Shown: positions 1 through 64,000 of the stretch, piece after piece | How positions within the stretch are numbered: position 1 is the stretch's first letter | Layout of the letters: every line of letters starts with the position of its first letter | NCBI GenBank assembly: GCA_977020255.1 | Contig: CDROCS010003796.1 | Span: 186,001 to 250,000 of the forward strand | DNA: 64,000 nucleotides | Reading direction: 5' to 3' | Source: Obrimoposthia wandeli | Lineage: Eukaryota | Position numbers and translations under genes: made by a program | Notes under the pieces: generated by a model | What the model was told of the DNA's origin: nothing | Databases searched by the model: none | The model's input: the letters and a program-made list of their open reading frames with translations, nothing else

Positions 1-72
1 TGTGGAGCTAACTTTGTTATGTGCTGGATGTCTGCACGAACAAGGTTATTATAAATGGAGAGAAATTGAAAG

Positions 73-1655
73 AGATGGAGGGAGGTGGACGAAGGTGGAC
101 GGAGATAGAGAGAGATGGACGGAGGTGGAGAGAGGTAGAGGGAAATATAGGAAGATGAAGGGAGATGGAGGGAGGTGGAGGAAGATGGAGGGAGATGGAT
201 AGATATGGAGGGAGATGGAGGGAGATGAATGGAGATGGGGGAGATGGAGGGAGATGCAGGGAGATGGACAGAGATAGAGGGAGATGGAGGGAGGTAGAGG
301 GAGATGGAGGGAGGTGGAGGGAGATGGAGGGAGGTGGAGGGAGATGGATAGATATGGAGGGAGGTGGAGGGAGATGGATAGAGGTAGAGGGAGATGGAGG
401 GAAATGGAGGGAGATGGAGGGAGATGGAGGGAGATAGAGGGAGATAGAGGGAGATGGAGATAGATGGAGGGAGGTGGAGGGAGATGGATAGATATGGAGG
501 GAGGTGGAGGGAGGTGGAGGGAGATGAAGGGAGATGGAGGGAGGTGGAGGGAGATGGAGGGAGATGGAGGGAGATGGAGGGAGATGGAGGGAGATGGAGG
601 GAGATGGAGGGAGGTGGAGGGAGGTGGAGGGAGGTGGAGGGAGGTGGAGGGAGATGGATAGATATGGAGGGAGGTGGAGGGAGATGGATAGAGGTAGAGG
701 GAGATGGAGGGAGGTGGAGGGAGATGGAGGGAGATGGAGGGAGATGGAGGGAGATGGAGGGAGATGGAGGGAGATGGAGGGAGATGGAGGGAGATGGAGG
801 GAGATGGAGGGAGATAGAGGGAGATGGAGGTAGATGTAGGGAGGTGGAGGGAGATGGATAGATATGGAGGGAGGTGGAGGGAAGTGGAGGGAGATGGGGG
901 AGGTGAAGGGAGATGAATGGAGATGGAGGGAGATGAATGGAGATGGGGGAGATGGATAGATATGGAGGGAGGTGGAGGGAGATGGATAGAGGTAGAGGGA
1001 GATGGAAGGAAATGGAGGGAGATGGAGGGAGATAGAGGGAGATGGAGGTAGATGGATGGAGGTGGAGGGAGATGGAGGAAGAAGAAGGGAGATAGGGGAG
1101 GTGAAGGGGATATGGAGGGAGGTGGAGGGAGATGGGGGAGATGGAGGGAGATGAATGGAGATGGGGGAGATGGAGGGAGATGGAGGGAGATGGAGGGAGA
1201 TGGAGGGAGATGGAGGGAGATGGAGGGAGATAGAGGGAGATGGAGGTAGATGTAGGGAGGTGGAGGGAGATGGATAGATATGGAGGGAGGTGGAGGGAAG
1301 TGGAGGGAGAGGGGGGAGGTGAAGGGAGATGAATGGAGATGGAGGGAGGTAGAGGGAGATGGAGGGAGGTGGAGGGAGATGGGGGAGATGGAGGGAGATG
1401 AATGGAGATGGGGGAGATGGATAGATATGGAGGGAGGTGGAGGGAGATGGATAGAGGTAGAGGGAGATGGAAGGAAATGGAGGGAGATGGAGGGAGATGG
1501 GGGAGGTGAAGGGAGATGAATGGAGATGGAGGGAGGTAGAGGGAGATGGGGGAGATGGAGGGAGATGAATGGAGATGGGGGAGATGGATAGATATGGAGG
1601 GAGGTGGAGGGAGATGGAGGTAGATGGATGGAGGTGGAGGGAGATGGAGAAAGAT
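73..1655. repeat. Purine-rich tandem array, ~10-bp unit GGAGGGAGAT and variants
   Basis: Periodicity is directly visible; all ORFs here are repeat translations. Confidence 0.97.
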
Positions 1656-1849
1656 GATGAGTGAATTTAAATAAGCAAACAACTGAAAGTTGAGGCTGGT
1701 AATGCCCTCGAATTTGATTTAAAGGAAATATTTATTTCAACAGTTACAGACTACAATAAGAATGTACGAAGTCGATTGATTTGTAAAGTATAAATGCTTA
1801 CGCGACATGACTTTCGCCCTCAAAAATGCCTTCGGCGAATATCATGGCG

Positions 1850-2110
1850 CACTTGATAATTGTTTCTGGATGAGAAAGTTGAGGTTAACAATCAGAGGTT
1901 AGTTTTCAGAGTAAGGGAGTCGTTCGTGGCCACAATGCACTGTTACCAGGATAGGTTTTATTGAGCAACTGTTCAGTCAATTTTGAGGGAAATAATGTTC
2001 ATTTCCTGCCAGGTATCACTGACCTTACTCAAATGGCAGATTAAAAGTGTGATCACAATTTTTAAGTTACGTTGAGAATTTTCGAATACAATACTGCCAA
2101 TATGGAGAAA
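1850..2110 (+). pseudogene. Degenerate pogo/Tigger DDE transposase fragment
   Basis: VHFLPGITDLTQMAD*KCDHNF resembles the pogo FLPPNTTSxLQPMDQGVIxNF motif; stops present. Confidence 0.4.
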
Positions 2111-2204
2111 CCCACCCAGTTATTGCTCAAGGTCGAAATGGAGTCTGAACTCCATTTGTGAATGCTTATTTTCTCTTCCCATATCGCCATCCAAGGCACA
2201 ATTA

Positions 2205-2530
2205 TATCCCTTGATTCTGTCTCAACTCACAGGACCTCGGACCGATGCTAGCCCATGCAGTGACCGAACCAGCAGCCGACTATGATTGAGAGCACTCGGG
2301 AATGTATCATATCACTGACCCAGTCCTCAATTATCTCCCTTGATTCTGTCTCAACTCACAGGACCTCGGACCGATGCTAGCCCGTGTAGTGACCAAACCA
2401 GCAGCCGACTATGATTGAGAGCACTCGGGAATGTATCATATCACTGACCCAGTCCTCAATTATCTCCCTTGATTCTGTCTCAACTCACAGGACCTCGGAC
2501 CGATGCTAGCCCATGCAGTGACCGAACCAG
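2205..2530. repeat. 129-bp tandem repeat, ~2.5 copies
   Basis: CTCAACTCACAGGACCTCGG recurs at 2221, 2350 and 2479. Confidence 0.93.
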
Positions 2531-3147
2531 TCATCAACCCACAGAAGATGTCAACACCTACATTCGATATCACCTTACACACATTTCATTTCACCACGTC
2601 ACGAGGAAAATTATAGCTAATCTGCAATGAACTCAAAATATTTCAATATTCTTCCAACCAATTTCCGATTTTTCTGGAAATACTCATTTCGTCAATCTGC
2701 TCTTTTATTTTTCAGACACAGTGATGAAATGTTTTGGAGAGTAGACTGTCATGGATTGTTCAATGTGGAAAAATAACAATAATATTATGAATGTTTATTG
2801 ACACTGAAGAACTGTCTGTGTCACTTTAAAGGATAACAACACTCGAAGATGTAGTGTAATCTGGTCTAATCTAAGCTCCCGATGAAGCTGGGCAGTAGAG
2901 TGGTTGAAAAACCAAAACTTTATAATTCGATTTCACTCCCTCGATTTTCTTGTTCCATATGTATATATTAGTCTTTGTGCAAAATTTCAAGTCCCTAGGA
3001 CATTGGGAACCACTCCCCCAATTTTGCAAAATATAATTTTTTTTTGATATTTTAAATTATTTTACTAAAGTTGTGAAAGTGTATGTGTAATCAAAAAATA
3101 TTTCATAAAATCATAAAAGCAGAATAGAAAAATATGTAATCTATATT

Positions 3148-4711
3148 TCAGTGTGTCAACACAACCTGCAGCAGATACTGGTGCTGCTCTTCGTCATGTG
3201 TAATCACTGAAATGTACTGGCTGATCAGCGCCACATCCCGTTCAGCACAACCGTTGACAATCTTTAGTTGAGGTGCGGTAGCCATACACCTTTGGTAGAT
3301 TGGATTGGCAGACCAATCTGATGGATCCTCTTCTAGGATGTCATGTGCATCTTCTGGGTTTTCTAATAGCAGCCGGAGCAGTGCTAATGACTGTGATGTC
3401 ACGAAATTCTCTAATGTTGCAACAACCAAATTGTTGATGTTACCCAAGCAATGTAGTCTGCCTTTCGGGTTCGGAGCACGATGTATATTGCCAATCATTG
3501 ATCTCTTCAGTTCCAAAGTGACACCATCATCAAAGAGGGCTAGACAAATTAAGTCCTCTGACAGATACCATAGATGCCTGGAAAATAGCAAGTGCTTTTT
3601 GTGCGACTTGCTGATTGGGATAAACATTCAGCATGTCCACCATTAATAAGTCATTTGCTGGAGCCTTTGGAGCCATCATTGCTTCATTCCAAAATTTAAC
3701 GTACAGAGTGGGGACGAAAATGCAAAGTTCTGTGATGCCACCAAACTCTTGATCAGTAAGTTGAAACTGCTTGCGAAAGAGAAAAATCTTTATTGCGTAA
3801 ATTGCTTTGGACTTCCATCGAGCATTACTCATTGACCCCGGGGCCCTGAAACTAACATCACCACCACCTTCAGAACCACGGATGAAGAAGAGGGATAAAT
3901 GAAAAATCTCTTTGTAATCCTCTCGTGGGTGATCTCCATTTGCTAATACTTCCTGTAAGTATGGGATCATGGCCACTGTGTGATCTTTGTATTCGCATCC
4001 ATGCCTCTTCCGGTGTATGGTTTGAAAATTGTTCACGTCCAGATGAATCCATTGCCTTTGGAACTTCTTGAAGACGGCTATGTCTGGCCCAGTGCTGGCT
4101 CCAAGTGTGGCCTTGGGCACTTCTCCTAACACTAGTTTCAACATATGGTGGCGGCATGCAAATCAAATCAATTCTTTGTTCAATTTCTTTTCAATAAGAA
4201 TACATGCAACTTTGGTTAGTCCTGTATTTTAGGAGGTCGTGTCAAAGCAAAACGCCTGAATATTGTTCTCAAGGCTCCAATCATTGATTGCTTTGATACA
4301 AGCCGCAGCCTGTTGATTTTAGGAACCGCTAGTAATTAGTAACTGCCACCTTCAGATACTAATATGGATATTCGATCCACTTTTGACATGTGTTGACAGA
4401 AGTCCGGTAATAACTTATCATCCCAATGAAGGGTCATAGGTGTTGCTTGTTTGGCATTCGAGAAATTCACCTTGATTTTAGCACTTTTCTCCATTCTGTG
4501 CATCATTCTCGCATCACGGACTGAATTCCTAGAAAGTGTGACCCTGTCCAAATCAACACCCACGGACTGCACTGCAGCCTCCAGGACAAATGTAGTACTC
4601 CTATCACTCAGGTCTACTCGATCGAGTGAACCAGAGACCTCACGTGAGGGGACAGATATCTTCAATTTTGGATTTGTTCCAGATTTTCGCTTTAATCGAG
4701 AATGCGGTGCA
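3148..4711 (-). pseudogene. hATm-type transposase, frameshifted and 5'-truncated by a Polinton insertion
   Basis: Motifs LHWDDKLL, CFDTTS*NTG, FACRHHM, PREDYKE, ARWKSKAIYAIKI, LWYLSEDL and NGCAER spread over three frames. Confidence 0.85.
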
Positions 4712-5206
4712 AGTAGGTAGATGTGGCCCTTCTGGAACAAAGCCCCCGTCCTGAGGACAAGTTAAGGTCGCGATGAGGACAAAATGTAGACCCACGAGGG
4801 GTCTTTCTCCTGAAAGACACATATCAAGTAGGGTGATGTGCGTCTTTCAGGACAAAAACATTATGAGTCATACGCCCCCCTCCTAGGGGTAGGAGGACAA
4901 GTTAAGGTAATGATGAGATCCTGTCCTCATGAGGTCAAGATCATTTAAGATCATGGTGAGGTCAAAACGATGACTCGTCCTATGACTCATATTCTATTTT
5001 TAGTAACATATTTTAAAACTATATATATTTTTTATCTAAAGATTGTATTAACATGCGGTCTTCACCAAAAATACATTTCCTGTGTGTGTATATAACAAAG
5101 ACAGTCACGTACTACATTTATTCTTATACATGTATGCATGTGTGTGTGTGTAACAAAGACAGTCACATACTGCATCTACATTGCAAAAACTTGCAACTTT
5201 ATGTAA

Positions 5207-5523
5207 TTACAAACTCTTTGGAGATTTTAGTAAAAACTTTTACGTAGATATGTACTAGGATCCTTTTCAATTGCACTTACAACTTTATGTAATCCTACAA
5301 AAATATCAAGTATACCATTCCCTTTTTGTATACCTGCAATATAATCCATATTCTTTTTCAATTTTATAGCATTTGTATTAACTCCACCAAACTATCTACC
5401 TCAAAGATTTCCTATTATAAAAGGAATACCCCCCTTCCTGATTTTATTTTTACCCATAGTCTTTTTTACCTTAGTCATTTTTTTGAATTTTAATGATTTA
5501 GTAGGATTTATAGTCATTTTCAT
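5207..5523 (-). pseudogene. Homolog of the Lys-rich Polinton ORF at 35875-36234
   Basis: Reverse complement reads MKMTINPTKSLKFKK...GIQKGNGILDIF...EKDPS, collinear with the 35875 ORF; stops present. Confidence 0.8.
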
Positions 5524-5589
5524 AATAAATATTATTAAATAGTACTATTTTTTACATATAAAAATAATACAAATAAAGAAACAAAGTAC

Positions 5590-6920
5590 AAGTCGAGCTC
5601 ATCCAGGATCCGGAGATGTACCGTCTCTTCCACTCCGGGATTCGCGGAGGCATGACCTTCGTGAATGAACGCAAGATGGACACCATCAACGGTACTGAAC
5701 TTTTGTATATAAATGTGAATAACTTGTACGGGTGGGCAATGTCCTAGTTTTTACCTTGTGGTAACATTTCCTGGGTAACTGATCGGTTAGAGTTGGGGAA
5801 TATTATTTCCAATTTAAAAGCAGCAGATTTATCCTGTTGTCGCTTCACTCATTTATTGGATATAGATTTATCCATTCCCAATGAGATACATAATAAATTT
5901 GACGATCTTCCTCTTGCTCCAATTAAACAGTGTCCACCAGGGTGTAAGAATGAAACATTATTACTAACACATTACCCTAAGAATCATTATGTTATGCATT
6001 CTAAATTGCTACAAATGTACATTTGACTTGGTGCTAAGGTAGATTTTTTATACAGAGCAATACAGTTTGAACAAACTAATGTTTTTTCAAAATATATTGA
6101 GGATAATTCTCTCAAAAGAGCTGCGGCTACAACAGATTTCGAGCGAGATTATTACAAACTGAAGGTGAATTCTTTATTTGGAAATCTCATTTAGAATCTG
6201 ATAAAAATAATTAACCTTCGGATTTGTAATACTCCACAGAAGCTGGTTACCTATTGCATTAAACACCACTTTCGTAGGACAATCGAAATCGATACGGATA
6301 TAATTGCAGTTATACAGGATAAGAAAAAAATTGTTTTGGATCGTATTAGTTATATAGGCCAGACAGTATTAGATTTAAGCAAACTTCGTATGTATGAGCT
6401 ACAATATGAGCAGTTGGAGAAATATCAAGCTTAATTTAACTGTGACATTAGAATTATAGTGGGTGACACTGATAGTTTTTTCTTGAAGTGTAATAATGTA
6501 AATGTTCAAGAAACATTGTTACCTGCTATGATTAGACTATTGGTTACCTTGAAATTTCCAAATGCCCATCCGCTTTATACAACGCTTAATACAGTAATTA
6601 TTCACCTATAAGGGGTCCCACCTATAAGGGTGTCCGGTCACTGAAAATTTCACGCTTCACCTATAATAGTATCTTTCCAAGCTTTTAAATAATGCATCTA
6701 TAAGTGATTCGGTGTCGGTTTCTCTCAAAAACATGTTTTAATGAATACCCTTACAGGTGAATAATTACTGTACAGCGAGTGGTAAATTTAAAGATGAGAG
6801 CAAGGAATTTTTTAGCCATTTTTTAAGGGATTTTTCTACGTCCAAAATCATATAGCTTAGAGACTACAGAAGGTGAGTCTCCGAAGGTATTAGTCTCCGA
6901 AAGACAAGTATTAGACATTT
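5590..6920 (+). pseudogene. polB: pPolB C-terminal half, second copy
   Basis: ELIQDPEMYRLF, NVNNLYGW, YYKLKVNSLFG and VGDTDS; closely similar to 18621-19780. Confidence 0.92.
6592..6770. mobile_element. 179-bp MITE of the pogo element at 24635-27914, TA TSD
   Basis: TIRs CAGTAATTATTCACCTATAAGGG / CCCTTACAGGTGAATAATTACTG. Removing it restores polB TLNTASGKFKDES. Confidence 0.93.
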
Positions 6921-8479
6921 TGTCCCAAGCTTGTTCTAGATGTGCTCTGTAGCAAAGTCGATAAGCCAGCATCCGGAGTCTGAACGCAGCTTTCTAGCCA
7001 TCAGTTATATTTAAACCTTGTCAACCATACAATATGCAGGGCATTTATAACAAACTATTTCAATAAATTAATGATTTAAACCAATGATTTAAAAATGAGC
7101 TTTTATATCTTGCAAAATTGGGGGAGTGGTTCCCAATGTCCTAGGGACTTGAAATTTGCACACAGACTAATATATACATATGGAACAAGAAAATCGAGGG
7201 AGTGAAGCTGATTTCTAAAGTTTTGGTTTATGCATATAGTTTTTAACCACTCTACTGGGCAGTTTTCACATTACCATTGTCAAGAGGCTTCTATAATATG
7301 GGAACATTTATTGAATAATTTTAAAATATTGTCTGAATGACCTTTTTTATTTTTCGAATATAAAAATCATTTAAATTATCTTTAACATTTGTAATGTAAG
7401 TCACAGTTGGAACCGGTCAGCATAACAATTTTTTATATTGCTTAATGTACTACTTTTATTTATAAGTAATATATTTAGGTAATTTCAGTTTGACCTTATT
7501 TATACTATTTATTAAGGCCAAATGTTGTAGACAATTGATTGCTGAGTTAAACTGTCTTTATCTCTCAGCACTTGAAACTAAAATGATGAAAATGTGCTTG
7601 GAGATTTATTTTCTTAATTAACCAACCGATACCGGTGGCCAGTAGCAAATCTCCAGCGAGAGAGCACCCAATCAACTTGTGCGCATGACTAAATTCACAT
7701 CCGAGCCCAGGTTAGAAACAGTAGGTGGTTTTAGGCAGTAGCATGATTGGAAATGAACAAACAAAAAGTACCGTTGTTTGTGGCGAACAAAAGATCCACT
7801 CCTGGCTGAATGGAAAACATAAAAAAGGTTAAAGGGGCCAAATTAGCACAATTTCAGTTGCCATAATGTGTATATGCATGATGAGTCACTGATAGGGAAA
7901 AAACTTCATTTCCATACTGAAGCTTTATTTTATCTGTTTTGTTTATTGTGAATACAAAAAAGGCAAATTAAATTTACTCAACATGACCACCTCCTTCAAC
8001 AGAAACACAGATTCACATGTCTGCTTCTTAGTAGTCCCTCTTCGCGTCAATCGGATCATTGGCTGTTTGTACTCTCTTGGGGACGACCCCATCTTCAATT
8101 CATATTTCTCCAATCGAGAAGGCTTCTGATATAGCGACTCCAATGAGGAGGAGCTCCATCTTGCTGACGACAATTGTAACTCTCTATAATAGTCTGGTAA
8201 CTCTTCAATGTGTAGTATCAACTCGTCTTTTGAAATAACTTAGTGAGCAGCAGTTTAAAATTGTTTGCCTGTAAGTGACTCGTAATTTAGTCATTTGTCA
8301 GATATATTAAATCCTGTGAGCATCGAGATTGATCTAGCAGATTCATATTCACTGATCTACATTAAGTGTTTGTAAATAAAAGTATAATATATAATGTCTG
8401 TCAACGTTTTCTCATTTCTGATATAGGAATCTAAAATTAATAAAAGCTTATTTTGTCAAAATCCTAGTATATATATAGC

Positions 8480-8850
8480 GAGATCGTGGATGGAATTGTC
8501 CTGTTGTCATTGACGAGATGTGGAGCTCAGTGATACAAAGGAGTATATGATATAACAAATGGATCCGAGTATTATTGGCACAACACACTCCATGGTAGTG
8601 AAGTTCCTTCGGTGGTAGTGTAATGGGAGATTTGATGAAGGGGCCTGGAACCTTCAATCGATTTTGCCACAGGGGGAAATTGGATATATTAGCCATATAG
8701 TGCACATCCATACAGCGAGTTCTTCTAAAGTGTCTACAAACAAATATTAAAACAGTTATGGGCTGGCCTATATGTAGCCCCAGCTTTAATCCATTAAAGA
8801 ATTTTGGGGATATATATGCTAAGTTGGAAGTGGGTCTTAGTTTTCCCAAA
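8480..8850 (+). pseudogene. Tc1/mariner transposase relic
   Basis: FGGSVMG (GGGSVMVWG-like) and WPICSPSFNPLKNF (WPxxSPDLNPIENxW-like). Confidence 0.6.
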
Positions 8851-9238
8851 TTCACTACAACTCTAATACAATATAAACGCCCAGTACGTTAGGAAGTTAT
8901 TCAAACAGAGGTCATACATAAATTATTCCTTGTTTGTTATCAATATCAGTGTGTATTTATGTTGTAGTATAAAACCTGACGTTTACAATTATTGGTGAAG
9001 GCAAGCGCAGTCCCAGTTCTACAAAAGTAGATTTTTGAGTAAATATACATCCCATTCGAATTTATGATAAGGATCTTGAAATTTTGGTTTCTTCAATTTG
9101 ATGACATCATTGGAGATATCTAATTGTTGAATAAAATCCATAGACAGTTTCTTGCTTCTTTTCATTTTGTATTTTCTCGTGTGAGATCTATATAAGGATA
9201 TATGAATAAAACATAATAAAACTCTCAAATTATAAAGC

Positions 9239-9312
9239 ACCCTAACCCCGACATAGCCCTAACCCTAACCATCGGTATAGCCCTAACCCTAACCCTAACC
9301 CTAACCCTAACC
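9239..9312. repeat. Short interstitial (CCCTAA)n telomere-type repeat
   Basis: About 8 CCCTAA units with two interruptions. Confidence 0.85.
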
Positions 9313-9705
9313 TTTTCAAGTCTCTTTACTCACATTTTGGCATAATATATTTTTAATGGTTTTATTACACTCCTGCTTGTTCGTGCGCATTTTTGAAATT
9401 CAACTCGTAGATTTATTATCCGATTAGGAAAGAATTGTATTTTTACTTTTGCACAAGTAGGTAGTTCTAACTGTAGTTTGGTATATCATCATTAGACTAT
9501 AGCTTTCACTATGCATCACAAACAAAGAACTGAGGAATTAAACTAAAATTATCATTAAATTACTTTACCTCTTTTTTCATGAATTGGGTCACTTGTCAAC
9601 GTAGATCTTAATGTATCATCGTGGAGTAGGCATAGTGCTGTCGTAATCTTAGACGAAAACAGAACTAATCAGCAAAGGTGCCAAGCAATATGGACATTAA
9701 AGTGG

Positions 9706-9777
9706 CTATGTGGCGGTGTCAGTTCTGCTTGATTTACTGATACTCCTATGTTCACTTTGCAACTGCTTATAAATATC
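9706..9777 (-). CDS. BBS2: Putative terminal exon of BBS2 (DIYKQLQSEH...*)
   Basis: AG acceptor at 9778-9779, phase-0 compatible; no homology recognised. Confidence 0.25.
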   Translation of the reverse strand, partial: DIYKQLQSEHRSISKSSRTDTAT

Positions 9778-10008
9778 CTAGAACCGCCCCGATGGGTTCG
9801 AATTTTAACAATCCGTCAGACAGATCCTCGGAGAAATTCGAATATTGTTCATTTTATATCCTGGGTCGGTGCCTAAATAGTGAATATGGGCAGCTAATAT
9901 TTCAGAAATTAAGGGCAAAATAGTAGATGAATGTGTGCCTTAATATTTTCCATTTCCTTTATCTCGAAACCCCTCCTTGTGGGTGTGACAAAAAGAAAGA
10001 GGCCTCAC

Positions 10009-10059
10009 CTTCTGCTCATCCACATTGATCTTCATGGAGAACTTCACTTCTGTGCTGCT
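10009..10059 (-). CDS. BBS2: Putative BBS2 exon (SSTEVKFSMKINVDEQK)
   Basis: Clean TTGCAG acceptor and GTGAGG donor, phase 0/0; homology weak. Confidence 0.4.
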
Positions 10060-10609
10060 CTGCAATGATTGAAAAAGGAATGTCAGCACGTTGTGGAGAT
10101 ACATTTAAAATTTGAAAATGCACCAAGAGACAATGGTGAAACGCGGGTAAAAATAGTTAAAAATATTTTATTCAAATATAGATTTCCTTTCTTTTAGGGG
10201 TAATAAAATGGTTACTCCAACCGAATAACTAGAGAGGATTTTTGTTCTATAATATGCATCATGGCTCCCGATCTTGTTCGCTTCGCCACACCAGATAAAG
10301 ATCCTCCATAGCACAGGAGGTACCCGCTGTTGTGGCTGTTGTGTGTTAGGGAATGAGTTGAGGGCGTTGCTGCAGCTCTTGGTGTAAAAGAGCCCTGGAA
10401 GACAAGTATCCGGAGCGCCTCGGGAAAGAGGAACCTCAGACAATGAGGAGCAGACAGAGCTTGATACATTCGCTTGAGCTGATGGCCTACTGCCGGCTCT
10501 TTGCCATTTGCATGGAGGGAGTTGTGTAGCAAAACGTACTAAGAGGTTCGAGTACGACATATGGTCCATGGCTGATCTTTGTCTGACACTCAAAAGCAAC
10601 AAATCTCAC

Positions 10610-10687
10610 CGGCACACTGAGTCCTGATGATTCATTGTTGTCGCCAGATGTGACATTGTCCAAGCTCTTGATGTCATTGGCCAAGTT
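10610..10687 (-). CDS. BBS2: BBS2 exon (NLANDIKSLDN...GLSVP)
   Basis: Follows QRKL as in BBS2 QKKQNLLLELRNYE; AG and GT sites present. Confidence 0.65.
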
Positions 10688-10909
10688 CTGCATTTAAGAA
10701 GACACTGTCAGCAATCTCTGAAAGAAAGAGAGAGATGAATGTGTGCAATCTCTGAAAGAGAGAGAGAGAAGTGCTAGAGAGGAGAAACATCAAATAGTTA
10801 AGATATCCCCGAACAAGTGTGTCACCGATACTCTGGAGTCTCGCTTGGTCTCAGAACAACGGTGCTGTCCTTGTGGCCGATGTGTCCGATAGTGTGAGAG
10901 GGGACTCAC

Positions 10910-10998
10910 CAGTTTGCGCTGGGTCAACTCGCAGACGAGATCCTGGCCTGCTGTGGGGTCCACCGAGACGCAACCGGATACTGGCTTGTAGATCCGCA
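10910..10998 (-). CDS. BBS2: BBS2 exon (VRIY...DPTAGQDLVCELTQRKL)
   Basis: Matches BBS2 IRGY...DTSAEQDLIRELSQKK; phase 1 in, phase 0 out. Confidence 0.85.
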
Positions 10999-11199
10999 CT
11001 GCAACGATGATTGGCTCACTTTTCGGTAGCATCATTCTAATTTTCAACATCAAACATTGCCTTCAAGGAATAAAACATATCATTTTACTAATGTTTAGAT
11101 ATGTATGTCAAGAAATCCACATGTACAATTGCAATATCCACATTTTAATGATTTAATTGCAGTTTCTGTGTTTTCAACGCACCCACATTCAATCGACTT

Positions 11200-11440
11200 G
11201 AAAAGAGTTTGAATAATGTTCCAGAATTATTTCTCAACATTTTATTTAGATTAATAACCCCCGTAATACATAAATGAGAAGCTCTTGCACCGAGGAACCA
11301 TGTAAATAGCGGCCAATGGACGGCTTCGGAAGTAGGAGCACGAATTCGCATGCTTGATGCAGACGTGTTGCCATCTCCGAACTTTGCTATGATGCTTCTT
11401 TTATTCTTGATAATGGTGATCAAAGTTGAGGTTTACTTTC
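11200..11440 (-). pseudogene. Tigger/CENP-B-type HTH transposase relic inside a BBS2 intron
   Basis: TIIKNKRSII...MRIRAPTSEAVHWPLFTWF...R resembles the Tigger psq/Tc5 HTH N-terminus. Confidence 0.6.
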
Positions 11441-11709
11441 TTGCTATGGGGACCAAGACATTTTACTCAGGTCATTCAGTGAGGTAAACATCGAACTTTA
11501 GAACTGAACTATCGTGTGTCAGAGTCCTGATACTTGTCAAAGAATCATATGTAAGGCAAGGCTTTGTTGTGATGGTTCTGTAAATGCAATTTATTTGCCT
11601 TTATCAACTTTGCCTTTCTGCAATTTATCCGCAAACATCTTAATTATTGTCTCAAAATTATATGTTACTGATAATAATAAGTAGTAAACAAGGCATATAA
11701 CAAACTCAC

Positions 11710-11767
11710 CTTCACCCTCAGTGGAACACACGAGAACCAGTTCAGTATTGTAGCTCGGATGAATTAC
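11710..11767 (-). CDS. BBS2: BBS2 exon (VIHPSYNTELVLVCSTEGE)
   Basis: Aligns with BBS2 LICCSVDGE; AG and GTGAG sites; phase consistent with the next exon. Confidence 0.8.
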
Positions 11768-12047
11768 CTGAATCGAGGTACAAGATAACATTAATAAATA
11801 CTATAATATATTTACAGTTTAACGTTTCGCAGTCAATATGACGAGATATTGTCTGGTTGATCTGTACTGCTAATTAATGACAGAGGGAATGACTAAATAT
11901 ATCATTTTAAATAATTAATTAGCGTATCCATTCTTTTCATTGACAGTCAATATCCGTGTCGTTAATTTACTACCTGACAATATCTGGTGAGATTGATTTG
12001 TATCGAACAAGAAAGAAAATCATAGAATCATGGATAACGAAATGTAC

Positions 12048-12125
12048 CTTTACAACACCAGCAATCGCCGATTTGAGTGTGTCCTTGAAGAGAATCTCTC
12101 CAGTGTCGAATTTGCGAATATCGAT
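12048..12125 (-). CDS. BBS2: BBS2 exon (IDIRKFDTGEILFKDTLKSAIAGVVK)
   Basis: Matches [25 protein letters not shown]. Confidence 0.9.
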
Positions 12126-12330
12126 CTGTATAAAAAAAATAGGATGGTCTCAGAAAAGATTGAATTGGGTGAAAACCCAAATAAAAGTTAATTATATTTG
12201 TTAATTCTATTTTAATGCGTCAGCTGCTTTCAGAAAGAGACCCCGGACCGCGTGCGATAATATGCGTCATCGTCTATTCTCCCTGGAGAAGAAGGGATTG
12301 CTGTAAATGGTGCAGAGTGTACTCACTGAC

Positions 12331-12417
12331 CTTGCCATTGCTCCATCCAGTGACCAGTTCGCAGACACCGTCTCCGTTCATGTCGAGCCCCATCAGACTG
12401 GTCGGGAATGACTTAGA
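12331..12417 (-). CDS. BBS2: BBS2 exon (SKSFPTSLMGLDMNGDGVCELVTGWSNGK)
   Basis: Matches DLNSDGVNELITGWSNGK. Confidence 0.92.
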
Positions 12418-13339
12418 CTGTGAGGAGAAGGAATGAAAGTCAAGCACAACAGTCGAGTGGATGGAGGTCACCTGTTCACTGACTTCTACAAATTGTCTCT
12501 CTCTCTAGCTCTTTTCGCTTATGAATTTACAAAAGACATGCGGAGATAACGGCTCTGTGACATCAAATAGATTTCGCTATTTCAGATCCTTTGTGTATTG
12601 ACACCAATTGAAAGAGCAGAATTCCAAAGTTGAATAACTTTACATAACTTTAAATACATTCTTCAAAGTTATAACATGTTTGAGGAAATAGCGGTTCAAA
12701 ATGTGGAGGAGGAAAATCGTATGGTGGGGTTGGGACCGGACCATGTACCTGACATTGTGAGTTCTTGAACATAGAAAGATCAATCTTCGTGGAATTCAAG
12801 ATCTTTGCGTCGAGCAATACTTCATTTAAAATCAGAATATGCTGAAGAACCATAAATATACTGAGATATAAATCTGTTGTGAGATAAAGATCAAACTTTC
12901 CAAGAAGCTCTGACTATTCCGAGTAGAGATCGACCAAAGGAGTTCTTAACGGAACCGCATTCAGTGACAAGAAGATGTCCAGCTTGTGAGTGCAACTACA
13001 CAGCCAGAAAAGACAATATAACGAGCGAGAGAGCCAAGTCAGAGTTTCCCAGGGGTTATGATTCATTTTCTCAAAGAAACAGCTGACCTAATTATTAAAC
13101 TCCACCATGGAGAAGGTTTTGTTTATCAGAAGACGGTCTTCTATACACGAGGAAGTCGATCTTCATTGTCTGGTTTCTTATTTTAAAAAGCGAAATAAAG
13201 TTGATAGACCATGTAAGTCATATACAATAAAAGTAGATGTAATGAAAATGTGTGTAATAAGAGCCTAAATGAGAGAGAGGTGCCATGAGGTATCAATTGT
13301 GCAGAACAGTACATCTAAATGCCGTTGTGTGGTGCGCAC

Positions 13340-13444
13340 CTTGATGCGCCAGAGTCGCGTCAGTCTATCATAGACCCCCACGGTACCGTTTGCGAGACCA
13401 TACCCGAACATGGACCCGCCCATGCTGCACAAGTTGGTCACCAC
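13340..13444 (-). CDS. BBS2: BBS2 exon 4 ([35 protein letters not shown])
   Basis: Matches [23 protein letters not shown]; missed by the ORF track. Confidence 0.93.
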
Positions 13445-13549
13445 CTGAATGGGGGGTTGTTGCTGTCATACTCTGTTCCTCTCGGCCACTGTCTCCTCCC
13501 TACATCTCCAAAATATATTCTCAACTTTGAGGGCCCAGGCTGAAATTCT

Positions 13550-15190
13550 AGTCAGATGCCCCAACCCAGTCACATGCCACAACCCAGTCACATGCCACAA
13601 CCCAGTCACATGCCACAACCCAGTCACATGCCCCAACCCAGTCACATGCCCCAACCCAGTCACAAGCCCCAACCCAGTCACATGCCCCAACCCAGTCACA
13701 TGCCCCAACCCAGTCACATGCCCCAACCCAGTCACATGCCCCAACCCAGTCACATGCCCCAACCCAGTCACATGCCCCAACCCAGTCACATGCCCCAACC
13801 CAGTCACAAGCCCCAACCCAGTCAGATGCCCCAACCCAGTCACATGCCCCAACCCAGTCACATGCCCCAACCCAGTCACATGCCCCAACCCAGTCACATG
13901 CCCCAACCCAGTCACATGCCCCAACCCAGTCACATGCCCCAACCCAGTCACATGCCCCAACCCAGTCACATGCCCCAACCCAGTCACATGCCCCAACCCA
14001 GTCACATGCCCCAACCCAGTCACATGCCCCAACCCAGTCACATGCCCCAACCCAGTCACATGCCCCAACCCAGTCACATGCCCCAACCCAGTCACATGCC
14101 CCAGTCACATGCCCCAGCAGTCACACCCTAACCCAGTCACATGCCCCAACCCAGTCACATGCCCCAACCCAGTCACATGCCCCAACCCAGTCACATGCCC
14201 CAACCCAGTCACATGCCCCAACCCAGTCACATGCCCCAACCCAGTCACATGCCCCAACCCAGTCACATGCCCCAACCCAGTCTCCCAATCCAGTCACATG
14301 CCCCAACCCAGTCACATGCCCCAACCCAGTCACATGCCCCAACCCAGTCACATGCCAGTCACATGCCCCAACCCAGTCACATGCCCCAACCCAGTCACAA
14401 ACCCAGTCACATGCCCCAACCCAGTCACATGCCCCAACCCAGTCACATGCCCCAACCCAGTCACAAGCCCCAACCCAGTCACATGCCCCAACCCAGTCAC
14501 AAGCCCCAACCCAGTCACATGCCCCAACCCAGTCACATGCCCCAACCCAGTCACATGCTCACATGCCCCAACCCAGTCACATGCCCCAACCCAGTCACAT
14601 GCCCCAACCCAGTCACATGCCCCAACCCAGTCACATGCCCCAACCCAGTCACATGCCACAACAGTCACCCCCAGTCACATGCCCCAACCCAGTCACATGC
14701 CCCAACCCAGTCACATGCCCCAACCCAGTCACATGCCCCAACCCAGTCACATGCCCCAACCCAGTCACATGCCCCAACCCAGTCACATGCCCCAACCCAG
14801 TCACATGCCACAACCCAGTCACATGCCCCAACCCAGTCACATGCCCCAACCCAGTCACATGCCACAACCCAGTCACATGCCCCAACCCAGTCACATGCCC
14901 CAACCCAGTCACATGCCACAACCCAGTCACATGCCCCAACCCAGTCACATGCCCCAACCCAGTCAGATGCCCCAACACAGTCACATGCCCCAACCCAGTC
15001 ACATGCCCCAACACAGTCACATGCCCCAACCCAGTCACATGCCCCAACCCAGTCACATGCCCCAACACAGTCACATGCCCTAACCCAGTCACATGCCCCA
15101 ACCCAGTCACATGCCCCAACCCAGTCACAAGCCCCAACCCAGTCACAAGCCCCAACCCAGTCAGATGTCCCAATATAGTCAGATGTCACA
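13550..15190. repeat. 18-bp minisatellite CCCCAACCCAGTCACATG, ~90 copies, filling BBS2 intron 3
   Basis: Periodicity is directly visible. Confidence 0.98.
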
Positions 15191-15205
15191 ACGTAGTACA
15201 CCAAC

Positions 15206-15529
15206 CTCGGTCTCGGTGATCTCATGTAAAATGTCGTCCTGTCGGAACAGTCGCAGTTCAAAATCTTCAGAGCCAACCACAAGCAAAGATTGACCGGCTT
15301 GGGTGGTATCAGTTATGATGGTGAGAGCGCTAACTCGGTCTCCCGTCACTGTCCACAGTAACTCTTCCCCGTGCCAGTTGAAACCTGCCAAAGAGCAGTG
15401 ACCACCGACTACAGCCACAGTACCGTCATCCTCCTCCTGGTTCTCTCGACCTGGCTCTTCTCCTGGCTTCTGGGCAGCTGGCGAAATTAACCCGCGACCA
15501 ACAACACAGCTGCTGCCGCCGTCTGGTAG
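15206..15529 (-). CDS. BBS2: BBS2 exon 3 (LPDGG...GHCSLAGF...WTVTGDRV...VGSEDFELRLF...EITETE)
   Basis: Matches BBS2 GNCALQGF...WTVTGDNV...VGSEDFDIRVF...MTETE; phase 0/0. Confidence 0.95.
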
Positions 15530-15589
15530 CTGAATGAGAAAGAAAACCATTGTAAGCAGCAGCAGCACTTAGTTTTAGAATATTTCCTC

Positions 15590-15810
15590 CAGAAAATTAA
15601 CTGCCCTCCTGGTATAACTACGAAGTGGCCACTGCAGGAGCAAACTTGAATCTATATAACCCTTCTAACGACCCTAAATGCCCAAGATGTTCGAATACCA
15701 CGCTCTCCTTCGAGCACTGGTTTAACGAATGCCCAGAGTAAGATGGTCTTGGGGATCACATGACTATAAGCTCGTCCGACCACATCAACAACACCAACAA
15801 CAAAAACGAA
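15590..15810 (+). mobile_element. 3' end of a non-LTR retrotransposon with a (CAA)n-like tail
   Basis: LRSGHC and CPRCSNTTLSFEHWFNEC (C-terminal CCHC), followed by caacaacaccaacaacaaaaac. Confidence 0.65.
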
Positions 15811-15849
15811 TATGTAAACACCAGTTTGTTCACAGATTATTTAGCAGTT

Positions 15850-16500
15850 TGGGGACAAGCAAATAGTGCAATGAGGCTACGACGCAGCCGACAAAGTTAC
15901 TGCTTGAAGCCAGAAGTGACAGCATGGATATGTTGACTGTGAAAACCTCATTGCAGAAGTTGGAAGGATCCAGAAAGAAGCAGCCCGTATCATTTTGGGA
16001 GCAGGAAGGGCTGGAAGAGTAATAAACTTACGGACCTTTTAACAAGAGTAAGAAAAGCTACAGTCACGTACAAGAGAAGCCGATGGGTTAACCTCAACAA
16101 CGAACGGAGAAAACTGGTTGAGATTAACATCAACGCTCGAGTGAAGCAGTGTGGATAGAGAGAAGACGGATGAAGAGTTCAAGGGGGCTGAGATAACGGG
16201 AATTTTCTTCCATTCAGTGCTCCTTGGAAAGACTGTTGTGAGACAAGGCTGGAGTTGGAGGGTTGTTAGGAGTGATAGTGTCATCAGAAACCGCGAATTA
16301 GCACACAAGAAACTCAGGGGTAATGCTGAGTTTAATATGGTGCTGAACCGATTTCCCTGTGTGGTTACGAAGTGTGATGCGTGATGTCCAGAGAGGCTCG
16401 AAGAAATGGATATTGCGACTGGAGTGTATTGTTTGTCATATCAAGCAGAGATGACGGCTCTTTAGTTGAAGCACTAAGACGATTGGAAAATAAAGCAGCT
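15850..16500 (+). pseudogene. Degenerate LINE ORF2 relic
   Basis: RIQKEAARIILG resembles the LExVQRRAARxI motif of post-RT regions. Confidence 0.35.
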
Positions 16501-17399
16501 GACCGTAGAGCGCAGCCGATAGTTTCCGGAGATACCCTATGGGGCACTCACTAGACTGATGAATTGTGCCACCTGTGTGGTGAGGAGAAAAACACAGAAC
16601 ACCTCTTCCTCTGGCATATAGCAACAACGATTAAAAGGTTTGAGTGCAATATGTGGTCCCTGGCTGACGTTTGCTTGAAACATGCCTGATCGCATGTGTA
16701 GTTCAGAGATAGCGCAGTTCGAACTCCAGTTTGAACAACAATAACAGACTTCTGGAAAACCTGGAGAGCCATTGACAGTGGACTGGCAAATATGGAAATC
16801 TTTCAGTGGTGTGCCTTGGGACCCGAGAATGTGTGAAAAGGATCAAAGCACAGGTAGTGCTGATTCAGGTATTCTGTTTTTTGTTTGTTGGGAAGCTGAG
16901 AGTATAGATCAGTAGTCAACCCCTGGGAACCGTGGCTATGGTCCGATGATGTAGAGAGTAGCCCTGGGTCAAATTGTGGAGTATGAGGTTGAACCATCAG
17001 TCATATGTACCCACTGGTATCGTGCCCACTGGAAATGTAGTAGAGTCAACAGAGAAATCTTCTACGGTTTGGAGGAGAATGGAAATTGGAAATGCATGAA
17101 GTACGGTAATGGTAACACGGAAACTCCTAGTGAGGATACCATCACAACGGGATTATCTAATAGAAAGTGTGGTGCAAAGTGCTGTGTATGCACAAAATAA
17201 CTTCAATATAGGTGACGTGCAGAGCTGGGCATAGGAAATGTACTCGTGAAAATAGGTAAACAAGAGAACAGAGTACTGGCTGAATCAGTAGTATATAGTG
17301 TCGGTACTAACTCAAAAGAAACGTTCCCCGTGGGCTGTTCCTTTGAGTTAGTACTAACACTATAGTGCCTAAAAAGTCTATATGTAGTCATTTTTAGAC

Positions 17400-18250
17400 A
17401 GAATGTCTTTTTAAATATAGGTCAAAATTTTTGAAATTTGCGGAACTTTTTTTTTTAAGGTCAAGTTGAGGTCAACAAATCTAGGTTATGACCTAATGAG
17501 GTCATGACCCCCCATACTTAGGACAAAATGTCTTTGTTCTGAAAGACACACATACAGTAGGGGGATGTGTGTCTTTCAGGACAAAGACATTTTGAGCATA
17601 CCATCCCACCCTTGAGCACAGCTTAAGGTCACGATGAGGACATGACCTCATGAGGACAAGTTAAGGTCACGCTGGGGTCATGACCTCATGAGGACAAGTC
17701 AAGGTCACGCTGGGGTCATGACCTCATGAGAACAAGTCAAGGTCATGACGTCATGAGGACAATGTACTTTACGTTCACGGTGAGGTCAAAAAGATGACTC
17801 ATCAATGACTCATCGATGACTCATCCTATGACTCATCGATGACTCATATTCTATTTTAAGTAACAAACTTTAAAACTATATATATTTTTATCTAAAAGTG
17901 GTATTAACACGCGGTTTTCACAATAAGACATCTCGTGTGTGTGTGTGTGTTCAAGCTTATGTTATTTATTTAAATTAAATTATCTACTTATAAAATAAAG
18001 TATTATATAATTTGATAATTAAGTTTAAACGTTCCTATATCTATCTAACAAAGACAGTCACGTACTGCATCTATATTGCAAATACTTGCATCTTTATGTA
18101 ATCAATAGTAACAACTCACGTACTACATTTATTCTTATACATGTATATATGCGTGTGTGTCTAACAAAGACAGTCATCAATACCTACAAAGACAGTCACG
18201 TACTGCATCTATATTGCAAAAAAACTGCAACTTTATGTAAATACAAATAA
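17400..18250. repeat. Left TIR-like region of the Polinton, with 38-bp sub-repeats and a TGACTCA cluster
   Basis: Homologous to 4760-5200 and to the TIRs of 51479-56744. Confidence 0.8.
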
Positions 18251-19782
18251 TTTTAAAGACAAGTATTCTTTAACACATATATTCCTTAAAATCACAAAGG
18301 AGAATAAAAATATATACAAACACATATAAAAAGTTTATACAACATCGTCTGGGTATAAAAAGTGACCATAGGCAACTGATCGGTTTTTTTCCACCCACTT
18401 GCGTTTATCATCGCTACTGCTTAAGGCAATTTTACTTAACCTTACAGTAAAAAGTTGATGATTTAGCGAGCTTATACGTTGTTTTTGTACACGCTCGCTA
18501 ACGCCACTCATAGACGACTAAGTACCTGTTCCTGTGTGAGTTGTCGCATCACCTCGATCGCACTTGTCTGTCGGAGACTAATACCTTTGGCTCTCATCTG
18601 AGATTCACCTTCTGTAGTCTCTAGGCTATATGATTTTGGACGTAAAAAATCCCTTGCCTATAGCTAAATAATCCCTTGCTCTCATCTTTAAATTTTCCTA
18701 TCGCTGTATTAAGCGTTGTATAAAGCGGATGGGTTTTTGGAAATTTCAAGGTATCCAACAGTCCATCAGCAATCATAGCAGGTAACAGTGATTCTTGAAC
18801 ATTTACATTATTACACTTCAAGAAAAAGCTATCAGTGTAACCCGCTATAATTCTAATGTCACAGTTAAATTGAACTCGATATTTCTCCAACTGCTCATAT
18901 TGTAGCTCATACATACGAAGTTTGCTTAAATCTAATACTGCCTGGCCCATGTAAATAGGACGATCCAAAACAATATTTTCCTTATCCAGTAAAACTGCAA
19001 TAAGGTCCGTATCGATTTCGATTGTCCTACGAAAGTGGGCTTTACTGCAATAGGTAACCAGCTTCTGTGGAGTATTACAAATCCGGAGGTTAATTCTTTT
19101 CATCAGATTCTCAATGAGATTTCCAAATAAAGAATTCACCTTCAGTTTGTAATAATCCCGCTCGAAATCTGTTGTAGCCGCAGCTCTTTTGAGAGAATTA
19201 TCCTCAATATATTTTGAAAAAACATTAGTTTGTTCAAACTGTATTGCTCTGTATACAAAATCTACCTTAGCACCAAGTCTAACGTACATTTGTAGCAATA
19301 TAGAATGCACAACATAATGTTTCTTAGGGTAATGCGTTAATAACAATTTTTAAGTCTTACACCCTGGTGGACGCTGTTTAATTGGAGCAAGGAAAGATCG
19401 TCGAATTTATTATGAAGCTCATTGGGAATGGATAAATATATTTCCAATAAATGAGCGAAGCGACTACAGGATAAATCTGCTGATTTTAAGCGGGAAATAA
19501 TATTCCCCAACTCTAACTGATCAGTCACCCAGGAAAAGTAACTACAAGGTAAAAACTGGGACATAGCTCACCCGTACAAATTATTTACATCCATGTACAA
19601 AAGTTCTGTACCATTGATGGCGTCCACGCGGTGTTCATTGACAAAGGTCATACCCCGGCGAATCCCAGAGCGGAAAAGACGATACATTTCTGGATCCTGT
19701 ATTAGCTCGACTCGTACAGGGGGAGCAGAAGAAGAAGATTCCGAGCGAAGCAGGGATTTGAAAGCACTCGCGAAAGTCAGTC

Positions 19783-20019
19783 CTGGAAATAAAACATTTA
19801 TTAAAATCATTAATTTGTGAAAATCATTAATTTGTGAAAATCATTAATTTGTGAAAATCATTAATTTGTGAAAATCATTAATTTGTGAAAATCATTAATT
19901 TGTGAAAATAATTACTTTGTGAAAATTATTACTTTATGAAAATCATTACTTTATGAAAAGTTACTTAATAAAAATTACTTAATGAAAATTTACTTGGTGA
20001 AAATTAATTAAATACAAAC
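19783..20019 (-). other. 237-nt GT-AG intron in pPolB containing a 17-bp tandem repeat
   Basis: CCT G|GTTTGT...TTTCCAG|GA CTG; splicing gives FFSIPGLTFASAFKS in frame. Confidence 0.88.
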
Positions 20020-22501
20020 CAGGGATGGAGAAGAAATTGAGTGGCTCCAATCCATCGTCAGCAATGGCCTTGGTCCGGAATGCTGTAAACACATCTGCTA
20101 AAAGGTAGACGTCCATCTTCATATATACTAGCATATAGTCCCAGAGCGATGAGCAGCCGCTCTGAGTCCAGACCATCTTCGCCATTTCATATTGTGCTGG
20201 CTTGATCTTCTCATCCCACTTTGGCGGTAAGCTGGTGATTGCACGAAGAGCAGTCTCTGATACTACCATATCGTATAGGAAGATTCCCTTAACGCTCACC
20301 AGATGTTGCGGGAAGACCGAATATGTAAGAGGAGTCACATCCAGGTTTTCTACAAGTTTTTCAAGTCCGCTGTTCAAAAATTGCAAGGAATCTATAAAGC
20401 GTATACAGACTCCTCCAATATACACCATCATAGCCTGGAATTTTTTTGTTGATTGAGGTATAACAGAGACATTCCAGTCAGGAAACTTGCACAGTGCGTG
20501 TTTCAATATGTGGTGCATGTCATAACCCATAAGATTATGAAAAATGACGGGAAAAGATCGATTAATTCTCCTTGATAAGTTGCATTTCGTATGCGCTGCT
20601 CCCAGGTATTCGCCAGTCATGTGATCGTGATCTCGAACTTTGTTTGTGAGTTTCTTCTTACACAGATAACAGATTCTTGCTGCATTGAAACTCGATACAT
20701 GTTCCTGTGTGAGTTGTTGCATCACCTCGATCGCATGCTTCTTGTACCATGGGAGTACAACCTCTTTCGCCAAGTCCTCTAATTTCTGTAAAAAGGATAC
20801 CACACAAGATTCCCCAGTAAAAACCGAGTAATCATGTGTGTACCCTCTCGTGGCTGCAACGGGAGACATGAGCATACTGGCTGAGATTGGAAGCTGAATC
20901 TGATGATGGATTCCACGTGGCGGCAGCACAGCCTCAAAGTCCACGTAAACAGCAAAAGGCGGAGAAATCGTTTTTGAAAAGTCCTTAAACTTAATATGCT
21001 TCTCTGTATGCATTGAATAAAGCGTTGTATGATCTAAATTCATCCTACAGAGTGGAACGTGTTTGGCGTAACTTATTGGACTCCGGAATCCATGAAGACA
21101 CTTATGGCACCAAGTACACCGAATGCAATTAGATACACCTTTGTTCCTATAATTAAGCAGCCTATTGAGTTTAGGAATACTGACATTATGAAAATTATCA
21201 TTATTTTCTAAAAGGAGAAGATTGATTGCTTTAGCGTCCGAGTTTGTGGCTCTGTATATGACATCCACATATGGATTTTTGAAGATATCCCTATATGTTT
21301 GCTCATCAGAGAACCTATTGAATGTAAATACGTTGATTGAGAGAGATGGATTCTTTCTCTCAAATCGCGGTATGTTACATAGACGCATTGGCATCTCATT
21401 CTCATCAAAAACTAATTGACTCAAAAGGGCATCATATTGATTAACCCTATGAGGATTAGAGCGAAATAGATCGCGGAAAAGTATAGATAGGATACTGTAA
21501 AGGAAGCAAAACGTGTTAGAGTTCTGCACATTGATAACGCAATGTGAGAGTGCTAACTCGGATGGAGTAGGTATATAACTACTCCCTAGGAGATAGTTCA
21601 TTGTTGCTGTTTTAGTCACAACAAACGAAATTTCACGAAAGCGGTTCACTACCCAATTACTGCTACTTTGCGAATAATTCTCAATCTTCTTGTTGATCCC
21701 ATCTATTCCCGCATCTATAAACCCCTCATCTATGGGGAGCCCTCTATTGGAAAAATTCCAAGCACGTGTTTCTCCAATATTGGAAAATTCAACACGCACC
21801 CCGAATTGAACCTTGCAAGTCGCAAACTTGCTGACTGTGTCCCTTAAGCTAGTCAAAAGTGATACAGGAACTTGTAAATCGATGACATTGTCATAAGAAA
21901 CATCTAATGACAATGTCTCAATCGTGCCCCGAAGACTAGTCTTACGCTTAACAGCATTAACCCTGGACAACTTCGCAACAGAGCTACTTGAAGTAGGCAT
22001 AACACTTCTCTTGCGGGTAGATACTGGTAACGGCGCGGGGATCATACCAACTGGAGGAGGCATAACCTGAAGCATAGTAGAGGGTACAGCAGATGGTGGC
22101 GCAGCAATTGACGCAGCAACTGGAACAGCAACTGGGGTAGCAATTGGAGCAGTAACTGGGGACGAAGCAGTAACTGGGAACGAAGCAGTAACTGGTGCAG
22201 CAATTGGGACAGCAACTGGCGAAGCAACTGGAGCAGCAACCCGATCTTGAGAAATGGTAACAGGAGAAGCAGCATGAGCTCTATCCTGGAAGATGGCCTT
22301 CTTGCCACGTTGCTGGAAATGGCAAAGATGGACACGATGACGCGCCACAAACTCCAACCAATCAATCTCCTCCGTGGAGAGACATACTGGGCATACGTAG
22401 AATTGTTGTCCATTGAACTTTTGTCCAAAGTAGCTCTTCATTTTTCAGTCACATTCCTTGTGACTCTCCTCAAAACATAATTGTTTATTCATGTTGCAAT
22501 T

Positions 22502-22544
22502 CTACAAAGAAAAATAATGAATATAGAAATAACAAGAAACTTAC
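22502..22544 (-). other. 43-nt GT-AG intron immediately after the pPolB start codon
   Basis: ATG|GTAAGT...TTTGTAG|AAT; the spliced frame joins the 820-aa ORF with one TGA at 22445-22447. Confidence 0.75.
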
Positions 22545-22862
22545 CATTTTCAATTTCATTTATAATAGAGAGTTATTTGTTGATTGATGCTTGCTTATAT
22601 ACTATTTTCGAGCTAGTATTAAGCCAATCAGATTCATTCATTATTTAAACTAATCAGATTCATTTATTATTTAAAACAAATCAGAATAGAAAATAGTTTA
22701 CTGATTAATGTGAGTAGTTGATTTTTCATTAATATTTAAATAATCCAAACTAGCTGCAAAGCATTTCTTGTATGCACAATGCTCTCCATGTTTAATATAT
22801 GGACAATTGATATTTGATGGATTTAATTGTTTTAATGTTTTCGAGTAATTTATCACTCTAAC

Positions 22863-23132
22863 TTAAGGAAAATATTTATTGAATGTTTTTATTTTAGCTC
22901 CATTATACTCATCCAAAACAAAGAAAATTGATTTGGATACATCACAACAATTTTTTATTTCCTCAGTTATTTCTTGTATCTTGAAATAACTATTACCATC
23001 AACTAGTTTTAGTCGATGGTAATGCTTAATGAGATATATATTTATTTTTTTTGATTTTCTATTCATCATGACCCATATAGGTTGCATTTTAAAAACATAA
23101 TGTTTAGGATAGAAGATTGCATCCACATCCAT
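22863..23132 (-). CDS. Polinton orphan ORF, 89 aa
   Basis: Open ORF between PRO and polB, co-oriented with both; no motif recognised. Confidence 0.55.
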   Translation of the reverse strand: MDVDAIFYPKHYVFKMQPIWVMMNRKSKKINIYLIKHYHRLKLVDGNSYFKIQEITEEIKNCCDVSKSIFFVLDEYNGAKIKTFNKYFP

Positions 23133-23243
23133 TAAAAATAGTTCCTTTATTACAAATTCAGTATTATTATCAATAAAAGCTTCAAAATCAATAAAATAAA
23201 CAGATATTTTTATAGCAATAATTTTATTTTATATTGTTTATAT

Positions 23244-23585
23244 CTATTGTTTATGCTTTAACCAAAGCAGACAGAGTTGTCCACATGACTGTGTTAAAAC
23301 ATTTTGATAATGTTTCTTACTAAAATGTACTTTCTTTCCAGATTCAAGTACTGTAGATACTAATTTAGAGGGGTAATATATCCCAAAGGGGTCAAAAACA
23401 AAGATTTCAATTTCTTTAACATGTATTGCAATCCAATGTTCACCACGCAAATTAGATGAATGTGTACTGATTACATATCCACCTAAACGAGTCAAAGGGG
23501 GGATATGATCAAGACTGTAGACTCCATTGAAACGCGAACCGAGTAGTTTTCTTCCGCTTTTTGTTATCTCGTCCGAACTAGATTA
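23244..23585 (-). pseudogene. pro: Adenain-like cysteine protease (Polinton PRO); start codon unclear
   Basis: GEHW, FDPFG and Q...SCGQLC catalytic motifs; the frame extends upstream (FNGVYSLDHIP). Confidence 0.92.
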
Positions 23586-23650
23586 TATATTAATTAATTA
23601 ATTAAAACTGACTTACTTCATTTATATCTTCTTTATTGTTTTCATTCTGT

Positions 23651-24634
23651 TTATACTAGCACTGTTCCTCCCTTGATAATTTGAACCTCAGAATCGAATA
23701 CTCCATAGATTATAATATTAGTAGGATGTTTAAGTGCTTTTGAAAACTTGATTTCTACTTTCAAATTTCCCTGTTTAGGGATTTGAGCTTGATTAATATC
23801 TAAATCAGGAGAGAGAACAAATGTGAACAGTGTATAATTGTCCTTGAAATCAGTCATTGAAATTCCAATATTAGCATCCTTATCCAAATGACCAAGATTT
23901 CTAATTAAAGATTGCACATAAGAAAACACATAATCATTATTTTCAAAGTCATTTGTATAAGATTCTTGATAATAAATATTTCTTGCAAGTTTAATTGAAC
24001 TCACATTCATATGTCCAAATTGAGAAACCTCATTTTTAGACTCACCTCCATAGGTAGAAGTGTTTTGCAAAGCAATTAAAACAAAGTTTGGAAGTTGCAT
24101 ATCACTGCATATAAATCTGATCCTTGTAATAAGATAGTGCTCCCGTAGGGTTAGCGTGAGAAACAAGATTAGTTTTTCTAATAGGATAACATGCATTTTG
24201 CTTCTCCAACCCTATTCGATGTGCAACGAGTACAGATGGTTCCACCCTTTACTCTTCTAACCAACAGTTTTGCTTCGGTAATCTCAATTGCTGCTTTAAT
24301 AGTATCGGCGCAAACAACACTAAAACCTACTGGATTTCTCTTCATTCGAATATGTGCACTTACACCGGGTAAAAGATACTTTGGTTGCTTAAAGAAATCC
24401 AAATGGAGACTGCCACAAAGTGACAATACTTTAGACTTTGCAATCGAAGCTGTTCTTCTTTTTTCATCATCATCAAACCCAATTGCATCAAGATTAATCA
24501 ATTTCGTATCATTACCATAATTTAGAAATGTTTCAATCATTGCTTTATGGGTGTAACTAGTATTATTTCCCTCAACTTTCACATTATTGAGACTGAGAAT
24601 CACATCCTTGAAAAGAGTATGCAACATGTAATTA
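23651..24634 (-). pseudogene. MCP: Major capsid protein (PY), C-terminal part, frameshifted
   Basis: YMLHTLFKDV, LHLDFFKQPKYLLPGV, YTLFTFVLSPD and GNLKVEIKFSKAL. Confidence 0.92.
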
Positions 24635-24766
24635 CAGTAATTATTCACCTATAAGGGTGTCCAGTCACCGAAAATTTCACGCTTCACCTAACAAAGGGTG
24701 CCCGGTCACCGGATTTAAGTCCTTGATTTTTTTTAATCACAGAGAAAATTCAACTCAATGATCAAT

Positions 24767-26592
24767 TTATTCATCATTTCCCCCCTCATTTTCACTCTCA
24801 CTTTCAATTTCACTTTCTTCTTCATCAGAATCATCATTTTCATAATCGCTATCGCTATCACTTTGGTCTTCATCGTCACTTTCTCCGATTTGATAGTCTT
24901 CGAGCGCTTGGACTTTGATCAACGCATCCTCCGAACCATCAGAAGCATTGAGCATACCACATTCAACGAATGCTTTCGTGATCTGCGCTAGACCATTCTC
25001 ATTGAGAAATTCTTTCCAAGATTCGCTGAGCCAAGTTGCATACAGCAATCGTCTTTCCCTAGCGTTGATTTCGCCGTTGACCCAACCATCGTGGTTGTCA
25101 TCGAAGTGCTTGTTATATTTCTTCTTCATTCGATCTTTTATTGCTTTCCCCAATCCTCGATCTGTCACAGCACAGAGATCTGTGCAATCAGGAGGGGTAT
25201 AAATTAACAAAGTATTTGAATCGCGGATCATTTTTTTAAATTCCGGAGAACATTGAGATCCAAGATTGTCCAGACCAAGGAGCTTTTCATTGCTGCCACG
25301 AGTTTGTTTCTCGAAATTGTGAGCGTATTCCAATGAGGTTGCGGTATCAAACCAGGCTTTCGGTTGATAATAAATTTCGACATCTTTTGGCATATTCCTT
25401 TGCTCAGCATGGATACGTTTGTCATATGGGATACTCGGGTTGATAGTTCCGTCTTTAGATTTATGCGGTTTGAGTCGAAAACATATCCCAGGTTTGATAC
25501 GTTGAGGTAAATCAGCACAAAAAGTTAACTGTAGCGTTGCTTGTCTTCGACTTTGATCAACTTTTGCTTGCTTTATTTGTACTACTCTTTTTCCTTTCTT
25601 TTCATAAGTATCTTTGAGCGGTCCTCCGAATTCCAAAGGAATTTGATCGACGTGATATCTGTTGTTTGGGGAAAAACGTCCGTATTTTTCGTCTTGGCTC
25701 GGAGGAGGTTGACAAAATTGTTTCACAGTTCTGTGAAATTTTTGCACTTCTTTCATTCTTTCATGTGCAGTTTTCGGCTTTCCATTTGTTCTCATTCGTT
25801 TAGTGACTTGAAAACGTTTGCACCACCGCTGAACCCAACCTCGTGAAGCTTTGAAATTTTTTGCTTTCTCAATTTGTTCAGCATTCATCAATTCTTTGTA
25901 TTCAGAAACAAGTTTCTTCATCTTTGATTGGAGCCATTGTGATGAAACTTTCTTCGCATCAGCGCGCCTTTGACCGAAGATGTCGTAAAGTTGTGATTCT
26001 TGTTTAGGAAACAATCCACGTTTATACTTTTCAAGACGTTCACCACTGACTTTTGCTTGACGAACAGTTGGATTAGAATCTGTAGCGTCTTTGGCAATCA
26101 ACACTCGATTTTTTTTGGTTTCCCAGTTAGAAATTGTTCTAAAACTGACTGTTGGATGCTCAGCCTTGAATTTTTCTTCGAAACAAATTGGATGATCACG
26201 CCTCGTGGCTTCAAAAGAGAGTACAAGCGAAAATTTCTTTGAGTTGGAGAATCTGATTCTTGTTTTGCATATTTGTTGTTTTGTTGGTGATCTTTTCTTT
26301 TTGCTATTGTTGGTCTTCTTTTTCTTCGGTTTGGGCGAAGAACTGATTCTGACTTCATGTTCAGACACGTTGGAATTTGAACTTGCGTTTTCGAACTTGT
26401 CAAGGTTGAGTTTGAGTTGTTTCCTCTTGTCTTTTCGTTGTTTGTGTCTGAATTTATTGTGTTGAGCCAAAGCACCCAAATTTGGAAAGATAGAAGTGCA
26501 AGTTGAGCAAGATACGTTCTTTCTGCTTCCTTTTCTGCTTGTTGAGCTCGTTGAGTTGCAGCTCCTTCTCTCATAGCGTCAAAGAACGACAT
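24767..26592 (-). CDS. pogo transposase, CENP-B HTH + DD35D, acidic tail; one probable frameshift near 26490
   Basis: FKASRGWVQRWCKRF, HVDQIP, GLDN...PPDCTDLCAVTD; 570 aa uninterrupted from 26479. Confidence 0.9.
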
Positions 26593-27112
26593 TCTTGTGG
26601 TGAAAAGAAAGATTCTAAAGTAACCAGATTTACATAAATGTTCTATATAATACTAAAATTACCACCAACATTATATAATTTCGGTGGGTTATTAAATCCG
26701 GAGTTATAGAATGAAGTTTTAACTGGAGTAGCGCCCCGTTGGATTATCAAAAAATCTATAATGATATTGAATATATAATATCTTCGAATCTGTAAAAGGT
26801 TAAAAAGGGCTATAAACTTTTCATATTATATAAGTTATTAAATATCCATATAGGTATCTGAAAAATTTCGAGAAATTTTCTGTTTTTTATTTTTCGAGGT
26901 ATTAAATCATAAATACTTTAAATTAAATTAAATTTTGTAATATTATTTTTGCCTATTTACTATTTTAAATATAATTTTTGTATTAGAGTTAGTTTTTCTA
27001 GTTTAATCATAGGATATAATTTTCATTTTAGGAGCAGTTTAACTTTAAAGTGCTATTCTACTTTTAGGAGGAGTAGTGCAGTAGTTTTCGGAGATTCACA
27101 CACACTGGCCAA

Positions 27113-27742
27113 ATGACTGAAAAAATGAATATATTTAGATCCACGACGCAAACAACTCCTTCAATAACGTATGAAACGATGTTCAAAGAAATTTCTTGGC
27201 CTAGAGGAGGCACATATGTAATGCGAAACAACAAATTGTAGGACAAAAAGTATCAAAATAAAAAGAAACACTCAAAACAAATGAAATCAACAAGTACAAA
27301 CAAAAAGTATCAAAGTTTAAAGAAAAAATCAAAACAAATGAAATCAACAAATACAGACAAAAAGTATCAAAGTTCAAAGCAACAATCAAAACAAATGAAA
27401 TCAACAAATACAAACTAAAAGTATCAAAGTTCAAAGCAACAATCAAAACAAATGAAATCAACAAATACAGACAAAAAGTATCAAAGTTCAAAGCAACGAT
27501 CAAAACAAATGAAATCAACAAATACAGACAAAAAGTATCAAAGTTCAAAGCAACAATCAGAACAAATGAAATCAACAAATACAGACAAAAAGTATCAAAG
27601 TTCAAAGCAAGAACCTTCTTAGAACGCAGAACAACGTTTGGCTAAAACACTTGCAAACCTGATCAAGAATAAATGTTTTTTAGCCGCACAAGAAATCGAG
27701 AAGGAAATTATCGAGTTGAACACCACATATAAATGTATCTGA
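27113..27742 (+). pseudogene. Second (cargo) ORF of the pogo element with a 19-aa repeat
   Basis: One 210-codon frame, MTEKMNIFR...(DKKYQSSKQQSKQMKSTNT)n...AQEIEKEIIELN, with three isolated stops. Confidence 0.5.
27244..27610. repeat. 57-bp tandem repeat, ~6.5 copies
   Basis: Periodicity is directly visible. Confidence 0.95.
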
Positions 27743-27914
27743 ACATATGTAATTAATGTAAGTAAACATCTTTTCAGGATTTTAAGTTCTTGTTTGAATA
27801 TTCGACTGTACTCTTACAGGTGAGACTTTTAAATAATGCATCTATAAGTGATTCGGTGTCGGTCTCTCTCAAAAACATGTTTTAATGAATACCCTTACAA
27901 GTGAATAATTACTG

Positions 27915-28167
27915 TAGCTGATTTGATATCAAAATCATCATCCAAATCACCTCCTCCTTCCTTTGTAACTTTCAATTTAACGAGAAATAAACTATCATTC
28001 AAATCAAGATATTGAGTATTGGATCCATTTATATTGAATTCTAAATCCGGAGAAGATGTCCCGTTAACCGTATTTGTCGGAAACATTTCTTCAAAACTAG
28101 CACTATCAACCACAACCTGAGGTATAGGTTTATCAAATATACACAATTCAGTTTTAGCACAACTCAT
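27915..28167 (-). pseudogene. MCP: Major capsid protein (PY), N-terminal part
   Basis: MSCAKTELCIFDKPIPQ...LEFNING...YLDLNDS is a typical Polinton MCP N-terminus. Confidence 0.92.
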
Positions 28168-28217
28168 TACTTTAAAATTGTTCCACCTAGTTTCAAACGT
28201 TTGTTTATACCCGATGC

Positions 28218-28529
28218 TTATGATGTTTTCTTACGTTTATAACCACTTCCCTTTTGAGTTTTCTTTTTCAAAAATTCAGCTAGACTTGGTGAAATTTCAT
28301 TCACATGATCCAAGGCTGCATCCTTTAGTATGGGAAGAAATTTCTCATCACCAGACAAGTATTTTGATCCAACATTAGCAATAAAATTCCCGAGTCGCTT
28401 GAGTAGTGGGAAAGCAAAGCGACCAAAAACCTTCAGCCATCCTGATCCATACTGTTTTCCCACAAAATAAGGCAAATCACATCCTTGCATCGGTTTACTA
28501 TATGCATCGATTATACTTGAATCAATCAT
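28218..28529 (-). CDS. Small Polinton virion protein (PW-like), 103 aa
   Basis: QYGSGWLKVFGRFAFPLLK amphipathic motif and C-terminal QKGSG. Confidence 0.75.
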   Translation of the reverse strand: MIDSSIIDAYSKPMQGCDLPYFVGKQYGSGWLKVFGRFAFPLLKRLGNFIANVGSKYLSGDEKFLPILKDAALDHVNEISPSLAEFLKKKTQKGSGYKRKKTS

Positions 28530-29548
28530 AATTTACGAAAATGAACCGTTAAACTTGTTTCAGCTCCGTAAGCAAATGTAATTAATCTTCCAGAATCATT
28601 ACGTATATTAACTTCAATGTTGTTTATAGAAGAAGTACTCACTGGAATATACATTGGATTTTCAATTGGAATATGTATAACATCACCATACTTGTGTTTT
28701 TCCTGTTGAACCCAAATTGCTTTTATTAAGGGAAGTTCCCTTCCTCCTACGAATATTGGTTCAGTAATACTCGTGTAGATATAAATCTGATTATATGCAT
28801 TAGTCATTTTAGGAATAATCTTTGCTTTGAAAACCTCATGTTTATTTTCAAATTCATTTTCATCAAAACCGATAATTGAGGCTAATGATTTATCCATGAC
28901 AACTTTATCAATATTTGATTTCAATTAGAAATGAATCAATTTATCACCTAGTTTAAAGTTTTCAAATACATTTGGTAACACTGTTTTAAAATGTTTACAC
29001 ATTCTTTCACTATCGGGAAAAAGAAAATCATTGGGAACTGAATATATTTTTCTCTCGCGTTTAGTGAATCTGCTTTTTATCTTGAATGTAATTATCGGAT
29101 ACTTGAGATGATTATCCATAATTCCCGAAAACACATGCTTTCCTTTATCAGGGTTAGTTGGAAATCCATATTGTTGTGCAACAATTTCATCACTAAAAAC
29201 TATTTCAAAATTATGCCCTTTTCCTATATTTTGGATTCGATTCTCTTTATTCAAAAAGATTGTGAAATCATCGCCAGCCTTAATACGAGCCAAATCCATT
29301 TGACCCTTATCAAATAGTAAAGTCACATCAGTTACTTTATCAACTTCTTGTTGAGTAATCTATTCAATCTCAGCTTCACTTTGAATAGATAGAGGAGAGT
29401 AATTGAAAGAAAATTCCGTAAGAGCAGCTTCCCAAGCACCAGGTAAATTGATTGAGCTTTGATAATCAATACTAAAAATATTAGCAGTATTATTCGGCTG
29501 AGTTAATGGCGAACCAATGCTTGGTAATACAACATACATTGAGTTCAT
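28526..29548 (-). pseudogene. mCP: Minor capsid/penton (PX) with two in-frame stops
   Basis: MYVVLPS...NT...F...L.G.WEAAL, IYIYTSITEPIFVGG...PL and PMYIPV...IEVNIRNDSG. Confidence 0.92.
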
Positions 29549-30556
29549 TCTATTTGAGAAGCTAATATCCAACTAGGTTCAGTATATCCATGCCACTTAA
29601 CATGATATTGTTTATACTTTCCCCTACCTTTTGTCTTTAAGATTTCTTGAATTCTATATACATTTGGTTTCTCAGGCAAGACTTGTAATTCCTCATGATA
29701 AAATTTACCCATAATTACATTATTGCTCTCATCCTCAATGAAATACATTACTAGCACATGTTTATTATCAATTTTAGTTATACGAAATACTTCATCGCTC
29801 CAATTCTCTTTGAAATTCTTTATAAAATTAGTAGTACTAATTTGAGAAATACGTACATAATCACCAACTTTATACTTGGGTTTCTTTACAACTTGACTTT
29901 GGTTACGGCGTTGCCAAATTTCCATAGCATTCTCATATGTAACATCAACAGGTCTCTTTCGGTTTAATGATGAGTGTTCACTATGATTGTATGCATGTAT
30001 TATTTGAAGTAAAACAGTGACCCAGGGCTTATTTCCCTGCTTTGTGAAATACCTTTTCAATCGTCTCTCAATGTTCGATTAAAACGTTCAACTAAAGCAG
30101 CGTTATATTGGGAAAATACTGAGTAATGATTAATATTATGTTTTTCAATAGTGCACCAACATGTTTATTATAAAACTCCTTTCTATTGTCTGTTTGGAAA
30201 TTTCTTGGTTTTATTTCTTTAATCAAAAGCTTCATTGCAGCTAAAACATCGATACCAGACTTAGACTTTAATGGAATAGCTCGCGCGAATCTGCTAAAGA
30301 CATCAACACAAGTTAAAATATATCGATGTCCACCGTTAATACTCGCATACGGAATCATTTCCATCAAATATGCTTGCCATAAATCATTCGGGCCGCTCGT
30401 TGGGAACCGACATCTCATTGGTTTGTTTAAGCTGTAAGCTAATTGATTTCTCAACCACGCCTGAGTTTCCTTTTTCCCCTTCTTTGACTCTTTTGCTAAT
30501 TTTGAAACCCATGTGTAACCAACGGGTCGACTTGGGTCGAACCATATTTTCTCCAT
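29545..30556 (-). pseudogene. int: Retroviral-like integrase with C-terminal chromo-like domain; frameshifted, first catalytic Asp changed to Tyr
   Basis: WQAYL (normally WQADL), VDVFSRFA, TDNRKEF, ERFNRT, YNHSEHS and VKWHGY. Confidence 0.94.
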
Positions 30557-30653
30557 TACAACAAGACGATTTGATTTTTATATTGAATTTAGGAATAGAT
30601 GGAAGTGATCCCATATATAAATTCATATTTTTGATTCTAATTTATGTTTATAA

Positions 30654-31064
30654 TCATCGGTTTATTAGTCTACTAGCAAGTGCACCAACTATTGAGCTAA
30701 TAATTGGTACGAGAAATCCTAAAAATCCACCACTTTGCTTATAAAGCAACTTACGTTTACCGATCCGTGTTTTGGCGTGAAACAAAGCAAGTAGAGGTTT
30801 CTTATGCCGATTGATGTTAGCCTTGACCATTATTTTACCAGAAACTATTTTCTGTATCATATTAAGTAAATCATCAATTACAAAAGTAGGGAATGATTTA
30901 AGAATAGCTGGGCGGCGAATAGCAGGTGCACACATGAGAGAATTGAAATAGGCAATACTCCTAGATTTCTTAACAACAGTTCTTTTCTTATTTGATTTTT
31001 GAGCAACCATTTTTTTTATCAATTTTTTAACTTCAGGTTTAACAGTTTCCTTTTTAAAATTCAT
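30654..31064 (-). CDS. Basic virion protein with QSGG-FL motif and C-terminal amphipathic helix, 136 aa
   Basis: KQSGGFLGFLVPIISSIVG; sits between ATPase and INT as in Polintons. Confidence 0.75.
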   Translation of the reverse strand: MNFKKETVKPEVKKLIKKMVAQKSNKKRTVVKKSRSIAYFNSLMCAPAIRRPAILKSFPTFVIDDLLNMIQKIVSGKIMVKANINRHKKPLLALFHAKTRIGKRKLLYKQSGGFLGFLVPIISSIVGALASRLINR

Positions 31065-31712
31065 CTTCGAGAAACTGGTTTCTTTGTTTGTTTATAGACG
31101 ATTATTCCTGATGGATTGAATATATCAGTTCTAACTCTCAAGTCATCGGGACAATCTTGAGTAAAATCAATAAAAATGTATCCATGAGGAATAGTAGTTG
31201 CATCTTGAAATGAATCAATTAGGAACTTTCTATTATTTGGATAAACTTGTCTTGAAACAAAATGAACAACCGTATGATCACGTGGATTCTTGAAGAGAAC
31301 AAGACAATGTACATTTAAATTATGAGTTATATGGTTCCCTCACTTGATGAAATAGATTTTGTGTGATGAAAACAACAGTTACTTCACGATGTCGTGCTAT
31401 TTTAGTGAATAAATTATTGAAATCACTCTCTTTATTTGCTTCTTGATATAAATCATCAATAACAATAACATCATGTCGTTGTAATCGCTCAGACCAATTA
31501 TCATCGAATTCTTTAATGACTTTTATATTTTTGATTTTCTTAAACTCTTTACTGGTTAACCCGGCTTCTCCATCTCCTCCCTGATGCCAGTATATTTTAT
31601 TAAACTTAAAAGTAAAGTATTTATTATTTTGCAGTAATTTACATACAAAATGTGTTTTCCCACTACCACTAGAACCTACAATCTGAAAAACTGAATTATT
31701 TTTTAAGTTCAT
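31061..31712 (-). pseudogene. FtsK/A32-like packaging ATPase, one frameshift near 31335
   Basis: Walker A GSSGSGKT, Walker B VIDD, RH...ITQNLF, LFKNPRD and IFIDF. Confidence 0.93.
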
Positions 31713-31754
31713 ATTAAAATATTAGATTATCGGGATAATGTTTATAAGACAAAA

Positions 31755-32042
31755 CTATTTAAAATATTTTATTAAAATAAATCCACTAAGAAACAATAAA
31801 AAACTCTTATCCCAGAAAAAGCTCCTTTTCTCTTCTTTCTTTGCACGTTCTTCTTTCTTCTGATTGTATCCCAGAATGAGAAGATTGACGGCCTTGTCGT
31901 GCACCATTCTTCTTACGTGTTCCTCCAGGGGTAGATTTGAAACATCAATGAGTTTCATGACATCTTCTTCTATGACATTCTTCGAGATGAAGCTCTTCAC
32001 CGCCTTGTCAACATCTTGCTTGAAATGATTTGGAGTAGACAT
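31755..32042 (-). CDS. 95-aa orphan with a basic stretch and C-terminal hydrophobic anchor
   Basis: Intact ORF ending FFWDKSFLLFLSGFILIKYFK, with TATA and CCAAT upstream. Confidence 0.65.
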   Translation of the reverse strand: MSTPNHFKQDVDKAVKSFISKNVIEEDVMKLIDVSNLPLEEHVRRMVHDKAVNLLILGYNQKKEERAKKEEKRSFFWDKSFLLFLSGFILIKYFK

Positions 32043-32207
32043 AATGAAGAAGCAGTAAAAAGTAATCTGATTTTATACTATACATCTGAAATCTGATTGG
32101 TTAATAAAAAACACTGACTAATAAAGACACTAACTAATAAAGACACTGACTAATAAATACACTGATTAATAAATACACTGATTAATAAAGATAAAGACGA
32201 ATAAAAT

Positions 32208-32960
32208 TTACACATGATAACGATTAAAAATACGTATTTGATGAAGCCTAGCTTCATTAGGAGCAGCAATAGTCCGTTTAGTTTTAACAAGATTGGAAGC
32301 AGCTGTAACACCCATCGAATGAGATAAAAATGCAATAACAATGCAAGCAGCATGTAAACTACCATAATGACTACATACTAAAATCTTACCACCATTTTCG
32401 ATATTTTCTTTAATTATATTATTAGTCTGTTTATAATATATCATTATTGTTTCTTCTAACATTGAGTTTACAAAGACAGAAGTATATTTTAATTTCTTAT
32501 AAGATATCTTATCCAGTATAGATGTATTGATTACATGAGTGAAATTGGAGTTCAAAAGTGTAGTTTCATCAAACCCATCTCTATAATTACCAATATATAA
32601 TTGATTTACTAAAATCTCACTCATTTTTGTTTTGTTTAACTTTTCTACATTAAGTTGAGTAAATCTAGCACTAAACAAACTATCAAAAAGATGGGTCATG
32701 TGGTTCATTTCCATACTGGAAGCATGAGCTATTATGGGTTCCATAAAAGCCAAAGCATTTAAAAAATCTAATCGTCTCTTATCTTCTTCTTCAATAATTG
32801 GATCTATAATAACTTCTTCTATCATCACTTCATCAATAGTTTCTTCTCTTCTCATAACTGTTGTTGTTGCTGGTGATGATGTTGCTGATGGTGTTGCTGG
32901 CGATGATGTTGTTGGCGATAATGTTGCTGCTACTGCCAGTGCTGATGTGATTTTTTCCAT
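32208..32960 (-). CDS. Dual-specificity phosphatase fold, predicted pseudophosphatase, 250 aa
   Basis: MSEILVNQLYIGN, FTHVIN, GGKILV, CIVIAFL and VKTKR...PN. The HCxxGxxR signature reads CSHYGSLH. Confidence 0.85.
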   Translation of the reverse strand: MEKITSALAVAATLSPTTSSPATPSATSSPATTTVMRREETIDEVMIEEVIIDPIIEEEDKRRLDFLNALAFMEPIIAHASSMEMNHMTHLFDSLFSARFTQLNVEKLNKTKMSEILVNQLYIGNYRDGFDETTLLNSNFTHVINTSILDKISYKKLKYTSVFVNSMLEETIMIYYKQTNNIIKENIENGGKILVCSHYGSLHAACIVIAFLSHSMGVTAASNLVKTKRTIAAPNEARLHQIRIFNRYHV

Positions 32961-33293
32961 TTTATTAATTCAGAGTCAATTTACTCTTATATACTAAACG
33001 AGGTTTGATTTCATTGAAGCATCAGTTTCATCATAGCCGCGTGATTTGATTGGAGTATTATTCAACCTTTCCAATGTACTTCCAATGTACTTGTAAATGT
33101 AGTTGATGACGTAACCTAAAGAGTTAAATAAACTACAAATAAATATTACTCATGATTATTTTTCCTAATTAAAACATTTAGAATAACTGAGCCATGGTCT
33201 TTAAATGCATCCTGAAACTCTTTACATTCAATAATTTCATCCATTTTATGATAAAGCAAATCAAATATTGTTTATAACCCAGAAACATCTATT

Positions 33294-33968
33294 TTAGACC
33301 ACATTACAACTATTTGCAGCTATTTGCAAGTAATGACATGTGATGTCTTTGTCTCTAAGATAAATATATTTTAGTAACATTACGACTATTTGGTTCAGGA
33401 AATAAATAACACAAGTGTGAAGATCTATATTAAATAAAATACATTCAATCAGATACTCATAGTTTAAAGATTTAACATTAAGTATCATAATCTTCCCGCT
33501 AGCAAACATGTTCACGCATAGTGGATTGTATTTGACATATCCCAGGAAGATTTCTGGCTCGTAAACAGCTTCCGATCCCATACTTTTGCTCATCTTGTTC
33601 AGGTTTATTGATGTTTCTAGATTGCTGCTGAGACTGATTGATTGGATTCTTTCCATTTTTATATCAAAAGGAAGACTGCTTTCATCCAGCACCGTTTTAC
33701 AACCCATTATTCTGCATGTACCTAATTTATAATTATATATAAATGTAAAAATAAATTACCAGATTTGAAAATGATAATAGTGTAACCTTCACACTTGAGT
33801 CGATACTGATGAGGCTTCGAAGTCCGAAATGGTAAATGTTGAATGTTACTTACAACCATGCCATTGTAATTAATATTCACTAATTTGATATTGTGAAGTA
33901 GTATTTCTGATTATTATAAACTGATTTCTTCTATTTATACTATTTGAACATCTATTTTTAGATTGCAT
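33294..33968 (-). CDS. TBP (TATA-binding protein)-like gene with a 38-nt intron; 5' end uncertain or frameshifted
   Basis: Two TBP-like repeats: TIIIFKSG|TCRIMGCK and SNLETSINL...YEPEIF...VNMFASGKIMI. Confidence 0.8.
33722..33759 (-). other. 38-nt GT-AG intron in the TBP-like gene
   Basis: TCT G|GTAATT...AATTAG|GT ACA; 38 is not a multiple of 3, and splicing restores IFKSGTCRIMG. Confidence 0.85.
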
Positions 33969-33976
33969 GTCTTTGT

Positions 33977-34961
33977 TTAATTGCCTATGCTATGAAATTT
34001 AATATTTCTTACTCGTCTAATGATAATTGTCTTGCAATATGGACATGAAATAAAACGTTCTGAACATTTAATACACGTGTTTAAGTGTCCACATGGTAAA
34101 AATGCCACGGAAATCGCATCGCTCATGCAAACAACACATTTGGGATTTGGCAAGAGGTACTTGAGATAATTTATACGATGTTTAGGTCAGATTTTATTTC
34201 TAAAAATCTTAAATCCGTTATAAACTCATATATAGAATCATATTTGTTACCGAATGTTTTAAATATATTAACTAAAACGGCTTTGATTCTATCATGACTA
34301 TAATCACGTTTCAGCAAAACTATTTAACGAGTTTCCATCTGAGCATCAATTTCATCATTACTAATATGATATTCTACAATACATCAGTTCTTGATTCCCA
34401 TACTAGATGCTTTACAATCTCGAGTATGTAAGATTCTTTCAGGCATAGTATCAATAAACTCAAGTCGGGGTACTGCTTTCTGACAGAAACAACATCGATA
34501 AGAATCATTCCAAATATATACATGTGGAAAAATCGATAATGTAGGTATTTCAATATCATTAGAATAATTATTGCATACAATAACTACTTTATCCATTGGA
34601 GTTGAATCAAAATCAATTTGCTTGGTGCTGGAATCAATTATTGGTACGTTTGAAACATTCATTTCAAAACAAACGGGCATCTTGGGAAAAATAGCTGATG
34701 CCGCTTCATTGGTTTCAGATAGTACTCCCATTCCGATATTGCTCCCAGACAGTAAATACACTTTACATTATCTTTCTAATCATCGTGCTTGTAAAATCCT
34801 GCTTTTGCTAAAGCTGTCTTATCCGCTAAACCAGTAAACTTTGCTTGTAATGTATCTAATCTATGTCGCTCATATATCATATCTTCCTTTCTTCTTGAAA
34901 TCTTGTCTAAAACGTCGTCATCTAATGATGAGTTCTCCATTTTCTGAAACATAATATGCAA
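33977..34961 (-). pseudogene. iap: Inhibitor of apoptosis: BIR-BIR-UBA-RING
   Basis: BIR: LAKAGFY...DNVKCIYC...WE...H...PRCPFV. Second BIR-like: CCFC...H...C. UBA-like: RIKAVL...GNKYDSIYEFITDL. RING: CVVC...LPCGH..C..C...CPYC. Four stops and two frameshifts. Confidence 0.9.
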
Positions 34962-35409
34962 TAAATTTAGTAGTCATAACAACATTGAATAATGAAATTT
35001 TCTAGCTTATATAGTAAGTGAAAACTATTTTTAGACTACATTCTTGGATTTTACAAGAATAGTCATGTGATGTCTTTGTCTTAAGAATAAAGCAGTATAA
35101 ACAATATTTTGATAATGATTTTATTGAAAATGAATAATCAAAATAATGAAAATAATCAAAGTAGAGCTAGTACATATATAGGTTCTGGTAGTCATTTATA
35201 TTCTAATATGAATTATAATAGAAATAATCAGAGAGAAAATATTAATCCATCAAGTTAAACAATAACAAGTCCTACGCGTATAACCGAAGAACATAAGCCC
35301 TTTAAGGATATGACTAATACTAAACGATTTTCATAAACAAGAATGTTAACCAATTAGAATTGAGCTTTAGAGGATAAACAATTGAATATTTCAATTTATA
35401 ATTGTCAAT

Positions 35410-35775
35410 ATGAAATTTGAAAAGCTATATCAACATATGCATACATATTATGGATATGAGATACACTTTTTGAAGAAAACTCATAACTATATATTTATTT
35501 TTCCCGTCAACATCGAGCCGCTTAAATTTGATTTTGAAATATCAAATTTGACTTCTGTGGATAAAGAAAGAATCAGTATTCTCTTGACTCAATTCGGAAT
35601 CAACTATGCGCTTCAGGAAAACAAATTCGTAATCAAAGGATCAACTGTCACTTTCAAGCATGAGAATGGAACAATATACGAAGGACCTCCTCATAAATTA
35701 GAATGGGTTCTCTCAATCAGAATTCAGGATGCAAGTTCGGGCCCAGTGGATTGGAAACTCCGATATGGAAAATAA
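35410..35775 (+). CDS. Polinton orphan ORF, 121 aa
   Basis: Intact ORF in AT-rich context; no motif recognised. Confidence 0.65.
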   Translation: MKFEKLYQHMHTYYGYEIHFLKKTHNYIFIFPVNIEPLKFDFEISNLTSVDKERISILLTQFGINYALQENKFVIKGSTVTFKHENGTIYEGPPHKLEWVLSIRIQDASSGPVDWKLRYGK

Positions 35776-35874
35776 TTGATGCTGTTAGAGTTGACTAATA
35801 AATGTTTGTGTCTTTATTTGTATTATTTTATTTTATATATAAACAATAGTGATACTTTAATAATAATATTTATT

Positions 35875-36234
35875 ATGAAAATGACTAAAAAACCTACTAA
35901 ATCATTAAAGTCGAAAAAGACTAAGGTTAAAAAGACTATGAGAAAAAAGAAAATCATTGAGGGTTTGGGTATTCATATGATGGAAGGTAATCTTTTAGGT
36001 AGATGGTTTGGTGGAGTTGATAAAAATGCTATAAAGCACAAAAATAATTTGGATTATATTAGAGGTATACAAAATGGGAATGGATTGCAAAAAGGAAATG
36101 GTATACAAAAAGGGGATGGTATGCTTGATATTTTTGTAAAATTAGATAAAGTTGTAAAAGCATTTGAAAAAGATCCTAGTGCCTATCTTGGTAAAAAACT
36201 AAACTTTTTAGCAAAACCTCCAAAGAGTTTGTAA
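35875..36234 (+). CDS. Lys-rich protein with repeated QxGxG motifs (core-protein-like), 119 aa
   Basis: TATA at ~35836; KKTKVKK N-terminus; QNGNG-LQKGNG-IQKGDG; homolog at 5207-5523. Confidence 0.75.
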   Translation: MKMTKKPTKSLKSKKTKVKKTMRKKKIIEGLGIHMMEGNLLGRWFGGVDKNAIKHKNNLDYIRGIQNGNGLQKGNGIQKGDGMLDIFVKLDKVVKAFEKDPSAYLGKKLNFLAKPPKSL

Positions 36235-36829
36235 TTACATAAAGTTGCAATATAGATGCAGTTGTTGGGGTTTCTATACGAGACTTGTATAGATCCTCTT
36301 GTGTGCGGAGGGCCCTAACGTGAGTTCTAATAGAAGCAGGTCTTAAAGTTGGTCGTGGCCTACTTAGTGCTATGGTTGCCTGTCTCAATACTTATCTGAA
36401 GGTGTTTGTTTTTGATGTTTCTTAATCTGAAGGGTTTAAAACAATGCTTTCTAATGTAGGAAATCGTTTATTGTTAACACACTAGATTAAACACAACAAT
36501 ACGTTTACGTACGTATTCTCTAAAAAGTTACAGTAAAAATTCCTAAGACTTCTGTAAGTCTCTACACAAGTGGGGATGAACCACGTATCGATTTTATGTT
36601 AAGGTTGGTTAAGTTCTTAGAGTCTTTCTTCTAAATCGTGGATAAGCTCAAGTTATAGATTTTATGGAGCTGGTTGCTCTAAAAGTATGGGTTGATTTTA
36701 GATAGGGTAACCCCTCTAAAATGTGAATATACTTTCTTGTCGAATTATCGGCGTAATCCAACTTCACAGCTAATCAAACTTATAATATACTTTAATGCAG
36801 CTTTTAGTGATTCAGTAATTCAAAAACTT

Positions 36830-38275
36830 TTAATGTTTACTGATTCGAAAACTTTCAATGTTCAATTACTCAAAAACTTTTACTGTTTACTAATTCAACA
36901 ACTTTCAATGTTCAATTACAAACTTTCAATGTTCAATAACTCAAAAACTTTTACTGTTTACTAATTCAAAAACTTTCAATGTTCAATAACTCAAAAACTT
37001 TTACTGTTTACTAATTCAAAAACTTTCAATGTTCAATAACTCAAAAACTTTTACTGTTTACTAATTCAACAACTTTCAATGTTCAATTACTCAAAAACTT
37101 TTACTGTTTACTAATTCGAAAACTTTCAATGTTCAATTACTCAAAAACTTTTACTGTTTACTAATTCAACAACTTTCAATGTTCAATTACAAACTTTCAA
37201 TGTTCAATAACTCAAAAACTTTTACTGTTTACTAATTCAAAAACTTTCAATGTTCAATAACTCAAAAACTTTTACTGTTTACTAATTCAACAACTTTCAA
37301 TGTTCAATTACTCAAAAACTTTTACAGTTTACTAATTCAAAAACTTTCAATGTTCAATTACTCAAAAACTTTTACTGTTTACTAATTCAAAAAACTTTCA
37401 ATGTTCAATAACTCAAAAACTTTTACTGTTTACGAATTCAACACCTTTCAATGTTCAATTAGTCAAAAACTTTTACAGTTTACTAATTCAAAAACTTTCA
37501 ATGTTCAATTACTCAAAAACTTTTACTGTTTACTAATTCAACAACTTTCAATGTTCAATTACTCAAAACTTTTACTGTTAACTAATTCAAAAACTTTCAA
37601 TGTTCAATTACTCAAAAACTTTTACTGTTTACTAATTCAAAAAACTTTCAATGTTCAATAACTCAAAAACTTTTACTGTTTACGAATTCAACAACTTTCA
37701 ATGTTCAATTACTCAAAAACTTTTACAGTTTACTAATTCAAAAACTTTCAATGTTCAATTACTCAAAAACTTTTACTGTTTACTAATTCAAAAAACTTTC
37801 AATGTTCAATAACTCAAAAACTTTTACTGTTTACTAATTCAACAACTTTCAATGTTCAATTACTCAAAAACCTTTACTGTTTACTAATTCAAAAACTTTC
37901 AATGTTCAATTACTCAAAAACTTGTATTGTTTACTAATTCAACAACTTTCAATGTTCAATTACTCAAAACTTTTACTGTTAACTAATTCAAAAACTTTCA
38001 ATGTTCAATTACTCAAAAACTTGTATTGTTTACTAATTCAACAATTTTCAATGTTCAATTACTTAAAAACTTTTACTGTTTACTAATTCAAAACTTTCAA
38101 TGTTCAATAACTCAAAAACTTTTACTGTTTACTAATTCAACAACTTTCAATGTTCAATTACTCAAAAACTTTTACTGTTTACTAATTCAAAAACTTTCAA
38201 TGTTCAATTACTCAAAAGCTTTTACTGTTTACTAATTCAACAACTTTCAATGTTCAATAACTCAAAAACTTTTAC
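36830..38275. repeat. ~50-bp AT-rich tandem array, ~28 copies
   Basis: Unit ACTCAAAAACTTTTACTGTTTACTAATTCAAAAACTTTCAATGTTCAATT. Confidence 0.96.
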
Positions 38276-38315
38276 CTAACTTCGTCACGTCTCACCTATT
38301 TAATTTGATGGGATT

Positions 38316-38543
38316 TTCTGTGAGCGATCACGGGTAGTCAGTAGAATAGCTGAATCCTGTTCTGTGAGCGATCACGGGTAGTCAGTAGAATAGCTGAATC
38401 CTGTTCTGTGAGCGATCACGGGTAGTCAGTAGAATAGCTGAATCCTGTTCTGTGAGCGATCACGGTTAGTCAGTAGAATAGCTGAATCCTGTTCTGTGAG
38501 CGATCACGGGTAGTCAGTAGAATAGCTGAATCCTGTTCTGTGA
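38316..38543. repeat. 44-bp near-perfect tandem repeat, 5 copies
   Basis: TTCTGTGAGCGATCACGGGTAGTCAGTAGAATAGCTGAATCCTG at a period of 44. Confidence 0.96.
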
Positions 38544-39379
38544 AACGATTTCTAGTGGACTATAGTAGATTAGCCTCAAATAAAACCACCTGCGTTGTTG
38601 CTCTGACGCGGTTGCTGCTCCTTTTTTCTTTAGTTTGGTTTTTTCCGTTTTTTGATTGCTAATTTAGTAGACTTATATAGTCTGCTTCCACCTGGCGAGA
38701 TAAGCCTTAATTCCACCTGGCGAGATAAGATTGAATTCTTCGGATCTGCTAGGTAAGTTAATTAATCGATCGCACCAAAATGTGCTTACCTTTTGCTGAC
38801 GTTGGCGACTTTGACGTTGGCTTTTTTCTTTCTTAGTTAATCTTTTTTCTTGCTTAGTTAATTGCTTGCACTTTTACTAGTAACCTTAACCTTTATATAC
38901 AACGCATTATACACGACCTTCGTGGTCCTCTTAATATTTATTCACTATTTAACAATTTATTTTTGATATAAAATTAAAATTTATTTAATTTTAACCTTGC
39001 TTCCAAGGATTTTCATTTTACTATAAAATCAATTTATTATTTAATTTTTTACAATTCCTAAACCTAATATACCTCGGGGTTCCAAAAAAGTTACGTCCCC
39101 GGAACGTATCGATTTTACTTTTGATTTTAGATTCATCCCTACTACTTCAAACATTCAATTCATCAAACAGGCCCAAAATATTTTTAAAACTCGGTTTTTT
39201 CTAAAATAGTGAATATTTGGACAGAGTCTCAAATATTCACTAATTTATTACGTAAAACTAAAAAAAATTACACATAAGGAAAGGATCAAGAGGGTGTATG
39301 GGTTGGTGTCATGCAATTGTCAAGGAAGAATGAAGGTTGAATTAATGTTAATTGTCTACGTCCGAGTTGTTTCTGTCAT

Positions 39380-39696
39380 TTAGGAACAGCGTGACCTGCT
39401 CCAGTGGCAGGTCCGGAAACGATGGGGTCTGGCCTTGGAACAGGGCCATCTGTTGATTGAGACTGAGGTGCGGATTGGGATGAAATAGCGCCCGTGCACC
39501 CCGCGATTCTGGATCCACGTTTGACGACCGCGTTGCCATGAGCGGCAGTCGCGGCTTGATCGCCACCTCTCCCAGAGGGAGAGTTTCGCGTCGCGACGGC
39601 GCGCGATGCACTCGGGGCATTGGCAATGTTCGCCACCAATGCAGCTGGGGATGCCGATGTTGTCCAAATTTTCTCCAGGCAGACTGAGCACTTCAT
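39380..39696 (-). pseudogene. RING-HC-like gene with a probable 1-nt deletion
   Basis: MKCSVCLEKI joined to LDNIGIPSCIGGEHCQCPECI gives a RING-like Cys/His pattern. Confidence 0.45.
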
Positions 39697-40046
39697 CTGC
39701 ACAAGATAATGACCTTTTCAACTTGGGGTTCGACTGTTTTCGTCGTTAGTTTACGAAGTTATAAATTTAGTTTCAAAACAAAACCTTAGTTTTTTAATCC
39801 TACCGAGTTTTGTTCCGATTTTAGGCTTGTTTACACATTCATACTAGGCATAAAAATTTGTCTTTTAGAATTTCAGTATAATAATTACAATTTCAATTAA
39901 ACAACATACATAAAAATGGTAATGGTCATTTTACAGTTTCACAAGATTATACAATTATGATTACAATTATGGTAGCTAATTTATCGCGGTATGCGATACA
40001 CAGGGTAGTTCATGATGTCACGTTCAAGTCAGAAAGTTACCTTCGG

Positions 40047-40327
40047 TTACTGCTGGGTGTTGGGCTGGCCTGTGCGTTGCTCCTCCACGCAGAACGAGCA
40101 CCAGCAATCGCAGATAGTTTTCCAGCAGTGTACTATGGGTACCACTGCTTGGAGGCTGTCCTGGTTGTACACGTAGTGCACTGAGAAGGTTGCTCTGCAC
40201 ATCGGGCAGGTTGGGTAGTCGAGGGGATTGTTGCTGTTGGCGATGGGAATCCACGTCTCGAGGCATTCGATGTGGAATAGGTGGTCGCAGTTGTTGGGTT
40301 TGGTGTAGAGGTCCAATATTTTTTGTC
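40047..40327 (-). pseudogene. RING-H2 E3 ligase fragment lacking the first CxxC
   Basis: CDHLFHIECLETW...CPMCR; preceded by an AG acceptor at 40328-40329. Confidence 0.75.
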
Positions 40328-40344
40328 CTAATAAAAAAATTTGA

Positions 40345-40404
40345 CCTACATTTTTGACTTGTCTTCAGGGGGGCTTTGTTCCAGAAGTGCCACATCTACC
40401 TACT
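40345..40404 (-). mobile_element. Polinton terminus (…CCAGAAGTGCCACATCTACCTACT)
   Basis: Reverse complement of the terminus at 4712 and 51479; no partner end or TSD found. Confidence 0.85.
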
Positions 40405-41244
40405 TTATACGGATGGGCTTTAAGTCAACCTTTACCCCATATGTAATTTAAATGGATGCATGATAATTTTGATTATATTTTGAATTTAGTTGGAAGTGAA
40501 AAGGATTAAAGTAAAACCGTATGGGGTTTTCTTGATGAAGTAGATTTACATCGAATCGTATACATAATAAAGTTGATGACTTTCCTATTGGGCCACATAA
40601 GATGTGTCCACCAAACTCAAAAACTCCTAAATTACTTTTAACACATAATTATAAAGAGCATTATGTAATACATTTCCGTTTACTACAATTCTATATTTAT
40701 CTTGGTGCTGAAATCTTAGAAATTCTTAGGGCTATTCGGTTTATTCAAGCACATGTTTTAAAACAATATGTAGATTTTAATTCAAACAAGCGGGAAACTA
40801 GTGTCAATAAGTTTGAATATGAGTTTTACAAATTAAAAAATAACTCCGTTTACGGTAAAACGGTTGAGAATCTTAAGATGCGATTTGATATCAGATTATG
40901 TAATAACGATAAACGGTTTTAAAAATTAGTTTCGAGTCCTTGGTTTAAATGTTGATTTAAATGTAGTTTTTATGCAGAAACAGGAAATATGTTTAGATCA
41001 GCCTTCATATATCGGTCAAGCTAAACTTGATCTATCTAAATTACGAATGTATCAATTACAATATATTGAGCTTGAACGGATTAGGCAAACTTTTAATTGC
41101 AGTATTCGAATTGTAGCTATGGACACAGATTCTTTTTTCCTTGAATGTGTGAATATTAATAAGAATAAATTACTCAAAGAAATGATTAAGAGTGGGTATT
41201 TAGATATGAGTAATTACCTAAAACACATCCCTTTGTTCCTTTGA
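40405..41244 (+). pseudogene. polB: Diverged pPolB fragment from a different Polinton family
   Basis: LYGWALSQ, FYKLKNNSVYGKTVENL, LDLSKLRMY and MDTDSFF. Confidence 0.9.
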
Positions 41245-41299
41245 ATTAGGACCGACACTTTATAATATTTGAATCTGCTAGGCGTGTAGAAGAACCATC

Positions 41300-43560
41300 T
41301 ATCGGGATAATACACCCGTAGATGTGTAAGAAACCACAGGCTAAGATAAAAGGTCAGAAAATGTTGCAAAGTGTGTTAAAAAGACAGTACATAATAAGTA
41401 CACTGGAATTAAAAGTCAAGTACAGATGAAGAAAAAGCTTAGCAGTAGGAACGTATGGGAGTGCAATCAATGCAAGGAAGAGGTAGTTTTGACTGCGAAA
41501 GAAGGCGGTGGAGGAAAGGGATCTTGTGTTTGCGAATGAGAGTACTGTAGAAAGCAAAGGTTTATGTATCTGCCAGTGCATCTTTGACCATTTCCTATTT
41601 ACGATTTCAGGTTCCGGAAGAACATCAAGTAGACATGACAAACATATAAGGGACTAAGCTCAGGGCGAAGATGGGGAGCAGTGGTGCGTGGGTACAACGC
41701 AGTTCAAAATGACAGTTGTCAGGAGGGTGTCCCGAAGTGTACGAGACGTAGAATGTTGGATTCACTAATAAGAAAGGGTTTACATACCACGTTTTGTCAG
41801 TGGTTTAGTTTATGATCGGAGCAAAGACGGGAGTCAAAATATAGACCGCATTGCATGCTTAATATTGCAAATGAATAGATTCCACCGATTGCCAGAGCGG
41901 AGAAGGCTGACGAAGAAAGGAGGATGGTTGAAATGCTCCATGGTGTAGAGATTGGCTTGTGCTGGGAAATTTCAATGAACATCACCACAGATGACACAGC
42001 ACAGACCAGGAGGCGAACCGCGGCAGATGGATGGAAGAATGGTTGGAGGTGAGGTTGAGTGATGGTAGCAACATTAGAGTCAAAAGAGGGACTGGGAGAA
42101 AACGACTTCAGGTGATTCTCTATGGCATGAAGCAGTGTAAATGACAAGGTGTGGAAGAACAGTGGTGAATTTGTGATCACCTGTCCATACTCGTAAACGC
42201 CATCATTAACAGAAACGCAGAAAACAAAAAATCAAGGTTCAAATGCCAGGGAAGATTCAGGGTGCCATGTTGATGGTCGCTGAGAAAGATGTCGGTTGCA
42301 GGTGGACAGAATCCAAAATAAAGCGGTCCTCAATGTGAAAGTTTAAAAGGAACTAAATGTTAGGAATAAAGCAGTGGCCGGAAAAATTGAAAGAAGTTAA
42401 GAGGCACCAGCTGGTGAAGGAAAGGTAGGTGAAGGTGTGGAAAAGCGAGATTAAGTAAAACAGCACACATTGCAAAATGTGGGGATTATTGAAGAGGCTG
42501 AAAGGAGGCATGAAGAGAGGCGACAAGATCCTGTCTCACCGTGGAAACAGCTATACGGATGACAAACGCAAGAGTTAGCAGGCTGGTGGTACTTAAAGAA
42601 ATGTATTTTAAGGACCGTGTTGTTGTTGATGAGAGATGCGAAGTGAATGCCTCGAAGGTCAGGGGTACATCGAATTAGATGAATGACATGAAGGCAGCTG
42701 GTCCAGATGTTTGTTAAGATTACGGTCGCTATGAAGATTCAGAAGTACCGAAGGTTTATTGGAACTACCATCGACAGATTCTATCATTTGGCGAGTTTGT
42801 TGATACAGTTGTTGAGAAGACGAAATGAAGGACGAATATTTCGGGCGGTGACTGATTGGGGATTCCATAGGAAGTTTTCCAGCTCGCCGTGGAAGAGGTG
42901 GCAAGCTCCCCGTCGAAGTGGTATGGAGGAAGCATGTCTCAATGTCAGAACTCATTTGCAACGGAGTAGAGAGGCTACTTTTGGGGCAGCCTGGTGGGTG
43001 GATGTTCCGTGGAAGGAGCTGTATGACATGATATGGGAGCCTGATGGAGCGATCGTCATCACAAACCGGGAGCTGACACATCAGAATGACCCGGTTCTGT
43101 ATGCAGATGGTCTGCAGACGGCAGACAAAAGATGAGGTGAGTGAACCTTGCGACTAGAGAGTTCTGCTCATCTCATCAAGTGCAGATAGTAGAGCACAGA
43201 GATGAATTGAAGATGTGAGGAAAGCGACGGACAGTAAGTCCGAGGTTCGGGTATAACACGAAAACTGCTTGATCAATGAAGTGTTTGGCTGACTGGGAGA
43301 GGTCAGCAGCGAAGGAGGCAACGCAAGGTCCGCAAAAGCCTCAGGAAGTGAAGTGTGGCTCTGGAGTGACAAAAGGACGTGCCTAGGACACCCAGAGAAA
43401 GAGGATCGATTTACGGAGGGAGAGGAAGCACAGAGGAGCTGCAGAACGTCTGATCAGGGGGTTTTGTAAGGGACACTCGCTGGAGCTGCTGGATTATCGC
43501 AGGCGGAAATAGCTCAAAGAAGATGGGCTGCAGTTTTGGTGCCGTCTGATTACGATCTGT
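41300..43560 (-). mobile_element. Degenerate non-LTR retrotransposon (APE endonuclease and start of RT)
   Basis: WNPQSV and SDH endonuclease-like motifs, PW, and KPLLSTVLS (RPISLLS-like); many stops. Confidence 0.45.
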
Positions 43561-43929
43561 ACATTTCCCCTCAATCATGATTCAAATTATATTTACCACC
43601 ATCTTTTAGAGGCCGAAATATTCGAAAACGGGCTGGACTGACAGAGAGTGTTTGAACTGTGCCCCTTAGAAGTTAAAGGCACCGAAAGATGCGATTCAAT
43701 TTCGATTTTCTGCCTCATTTTCTACCCCTTGTGGAAAATAATCTCAGACTCCGCTGCTCGTACTCATTTATGGCGCAATCGATGTACCTATCATCACATA
43801 ATCCACAATTCAGATTCCCACGCCCAAATTTTGCTGTTTCTTCTGCTGCTATCCATTTCAACAACTATCTCAAGCAGAATGCACAAATCATAACTATATT
43901 GAGGCAGCGGTAGGGTCGGAATAACTCAC

Positions 43930-44136
43930 GTCTTTGTAGAATACGTCCGAGTTATTCTCCACGTCGTAGACCATAAAACTCGATCCAGTTCCCACAAAAA
44001 CAAAGTCGCGGTCGCTGGCAATTCTCTTGAATCTGCCTGTCGTCAGCGACAAAACCGTCTGATTTATATTCAACAAATTGGGGCTATCGCGTGAATCTAC
44101 ACTCTTTGAAGCGTGCCACAAATTTGTTATGAGCAC
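43930..44136 (-). CDS. BBS2: BBS2 exon 2
   Basis: LNINQTVLSLTTG...VGTGSSFMVYDVENNSDVFYKD matches BBS2; AG and GTGAG sites. Confidence 0.95.
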
Positions 44137-44178
44137 CTAAAAAACTTTGTTTTAACAATTTATAAATGTATTTCTAAC

Positions 44179-44298
44179 TTTGCCTCCACTAACAGCAGCT
44201 GCTAGGAATGTTGCAGTAGAGCTAAAGTTGCCTGCTGCAACCATACCAGGTAAAATTTTCTGATTAAGATTAAATCTGTATTCAGATTCCAACTGCAT
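44179..44298 (-). CDS. BBS2: BBS2 exon 1, followed by a 42-nt intron
   Basis: MQLESEYRFNLNQKILPGMVAAGNF...LAAAVSGGK matches the BBS2 N-terminus. Confidence 0.92.
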
Positions 44299-46687
44299 TT
44301 TAAAAATGAAAATATAAAATATTATATTTAAATATTTGTTGAGGAGCAACGGTTAACATTAACATATTTAAACAAATCAAATTTATAGTCATACAACTTA
44401 AATATATTTGTAGTTCTTACAAATTTCGCTAGCAAACTATTAAAATATTCTTTTAATATTTAATTTTCAAATTTTCAAATTTTTCTATAATTTTCGTTTT
44501 TTTTACTTGCATCTATAAATATGCAACGATAATAAGACAGTAACAGTACTGAAATAACAAAAATATCTAATAATAAATAACTGGAAATGTATCATTAAAT
44601 TATTTTTGAGTTATGTTATTCATTTGAAGATAATTATTTTCTAATTTTGTATACAACTTACAGTGAATATCGCAAAATAACTATGAACATAGGACGCCGG
44701 AATACTATAAAATACCTGATATGCACAAGACATTAAATATTTTTTGTATTTACATTTTTCTTAAACTAATTTATTTTCAAATAAATTACAAAGATTGAGA
44801 ATTTACGAGTGAGACAATCGTTTTTCTATCAGTTATGTTAGTATAGTCATTGCAGATGTATCCATATACTGATTATATTTAAAATTTAAAATATTTCCCA
44901 ATGCTTAGAGTTATGTAATTGATAGGATTAGGAATTAAATTAGGATTATTGAATTTAATTTATTTATATAGGAAAAATAGAACCTTGGAAGCAAGGCTAA
45001 ATAAATAAAATATATTTTTTTAAATTAAAAATGAAATTAAAGTTGTTAAGATGGAAATAAGTTTAAGGACCTTGAAAGGTCATGTGTGGTGTGAGATATG
45101 TATAAAAGTTTAAATTATTAAAGGGCCCAAAAGTAAGAGTGATTAAAAAGTAAGAGTGATTAAAAGTAAGAGTGATTTAAAAGTAAGAGTAATTAGAAAG
45201 CAAGAGTGATTTACAAAAAAGCCAAGAAGTCCATTAGCGCCACTACAAGAAAAGAAAGTAATCAGAAGATGCTGAGAAAAAGCAGCCTATCCATTAGTGT
45301 CGGTCCAAGGCACTTACGAATAACTGAGACCAAGCAGCCGGTAGACAGCATCTCTGAAAATCCATTAGCAGCTAAGGTAAAATTAATATAAAAAGAAAAC
45401 TAATTCTTATTATTGGCAGAAGAGTTGCAGCCCAGAAGTTAAATTATCAAAAATTGAATAGTTCCAGAAAATTGATTTGTTTCCAAAAGTGATCAATTCG
45501 AGAAAGTTGGTAATTTAAAGAAGTAGTTATTTACAATTGATTGTTACAGAAAGTTACCGATTCCAGAAAGTTGGTAATTTAAAGAAGTAGTTATTTACAA
45601 TTGATTGTTAAAGAAAGTGATCAATTCCATAAGTTTGATTGTTCCAGAGCCGATTAACTCCAAGAGAAGTCATCACAGGTCGTAAAGAAAAAAGAAAACG
45701 CAAGGAAAGGAAACCTACCAGGAAATACTGACAGACGAGAATATACTACTAACTAGAGGAAGGTGATAAGAGTGAAAGTTTGATAAAATAAACATCCAAT
45801 GATTTTGATAAAGTAAAGATTACATTGATTTTCATAAAGTAAAGCCTTTCATTAATATTGATTAATAGTAATTTTGAGAAGTTGTATTTCAAGTAATCTT
45901 GAATTAAGTTAATTTTTGTTCATCCGGATTTTGGACTAGAACCTTAAAGTTAAAACAAAATTCCCTGAACTTAGAAACTTATCAAACTATTAGGTAAGAT
46001 TAAAATCGATACATTAAGAAATCCCCATTTGTGTGAAATTTAGTAAAGTTGATAGGACTAATTGTTACAATTTTAGGAACCTAGTTAGAGTGAGTGTAGA
46101 AAATAAAGATTTCCTACATTAGATAGTGTTGTCTTGAACGAACCATTGCAATCAGGTCAAAACCAACCCTCCATACATTACACTACAATAATGAAAATTT
46201 TCCAGTCACCATGTACACAACTCTTCAAACATCTCCACAACACAGATTGAAAACAGAATCTTCAGATAAGAAATTGAGACAGGTAAGAACATCTAAATAG
46301 GCCACGAACAACTGCAAGCCCTATTGCTATAGAACTCACGTTGGGGGCCTCCATATTAGGATCTATTTAAGAGTTTCAAATAGAAATCCCAACATTATCA
46401 GAAGCTGGAAACATCCTATCGAGAATATCTATCCATAAAATTGCTGTATACATGAATAAATCTTGTGTTTGTAGAATCTTACTTTTTTGAATTATGTATA
46501 CGATGGAAAACATGGCCTTCAGTTTAATTTAATCAATAAGTATATTTTTTTAAATCAAATGAAGTTTGCAGCTTATTCACTGATTTATAAATTTTTAAAA
46601 TATATTCAGAAATGTTCTATTACTTCTGAAAATATTTCGTAAAAAAAACATATTTTTTCTAGACTTTATATTAATTGATTTTATATT

Positions 46688-47728
46688 TCACATATAATTC
46701 TTTGACAAAAGATAAAGACTCAGATCACTATTTTCTAAATAGAGATTGAGCAGTCCATTCAATATTAATGTAACTATTTTAGATTTGCTGTCTCTCAGAG
46801 TCAATCTGGGCAGACGGAGAATCTCAGCTTGCAGCATTGTTGGACTGTGACAGTTGATGGAGCGGGCATTGTCAAATGAGACGTCATTGAGCTGCTGGTT
46901 GAGTCTGTCAAGGTTGGAGATTTCCTCAGTCTGAAGCTGAATTATGCTGATCTCTAGTGGCATCGTCTCGCAGCAAATGGACCGGATGCCAGAGCAGTGG
47001 ACAGTCTCCTTCAGCAGCGTATTTCTGATGTCGTAATGTAAGCCTATAAAAAAGTCCTCTACAGACTCCGGCAAGAGGTTTCTGAGTGGCTCTAAGCTGC
47101 AGTCTCTATTGAGTACGTTTGATGATCTGCTCTGTTTCAGGTGTACGTCAATCTCGGTGTCTGCGTTTCGGGCTAGACTGACGAACAGGCTGCACTCGTC
47201 ACAATAAAGCTGATGTGGGAACACCATATACAGCTGGTTCTCCATCTGCGATAGGAGCACATAGTCGATGTCATCTTTCAGCTTGTCCGACAAACTGAAC
47301 ACAGTAAAGTTTCTGTGCAACTCCTTCAAAGATCTGAATTTGCCAACGCAAATGTCAGTGTGGTTCTCAATAATCGAATCCAGGCAGTATTCATAAGCCA
47401 GCAGCTCAATTGACTTCATGAAGCAGTTGTTGTATTGGATTGGGAAAACTTTGTTCAAATATTCCTCGGTTTTTAACTTATTCAAGACGTCATTCACAAG
47501 CCTTCTCGAGTTTTCCTCCATAATATCCTCCATGGTCAAAAGATGTTTATACTTGGCGCTACACTTGATGGTCTTTGCTTGCTTCGAGGTGCAGTTTCTG
47601 TGTATGGACGTGAACTCCGGACAGTCAATCTGATCGTGAAAGGCCAATATGACATCTTCTGAAACTTCTTGAACGATCTGGAATTCCGGTAACTTCACGG
47701 AGCTTATTTCTGAAATTTTCGTTAGCAT
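46688..47728 (-). CDS. Uncharacterised 346-aa ORF; may be a terminal exon
   Basis: Long open frame with higher GC than its flanks; CAG acceptor-like site just upstream; no family recognised. Confidence 0.75.
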   Translation of the reverse strand: MLTKISEISSVKLPEFQIVQEVSEDVILAFHDQIDCPEFTSIHRNCTSKQAKTIKCSAKYKHLLTMEDIMEENSRRLVNDVLNKLKTEEYLNKVFPIQYNNCFMKSIELLAYEYCLDSIIENHTDICVGKFRSLKELHRNFTVFSLSDKLKDDIDYVLLSQMENQLYMVFPHQLYCDECSLFVSLARNADTEIDVHLKQSRSSNVLNRDCSLEPLRNLLPESVEDFFIGLHYDIRNTLLKETVHCSGIRSICCETMPLEISIIQLQTEEISNLDRLNQQLNDVSFDNARSINCHSPTMLQAEILRLPRLTLRDSKSKIVTLILNGLLNLYLENSDLSLYLLSKNYM

Positions 47729-49560
47729 TTTTACTGCAGCTTATAATTCATATCATCGATCTTTCGTATTTAATAAGTTTATTTTTAATAAATGATTTTA
47801 AATAAACAACTTGTGAAAGCTGGATCTGAGGATCTGTTTGATTTGGAATTAGATGGGATTTTACCCGAATTCAATTTCATTTTCATAAAACACAACTTAG
47901 GGAAATAAATAAAATTTATCAAATAGATAGTTGTGAATGTTCTTTTCATCTTTTCCAAGTTTCCACTAAAGATGACAGAACCAATATATTTTCACTGAAA
48001 GTCAACATGTCCGAAAATTTTGACAGTTTTACAACTGAAAGGCCCAGGCATTCCAAAACACATCAAAGTTCAATTTAACTCATGGTTAGAAAATCGAAAA
48101 TCATTGAATCCTGGGTGAATTTCGGTTGGTTAAATTGGCGGGAATTTTATTACTAATTATTGTTAATCATTTAACGAACTTATTTTTTAATTTTATTTTT
48201 TTATATCTACTAAAATTTTAGAAACAATTGTTTCATACTTTGCAAATGTTCTTTAAAAAAGATTAAAGTTTGAGACACACAATATTCATTTATAGCCTGA
48301 TCTTAAAATTCACCTTAATACTTAAAATGCAACTTTATTTCTTTACCCACTACGAAAAATTTGACGTATCCACTTTCTTTACCGACCTTTTTTTATCTCT
48401 GTCACGGTTTATTGTGAGAAATTTTAATTGTTGCACAAAATTAACCACAAAGCTGAAATTTCACCGTAATCTTCTACCAAATTTACAGCACATTTAAATC
48501 GTTTAAGTAAATCTGTTTATTTTACTTCCAATCTTTCTGTTTGGATTGACTAAAATTTGAGGGTAACAGATGATACATCCTTAAAAAGTGCAAAACGATA
48601 GTTGAGGCTCGTTTTTCTGTTGATTAAAATTAAAGGTGAATTGTATAAGCAAGACTATCAAATATATACAAATTAGAGCCATAAAATATGTTTACAACGA
48701 CGTGCATATTCCTCTTTCTGATCACTGTTCCATAGGTGGGTTGTAATAAAAAAGGCTGGGACCGTGACGAGTCTGTAAGTTTGTATAATATACGTGAATT
48801 AAGTTTTCGAATTTTTATGACAAGTTTACCAAATTAAAACACAAAGTTTATATATAGCAAATTATAAATGAGCTTGGTTAGGTCCAGTCGATGTCTCTGT
48901 AATTTCTGACCCTTTCTTTCTGCCTTTTTCCTAGCTCTGATTGACTAGTATTTCACTTTCTATCTCATCGAATAACTCTTTTCGTTCTTTTTATTCCTCA
49001 AGATTTTTTCCCCTACCTCAGGAAACTCTCCCAATATTTTTTCAGAGGTCACCCGAGGTTTATTAAGTCGTTTTCCTAATGTACCATATAAAACGAATTA
49101 ATTTTAGAATTTCACCAACCTTTAATTGCGTGTTCTGCAAGATGATGTATTAAACAAAATAGTTCAATACAGACCCCCTAGATTTTGAGCGCTCTCGCAT
49201 GTACTGTTATTCTCTTGAGATGGTTATGAAGTTTGTGGGCAACATTTAGGTGTATTAGAGACGTGTTGACCTTAGATTGTAGTTCAATGACGTAATTTAT
49301 ATGAATTTAGCGTTGTATTGCATCAAATTTTTTGTCTCAAGCGACCCAGTGGTATAAAATTACGCTACTGTCAGACTGAACTGTATTAGTTTGAGTTAAT
49401 CTTGACAGCTTCTCAAGATTAGATTACTCTGTGTTTATTAAACTGCAGAGGACGGTCTGACTTAATTAATTATAAATATTACAAATTCTGTAACGGAACA
49501 TTTAGCACACGTTTAAATGAGTTTGAAAACATTTCTACACCAATAAAAGACAAATATGTA

Positions 49561-49935
49561 TTAAAATTCAAAAATAAAATCATGTCCATCACTTTTATTG
49601 ATATTGGAACTCGCACGAATAAATTGAGCTTTAGGTTTGCTCTCGACAACATTACAAATTGCAGGCTTCACAACTTTTTGAACATGAGTCATTTCTTTGT
49701 AGTTCGGAACTAACTTTTTCATAACAGCTCGCTTTCTAACTTTTGGAGCTGTTGTATTCAGCAATGTTTTAATTGCAGTTTCAGATTCGCGAATTTTCTT
49801 TTCAGCATTCTTGCCTTCTTTTGGAGACTTGAGTTTATTTAAATGACTGATTTTCACTTTCTTTAAATAATTTATGCAAAAAGAGACTTCTGATTCGTAA
49901 TCAAAATCTACATCTTCATTTCGAATATCGGCCAT
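49561..49935 (-). CDS. C8orf33: UPF0488/C8orf33 homolog, 124 aa
   Basis: ESEVSFCINYL, IKTLL...APKVRKRAVM...NYKEM and a terminal FxFxF pattern. Confidence 0.75.
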   Translation of the reverse strand: MADIRNEDVDFDYESEVSFCINYLKKVKISHLNKLKSPKEGKNAEKKIRESETAIKTLLNTTAPKVRKRAVMKKLVPNYKEMTHVQKVVKPAICNVVESKPKAQFIRASSNINKSDGHDFIFEF

Positions 49936-51478
49936 AAATTGTGATTCAAGTTTTCACAATAAAATATTTTATATGTTCTCGGTCATAAAATATAAATATT
50001 TAAAAATTAATTTATCATATGTTTAAAATTTTATTTAAGGAATGGTAACGTTAAATTTCATTTAACATTTTAAATATATTAAGATAAAAATAGTTAAACT
50101 AATTTCTTTGTATAATTTTAAAATTTAATTTAAATTGAAAAAAAATACAAATAAATTTAATTTTATTATACTTTTTAAAAATATAATTATAGATATTCTT
50201 CTTCAATTTAAAAATAAAACAACGAGTTTTGAATCTAAATTATGATGAATCTATGATAAACATTTTCATATAGGTTTTTTTTAATAAATATGTTTCATAT
50301 AGGAAATTACAAATACAATTGAATATCATTCCTGGGTCATTTTTCTAAAAAATGCGACTATATATATTAATATTTTTTACTACGAGTGAATTACTTACAA
50401 ATGTTTATTCATTAAGTAAGCTAACTCGACTTCGTTTACATCTAAAAATTGCCTGATGACTGATATAGCTTTATTTTTAAAACTGAAAATTATTTTGGCG
50501 TTTAGATAATTAATGTCAAATCTGCGAAAAAAAGTTTAAAAGGTGATTATTTGCTTCTGATAGAAAAATTCGTAATTTTCAATTGTCAAGTGAAGGCTAA
50601 ATTATTCTCTAAACAAAAACAAGACTACTGCCAAATACCATGCATAGAAAGCAGTTTATGTCATTAAAACGTTTAGTCAGAAAAATGTTAGTTTTTTTAT
50701 AATTTATTATTTTATTTTCAACATAATTTTAATAATCATATACAAATTTATTTGCTTGAATATGACAATTTTGGCTTTCATTTGGTAATATGGATAATTT
50801 CGGTATAACTTTCAATATGTTTCCATGGTTATATTTATGATTAATTAAGAAGTTTTATACATATTTCTGAAAGTTAAGGATATGTTTAAAAGTTATTTAT
50901 TGACTCAGTTTATTAAACTCTCTAATAAATTTCAACTATTTACAAATAGAACAAAAATATCACTTGCTCATTAAATTTTAAAAAATATGCAAATAATCAC
51001 TGATAGTCTTAAACAAGTTTCAATAACATGTGAAGTTATATAAAAAGATTTTTATGAACAAAACCTATTCGTGATATTTAAAGAAAATAATCAATAATCT
51101 CCGTAAAGCTATTTTCATCCTCCGTTAGTTATCCGTGCTTGATATTGATCTGCTTTCATGGATTCTGTCCTATTCTCACAAATTATCTCGTTAAACCCTA
51201 AAACGCTCTTTTTCTTCTTAAACCTCTGAACCCAACGTTATTTCTTTCTTCCTAAGCCTCTTAACCTCCACGTTATTTTCCTCTTTTAAAACCGCCTAAA
51301 TATTTCTAACCATTTAAATAGTGAATTGACTTATAATAATTTCGTTCAAAATCATTAGTATCCCTTTTTGCTGAATTATCTTCTTTGCATTGGGTTAGTA
51401 CAAACCGAATTGTTCTACATATGAAATCTATTTTATTCTACATTTGAAGCAATATGGAATGCTTCTTTGGATAATGAG

Positions 51479-54400
51479 AGTAAGTAGATGTGGAACTTCT
51501 GGAACAAAGCCCCCTGCTGAGGACAAAATGTCTATGTTTTACTTTAAAGGTGACTCATCGATGATTCATCGAACAAAGACCATGACTCATCGATGACTCA
51601 TATCCTTTGTTCTCCTAAAGTACACATGACTCATCACGTGACCTCATGAAGTCACATGAGGTCATGTTTAGGTCAAATTTCTCCTGAGTACACCTGATTT
51701 TTCAAGGTCTAGGTCACATGAGATCAAGGTTAAATTTATCTCGTGTATACCTGATTTTCAAGGTCATGACTCATGTCCTTTGTTTTATTATACTCATCAT
51801 TTGAGTCCATGTGCTCACCATGAGCTCAAGGTTATTATAAGTTCATGAGCTCATATGCTTACTATGAGCTCAAGATTATCATGATATCAAGCTCATGTTC
51901 TTTTATTTTCTACTCATCTTATGAGCTCATGTGCCCACTATCAGCCCAAGGTTATTATTATTATTATAAGATTTTGAGCCCATGTGCTTACCATGAGCCC
52001 AAGGTCCTAAGGTCAAGGTTTAGGTTATGAGCTCATGTGCCCACCATGAGCCCAAGGTTATCATGATATCAAGCTCATGTTCTTTTATAGTGTACTCATC
52101 ACTTGAGCTCAAGGTTATCGTCTAGGTCATGAGCCCATGTGCCGACTATAAGCTCATGTCTTTGTCTTGAAAGACATAGTCATATCAGCTAAAAGGTATA
52201 AAACCCATAGGATGTTTACTTCAATAATGTTTGAAAAACACAGTAGGACAACAATCAATAGATATTTGTTCTTCTATTGTGTTTTTCAAACATATATTGA
52301 AATTAAATCAATAAAAATAAAAATTACTCAAGCTTGTCACAGCAGCAGAATAATAAATAAATAAAAACTTACCTGAATACTGCAGCATAAATCCATTAAC
52401 CGCACACATACTCCAATACAAGGCAGATATTTTCTCTGCCTTGTTTTGGAGTGTGCGGTAGGGAAGAGAAATTCACACACTCACACAGAAGTGAAGAAAA
52501 TGTCACGTGACTGTGTGAGTGTGTGATATACAAATAATTGCACTTGTTTGCAATATAAGTACACGTGATATGCTTTGTTCTTTTTGAATTATTTACTTTC
52601 ACATGTTGAGAACATGAGTCTTTCAGGACAACAACTATGAGAACATGGTTACTCAATCTTGATGGTACTTCTTTGAGCTGGTTATTTGAGCTGCTTCTTT
52701 TAAGGAAGTTATTTGAGTTGCTTCTTTTAAGGAAGTTCTTTGAGTTGCTTCTTTAAAGGTACTTCTTATTGCTGGTTTGTAAAGTTGGTTCTTTGAGCTG
52801 ATTCATATTATGGTTTTTCGAATAGGGTTCTCTCAAAGGGTCTAAAACCTTCAAAAATGTATTTTTTCTACTTTTCAAAGTTATATATAATAAGCTTGTA
52901 CATCATTTTAACCAAAAACCTTTTTGCACATGTAAATTTTTGCCTCTGAAATTTTTTCATCAAAACTTTATTTTCTTCAAAAACTTATTTTCTTCAAAAA
53001 CTTATTTTCTTCAAAACTTTATTACTTCAAAATCAATTACTTTTAAAACAAAGTAATAAAAAATTTACAAAGTTTATTTAACTAAATTAAGCTATCTACT
53101 GATAAGTATTATTTAAATTTATTTAAACGTTCTAGCACGTGTTGGAACTATTCATCATAAAGACATTATAAAGACACTTTGTTTAAATACATCAATTTCA
53201 TTCTTAGATTTCTAAAGTCATTTAATATAAATTAGGGGAATGTATCTAGGTTATTATATATCATGTGTTTAATTCGAAATGTTATTATCCATTGTTAATT
53301 AAAATTTGTTTTACTGCGTCAATGATGATGATGTAAATTCCATCTAATATGTTTTTCACTAGCTTACATCACTCAGGCATATGTGTGTGTGAATAATTAG
53401 ACAGATGTTGCCTTTTGGTTACATCACTCAGACACGTGTGTGTAAATAATTAGATAGATGTTGTTAGTTGATTAGTTTACTCCGCCATGTAAATTATCAT
53501 ACAGATGTTGACACTTGGAAACATCTTATTAAAATTTAAACTACTTTAAATAGTTTACTTATATCATATGAGTAACTAAAATAAATCAAGTTCTATAAGT
53601 ATTTACACATGACTTACTTTGATTTTATAAAATAACTTTAAGAATTAAATGTATATATGTATGTTTGTGAGCATATTTGATTACTAGTAGATTAACAAAG
53701 ACATCAGATGATATCCCTTGCACATATATAATAAAGCTTAATCATGAATGTATGTGTGTGTATGTTTGTATGCAAAGCTTAATCATCTATGTATGTGTAA
53801 GTTTGTATGTGTTTAATAAAGCTTATGTATATTACCAGATATCTAATTACATGTGTAAAACTGATCATGTATAGTGAATTTACTACATCATATCAAAATT
53901 TGTTTTAATGCATCAATTTCAATGCCCGCAAATTAAAATATTTGTTTGTTATGATCACAAGTATTTGTGATTTTGCTGCATCATAACAAGATATATTTAC
54001 TAAAATGTAGATATCACCTCATCTTATCTCATCATAACTTCATCTTCTCTCCTCATCTCAACATACTATGTTTTCTTAAGAAACTATGAAATCTCAGATG
54101 TTAAACGGAAATTAAGAATAGATCAATATTCTACATGTTATTGATTACAGTTATTAAAGCTCAATTAAAGCATTGATATTTATAATGTAGAATTGAAACT
54201 TAGAATATATATATATATCATAAGACTACTAAGGTTATTCATAATAATTTATCAACATAACTTGTATTCATCAATTGTATTATGGTTACAAAGTGTTATG
54301 TATTACTATCATTAGAAAATTATAGCTAAAGTAGATACTAAAATATCAACGTAGTATTTATAGCAACGTATAGAAAATATAGTAAACATACCTAGAATGA

Positions 54401-56744
54401 TGGAGTATAGTAATCCACTGGAATGTCTTCTGATTGGCGAAATATTGGTTGAGCAGGAAAATATAACACATATAGCAAACTTAGCTGAGAGAAATTGGAG
54501 TATAGTAATCCACTGGAATATCTTCTGATTGCTGGAAGATAGGTTGAGCAGGGAATAGACTATAGTAATATTGTGTGTGTGTGTGTGTACATGCATGAAT
54601 ACTTAGAAAAAATTATAATTTGATTGAGCAAGGAAATATAATATAGTAATATTGTATGTGTGTGTATATGTATGTGTGTGAATACTTACAAAAATATATA
54701 AAAAATAATGTATAGTAATATTGTATGTGTGTATGTGTGAATACTTACAAAAATTTACAAGTTGATAGAACAAGGAAAATAGAACATAGAGACTATTGTG
54801 TGTGTGTGCATGTGTGTCTGAATACTTACAAGAAATACAAGGTATATACAAAAATCTAATTATAGAACATTACATCTCTATCTTTTTCAATTCCATATCA
54901 ATATTGTTTATCGTAATAACAACTATATGTTCTATATTATGTTCTAAAAGTATTAATGTATTCAGGAAATTTATGATATTTAGGTTCTTCTAGGGAAGAA
55001 ATTATGTGAGATTTAGAAATATTTATTAGCTTTGCTTGGAATTTTTCAGTTGATTGAAGAAATTTAGGGAACAGCTCACATTGATGGAGTGTGTATTTGA
55101 TTCAGTTTAGTAGGCTTATTGAAACTTTTGCTCATATGATGATATCAGAGAATGTTCACCAATCAATAACTTCAAGCAAAATGTGATTAATATGGTGGAG
55201 AAAGTCTGAAACTCTTTATCTTACTTTATTGGATTCAGATGTGCTTACAACAAGACTACTACCAATGATTGAACTTATCAATATCTTCTCCAGGTAAGAT
55301 ATTATCATAGGATTGCGCGCGCCTTCATATCCTTACACCAGGATCTACTATAGAATTGTTCCCAAGGTGATGATTGAAAAATTCGCGGGTGAAGGATATT
55401 TATCGATCAATTTTATTATTAACTCTGAGGGTGAATATATTTTGATAATCATAATTTTCATTGGTTAGAGATTCACCCAGATCAATTAGATGGAAGTAAA
55501 TGAAAGTATCCTGAATGAATTACATGACATACTTAACAATCTTAGAAAATAATATTGGAAGACTTTATTATACAAAGAAGACTGCTTTTATCATTTTGTT
55601 TACAAGAAGTCATAGAAATTAGTGATATTTGGGAATTTTCTAGAAGAAACATTAATGATATATCTAGCAAATTTGCAATATTTAGGTGATTCTAGAAGAG
55701 AAATTAATGATATGTTCAGGGAAAGTTATGATATTTAGGTTGTTTTAGCGGTAGAATTAATGAAATATCTCGGAAATTATTGATATTTAGATGGTTCAAG
55801 AAGAAACACTAATGATGTGTTCAGGAAATTCGTGATATTTAGCAGATTCTAGAAGAGAAATGTATGACATATCCGGGAAATCAATGATATTTAACTGGTT
55901 ACTCGATAAAAGAAATTAAAGATATCTTCAGCAAATCTATGATGTGTAAATGGTTCTATAAGATAAATAATTGATATGTTCACCCAATTTTTATACCTAT
56001 TAGCTGATATGACTATGTCTTTCAAGACAAAGGCATAAGCTCATAGTCGGCACATGGGCTCATGACCTAGACCATAACCTTGAGCTCATGGTGAGCACAT
56101 GAGCTCAAGTAATGAGTACAATATAAAAGAATGTGAGCTTGATATCATGATAACCTTGGGCTCATGGTGGGAACATGAGCTCATAACCTAGACCTTGACC
56201 TTATGATAATCTTGGGCTCATGATAAGCACATGAGCTCATAAAATGAGTACACTATAAAAGAACATGAGCTTGATATCATGATAACCTTGAGCTCATAGT
56301 AAGCATATGAGCTCATGAACTTATAATAACCTTGAGCTCATGGTGAGCACATGAGCTCAAGTGATGAGTATAATAAAACAAAGGACATGAGTCATGACCT
56401 TGAAATGACCTAGAAAATCAGGTATACTCGAGAGAAATTTTACCTACATCACATGACCTTGACCTCATGTGACCTTGACCTTGAAAATTCATGTGTACTC
56501 GGGATAAATTTGACCTTAACATGACCTCAAATGACCTTGACCTCATGTGACCTCATGAGGTCACGTGATGAGTCATGTGTACTTTAGGAGAACAAAAGAT
56601 ATGAGTCATCGATGATTCATGGTATTTGTTCGATGAGTCATGTTTTTGTTAGATGAGTCATAGATGAGTCACCTAAAATGTAGAACAAAGACATTTTGTC
56701 CTCAGGAGGAGGGCTGTGTCCCAGAAGTGCCACATCCACCTACT
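51479..56744. mobile_element. Non-autonomous Polinton, 5266 bp, ~730-bp TIRs, 6-bp TSD AATGAG
   Basis: AATGAG|AGTAAGTAGATGTGG...CCACATCCACCTACT|AATGAG; TIRs 51479-~52205 and ~55990-56744. Confidence 0.95.
55200..55450 (+). pseudogene. polB: Highly decayed polB relic with intron remnant 55294-55310
   Basis: TCTCCAG|GTAAG...CATAG|GATTG...TTCATATCCTTA corresponds to FSIPG|LTFASAFKSL. Confidence 0.6.
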
Positions 56745-56949
56745 AATGAGTGTAAAGTAACTTCTTATAGGACATTATTTTCAAAGTATATCAAATTGGG
56801 GGAATATATCATTAATTTCTCTTCTATAACATCTTGCAAACAAAATGATCAAAGCAGACTTCTTTGGATAATGAATTAAAAGAAAACTAGAAGTCTTCCA
56901 ATCTTCTTTTCTAAGAGAAGCTCGTCAAGTTTATCATGTAATTTATTTG

Positions 56950-57480
56950 GAATACTTATATTTATTTCCATTAAATGAGTATAACAGCTTAAATTGTTAT
57001 AGCTCACGAATTATTTCTTCTATTTGGTCAATTACCCGGTAAAATATTTACCGGTGAAAATTGATAAAAAGATTATTATCATAGAAATAGAATTATCCTC
57101 AGAGTTAGTAATTTTGACAAACAAATATCATTCCTCCGCGAATATCTTCTTCAAGCAGCATCTCGGAATCAATTCCACAATAGATCTAGCTTTTGGTCTT
57201 TTAGCTTAGTAAGGACTTGAAAGCAGGCACAAACCTATGTAAAATAATACTAGTATCTTATCTGGAATAGAGAAGAAATTGAGAGATTCCGTTATCGGTA
57301 ATAGTCTTGTTGTAAACACACCCGCGTCCATATTAAGGTAAAGCAACAGTCCCAAAGAAATTCACTCTCGTCCTTTCTCTGTCATATTGATCGCTTTTGA
57401 TCTTCTCAACACCTTTTGGTGGAAGTTATTGATCGGAAAACAGTTTCTGATACAGCCATATGAAAATATCCATTTCACAA
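56950..57480 (-). pseudogene. polB: Decayed polB relic with intron remnant 57235-57261
   Basis: YLNMD...LNFFSIP, AFKSLL and EDIRGGMIFV align with the main pPolB. Confidence 0.75.
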
Positions 57481-59468
57481 GATGAGGTTGAAGAATGTGT
57501 CAGACTAGATTTTCAACAAGACTGCTAAAACTTAAGTGAATCGAATACAGATTCCATCACTGTGCACTGTTCCCTAAATTTCCCCAATCAACTGAAAAAT
57601 CTCAAGCAATGCTCACAAATATCACTAAATCTCACATAATTTCTCCTCTAAAACATCTGAATAGCACAAATTAGCTATGCTTAAATTTCCTGAACATATC
57701 ATTTATTTCTCTTCTAGGACCACCTCAATATCATAACCTTTGCTCATATATTGATGTAAGCCTATTAATAAATCACGTTGGGGTCGGATTAGGCATTTTC
57801 CTATAATTCACAATAATTTCTAACTCATCAATTTCTATAAATTCTGAGACTCCTTATTTAGCAAACATTAAATATAACTTATTGACTTTAGTAAGTAAAA
57901 AAATTATATAGCAATTATTAAATAATGACAAAATATTTATAGATATTAACTGATACTTCAAAAGTCTTAGATCAATTTCAGAGATATATTATAAATCATT
58001 TATCAAATATGAGGAAATCTTATCTGATATTTCAAAAATTAACCTAACAGCTAGACCGCTAATACTTTAACCGAAAAATATTCTGATTATCTTTTCCTAA
58101 ATTACTGTGACTTAATAGGAGAAGTATGTCAAAGCAAGTAGCAGCTAAATTATTGAATCGAACTTGTATAATTATGTATTCCATCTTTATGATAGAAACA
58201 TTGATATATATGTGCAGAATATCACAAATATTATATAACAAAAATCACTAAATAACAAATAACTTCTCGAAAACATCTTAATAGTACAAATTAGGTAATC
58301 ATCTATGCATAAATTGCTCTTCTTAAACCTTAAATTATCTTCTTAATCACCTAAATATCACAATTTCCTGAACACCTTGTCAATTTCTTTACCTATATAT
58401 CCTAAATAATTTTCTGAAATTACTTTTTAACTACCTAAATATCATAAATTTCTCTAGTAGGAGCACCTGAACATCATTAATTTCTCTTCTAGAAGCATCT
58501 AAGTAATATCTCCTTTGAACCATCAATTTGTCTTCTATGTCATTTTCCCTTCTAAACTCTTTCTAAATAGTTAATATCTAAGCTATAATTTCAGTTCTAA
58601 ACCCTTTTAATTTCCTCTTCTGAAACCTCTTGAACACCAACGTTAAATCCTCATATAAACCCTATTTTAAGACTATAAATTATCTACTAAAACTCATGAA
58701 CTCCTTCGTTAAAACCCTTTCTATACCTCTTCTTAGGCTATATTTTCTCTTCTTAAACCAAAACCCCCGTTAAATCCTCCTACTTTAAATCCCTTTTAGT
58801 ATTTTTTTTTCTTTTTAAACCTACTAAATATCACGTTAAATCCACCTCTAAACCCATTTTAAGACAATATTTTCTCTTCTGAAACCTCTTAATTCACCTG
58901 TAAACCCCTCTTAGGTTTTAATTTCCTGTTCTGAAACCAAACCACACGTTATATCCTCCTCTAGACCACTTTTAAGCTATATTTTTCTTCTGAAATCTCT
59001 TAAAACCCCCTTAAATTCTCGTCTAAAATACTCTAAACACTTCGTAAATTTCTTCTAAGACCACTTATGCTTAAAATTCTCTTTTAGAATCACCTACATT
59101 TCATAAATTACCTGAACATCTCGTTAATTAGTTTTCCAAACAACCTAATACCATAATTATCATATAGATCGCATTAATTCCTCTTTATACATATCTGTTG
59201 GATTAAATAATTTATTTAATGGATTAATTAATTAAAAATTAATGAATTTTTGGTCAATTAAAATTGACATTAACTGAAGTGCCCACAGTCAGGGAGGTTT
59301 TCCTTGTCAGCCCCCGACGGGGTGGACGTCTCGTTTCGTCTTGCCAGGGTCGTCAGGAAGGCGGCGAAAAAAGTAGATGGAAAAAGAGATTTTTATCTCA
59401 AGTATTTTTACCACTGAAAATTACCGCCCAGTAGCAGCGGCCTTCTTCTCAGTCTTCCTACATCGTCA

Positions 59469-60348
59469 NNNNNNNNNNNNNNNNNNNNNNNNNNNNNNNN
59501 NNNNNNNNNNNNNNNNNNNNNNNNNNNNNNNNNNNNNNNNNNNNNNNNNNNNNNNNNNNNNNNNNNNNNNNNNNNNNNNNNNNNNNNNNNNNNNNNNNNN
59601 NNNNNNNNNNNNNNNNNNNNNNNNNNNNNNNNNNNNNNNNNNNNNNNNNNNNNNNNNNNNNNNNNNNNNNNNNNNNNNNNNNNNNNNNNNNNNNNNNNNN
59701 NNNNNNNNNNNNNNNNNNNNNNNNNNNNNNNNNNNNNNNNNNNNNNNNNNNNNNNNNNNNNNNNNNNNNNNNNNNNNNNNNNNNNNNNNNNNNNNNNNNN
59801 NNNNNNNNNNNNNNNNNNNNNNNNNNNNNNNNNNNNNNNNNNNNNNNNNNNNNNNNNNNNNNNNNNNNNNNNNNNNNNNNNNNNNNNNNNNNNNNNNNNN
59901 NNNNNNNNNNNNNNNNNNNNNNNNNNNNNNNNNNNNNNNNNNNNNNNNNNNNNNNNNNNNNNNNNNNNNNNNNNNNNNNNNNNNNNNNNNNNNNNNNNNN
60001 NNNNNNNNNNNNNNNNNNNNNNNNNNNNNNNNNNNNNNNNNNNNNNNNNNNNNNNNNNNNNNNNNNNNNNNNNNNNNNNNNNNNNNNNNNNNNNNNNNNN
60101 NNNNNNNNNNNNNNNNNNNNNNNNNNNNNNNNNNNNNNNNNNNNNNNNNNNNNNNNNNNNNNNNNNNNNNNNNNNNNNNNNNNNNNNNNNNNNNNNNNNN
60201 NNNNNNNNNNNNNNNNNNNNNNNNNNNNNNNNNNNNNNNNNNNNNNNNNNNNNNNNNNNNNNNNNNNNNNNNNNNNNNNNNNNNNNNNNNNNNNNNNNNN
60301 NNNNNNNNNNNNNNNNNNNNNNNNNNNNNNNNNNNNNNNNNNNNNNNG
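59469..60348. other. Assembly gap, 880 N
   Basis: Run of N. Confidence 1.
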
Positions 60349-61024
60349 CACTTTGATGGGCGTCGAGGCGTTCCTAGCCCAGTGTGAAAAATCCAATTCC
60401 AGTGTCCTCGGCCAGCACAACATTAGCAGTTTCCTGTCTGCCCAATCTCGGCCAGTGAGTCGTCGTACAGAACAGGAGGCAAAAACTCCCGGCTGCACGT
60501 GTGTGTATGTGCAGAGCCGGGGATTTATCACTTCGATTCTCCCAGCCGGTGGAGAGCAACGACTGTCCCTGCCAATACCAGTTTATCGAGATTCCCTGTC
60601 CCAATGCTGTTTCACCCTGTGTCTTCTCTACCAACCCTACCCACTCTGCTGCTGAAAGGATCTCTTCTCACAGACCAATATGTCTCTTATCTCCCCTGTC
60701 GCAGCACAGTGTATCCCTCTCTCTACCACTGCAACAGTCTCCCTCTACGTATTCGTGACAATTCTGCAAACTTTTCCCTGGTGCTGTTTAGTAATAAATT
60801 TACATCGGCGATTATTCCTGTGTGCAGCAGCGATTTCTCCCTGCTAGTCAATGTGCCTATATCCTATCTCTCATGTGTGTGTCCTACCCGTGACACTATC
60901 CAATTTCTTTGAATAAGCATGTGTTTCTTTTTTAGTGTACATGTACTAATATGCACATATTTTTGACTATAAAAGCACAAACAATTAATACAGAAAGGTA
61001 TGGATTTTGATCTTAATACAATTT

Positions 61025-61470
61025 GATGCCAAGAAATTAACAATTTGAAAAGATTTTGTTATTATCAAACGAATTTTTATGTCATACGATTATTAATAAT
61101 TTCCAAGAAATTAACAATTTGAAAAGATTTTGCTATTATCAAACTAATTTTTATGCCATACGATTATTAACAATTTCCAAGAAATTAACAATTCGAAAAG
61201 ATTTTGCTATTATCAAACTAATTTTTATGCCATACGATTATTAACAATTTCCAAGAAATTAACAATTCGAAAAGATTTTGCTATTATCAAACTAATTTTT
61301 ATGCCATACGATTATTAATAATTTCCAAGAAATTAACAATTCGAAAAGATTTTGCTATTATCAAACTAATTTTTATGCCATACGATTATTAACAATTTCC
61401 AAGAAATAAACAATTTGAAAAGATTTTGCTATTATCAAACTAATTTTTAGGCCATACGATTATTAACATA
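61025..61470. repeat. 74-bp tandem repeat, ~6 copies
   Basis: CCAAGAAATTAACAAT at 61029, 61103, 61177 and onward. Confidence 0.95.
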
Positions 61471-62704
61471 TCCTTATTTTAAAACAGCTAGTATGACAAA
61501 CTTCATACATACTTATTAATTTTTTCTAAAAATTTCTTATTAATCTTTAAAATTTCCTCTAAACCATCTGAATATCACTAAATATCATATCTCGGAGAAT
61601 TCTCTTCTAGAAACATATCGTTCATTTCACCCTGAACATGCATGGATAAATTTCATTTTAAAAATTCTCATTGGATATATATACCAAATTTCCATTGAAT
61701 TCTATATTAAAATTAGATTGTCTATGAAAATAAGATTGTCCAAGAAGGGAAGAATAATATGGGGATTAAGAAGAGGAACCAAGACACACGTTATATCCTC
61801 CTCTAAACCACTTTTAGCGTATATTTCCCTCTGTAAAATCTCTTAAAAACCCCACCAAATCTTCTAAAAGTTATATTTATTCTAAACACTTCGTAAATTT
61901 ATTTTAAGATGTTCTTATGCTTAAAATTATCTTTTAGAATCACTTAAATATCATAAATTACTTGAGTATCTAGTTAATTTGTTTTCCAAACCACCAAATA
62001 TCATAAATCTCATATACATCGCATTAATTCCTTCTCTATACATATTCTTATTTTAAATCAGTTAATATGATAAACTTCATACATATTTCTTAATTTCCTC
62101 TAAAACATTTTTAATAATCGTTAATATTTTCTCTAAACCATCTTAATATCATAAAATATCACATCTCGGGGAATTCTCTTCGATAAACATTTCGTTAATT
62201 TCTCCCCTCTGATCATATATGAATCAATTTTATTTATAAATTCTTATTGGATACAAACCTAATTTCAATCAAATTCTATATTAAAATAAGATTGACTTAG
62301 AAGCTCTGATGATTTAGGACAGCTGATTGATTATGGTTAAGTTTCTATATTATTGATAAATTCAATGAAAAATATCCACTTAATCAAAAATATGTAAGTT
62401 TGAATATGTTAAAATATTTAATAAATCAATTTAAAATACTTATAAATAAAATAATAGATAATTTCTAATATCATGGTTAATAATTAAATAAATATTTCCA
62501 ATTATATTATTCATATCAGAAATATTACTACTTGTATGATAATTAAATAAATTATAGTAATTTAAAAATAAAATTAAAGTAGCTAATAAAAATAACTAAT
62601 TTAATTATATAATTAATTTTCATTTAAAAATAATGAATAATTACTTTTGTTTGAATTAATTAATTTTTAAAATAAAACAAAAAATAAAAATTGATTAATA
62701 CAAT

Positions 62705-63060
62705 ATGGTGAGTACTTTTTGTGATATTTTAACTTTTAGACAACTAATGAATGGATTCCAGGTAAGTTTTTCACTTAAATTAAAAATAATTATTTTAGAT
62801 GAGGATGATTAAGAAGATGAATGTTTGTGATGATGAAGAAAATGGAGAATTATGATAATGAAGATGATGAGATGAAGGATGATGAAAAGGATGATGTTAT
62901 GAAAATGATGATTATATTATGAAGAGGTGATGAAGACCAGACAAAGGGTTATGAAGAAGATGAAGAATAATAAAAATAAGGAAGATTATATGATGGATTA
63001 TGATGAGGACAGATGAGGATAAAGGATTATATGATGATATTATAAAGAAATGATAATGAT
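62705..63060 (+). pseudogene. Decayed acidic (D/E-rich) gene with two tiny introns
   Basis: ATG|GTGAGT..TTTTAG (32 nt), a 22-nt exon, G|GTAAGT..TTTTAG (37 nt); spliced product MTTNEWIPDEDD*, then GAT/GAA-rich sequence. Confidence 0.55.
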
Positions 63061-64000
63061 TATATAAATTTTAATAATATTTGATTTAATTCACCTCATT
63101 TTCTTACAATAATATGTAAGAATACCTTATCAAACTTTTATTAGTAGTACCATTATAACTATATATTTAGTATCTACTGCATTAAGTAATATCATAGATG
63201 GTGTTAACCCTTCAATTGAATAGTTATCAAAGATGGTACTATTCAACATATGCTCCATACACATTTCTAATTGACCGTAGTTTAAAATCAATAAACCTCT
63301 TTTAATTAGAAGATTATAGTTTGAAACTTCATCTTATTGACCGTAGTTTTAAGTTAAATTCATTTATATTGTAACTTTTTGCAAAAAATACGTACTTTTG
63401 CAAGTTATGTGTGCTAAATACCGTAAGATTTCAATAAACGTTTTCTACTCACAAATAAAAATAGATAAAATTACACAAAATAAATTTTAGAAAGAAACTA
63501 TCAGACTAACAATTTATAAATTTATTTCTACCCACAAATTAAGTTAGTTGGTATATCTTGGTAAAACATATGTTTTGTAAAAAATTTCTCAGACCATATT
63601 TTTGCTCGCAATAGTCTTTAATTTTGAATTTGCACACATCAAAATTGATGCATTAAAAGAAAAATTTTTTTTAAATAGTGGGTCATGACTTTGACTTTTA
63701 AAATAATATTTAATAAAAATATATAAATTTAATTGAGTTTGACTTTTAGAAATCTTCTGAAATCCACTTAAATCGACCGAAAGATTTATATGCACTTCCA
63801 AAATTTGATGCATTTAAACAACAATGAGCAGAAAATAGACGTACATAATGACTTTAAAATGATCTTGACCTTGAAATATCATATCGGGAGAAATGTGACC
63901 TTGATCTACGTTCGCATCGGGAGGGGTTTATCTTTTACCTTGAATCAAAGTTATCATTTCCCACTACTGACTTCTCCACATCCAACATGAATTTGCTTAA

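Follow-up and report, generated by a model that had tools for sequence, protein, structure and literature searches.

Probable spliceosomal introns in the polymerase and TBP-like genes of a Polinton family from Obrimoposthia wandeli

The core genes of Maverick/Polinton elements are described as intronless in PMC8097293 and bioRxiv 10.1101/2022.07.12.499685; the former observed none among its intact elements and notes that this agrees with Kapitonov and Jurka 2006. The window, a 64,000-nt stretch of the Obrimoposthia wandeli genome, contains such an element with three GT-AG segments, two in the polymerase gene pPolB and one in a TBP-like gene, and raises the question of whether a Polinton lineage may depend on the host spliceosome. 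Judged from the DNA, these GT-AG introns are in all likelihood removed by the host spliceosome, and in all likelihood heritable parts of an active element as opposed to damage acquired after insertion.

The element and its family

The window element is a Polinton located between exons of a host gene, which we take to be BBS2 from its motifs and the sequence-only reading; it runs from ~17450 to at least 36250, and the span of 18335..33968 first assigned to it was too short (Table 1). Its identification as a Polinton/adintovirus holds, as terminal inverted repeats (TIRs), a 6-bp target duplication, pPolB, integrase, ATPase and a double jelly roll (DJR) capsid are all found. The element belongs to a capsid-encoding family (family A) with a full length of ~16.5 kb, TIRs, 6-bp target duplications and a very high copy number in this genome. 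Full copies C1443 and C2100 carry long TIRs of ~0.85 kb with first letters AGTAGGTAG, and the window copy has a truncated left TIR only; the target duplication is seen in other family A copies, in all four with both ends visible among ten fetched, and is not recoverable for the window copy.

PF03175 scores above cut-off in both large exons of pPolB, for which 245 homologs were collected. The retroviral-like integrase matches PF00665 (rve) with E 3e-09 in the window and 4e-14 in another copy, and the A32-type packaging ATPase matches Pox_A32 above cut-off; the Peptidase_C5 match to the protease is weak (E 0.005, below cut-off). In other family A copies the capsid gene is one intronless 408-aa ORF; in a low-confidence structural model (pLDDT 50) all listed PDB matches are DJR capsids (best E 3e-11), and the nearest Atlas cluster has PF21738 in 30% of its members. 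A 348-aa ORF at the usual place, lacking a Pfam match, is labelled putative minor capsid by position only. Capsid, ATPase and integrase are each a single ORF in at least one copy, and no introns were found in the core block containing the latter two. The pogo-like transposon inside the capsid gene is a separate element, foreign to the Polinton; it is missing from the fetched Polinton copies, and its summed depth is ~100-fold lower. Some stop or frameshift occurs in every copy studied closely, and the window copy of this capsid-encoding Polinton has itself decayed, with a premature stop in pPolB exon 2 (22445-22447) and exon 3 frameshifted into pieces.

Table 1. Features of the window discussed in the text, by position
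Feature	Position	Strand	Remarks
Left terminal inverted repeat	17451..18240	.	Matches TIR of C1443; outer ~50 nt absent
pPolB exon 3	18335..19782	-	All polymerase motifs: YxDVNNLY, KxxxNSxFG, GDTDS
pPolB intron 2 (candidate)	19783..20019	-	237 nt; phase 1 in Gly of FFSIPG (FFSIPG/LTFASAF)
pPolB exon 2	20020..22501	-	N-terminal C-C-H-C motif, variable linker, exonuclease part; PF03175 positions 5-160
pPolB intron 1 (candidate)	22502..22544	-	43 nt; phase 0; GTAAGT..T-rich..TGTAG
pPolB exon 1	22545..22547	-	Start codon alone
TATA-like box TATATAAG	22594..22601	-	~47 nt upstream of pPolB ATG
Small ORF and adenain-like protease	22866..23582	-	No Pfam family for small ORF; Peptidase_C5 weak
Major capsid protein gene, double jelly roll	23654..28230	-	Interrupted here by pogo-like insertion
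pogo/Tc5-like DDE transposon	24635..27914	-	Short TIRs, bounded by TA dinucleotides; Pfam DDE_1 and HTH_Tnp_Tc5
Core block: small ORF, putative minor capsid, integrase, Adeno_PX-like ORF, A32-type ATPase	28221..31721	-	
Dual-specificity phosphatase gene	32211..32969	-	PF00782, E 1.9e-11
TBP-like exon 2	33297..33721	-	One TBP repeat; PF00352, E 2.9e-07
TBP-like intron (candidate)	33722..33759	-	38 nt; phase 1 in Gly of IFKSG (IFKSG/TCRIMG)
TBP-like exon 1	33760..33904	-	M..NINY..IIFKS; 5' end approximate
IAP-like gene	34387..35100	-	BIR and RING in unbroken copy; ends approximate
Host BBS2 intron 1	44137..44178	-	42 nt, size yardstick; same gene and strand as the element, which lies further down

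Three GT-AG segments

The three segments proposed by the sequence-only reading are present at their positions, all on the minus strand; when boundaries are slid among the few equivalent placements available to each, one placement alone yields GT..AG. Intact family members lacking the segments, named in advance as counter-evidence, were searched for, and the segments are present throughout: in 56 of 56 measurable other loci for the internal pPolB segment, a set that excludes the window's own copy, and 30 of 30 for each of the ATG and TBP-like segments, sets that include it. Features of U2-type introns are found, namely a GT donor, an AG acceptor and a T-rich 3' end, with an interior that varies freely and an excision that would leave the homologous protein in exact register. 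Group I and group II self-splicing introns are not indicated: an Rfam search of 17400-36400 gave no match to a structured ribozyme core, and 38-43 nt is much smaller than such ribozymes.

Three generalizations made about the segments apply to some of them. A conserved frame is restored by the internal pPolB and TBP-like introns, but no long frame by the intron after the ATG; the label "short" suits the 43-nt and 38-nt introns but not the 237-nt one; and the expectation that such sites look like frameshifts fails for the 237-nt intron, which is a multiple of three in length and breaks the frame by a stop 13 codons in. The claimed size of the BBS2 intron is correct, and the short introns agree with host sizes (host TBP intron, 47 nt). 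The top TBP matches, following three tandem hits from plants, belong mostly to spiralian animals. Four read runs from one sample, of unrecorded kind, cover the whole element, introns included; 15 read joints (of 1,045) from the same runs, none of which skips the three introns, have no bearing on splicing.

Intron 2 of pPolB has 17% GC in the window and contains a 17-nt tandem repeat; in the 56 other copies it ranges from 107 to 612 nt in 44 different lengths, divided 21/18/17 among the length classes modulo 3. Read-through is broken in 56 of 56 and the ends are GT..AG in 51, and TIR-derived inserts are present within it in 26. The register is given by the homologs, 115 of 120 of which cross the site without an indel. 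Exon 3 of a natural copy free of breaks matches PF03175 at profile positions 199-386.

Of 30 loci, 29 have an intron 1 of 43 nt and 25 have GT..AG at its ends. Repeated CCAAT-like words precede the TATA-like box upstream of it, where a Pol II promoter is predicted. Because codon 4 of exon 2 is itself an in-frame Met, intron 1 restores no long frame and may not be essential. Three intronless pPolB homologs (P0005, P0022, L198) start M-x(1-2)-C, as the spliced product would, and in family D (~43% identical) a 47-48 nt intron is present at the matching start-codon place in 15 of 25 loci; the other ten are without the pattern, at least one having different upstream sequence.

The TBP-like gene extends ~15 codons further upstream than its visible Met, to a conserved M..NINY motif whose start codon is absent in the window copy; a natural copy of the protein matches PDB TBPs at E 2.5e-15. 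Its intron has 8% GC and is GT..AG in 30 of 30 loci. Since family A copies are only 2-5% apart, retention of GT..AG by the two short introns within the family is weak evidence. The TBP-like site is also interrupted at the same codon and phase in nine of nine copies from five other groups, in four of which exon 2 is 44-54% identical to that of family A, and the intron bodies of different groups are no more similar than shuffles. GT..AG is intact in six of these nine copies; a splice site is lost in three and one intron is down to 20 nt, both of which may be explained by decay. Fifteen of 150 TBP-like matches start at a Met right after the intron site, as they would if other lineages had this intron too, or because of contig ends; a search of viral contigs gave 84 pattern matches, none confirmed.

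It could be supposed that the introns arrived with captured host genes, as in nematode Maverick cargo, and are not viral gains; intron-bearing cargo genes are published (bioRxiv 10.1101/2022.07.12.499685), and the TBP-like gene is accessory, not core, with cellular relatives. Capture is refuted for pPolB, a core viral gene, and is very unlikely as a general explanation: host TBP genes L186, L187, L189 and L190 have no intron at the site, and the TBP-like family is large and mostly read-through (67 of 150 matches cross the intron site uninterrupted) and is intronless in the metagenome Polinton locus L204.

Selection, distribution and origin

Selection on pPolB was measured as pN/pS, with variants found in at least three copies ("shared") compared to private ones. 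Downstream of intron 2, in 54 of 58 loci, shared variants (46 synonymous, 26 non-synonymous, no stops) give 0.16; upstream, in 57 of 58 loci, they give 0.15 (96 synonymous, 51 non-synonymous, no stops), and the DNA-picked subset taken by itself gives 0.17 and 0.15; private variants give 1.08 downstream and 0.71 upstream, with 16 and 29 stops. Shared values of ~0.15 and the lack of stops in both flanks of intron 2 therefore point to a split polymerase under selection while copies spread. This bears on the proposal that the segments are insertions which disabled a master copy, were spread passively by intronless helpers and have GT-AG ends by chance. Such a history would accommodate the stop or frameshift in each copy examined closely, and families free of intron 2 in the same genome could provide polymerase in trans; the roughly six-fold depletion of amino-acid changes among shared variants, with no stops, is unexpected for a dead passenger, and the same TBP-like and start-codon sites recur in divergent families with unrelated insert sequences, leaving passive spread highly improbable. 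The claim of a spliceosome-dependent lineage is supported by the sequence evidence, through purifying selection in the coding sequence flanking intron 2 and intron positions common to divergent families.

The survey of homologous polB sites suggested by the sequence-only reading found intron 2 in family A only, and the internal intron appears specific to it. Intron 2 is absent from sister families C, D and E (in E, 16 of the 30 longest ORFs reached the site), from 120 homologous proteins and from the 65 site-spanning metagenome or viral loci (of 84); 27 of those loci missed a narrow read-through pattern, of which 25 read through by eye and two are broken without a GT. Four distant pPolB loci in viral contigs have no intron 2 where the site is covered. 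A frame change near residue 615, common to two family C copies, was checked and is not an intron.

The introns might act as a regulatory switch, with retention of intron 1 or 2 in some tissues giving a short reading or a polymerase-less protein and complete pPolB arising only where splicing works efficiently; the P-element intron, spliced in the germline, is an analogy. Reading from the pPolB ATG into intron 1 gives 20 codons and then a stop, retention of intron 2 would drop all polymerase motifs, and the intron 2 donor, GTTTGT, is weaker, with TIR-derived repeats frequent inside. A switch is considered unlikely, as three sister families do without intron 2 and intron positions vary widely among relatives, a pattern that neutral gain fits better than a conserved switch.

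The intron trait reaches beyond family A to other families in the genome and to metagenome relatives. Family D has two further GT-AG introns (19 of 21 each) flanking an 87-nt exon, and nine metagenome relatives have further pPolB introns of 40-53 nt, some at shared sites (L201, L205, L206), others having none. Candidate donors in the metagenome relatives number 21 sense to 1 antisense, a lenient control because antisense frames are seldom open; 15 distinct acceptors occur in 8 of 18 metagenome loci, and 19 introns read by hand in six loci are 40-53 nt and 81-96% AT, the loci being drawn from few datasets. In a quick tree without bootstrap, every intron-bearing row falls within one clade (SH-aLRT 100), some rows being protein-only and intron state being read from DNA rows. 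Repeated gains in one clade require a source, and insertion by a host introner-type transposon has a precedent in introners within dinoflagellate maverick-polinton-like elements (PMC11957031). This source is improbable here: the six introns compared are alike in composition only, the closest pair being two start-codon introns at the same site, matched by 10 of 300 shuffles, and the dinoflagellate insertions are mostly judged post-integration, whereas those described here are shared by whole families.

For the preferred reading, of heritable introns removed by the host, the following course is proposed. Transcription would take place in the nucleus, by host Pol II acting at TATA promoters. Removal of intron 1 would put the start Met before the first Cys of the C-C-H-C motif, and removal of intron 2 would join the exonuclease half to the half holding all polymerase motifs, so that an element deprived of host splicing would not be expected to replicate. 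Several families probably separated only after the TBP-like and start-codon introns were already present, whereas intron 2 probably arose on the family A branch and would later have grown by expansion of repeats and by taking up fragments of the element's TIR. Across the wider clade, short introns were likely gained and lost repeatedly. It is considered somewhat more probable than its contrary that an entire branch of the polintoviruses has become a spliceosome-dependent nuclear lineage, still encoding capsids, in which the core polymerase gene repeatedly acquires and sheds short host-type introns, up to five or more at the 5' end of a single gene.

Significance and comparison with known systems

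An element that needs splicing has to be transcribed in the nucleus by its host, and this would set it apart from virophage-like relatives that use the cytoplasmic factory of a giant virus. None of the papers searched reports spliceosomal introns in the core genes of Polintons, though Repbase entries and the founding Polinton papers may contain such cases. Polinton surveys select intact elements by unbroken ORFs, and in one of them modelled introns count as decay (PMC8097293); a lineage with introns would thus be taken for a fossil or overlooked. Both states of an intron gain are seldom available; this genome has, in large numbers, sister families that possess a given intron and others that lack it, and the source of a new intron is therefore directly testable. 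If the reading is correct, the very many datable copies and their intron-free sisters would document naturally the states before and after intron gain, and might serve as a model for the origin of adenovirus-style splicing from Polinton ancestors.

The element resembles vertebrate and nematode Polintons in its TIRs, 6-bp duplication, pPolB, integrase, A32 ATPase, protease and DJR capsid, and differs from them in a pPolB that is split twice and selected while split, instead of an intronless core. Four further systems offer parallels. The nematode Maverick cargo genes wasp and krma (bioRxiv 10.1101/2022.07.12.499685) likewise carry introns within a Maverick, but are described as host-derived genes, whereas the introns here lie in a viral polymerase and in a TBP-like family mostly intronless elsewhere. 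Dinoflagellate maverick-polinton-like elements (PMC11957031) also contain intron-type inserts; those introners are repeated transposon families, in contrast to the unrelated short AT-rich introns fixed here in replicating families of an animal genome. The chlorovirus PBCV-1 gene a185R (PMC3946568) likewise has a spliceosomal intron in a viral family-B polymerase, there efficiently spliced; PBCV-1 is a giant algal virus with one intron, while the present case is an integrating Polinton clade with many variable sites. Adenoviruses, which are placed among Polinton relatives (PMC6431247), express their protein-primed polymerase (E2B) from nuclear spliced RNA (PMC9499273); there the splicing is alternative, within a shared transcription unit, whereas the introns of the Polintons described here, as read from DNA alone, are short and constitutive-looking.

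Introns of the pPolB gene

The sequence-only reading proposed three GT..AG introns in a Polinton of the window, two in pPolB and one in the TBP-like gene; all three segments, each GT..AG and AT-rich, are found at the positions it named, on the minus strand, and the observation is real and broader than that reading saw. Across copies of the family (family A), GT..AG ends are kept in 51/56 loci for pPolB intron 2, 25/30 for pPolB intron 1, and 30/30 for the TBP-like intron. The further proposal that the two short introns are of host size holds, since intron 1 of the surrounding host gene BBS2 is 42 nt and one host TBP intron is 47 nt. pPolB intron 2 is 237 nt in the window copy and contains a 17-nt tandem repeat.

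At the site of pPolB intron 2, 115/120 homologs read through in exact register; most of the others stop short of or just past it. The length, measurable in 56 of 57 other loci, ranges from 107 to 612 nt with 44 different values (mod-3 classes 21/18/17), and the reading frame through the segment is broken in 56/56. Sequence derived from the terminal inverted repeat (TIR) of the element lies within the intron in 26/56 loci; in L124 (intron 2 of copy C1443) and 25 other loci it takes the form of repeats matching the TIR's inner portion, with 96% identity over 138 nt in one copy.

All polymerase motifs of pPolB are downstream of intron 2. Variants found in three or more copies are mostly the product of replicating lineages; for them pN/pS is 0.16 downstream of the intron and 0.15 upstream, without stops, and private variants give 1.08 (16 stops) and 0.71 (29 stops), respectively. 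These values come from 54/58 loci downstream and 57/58 upstream; about half of these loci were chosen by protein likeness, and restricting the shared variants to the DNA-picked loci yields 0.17 and 0.15. Selection on both sides of the split implies that the full pPolB protein was presumably made, and hence that the transcript was probably spliced. The element genes would be transcribed in the nucleus by Pol II, with ordinary U2-type splicing required for making pPolB; a regulatory role for the introns is possible but unsupported. The analysis shows the sequence, register and distribution of the introns and the selection on the split gene.

pPolB intron 1 is 43 nt in 29/30 loci and lies directly 3' of the ATG, itself ~47 nt below a TATA-like box. 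The first Met of exon 2 is codon 4, past the first Cys of the C-C-H-C motif; intronless pPolB homologs begin M-x(1-2)-C. In family D of the same genome (pPolB ~43% identical), 15/25 loci carry an intron of 47-48 nt at the corresponding position, the other 10/25 not fitting the pattern; this family also has two additional introns flanking an 87-nt exon (GT..AG in 19/21 each; 21/25 loci matched). Family E carries a GT..AG segment immediately 5' of the pPolB ORF in 24/30 loci. Family C (L146, C1894) displays a stretch ending LRGG just upstream of the C-C-H-C motif, which we take to be reminiscent of a ubiquitin-like leader or protease site.

The TBP-like intron and intron history

The TBP-like intron is 38 nt in 29/30 loci, and the same Gly codon and phase are interrupted in 9/9 TBP-like copies of five other groups; GT..AG is kept in six of these and a splice site is lost in three, with one intron of just 20 nt and one holding a 1.4-kb insertion. 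Among five of the groups, exon 2 identity is 44-64%; the intron bodies show no between-group similarity above shuffles. The TBP-like family is widespread, with 67/150 profile matches reading through the intron site and 15/150 beginning just past it; in Polinton L204, a metagenome locus, this gene lacks the intron. At this position the host TBP genes are uninterrupted, and the TBP-like intron is therefore not inherited from them. The host set includes two divergent paralogs with intronless cores (L189 and L190, at C60 and C1092 of this genome, G000) and two intron-bearing genes arranged head to head on C238.

pPolB intron 2 is absent from the pPolB of three other Polinton families in the genome and was therefore either gained in the family-A lineage or lost in the other lineages. 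Among 80 metagenome loci fetched, the 18 close ones were scanned: the sense strand yielded 21 candidate donors and the antisense strand 1, and 8 loci contained 15 distinct acceptors. Inspection by eye identified 19 introns, each 40-53 nt long, spread over six loci; L209 has five of these at its 5' end, and two sites are common to L201, L205, and L206. Long, unbroken pPolB ORFs are found in L198, L200, L203, and L269. A quick tree of 62 rows, with metagenome loci from few datasets, groups all own-genome families and the nine intron-bearing loci into a single 34-row clade (SH-aLRT 100), among intron-free rows. This mixing points to either repeated gain or repeated loss, and the tree would fit both; the most far-reaching interpretation, a spliceosome-dependent polintovirus clade in which intron turnover is ongoing, is rather more likely than not.

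The window element and its Polinton family

Features of the window
Feature	Position	Strand	Remark
pPolB intron 1	22502-22544	minus	
pPolB intron 2	19783-20019	minus	
TBP-like intron	33722-33759	minus	
Pogo-like transposon	24635-27914		inserted within capsid gene of window copy
57-nt tandem repeat array	27204-27641		in pogo-like insertion; open in both directions
Accessory block	32211-35100		dual-specificity phosphatase, TBP-like, BIR-RING inhibitor-of-apoptosis-like gene
Second Polinton piece, internally deleted	4712-6909	plus	TIR end, first small ORF, short capsid-gene piece, pPolB 3' part
Polinton terminus	40359-40404		right-end orientation
5.3-kb element, long inverted repeats	51479-56744		ends match first 52 nt of Polinton TIR

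The element lies between BBS2 exons of its animal host, and Pfam detects pPolB, an integrase, an A32-type ATPase, a phosphatase, and the TBP-like gene, with a weak adenain-like protease. The window copy is decayed: its pPolB contains frameshifts as well as a premature stop, and its ends are truncated. Among 10 copies fetched, two are full, at ~16.5 kb with 0.85-kb TIRs, and 6-bp target duplications flank 4/4 with ends inspected; the fetched copies additionally carry a BIR-RING gene and a 408-aa ORF whose low-confidence predicted model matches double-jelly-roll capsids. The genes of the accessory block hint that the element manipulates both transcription and cell death in its host; other Polinton families of the genome likewise contain TBP-like and IAP-like genes. 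The right-end terminus may be the window element's distal end, lying past insertions, or part of another element, and the 5.3-kb element is likely a non-autonomous Polinton derivative.

Family A is very large, with 2,560-3,425 candidates at first look by DNA queries and 35,132 by protein query, which are not copy numbers. Several Polinton families are present (protein identity 40-70%), often nested in each other, with thousands of first-look candidates per DNA query; because several appear at very high copy number, Polintons may form a large share of the 1.35-Gb genome.

Comparison with known systems

In the literature covered (main-text passages of papers other than the founding ones, with Repbase aside), spliceosomal introns are not described for any Polinton core gene. 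In the sections consulted, intact vertebrate Mavericks have no introns reported (PMC8097293), nematode Mavericks have intronless core genes and cargo genes with introns (bioRxiv 10.1101/2022.07.12.499685), and a figure legend labels a TBP-like gene with splicing unmentioned (PMC8502044). Dinoflagellate Polinton-like elements contain introners, most inserted post-integration (PMC11957031), and Polinton-like viruses contain group I introns (PMC12220804). Among other viruses, the polB of PBCV-1 has one spliceosomal intron (PMC3946568), and the adenovirus polymerase is made from spliced RNA (PMC9499273).

Follow-up and report, generated by a model that had tools for sequence, protein, structure and literature searches.

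The Polinton element in the window (the whole 64,000-nt stretch of Obrimoposthia wandeli DNA that we analysed) carries a gene for a TBP-like protein, and we confirm that this gene is real and conserved. As modelled from a relative, its product is a two-repeat saddle fold of the TBP superfamily. We consider it likely that this compact TBP-fold protein binds the word YATAAACR in front of the virion-module genes and starts their transcription by Pol II, a reading drawn from promoter words and a predicted structure. The protein is likely to be the element's own switch because the lineage with the TBP-like gene shares TATAAAC in front of its particle-building genes.

The Polinton element and its genes

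The surroundings of the TBP-like gene are a Polinton, as the initial annotation had proposed: Pfam matches to pPolB, adenain, integrase and an A32-type ATPase lie around it. The left terminal inverted repeat (17556..17789, plus strand) starts with AGTAGG and matches sister termini at 70%; the left end is the only one found in the window, and no right end is found there. In four of six sister elements we find AGTAGG ends together with 6-bp target duplications, and in the other two the ends are not delimited. Inward from the left end, all on the minus strand, come the protein-primed DNA polymerase B gene (18621..22601; DNA_pol_B_2, E=7e-9, in pieces), a conserved gene after the protease with no family assigned (22863..23255), an adenain-like protease gene (23244..23655; Peptidase_C5 at E=0.005, below the cut-off), a putative major capsid gene (23651..28241; 409 aa in sister copies), a small conserved gene of 120 aa that we take to be PZ-like (28218..28628), a putative minor capsid gene (28526..29616), the rve integrase (29545..30652; Pfam rve, frameshifted), a pX-like core protein gene with a weak Adeno_PX match (30654..31096), the packaging ATPase (31061..31746; Pox_A32 above cut-off, frameshifted) and a dual-specificity phosphatase gene (32208..32960; Pfam DSPc, E=1.9e-11). 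Both capsid labels are inferred, the minor one from size and gene order, and the conserved 409-aa and 340-aa genes at the expected places have zero Pfam matches. On the other side of the TBP-like gene lies the IAP gene (33977..34973, minus strand; BIR and RING), which is spread over three frames in the window copy. This neighbour, too, had been named correctly at the outset, since Pfam finds the RING in the window and both BIR and RING in an unbroken sister copy. The window copy as a whole is decayed: pPolB, integrase, ATPase and IAP are all broken, and the capsid gene carries a transposon, a Pogo/Tc5-type DDE element with an open 603-codon frame that splits it at about 24635-27914.

Further out, a conserved neighbour gene on the plus strand (35410..35775) is common to 15 of the 40 element clusters, which makes it the commonest non-core neighbour; we regard it as a Polinton SSB. 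The model of a relative has the T7 gp2.5 / Enc34 fold of single-stranded DNA-binding proteins (Z 8.2-8.4), with NCLDV look-alikes. As a candidate partner transcription factor this gene was set aside, given its SSB-like fold and no sequence match in Pfam or PDB. Other conserved small genes also accompany the elements, and the neighbour modelled gives no sign of a partner viral activator.

Other arrangements of these elements are also visible. A subfamily of about 15-16 kb (G000:C2574, C2062, C1312, C1323, C1346 and C1109; L031-L048) lacks pPolB: in place of the polymerase end, the opposite end is present a second time in inverted orientation, so that IAP, the TBP-like gene and most of the phosphatase are duplicated within terminal repeats of 4-5 kb. 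The junction corresponds to window position 32425 joined to 23196, with an identical breakpoint in 6/6 and 6-bp target duplications in 4/6; genome-wide, exact junctions number 49 for the pPolB-less and 1,125 for the normal arrangement. PolB-lacking Polintons are reported in the available text of 10.1101/2025.02.07.637071. Within the window itself, an inverted, diverged copy of related-element parts (pPolB tail and right-end gene) occupies 5190-6900, and a second terminal-repeat end (17527-17557) stands head to head with the left end of the element. In a relative, L088:5616-7687 holds a tandem pair of minor-capsid-like genes as well as a gene for a ubiquitin-conjugating enzyme.

Structure of the TBP-like gene and its copies

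In the window, two minus-strand open frames encode the protein: 33910-33725 contains NINY and IIIFKSG, and 33755-33294 contains TCRIMGCK, YEPEIF and NMFASGKIMIL. A 38-nt GT-AG stretch (33759-33722) joins both frames within a Gly codon, and the end of repeat 1 (IIIFKSG followed by TCRIMGCK) spans this junction. We read the gene as an exon 1 (33760..33904, minus strand; 145 nt in sister copies) with strand S1 (NINY), a shortened helix and stirrup and strand S4 (IIIF), a phase 1 intron inside the Gly codon of FKSG (33722..33759, minus strand) and an exon 2 (33294..33721, minus strand) with the end of repeat 1 and all of repeat 2. Judged from the sequence, the transcript would be spliced at this intron, and the exon junction is fixed because the relative P0001 reads FKSGKCRIMGCK there. 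Two sequencing runs of unspecified type show no join across the intron among the joints listed, and this weighs neither for nor against splicing. A canonical TATA box, TATAAATA (33932..33939, minus strand), lies 35 nt upstream of the start position. Both of the TBP-like half repeats with YEPEIF that were originally noted are thus present, on the minus strand, but the ATG at 33968 that was taken as the gene end is not its start: this ATG precedes the TATA box at 33939, belongs to a different frame that reaches a stop after about 32 codons, and is ruled out by the sister copies described below.

Exon 2 of the window matches the Pfam TBP family (PF00352) with E=2.9e-7 and 30.7 bits against a curated cut-off of 22.9 (56-65 bits in one sister copy and two relatives), and of its 23 matches among PDB sequences, 22 are to TBP chains or fusions of TBP. 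At the usual start position, 33904, the ATG is missing from the window copy, which also lacks two codons after YEPEIF and has an altered C-terminal tail. Of the changes that separate its exon 2 from that of a sister copy, 8 are silent and 4 replace a residue (dN 0.02, dS 0.15, dN/dS about 0.1), which points to purifying selection on exon 2 despite the decay of this copy.

The host assembly of 1.35 Gb contains at least 1,589 sister copies, counted with an exact 22-mer from exon 2, and a protein search of the genome returns at least 150 places at 94-100% identity. Most sister copies examined are open and encode about 169 residues, with start, TATA box and stop. For the 29 best-scoring copies, which lean toward intact ones because they were selected by exon 2 likeness, the ATG equivalent to 33904 is present in 27, the GT-AG ends in 28, an intron of 38 nt in 28 and TATAAATA 35 nt upstream of the start in 25. 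Six copies with a 39-nt intron stretch read through in frame. A second Polinton family in the same genome (G000:C1400, C3530, C2214 and C3263; L131-L142), with a capsid 56-58% identical, has its own TBP-like gene, the protein of which is 42-50% identical and the 38-nt intron of which lies at the identical codon and phase. Constant length, GT-AG ends and this identical position rule out a mere frameshift in place of the intron. In the metagenome relatives with the motif, it is contiguous across the intron site in 55/55; all of them are intronless, and the intron was therefore gained in the host-linked sub-lineage. Five places found by capsid search and one further place in this genome all have a TBP-like match, and among them no Polinton family without the gene is found.

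The host TBP is canonical, with introns elsewhere than in the TBP-like gene. Its gene, which has a 47-nt intron, is present in two inverted copies (L109 and L110, on G000:C238), and the genome also holds two intronless, divergent TBP paralogues of 33-34% identity (L111 and L112), which we presume to be TRF2-like.

A conserved protein family with the TBP fold

A search with exon 2 yields one relative, P0001, which is 52% identical to the sister exon 2, and a search with P0001 yields 80 proteins among 83 candidates, mostly of 144-170 residues (148-149 aa in the intronless relatives). In a profile search the family alignment matches TBP chains with E down to 1.6e-20. The fold was predicted for P0001, standing in for the window protein; its AlphaFold model, built with 80 sequences, has a pLDDT of 96.7. 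The top 44 Foldseek matches of this model at E<=0.001 are all TBP (TM 0.76), and comparison with TBP (VIA) gives Z 13.6 and rmsd 2.8 over 150 of 156 residues, the next non-TBP structure scoring Z 6.3. The closest viral structural matches are the TBPs of large viruses (E 5e-10). The TBP identity first suggested from the letters therefore stands, with profile and structure searches both matching TBP and the modelled relative doing so over its whole length.

Of 57 metagenome loci, 23 have a Polinton core-gene match, as do 9 of the 11 loci of 4 kb or more; the 34 loci that have none are mostly short. Two (L074 and L088) span from the TBP-like gene to pPolB. The position of the gene varies in these relatives, often beside protease or ATPase rather than IAP. 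In IMG/VR, a single-protein scan finds three NCLDV-type TBPs only and an alignment scan finds zero members of the family, in a database where close Polinton controls are likewise absent and three distant ATPases are found.

How does the family relate to other TBPs? Our tree uses repeat 2 only (88 columns) and draws on 27 of the 80 family proteins and 5 locus proteins, with 31 rows kept. It places these 31 Polinton rows on one side of a branch and 17 cellular and NCLDV rows opposite (89/91, not starred); the Polinton group includes both genome families and none of the three NCLDV proteins sampled, and the gene is therefore an old element gene rather than a fresh capture. The initial annotation had looked to a phylogeny that would include host and viral TBPs. 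The separation from cellular and NCLDV TBPs holds, but the host TBP is omitted because introns split its repeat 2.

A less reduced member, of 171 aa with longer H1 and H2 regions, is found at L099:1-540 and in L108, where the adjoining ATPase is of a different class (37% identity) and the ATAAAC word is present. L099 is a possible intermediate, and the TBP-like gene possibly spans two Polinton groups.

Changes on the DNA-binding face

We compare the 80 family proteins with 16 cellular TBP references in yeast numbering, which we assume to apply to the family and have anchored by structure alignment and by the positions of the mutant TBPm3. Over the initial 35-40 residues of repeat 1 the register given by profile-profile and multiple alignment is unreliable; N69 is placed there via the structural range and F99 via internal symmetry. 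The DNA-intercalating Phe residues, singled out early on as a point to inspect, give a divided answer: three of the kinking Phe are kept (F116 in 77/80, F190 in 80/80, F207 in 80/80), but the counterpart of F99 is gone, its place being taken by K, P or S when aligned on a conserved Pro. N69 and P191 are also kept, and so is the acidic stirrup, in the numbering that we take to be E186/E188 (E186 in 76/80, the other four having D; E188 in 79/80). In the available text of PMC12529657 the stirrup residues are named E184 and E188. Helix H2 is deleted, with about 10 columns gapped in 78/80 and L099 as a longer outlier, helix H1 is partly lost and repeat 1 is shortened. With F99 gone and a shorter repeat 1, the protein may bind DNA weakly or depend on a partner to do so.

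On the DNA face the family carries V122R (78/80), T124M (80/80), N159S (75/80), I194R (79/80), V203C (80/80) and L205N (80/80), and V161T is fixed as well. These DNA-facing residues are among the most invariant columns of the alignment, and such invariant new residues suggest a conserved, different DNA contact. Three of the positions are those of TBPm3 (I194F, V203T, L205V), the yeast altered-specificity mutant whose changes permit TGTA binding according to the available text of PMC1636458.

Two promoter words divide the element's genes

In the window, YATAAACR precedes every gene of the virion module, by which we mean ATPase, pX-like gene, integrase, both capsid genes, PZ-like gene, protease and the gene after the protease. 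As TATAAACA it stands before the ATPase (31739-31746, 34 nt before the ATG), the pX-like gene (31089-31096), the integrase (30645-30652), the putative minor capsid gene (29609-29616, inside the integrase tail), the PZ-like gene (28621-28628) and the protease (23648-23655); two motifs each precede the putative major capsid gene (28234-28241 and 28202-28209) and the gene after the protease (23248-23255 and 23235-23242). A different word, TATATAAG, precedes IAP (35006-35013), phosphatase (32986-32993) and pPolB (22594-22601).

For the wider count, 59 loci were merged into 40 clusters, and starts less than 130 nt from a contig end, or with an alignment beginning past query residue 25, were dropped. 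ATAAAC lies 10-130 nt upstream of 56 of 61 virion-module starts from 20 clusters, where it is the top hexamer, against a background of 11% and an antisense control of 1/61, although motif sites in homologous genes share ancestry and these statistics overstate independence. The consensus of 55 sites is YATAAACR, with the C invariant. The ATPase genes have ATAAAC at 31-47 nt in 14/14, most of them 31-36 nt from the ATG; the TATA boxes of IAP and phosphatase are at 33-36 nt. By contrast with the virion module, ATAAAC is found for 0/3 pPolB genes and for 4/33 TBP-like genes, 13/33 of which have a canonical TATA. Where the motif falls within upstream coding tails, Ile-Asn is spelled ATA AAC in 27/39 cases versus 10/77 elsewhere; silent sites between elements are near saturation, and the DNA word itself is therefore conserved.

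The near-identical TATATAAG boxes had been suggested as the site on which the protein could act. Three of the six copies in the window do lie on the coding strand ahead of IAP, phosphatase and pPolB, but six copies against 4.2 expected is no enrichment (23 of 100 shuffles reach six), and TATATAAG is set aside as a special element word and read as a canonical TATA box ahead of accessory and replication genes. The element-specific word is probably YATAAACR before the virion-module genes, and TATATAAG is probably the wrong target.

Two Polinton fragments with no TBP-like match have the motif before 0/10 virion-side starts, a control made of ATPase-selected, incomplete contigs of one mis-binned record with another ATPase class; one of the two has TATAAAC before a pPolB-like frame. 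At L099, where an ATPase of a similarly distant class sits beside a TBP-like gene, the motif is present. In a third fragment, which possibly carries a TBP-like gene, the ATPase is of the same class and is preceded by TATAAAAA.

Some smaller features accompany these words. Between the TBP-like and phosphatase genes lies a short frame, MDEIIECK... (33146-33276, minus strand; 32 codons from ATG), with TATAAACA 32 nt upstream, which is kept in the sister copy L008. A small conserved frame, MG..LP.L/I (about 30390-30652, minus strand), overlaps the integrase start in another frame and recurs with the motif upstream in 4 clusters (also L101:3410-3661 and L103), and the motif counted for the integrase may serve this frame instead. 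A repeated upstream block with ACAAAGACAT and CTAAAAATAG occurs before the phosphatase, TBP-like and IAP genes (33290-33365, 33940-33985 and 35025-35090; also 17575-17590 and 18045-18200), its number varying between copies, and ACAAAGAC is also found in the terminal repeat. We take the words of this block to resemble Sox/TCF and MEF2 sites; the block is possibly a host-factor enhancer of early genes.

Discussion

The fold, the residues and the genomic context argue for an element-specific TATA-binding factor, as had been suggested at the outset. In the mechanism that we propose, host TBP would read the canonical TATA boxes of pPolB, IAP, phosphatase and the TBP-like gene itself, which would form an early set. 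Splicing of the TBP-like transcript at the 38-nt intron would give a protein of about 169 residues, predicted to fold as a two-lobed saddle with three kinking Phe and a retuned, more polar DNA face. This protein would bind YATAAACR about 30-40 nt before the ATPase, core, integrase, capsid and protease genes and could recruit TFIIB through its kept acidic stirrup, and the loss of H2 may let it bypass the host factors that grip this helix, which we presume to be TFIIA, Mot1, TAF1 and Brf1. Whether the lineage as a whole runs an early/late cascade, with a minimal TBP that has shed H2 and changed its specificity positions, a private TATAAAC box and host TFIIB, is a broader proposition to which we give an even chance.

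The same observations can be read in other ways. The protein could be a supplement with no specificity of its own, such that host TBP or the protein reads both words and the protein only boosts transcription of the element, perhaps when a cell has little host TBP or repressors keep it bound. We think this unlikely, though YATAAACR does sit at the same distance from the ATG as canonical boxes and the host possesses its own canonical TBP; moreover, the PDB entry 1qn3 has wild-type TBP crystallised on a C(-25) TATA variant, and host TBP may therefore read TATAAAC unaided. Such a supplement would leave superfluous both the fixed changes at the specificity positions and the clean split of the two promoter words by gene class. 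Slightly less probable again is a decoy or inhibitor that titrates host TFIIB or TBP partners, or blocks host TATA boxes, and thereby damps transcription or defence. A gene flanked by two host-modulating genes (IAP and phosphatase) and headed by an early-type TATA box would suit this role, as would a stirrup kept while F99 and H2 are lost, but few columns of the alignment are as invariant as those that face the DNA, the gene moves away from IAP in relatives, and the conserved promoter word is left unexplained. The decoy reading thus fits less well than an element-specific factor.

Two further possibilities we hold to be improbable, the latter more so. The protein might bend DNA for replication, packaging or integration, YATAAACR being read otherwise or serving as a polyadenylation-type signal. 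TATAAA and CATAAA do resemble variant poly(A) signals, and the commonest non-core neighbour (15/40 clusters) folds like a single-stranded DNA-binding replication protein; the motif, however, is often embedded in the coding sequence of the preceding gene and as a poly(A) signal would truncate it, its C is invariant, its distance to the next ATG is tight and the TFIIB stirrup is retained. That the gene is a dead or recently captured piece of host TBP could apply to the window copy only, with its missing start codon, two-codon gap and altered tail. For the family as a whole this is refuted by 80 full-length relatives, by the residues, by a tree that sets both genome families among the Polinton proteins and separates them from cellular TBPs (89/91, not starred) and by selection (dN/dS about 0.1); the host TBP, moreover, is canonical and has its introns at other places.

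An element-specific factor bears on the way in which Polinton capsid genes are turned on and on whether a timed virus-like cycle exists, and given a candidate factor and a matching word the question comes down to a single small protein and an 8-bp site. For TBP itself the family amounts to a natural experiment: the conserved saddle can lose helix H2 and one kinking Phe, and it is altered at exactly the positions that yeast genetics ties to TATA specificity. With more than 1,500 copies in the genome, any expression could touch host genes that carry TATAAAC. If our reading is true, no smaller viral pre-initiation factor is known, factor and word would form an orthogonal TBP-promoter pair of natural origin, and integrated elements would be seen to follow a timed virus-like programme; if the protein is orthogonal to host TBP, it would be a candidate tool for synthetic promoters.

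Comparison with known systems

The element shares with Polintons, Mavericks and adintoviruses the features common to them: pPolB, rve integrase, packaging ATPase, adenain, TIRs, 6-bp target duplications and IAP cargo. Earlier notice of a possible counterpart of the gene is slight: a figure legend for one MELD virus in Starrett et al. 2021 (PMC8502044) has the label 'TBP', undiscussed, and the available text gives that gene no family, structure, function or promoter. TBP and TATA terms are absent from one supplement file of the same paper and from the texts of PMC11071308, 10.64898/2026.06.19.733378, 10.1101/2024.03.25.586562, 10.1101/2023.10.06.561300 and 10.1101/2025.02.07.637071, the figures and supplements of which could show the gene. 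The article texts searched hold no account of the TBP-like family or of a promoter word for Polinton structural genes.

Cellular and archaeal TBP (PF00352; PDB 5fur_A, 7o4i_O and 1mp9_B) is alike in its saddle fold over the whole length and in N69, F116, F190, P191, F207 and the YEPE(L/I)F stirrup. The Polinton protein differs in its size of about 150-170 residues, its 22-26% identity and the absence of an N-terminal extension; it departs from canonical TBP in the set of four Phe and in helix H2 but has the acidic stirrup. TBPm3 has the same three positions changed that are changed and fixed in the family (I194, V203 and L205), but the residues differ (R, C and N in the family), and its site is altered at position 2, whereas YATAAACR varies at positions 1 and 7. 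Nucleocytoviricota and mirusviruses likewise encode proteins of the TBP fold. Large DNA viruses, however, mostly bring their own RNA polymerase, and the Polinton element has no polymerase subunit among its genes.

The nearest parallel in function may be the herpesvirus mimics KSHV ORF24, EBV BcRF1 and HCMV UL87, in which a polar TBP-like domain of viral origin is likewise coupled to a non-canonical TATA word ahead of the late structural genes. According to PMC12529657, the TBP-like face with which ORF24 acts on TATTWAA late promoters is polar; ORF24 works with host Pol II, needs all four Phe, lacks the TFIIB-binding acidic residues and binds Pol II directly. These mimics are large multidomain proteins in a six-member complex, with an N-terminal domain that binds Pol II and a C-terminal one that binds DNA, whereas the Polinton protein consists of the core alone with its acidic stirrup intact, its word is YATAAACR rather than TATT, and the modelled structure matches BcRF1 weakly (E 3e-3, TM 0.41). 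Our best reading, by analogy, is that the Polinton protein works like the herpesvirus TBP mimics while not being a member of them, and would serve as a late-gene promoter factor.

Follow-up and report, generated by a model that had tools for sequence, protein, structure and literature searches.

A degraded Polinton in this stretch of Obrimoposthia wandeli DNA carries a GT..AG insert in the middle of its protein-primed family B DNA polymerase (pPolB) gene, and the question is whether this insert is an intron that the element inherited or damage suffered after integration. The earlier note had argued for inheritance, pointing to short insertions at the same codon in two diverged pPolB relics nearby. 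The window, i.e., the whole stretch analyzed, comprises 64,000 nt (contig positions 186001-250000), and the genome searched amounts to 1.35 Gb. In the main copy, which belongs to a family that we call M, pPolB lies on the minus strand from approximately 22501 to 18338. The features of this copy and two further pPolB fragments are as follows.

20020-22501, minus strand: exon 1 of the family M pPolB, with the N-terminal region and the 3'-5' exonuclease domain (PF03175 positions 5-160, E 8e-9)
19783-20019, minus strand: family M pPolB intron, 237 nt, phase 1, GT..AG (GTTTGT...TTTCCAG)
18338-19782, minus strand: exon 2 of the family M pPolB, with the polymerase domain (PF03175 positions 199-386)
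22701-34998, minus strand: rest of the family M element, with the genes upstream of pPolB
5586-6918, plus strand: M-type exon-2 fragment, which begins downstream of the junction and is thus uninformative for the intron
40405-41253, plus strand: family C pPolB fragment, from which the site is missing; in family C relatives the codon is uninterrupted

Exon 1 of the main copy ends in ...LEPLNFFSIP plus one base, with its first 75 codons in another frame, and the 237-nt insert stands behind the first base of the Gly codon in ..LNFFSIP-G. A 17-nt tandem array adds to the length of this insert. Exon 2 contains a stop and frameshifts in the window and forms one open frame in three of ten fetched sister copies. 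The upstream region holds an unknown 170-aa ORF and genes for an adenain-like protease, a putative major capsid protein, a putative penton, an rve integrase, a pX-like protein, an A32 ATPase, a phosphatase, a TBP-like protein and a BIR-RING protein. The capsid and penton names are presumed only from position, size and N-terminal motifs. In the main copy, the putative capsid gene is interrupted by a 603-aa Tc5/pogo-type DDE transposase ORF (24770-26578). The cargo of family M, at 32211-34998, consists of a dual-specificity phosphatase, the TBP-like gene and the BIR-RING (IAP-like) gene, and TBP-like matches were found in the intron-free families A and B as well. Tandem arrays with units of 10, 18, 25, 44 and 74 nt occupy 17-1731, 13403-15300, 36817-38543 and 60955-61542 of the window.

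The elements that carry the insert have the hallmarks of Polintons. PF03175 scores above its cut-off on both exons, the integrase matches PF00665 (E 3e-9; a 349-aa ORF in sister copies) and the packaging ATPase matches Pox_A32 above the cut-off; the adenain-type protease reaches E 0.005 with Peptidase_C5, which is under the cut-off, and ATPase and protease were together counted as present. Terminal inverted repeats with AG..CT ends and a 6-bp target duplication occur in sister copies. Perfect 6-bp duplications enclose 4/10 M, 2/4 F and 1/4 E fetched stretches, as well as the element at 51479-56744. Since intron-bearing elements have matching target duplications, they must have carried the intron when they moved. 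The capsid and penton candidates are ORFs of 410 and 348 aa at the expected place, with counterparts 36 to 58% identical in families A and B; they had no match in Pfam, PHROG or PDB sequences, and single-sequence modeling gave a pLDDT of 29.6. The ATPase, integrase, penton-like and capsid-like genes are each a single ORF in at least three of ten M copies, and the pPolB intron is the only one seen in the core genes in a survey of long ORFs. Most individual copies are broken.

An insert at this Pro-Gly codon was found in seven pPolB lineages of the genome (M, E, F, G, H, I and K). Both exons could be located at 87 of 91 sites in fetched loci, and all 87 distinct junctions contain it. These inserts measure 41 to 609 nt, fall into all three classes modulo 3 and are 75 to 90% AT; 80 begin with GT and 87 end with AG, although AG and the opening codons of exon 2 belonged to the patterns used to search for lineages E to K, which inflates the apparent constancy, and 20 of the junction loci were hand-picked for sequence variants. 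Four of the seven junctions without GT begin with ATTTGT and three are shifted by nearby indels. Family M, which is young and abundant (150 matches scored, 97 to 100% identity), offers a set that was not selected on AG: among 30 loci picked by exon 1 alone, a GT..AG insert of 89 to 531 nt is present in all 29 with exon 2 found, the 30th being without a detected exon 2. Exact acceptor patterns occur at 946 and 2,356 places in the genome. The intron-free form of family M was found at no place by exact patterns, which miss mutated intron-free copies. The corresponding patterns for the clade gave three exact matches: one is an F copy with the intron, and the other two have intron-like DNA in front and no exon 1 nearby. 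A GT donor and a YAG acceptor at a fixed codon position, a length independent of frame and the collinearity with intron-free homologues that removal restores are all as expected of a U2-type intron.

Several further observations concern the same elements. A 12.8-kb element at G000:C51:124501-144500, bounded by a matching target duplication, carries two oppositely oriented pPolB genes, both with an insert at the Pro-Gly codon; the second insert is about 130 nt long, begins with GA and belongs to an unclassified lineage. On contigs C38, C67 and C66, an F-type polymerase is combined with the backbone of M: the capsid-like ORF, integrase and ATPase are 96 to 99% identical to those of M, while the polymerase is about 70% identical, apart from its first 78 aa in C38 and C67 (95 to 96%). 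The pattern points to an exchange of modules whose breakpoint lies within pPolB. In every intron-bearing lineage a low-complexity protein insert of variable length follows the acceptor, after ..AFKSLL; in intron-free homologues this stretch is absent or limited to a few residues.

Comparison between lineages indicates that the gene remained under selection with the insert in place. Lineages M, E, F and G share 71 to 80% amino acid identity, with pS of 0.75 to 0.92 and pN of 0.12 to 0.20 on both exons, and M, H and I share 89 to 94%, with pS of 0.32 to 0.59 and pN of 0.03 to 0.07. Low pN at high pS on both exons implies that both halves were kept functional long after the insertion. It is scarcely credible, on these values, that the insert inactivated an ancestral polymerase and that the family spread by borrowing the enzyme of intron-free families. 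Intron-free families are indeed numerous in this genome, where non-autonomous Polintons spread as well and the majority of single copies are defective, but the low pN between lineages holds for both exons, and non-coding relics have lost about a quarter of their bases, mostly through frameshifting deletions, whereas M-I kept long frames.

Without splicing, the frame runs into a stop within 31 codons at 85 of the 87 junctions, and in most E copies it does so after a single codon. The gene could in principle be split, its exonuclease and polymerase parts being translated separately and the insert lying between them as a spacer that supplies a start codon. At 48/48 M and 6/8 F junctions the insert does hold an in-frame ATG from which the frame is open into exon 2, and the site at the end of the exonuclease domain would suit such a division. 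This account is nevertheless highly improbable, for that ATG is found in none of the 31 E, G, H, I and K junctions; exon 2 has its first Met at codon 31 to 72, and in E, which has stops in the insert, this is codon 36, behind conserved residues. In M, the ATGs derive from the unit of a short tandem repeat. Moreover, GT and YAG ends would have no need to persist. A group I or group II self-splicing intron and an intein were likewise considered and rejected: the 237-nt insert has no Rfam match at E<=1, and the inserts, down to 41-50 nt in length, are AT-rich, unalignable and contain stops.

The shortest inserts are not out of proportion for this host. One of its CCT genes contains a 42-nt intron-like insert (GTAAGAT..TTTCAG), which brings the 42-50 nt of family E within reach; the other host introns seen are about 78 to 280 nt long, with GT..AG ends. 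Besides the ordinary intron-bearing CCT genes, about 20 unbroken chaperonin-like (Cpn60/TCP1) ORFs of about 550 aa occur on different contigs, an expansion of such genes. In contigs of four sequencing runs from one sample, the exact intron skip was absent among the 15 of 104 joints listed, which is not evidence on splicing. Taken from the genomic sequence, our favored reading, with a probability of about 0.87, is that one Polinton clade carries an inherited and likely functional spliceosomal intron in its polymerase, gained once and likely spliced by the host.

The two relics from which the earlier note had reasoned lie toward the right-hand end of the window, one inside an element that is itself inserted into the other.

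56836-57502, minus strand: '57k' relic, a non-coding, deletion-riddled derivative of the family-E pPolB
57235-57261, minus strand: 57k intron remnant, 27 nt, from the family-E intron, 18 nt below its 45-nt form and beginning with AT
51330-51478, minus strand: continuation of the 57k relic past the inserted element
51479-56744, no strand: non-autonomous Polinton, 5,266 bp, with AGTA.. termini, inverted repeats of about 725 bp and a perfect 6-bp duplication, AATGAG
54968-55628, plus strand: '55k' relic within the 5,266-bp element, a further-deleted member of the 57k relic lineage
55294-55310, plus strand: 55k intron remnant, 17 nt, from the family-E intron

The descent of the relics from pPolB, on which the earlier note relied, is borne out: tblastn matches the 57k relic, and an alignment of 857 columns with pPolB of family E shows 68% identity (E 8e-87). 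So are the positions of the remnants. The AT-rich 57k insert begins with AT, ends with CATAG and stands behind the first base of the Gly codon in ...LNFFSIP-G, and the 55k insert (GTAAG..CATAG) lies at the homologous place, with 5 nt missing just before the Pro codon; both share the phase-1 position of the 237-nt insert in the main copy. The remnants do differ in sequence and length from the main intron, as claimed, but they resemble one another (GTAAGAT...CATAG). The proposed AFKSLL reading in the 57k relic can be reached only across a frameshifting deletion, and the relics are not open frames. Nor are they two separately diverged witnesses to the intron. Most deletions are common to both, and the two fall into one clade, so they count as a single witness.

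The source of the relics was revealed by the acceptor-side pattern as the coding family E, whose intron measures 42 to 50 nt and whose junction reads CCAG|GT...AG|GT. Against other families, the 57k relic gave one 87-column match to M, and those loci of F, A, B and C that were tried gave none. The two relics align with each other in several blocks at 66 to 82% identity, and relative to E they have 15 and 18 deletions per ~565 nt, 12/15 and 16/18 of which are not multiples of 3. An 18-nt deletion falls inside the intron of the relic lineage, and the short remnants are explained by such deletions within the ~45-nt intron of E. In a 20-row nucleotide tree built on the exon-1 flank, all six relic rows group together (SH-aLRT 96) as sister to E (98), and the 55k relic nests inside the 57k family. 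Each relic family has at least 40 relatives in the genome, and exact patterns gave 76 matches; counts of 1,833 and 1,261 are first-look candidates, not copy numbers. Because a 21-30-nt insert occupies the site in 30/30 loci of the 57k family and the 17-nt form is found in 19/20 loci of the 55k family (the remaining locus lacking its first bases), the remnants are not chance insertions. Their splice sites have not been held, however. The two ends, GT and AG, survive together at 16 of 30 loci, against a mean column constancy of 0.91, and the surrounding gene is not coding. The remnants are fossils, probably neither spliced nor needed any more. The relics trace back to a non-autonomous branch of family E in which numerous small deletions, including one or two in the intron, abolished coding. 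The deletions are mostly 4 to 18 nt long, with a weak excess of microhomology (mean 1.4 versus 0.78 nt, p 0.03), a pattern resembling successive microdeletions in a non-autonomous lineage that went on replicating.

Intron-free relatives place the gain on a tree. At least three pPolB families in the same genome (A, B and C) have the same Pro-Gly codons and no insert, and intron-free forms are common there (2,371 exact matches, besides family C). All 120 database homologues run through the site, and the flanks abut as P-G in 110 of them. In an exon-2 tree of 73 rows (11 intron-bearing from M, E and F, 8 intron-free from this genome and 54 database proteins), the intron-bearing rows stand on one long branch with SH-aLRT 100, distant outgroups lying outside. 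An exon-1 tree of 40 rows likewise unites 12 intron-bearing rows from six lineages on one branch (SH-aLRT 100). Both were quick searches with midpoint roots, using rows picked for long open frames, with K left out as too broken. No intron-free member turned up nested in the clade, and the intron-free genome families and the 120 database homologues fall outside the intron-bearing branch. In both trees the intron-bearing copies form one clade among intron-free relatives, and one change accounts for the distribution of the intron.

The intron sequences contribute less. Only 4 of 21 lineage pairs beat shuffles at p<0.05, uncorrected, and most interiors do not align, so a single origin rests on position and tree rather than on intron sequence; with synonymous sites saturated, unalignable introns are expected. 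These interiors, the range of lengths and the proto-splice context of the E junction would also suit several independent gains at a favorable proto-splice site (CCNG|G). We regard this as quite improbable: the intron is present in every clade member examined, A, B and C have the same codons without an intron, and the trees need no second event. In addition, E and F share intron 5' ends (0/200 shuffles reach the score), and a GTTTGT donor is common to M, G, H and I. Origin of the insert by tandem duplication was considered too, given that in M a donor side resembling P-G-L-Y-F stands beside the acceptor side P-G-L-T-F and that AGGTT stands at either end of the insert in E, but neither of these features is common to all lineages and both fit the ordinary splice consensus.

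The intron was thus most likely gained once and, to judge from the exons, spliced ever since. With six lineages placed in one clade and exons under purifying selection, the central claim of the earlier note stands, namely that the intron predates the split of the copies and is inherited rather than post-insertion damage. Its description as a feature of the element needs narrowing: it characterizes one whole pPolB clade, and at least three other families in the same genome are without it. In the sequence of events that we propose, a GT-AG insert would have been gained once, at a single codon, in the ancestor of the clade. Transcription of the element would be nuclear, with host RNA polymerase II as the enzyme, and the host spliceosome would remove the intron from each transcript and so unite the exonuclease and polymerase exons. 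Polinton replication goes from DNA to DNA, without a cDNA stage. The element would thus have no cDNA stage of its own in which to remove the intron, which may explain the absence of intron loss, and the intron would have drifted in length as the clade split into at least seven lineages.

Outside this genome, no clade member was found, the best database matches standing at no more than 51% (exon 1), 59% (exon 2) and 58%; protein searches favor unbroken genes, so that intron-bearing relatives could be hidden from them. Among 113 further database proteins, 51 span the site and 62 start downstream of it at scattered places, two of them right behind it. Viral contigs yielded four pattern matches, none in a polymerase frame, and no related locus, and metagenome contigs yielded one locus, intron-free at the Pro-Gly site. 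This locus, in Ga0163179_10075111, is an unrelated pPolB (33% identity) with an 88-nt GT..AG insert (locus 2062-2149) immediately ahead of the IRGG motif and, from 2280, a likely second donor behind NNLY-G. Intron gain in pPolB is not confined to the Pro-Gly codon.

The place of the intron in the protein was read from a model of an intron-free homologue, P0028 (pLDDT 95.6), which has the fold of phi29 polymerase (Foldseek E 1e-19; Z 20.9 over 528 aligned residues, rmsd 3.2). The likeness to phi29-type polymerases is one of fold; identity is only 13 to 16%, and the model represents a relative and not the protein of the window. The intron site corresponds to P330-G331, behind helix 289-318 and ahead of the IRGG motif, in a region whose motifs we take to be Exo III and YxGG. 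An HSV-1 polymerase chain (exonuclease state) aligns to residues 1-340 of the model only, and this limit, together with the site at P330-G331, places the intron at the end of the modeled exonuclease domain.

Such a position invites the idea of a host-controlled switch on Polinton replication, acting through tissue-specific or small-RNA-guided splicing. By analogy, the P-element intron is subject to regulated, tissue-specific splicing. We consider a switch unlikely here. If it did exist, intron retention would give an N-terminal product with the putative terminal-protein region and the exonuclease but no polymerase, and splicing would give the full enzyme. Splicing could then set where the element copies itself, and it might have aided the radiation into seven lineages and thousands of copies.

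Introns in replication or transposition genes have precedents. Transcripts of the adenovirus E2B polymerase are spliced, a short leader being joined to the polymerase body, and DNA transposase genes such as that of the P element carry introns. The elements described here would resemble both as nuclear DNA-to-DNA elements with a key enzyme that needs host splicing. They differ from adenovirus E2B in that the splice would fall in the middle of the enzyme.

Closer comparison is offered by animal Polintons or Mavericks of the adintovirus-like type. According to the text available of PMC8097293, the genes of intact vertebrate Mavericks have no introns, and intronless ORFs are used to define intact elements; in that of 10.1101/2022.07.12.499685, the core genes of nematode Polintons are intronless and introns occur in cargo. 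As far as the same texts go, these elements are like ours in their inverted termini, 6-bp duplication, pPolB, rve integrase, A32-type ATPase, adenain-like protease and length of 14 to 16.5 kb; ours differ in a core polymerase with a clade-wide intron under purifying selection, the other core genes being single ORFs. The accessible part of PMC12166617 describes introners in dinoflagellate eupolintoviral elements, where about 90% of the cases tested are compatible with insertion after integration and the inserts keep away from coding regions. These too are spliceosomal-type inserts inside Polinton-like elements; unlike them, as described there, the present intron is a single one that became fixed in a core gene before synonymous sites were saturated and has been copied thousands of times. 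The portions available of PMC10748475, PMC11296320, PMC12220804, PMC8502044, PMC5718144 and PMC10675990 contain no spliceosomal intron in a Polinton polymerase. No report of an inherited spliceosomal intron in an animal Polinton polymerase was found in the published literature searched, the scope of which did not extend to supplements, Repbase and subscription papers, which may hold one.

Although the two relics themselves add little, the clade to which they led provides a well-resolved intron gain, placed on a tree, in a replication gene that belongs to the core of a virus-like element. Controls come from sister families of this genome that lack the intron, and there is evidence of continued function long after the gain. 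The intron would mean that the element is transcribed in the nucleus and relies on the host spliceosome. Screening for intronless ORFs would score this whole active clade as broken. Finally, the seven lineages and the dead offshoot form a natural series for the drift of intron length, from 41 to 609 nt, with and without selection.
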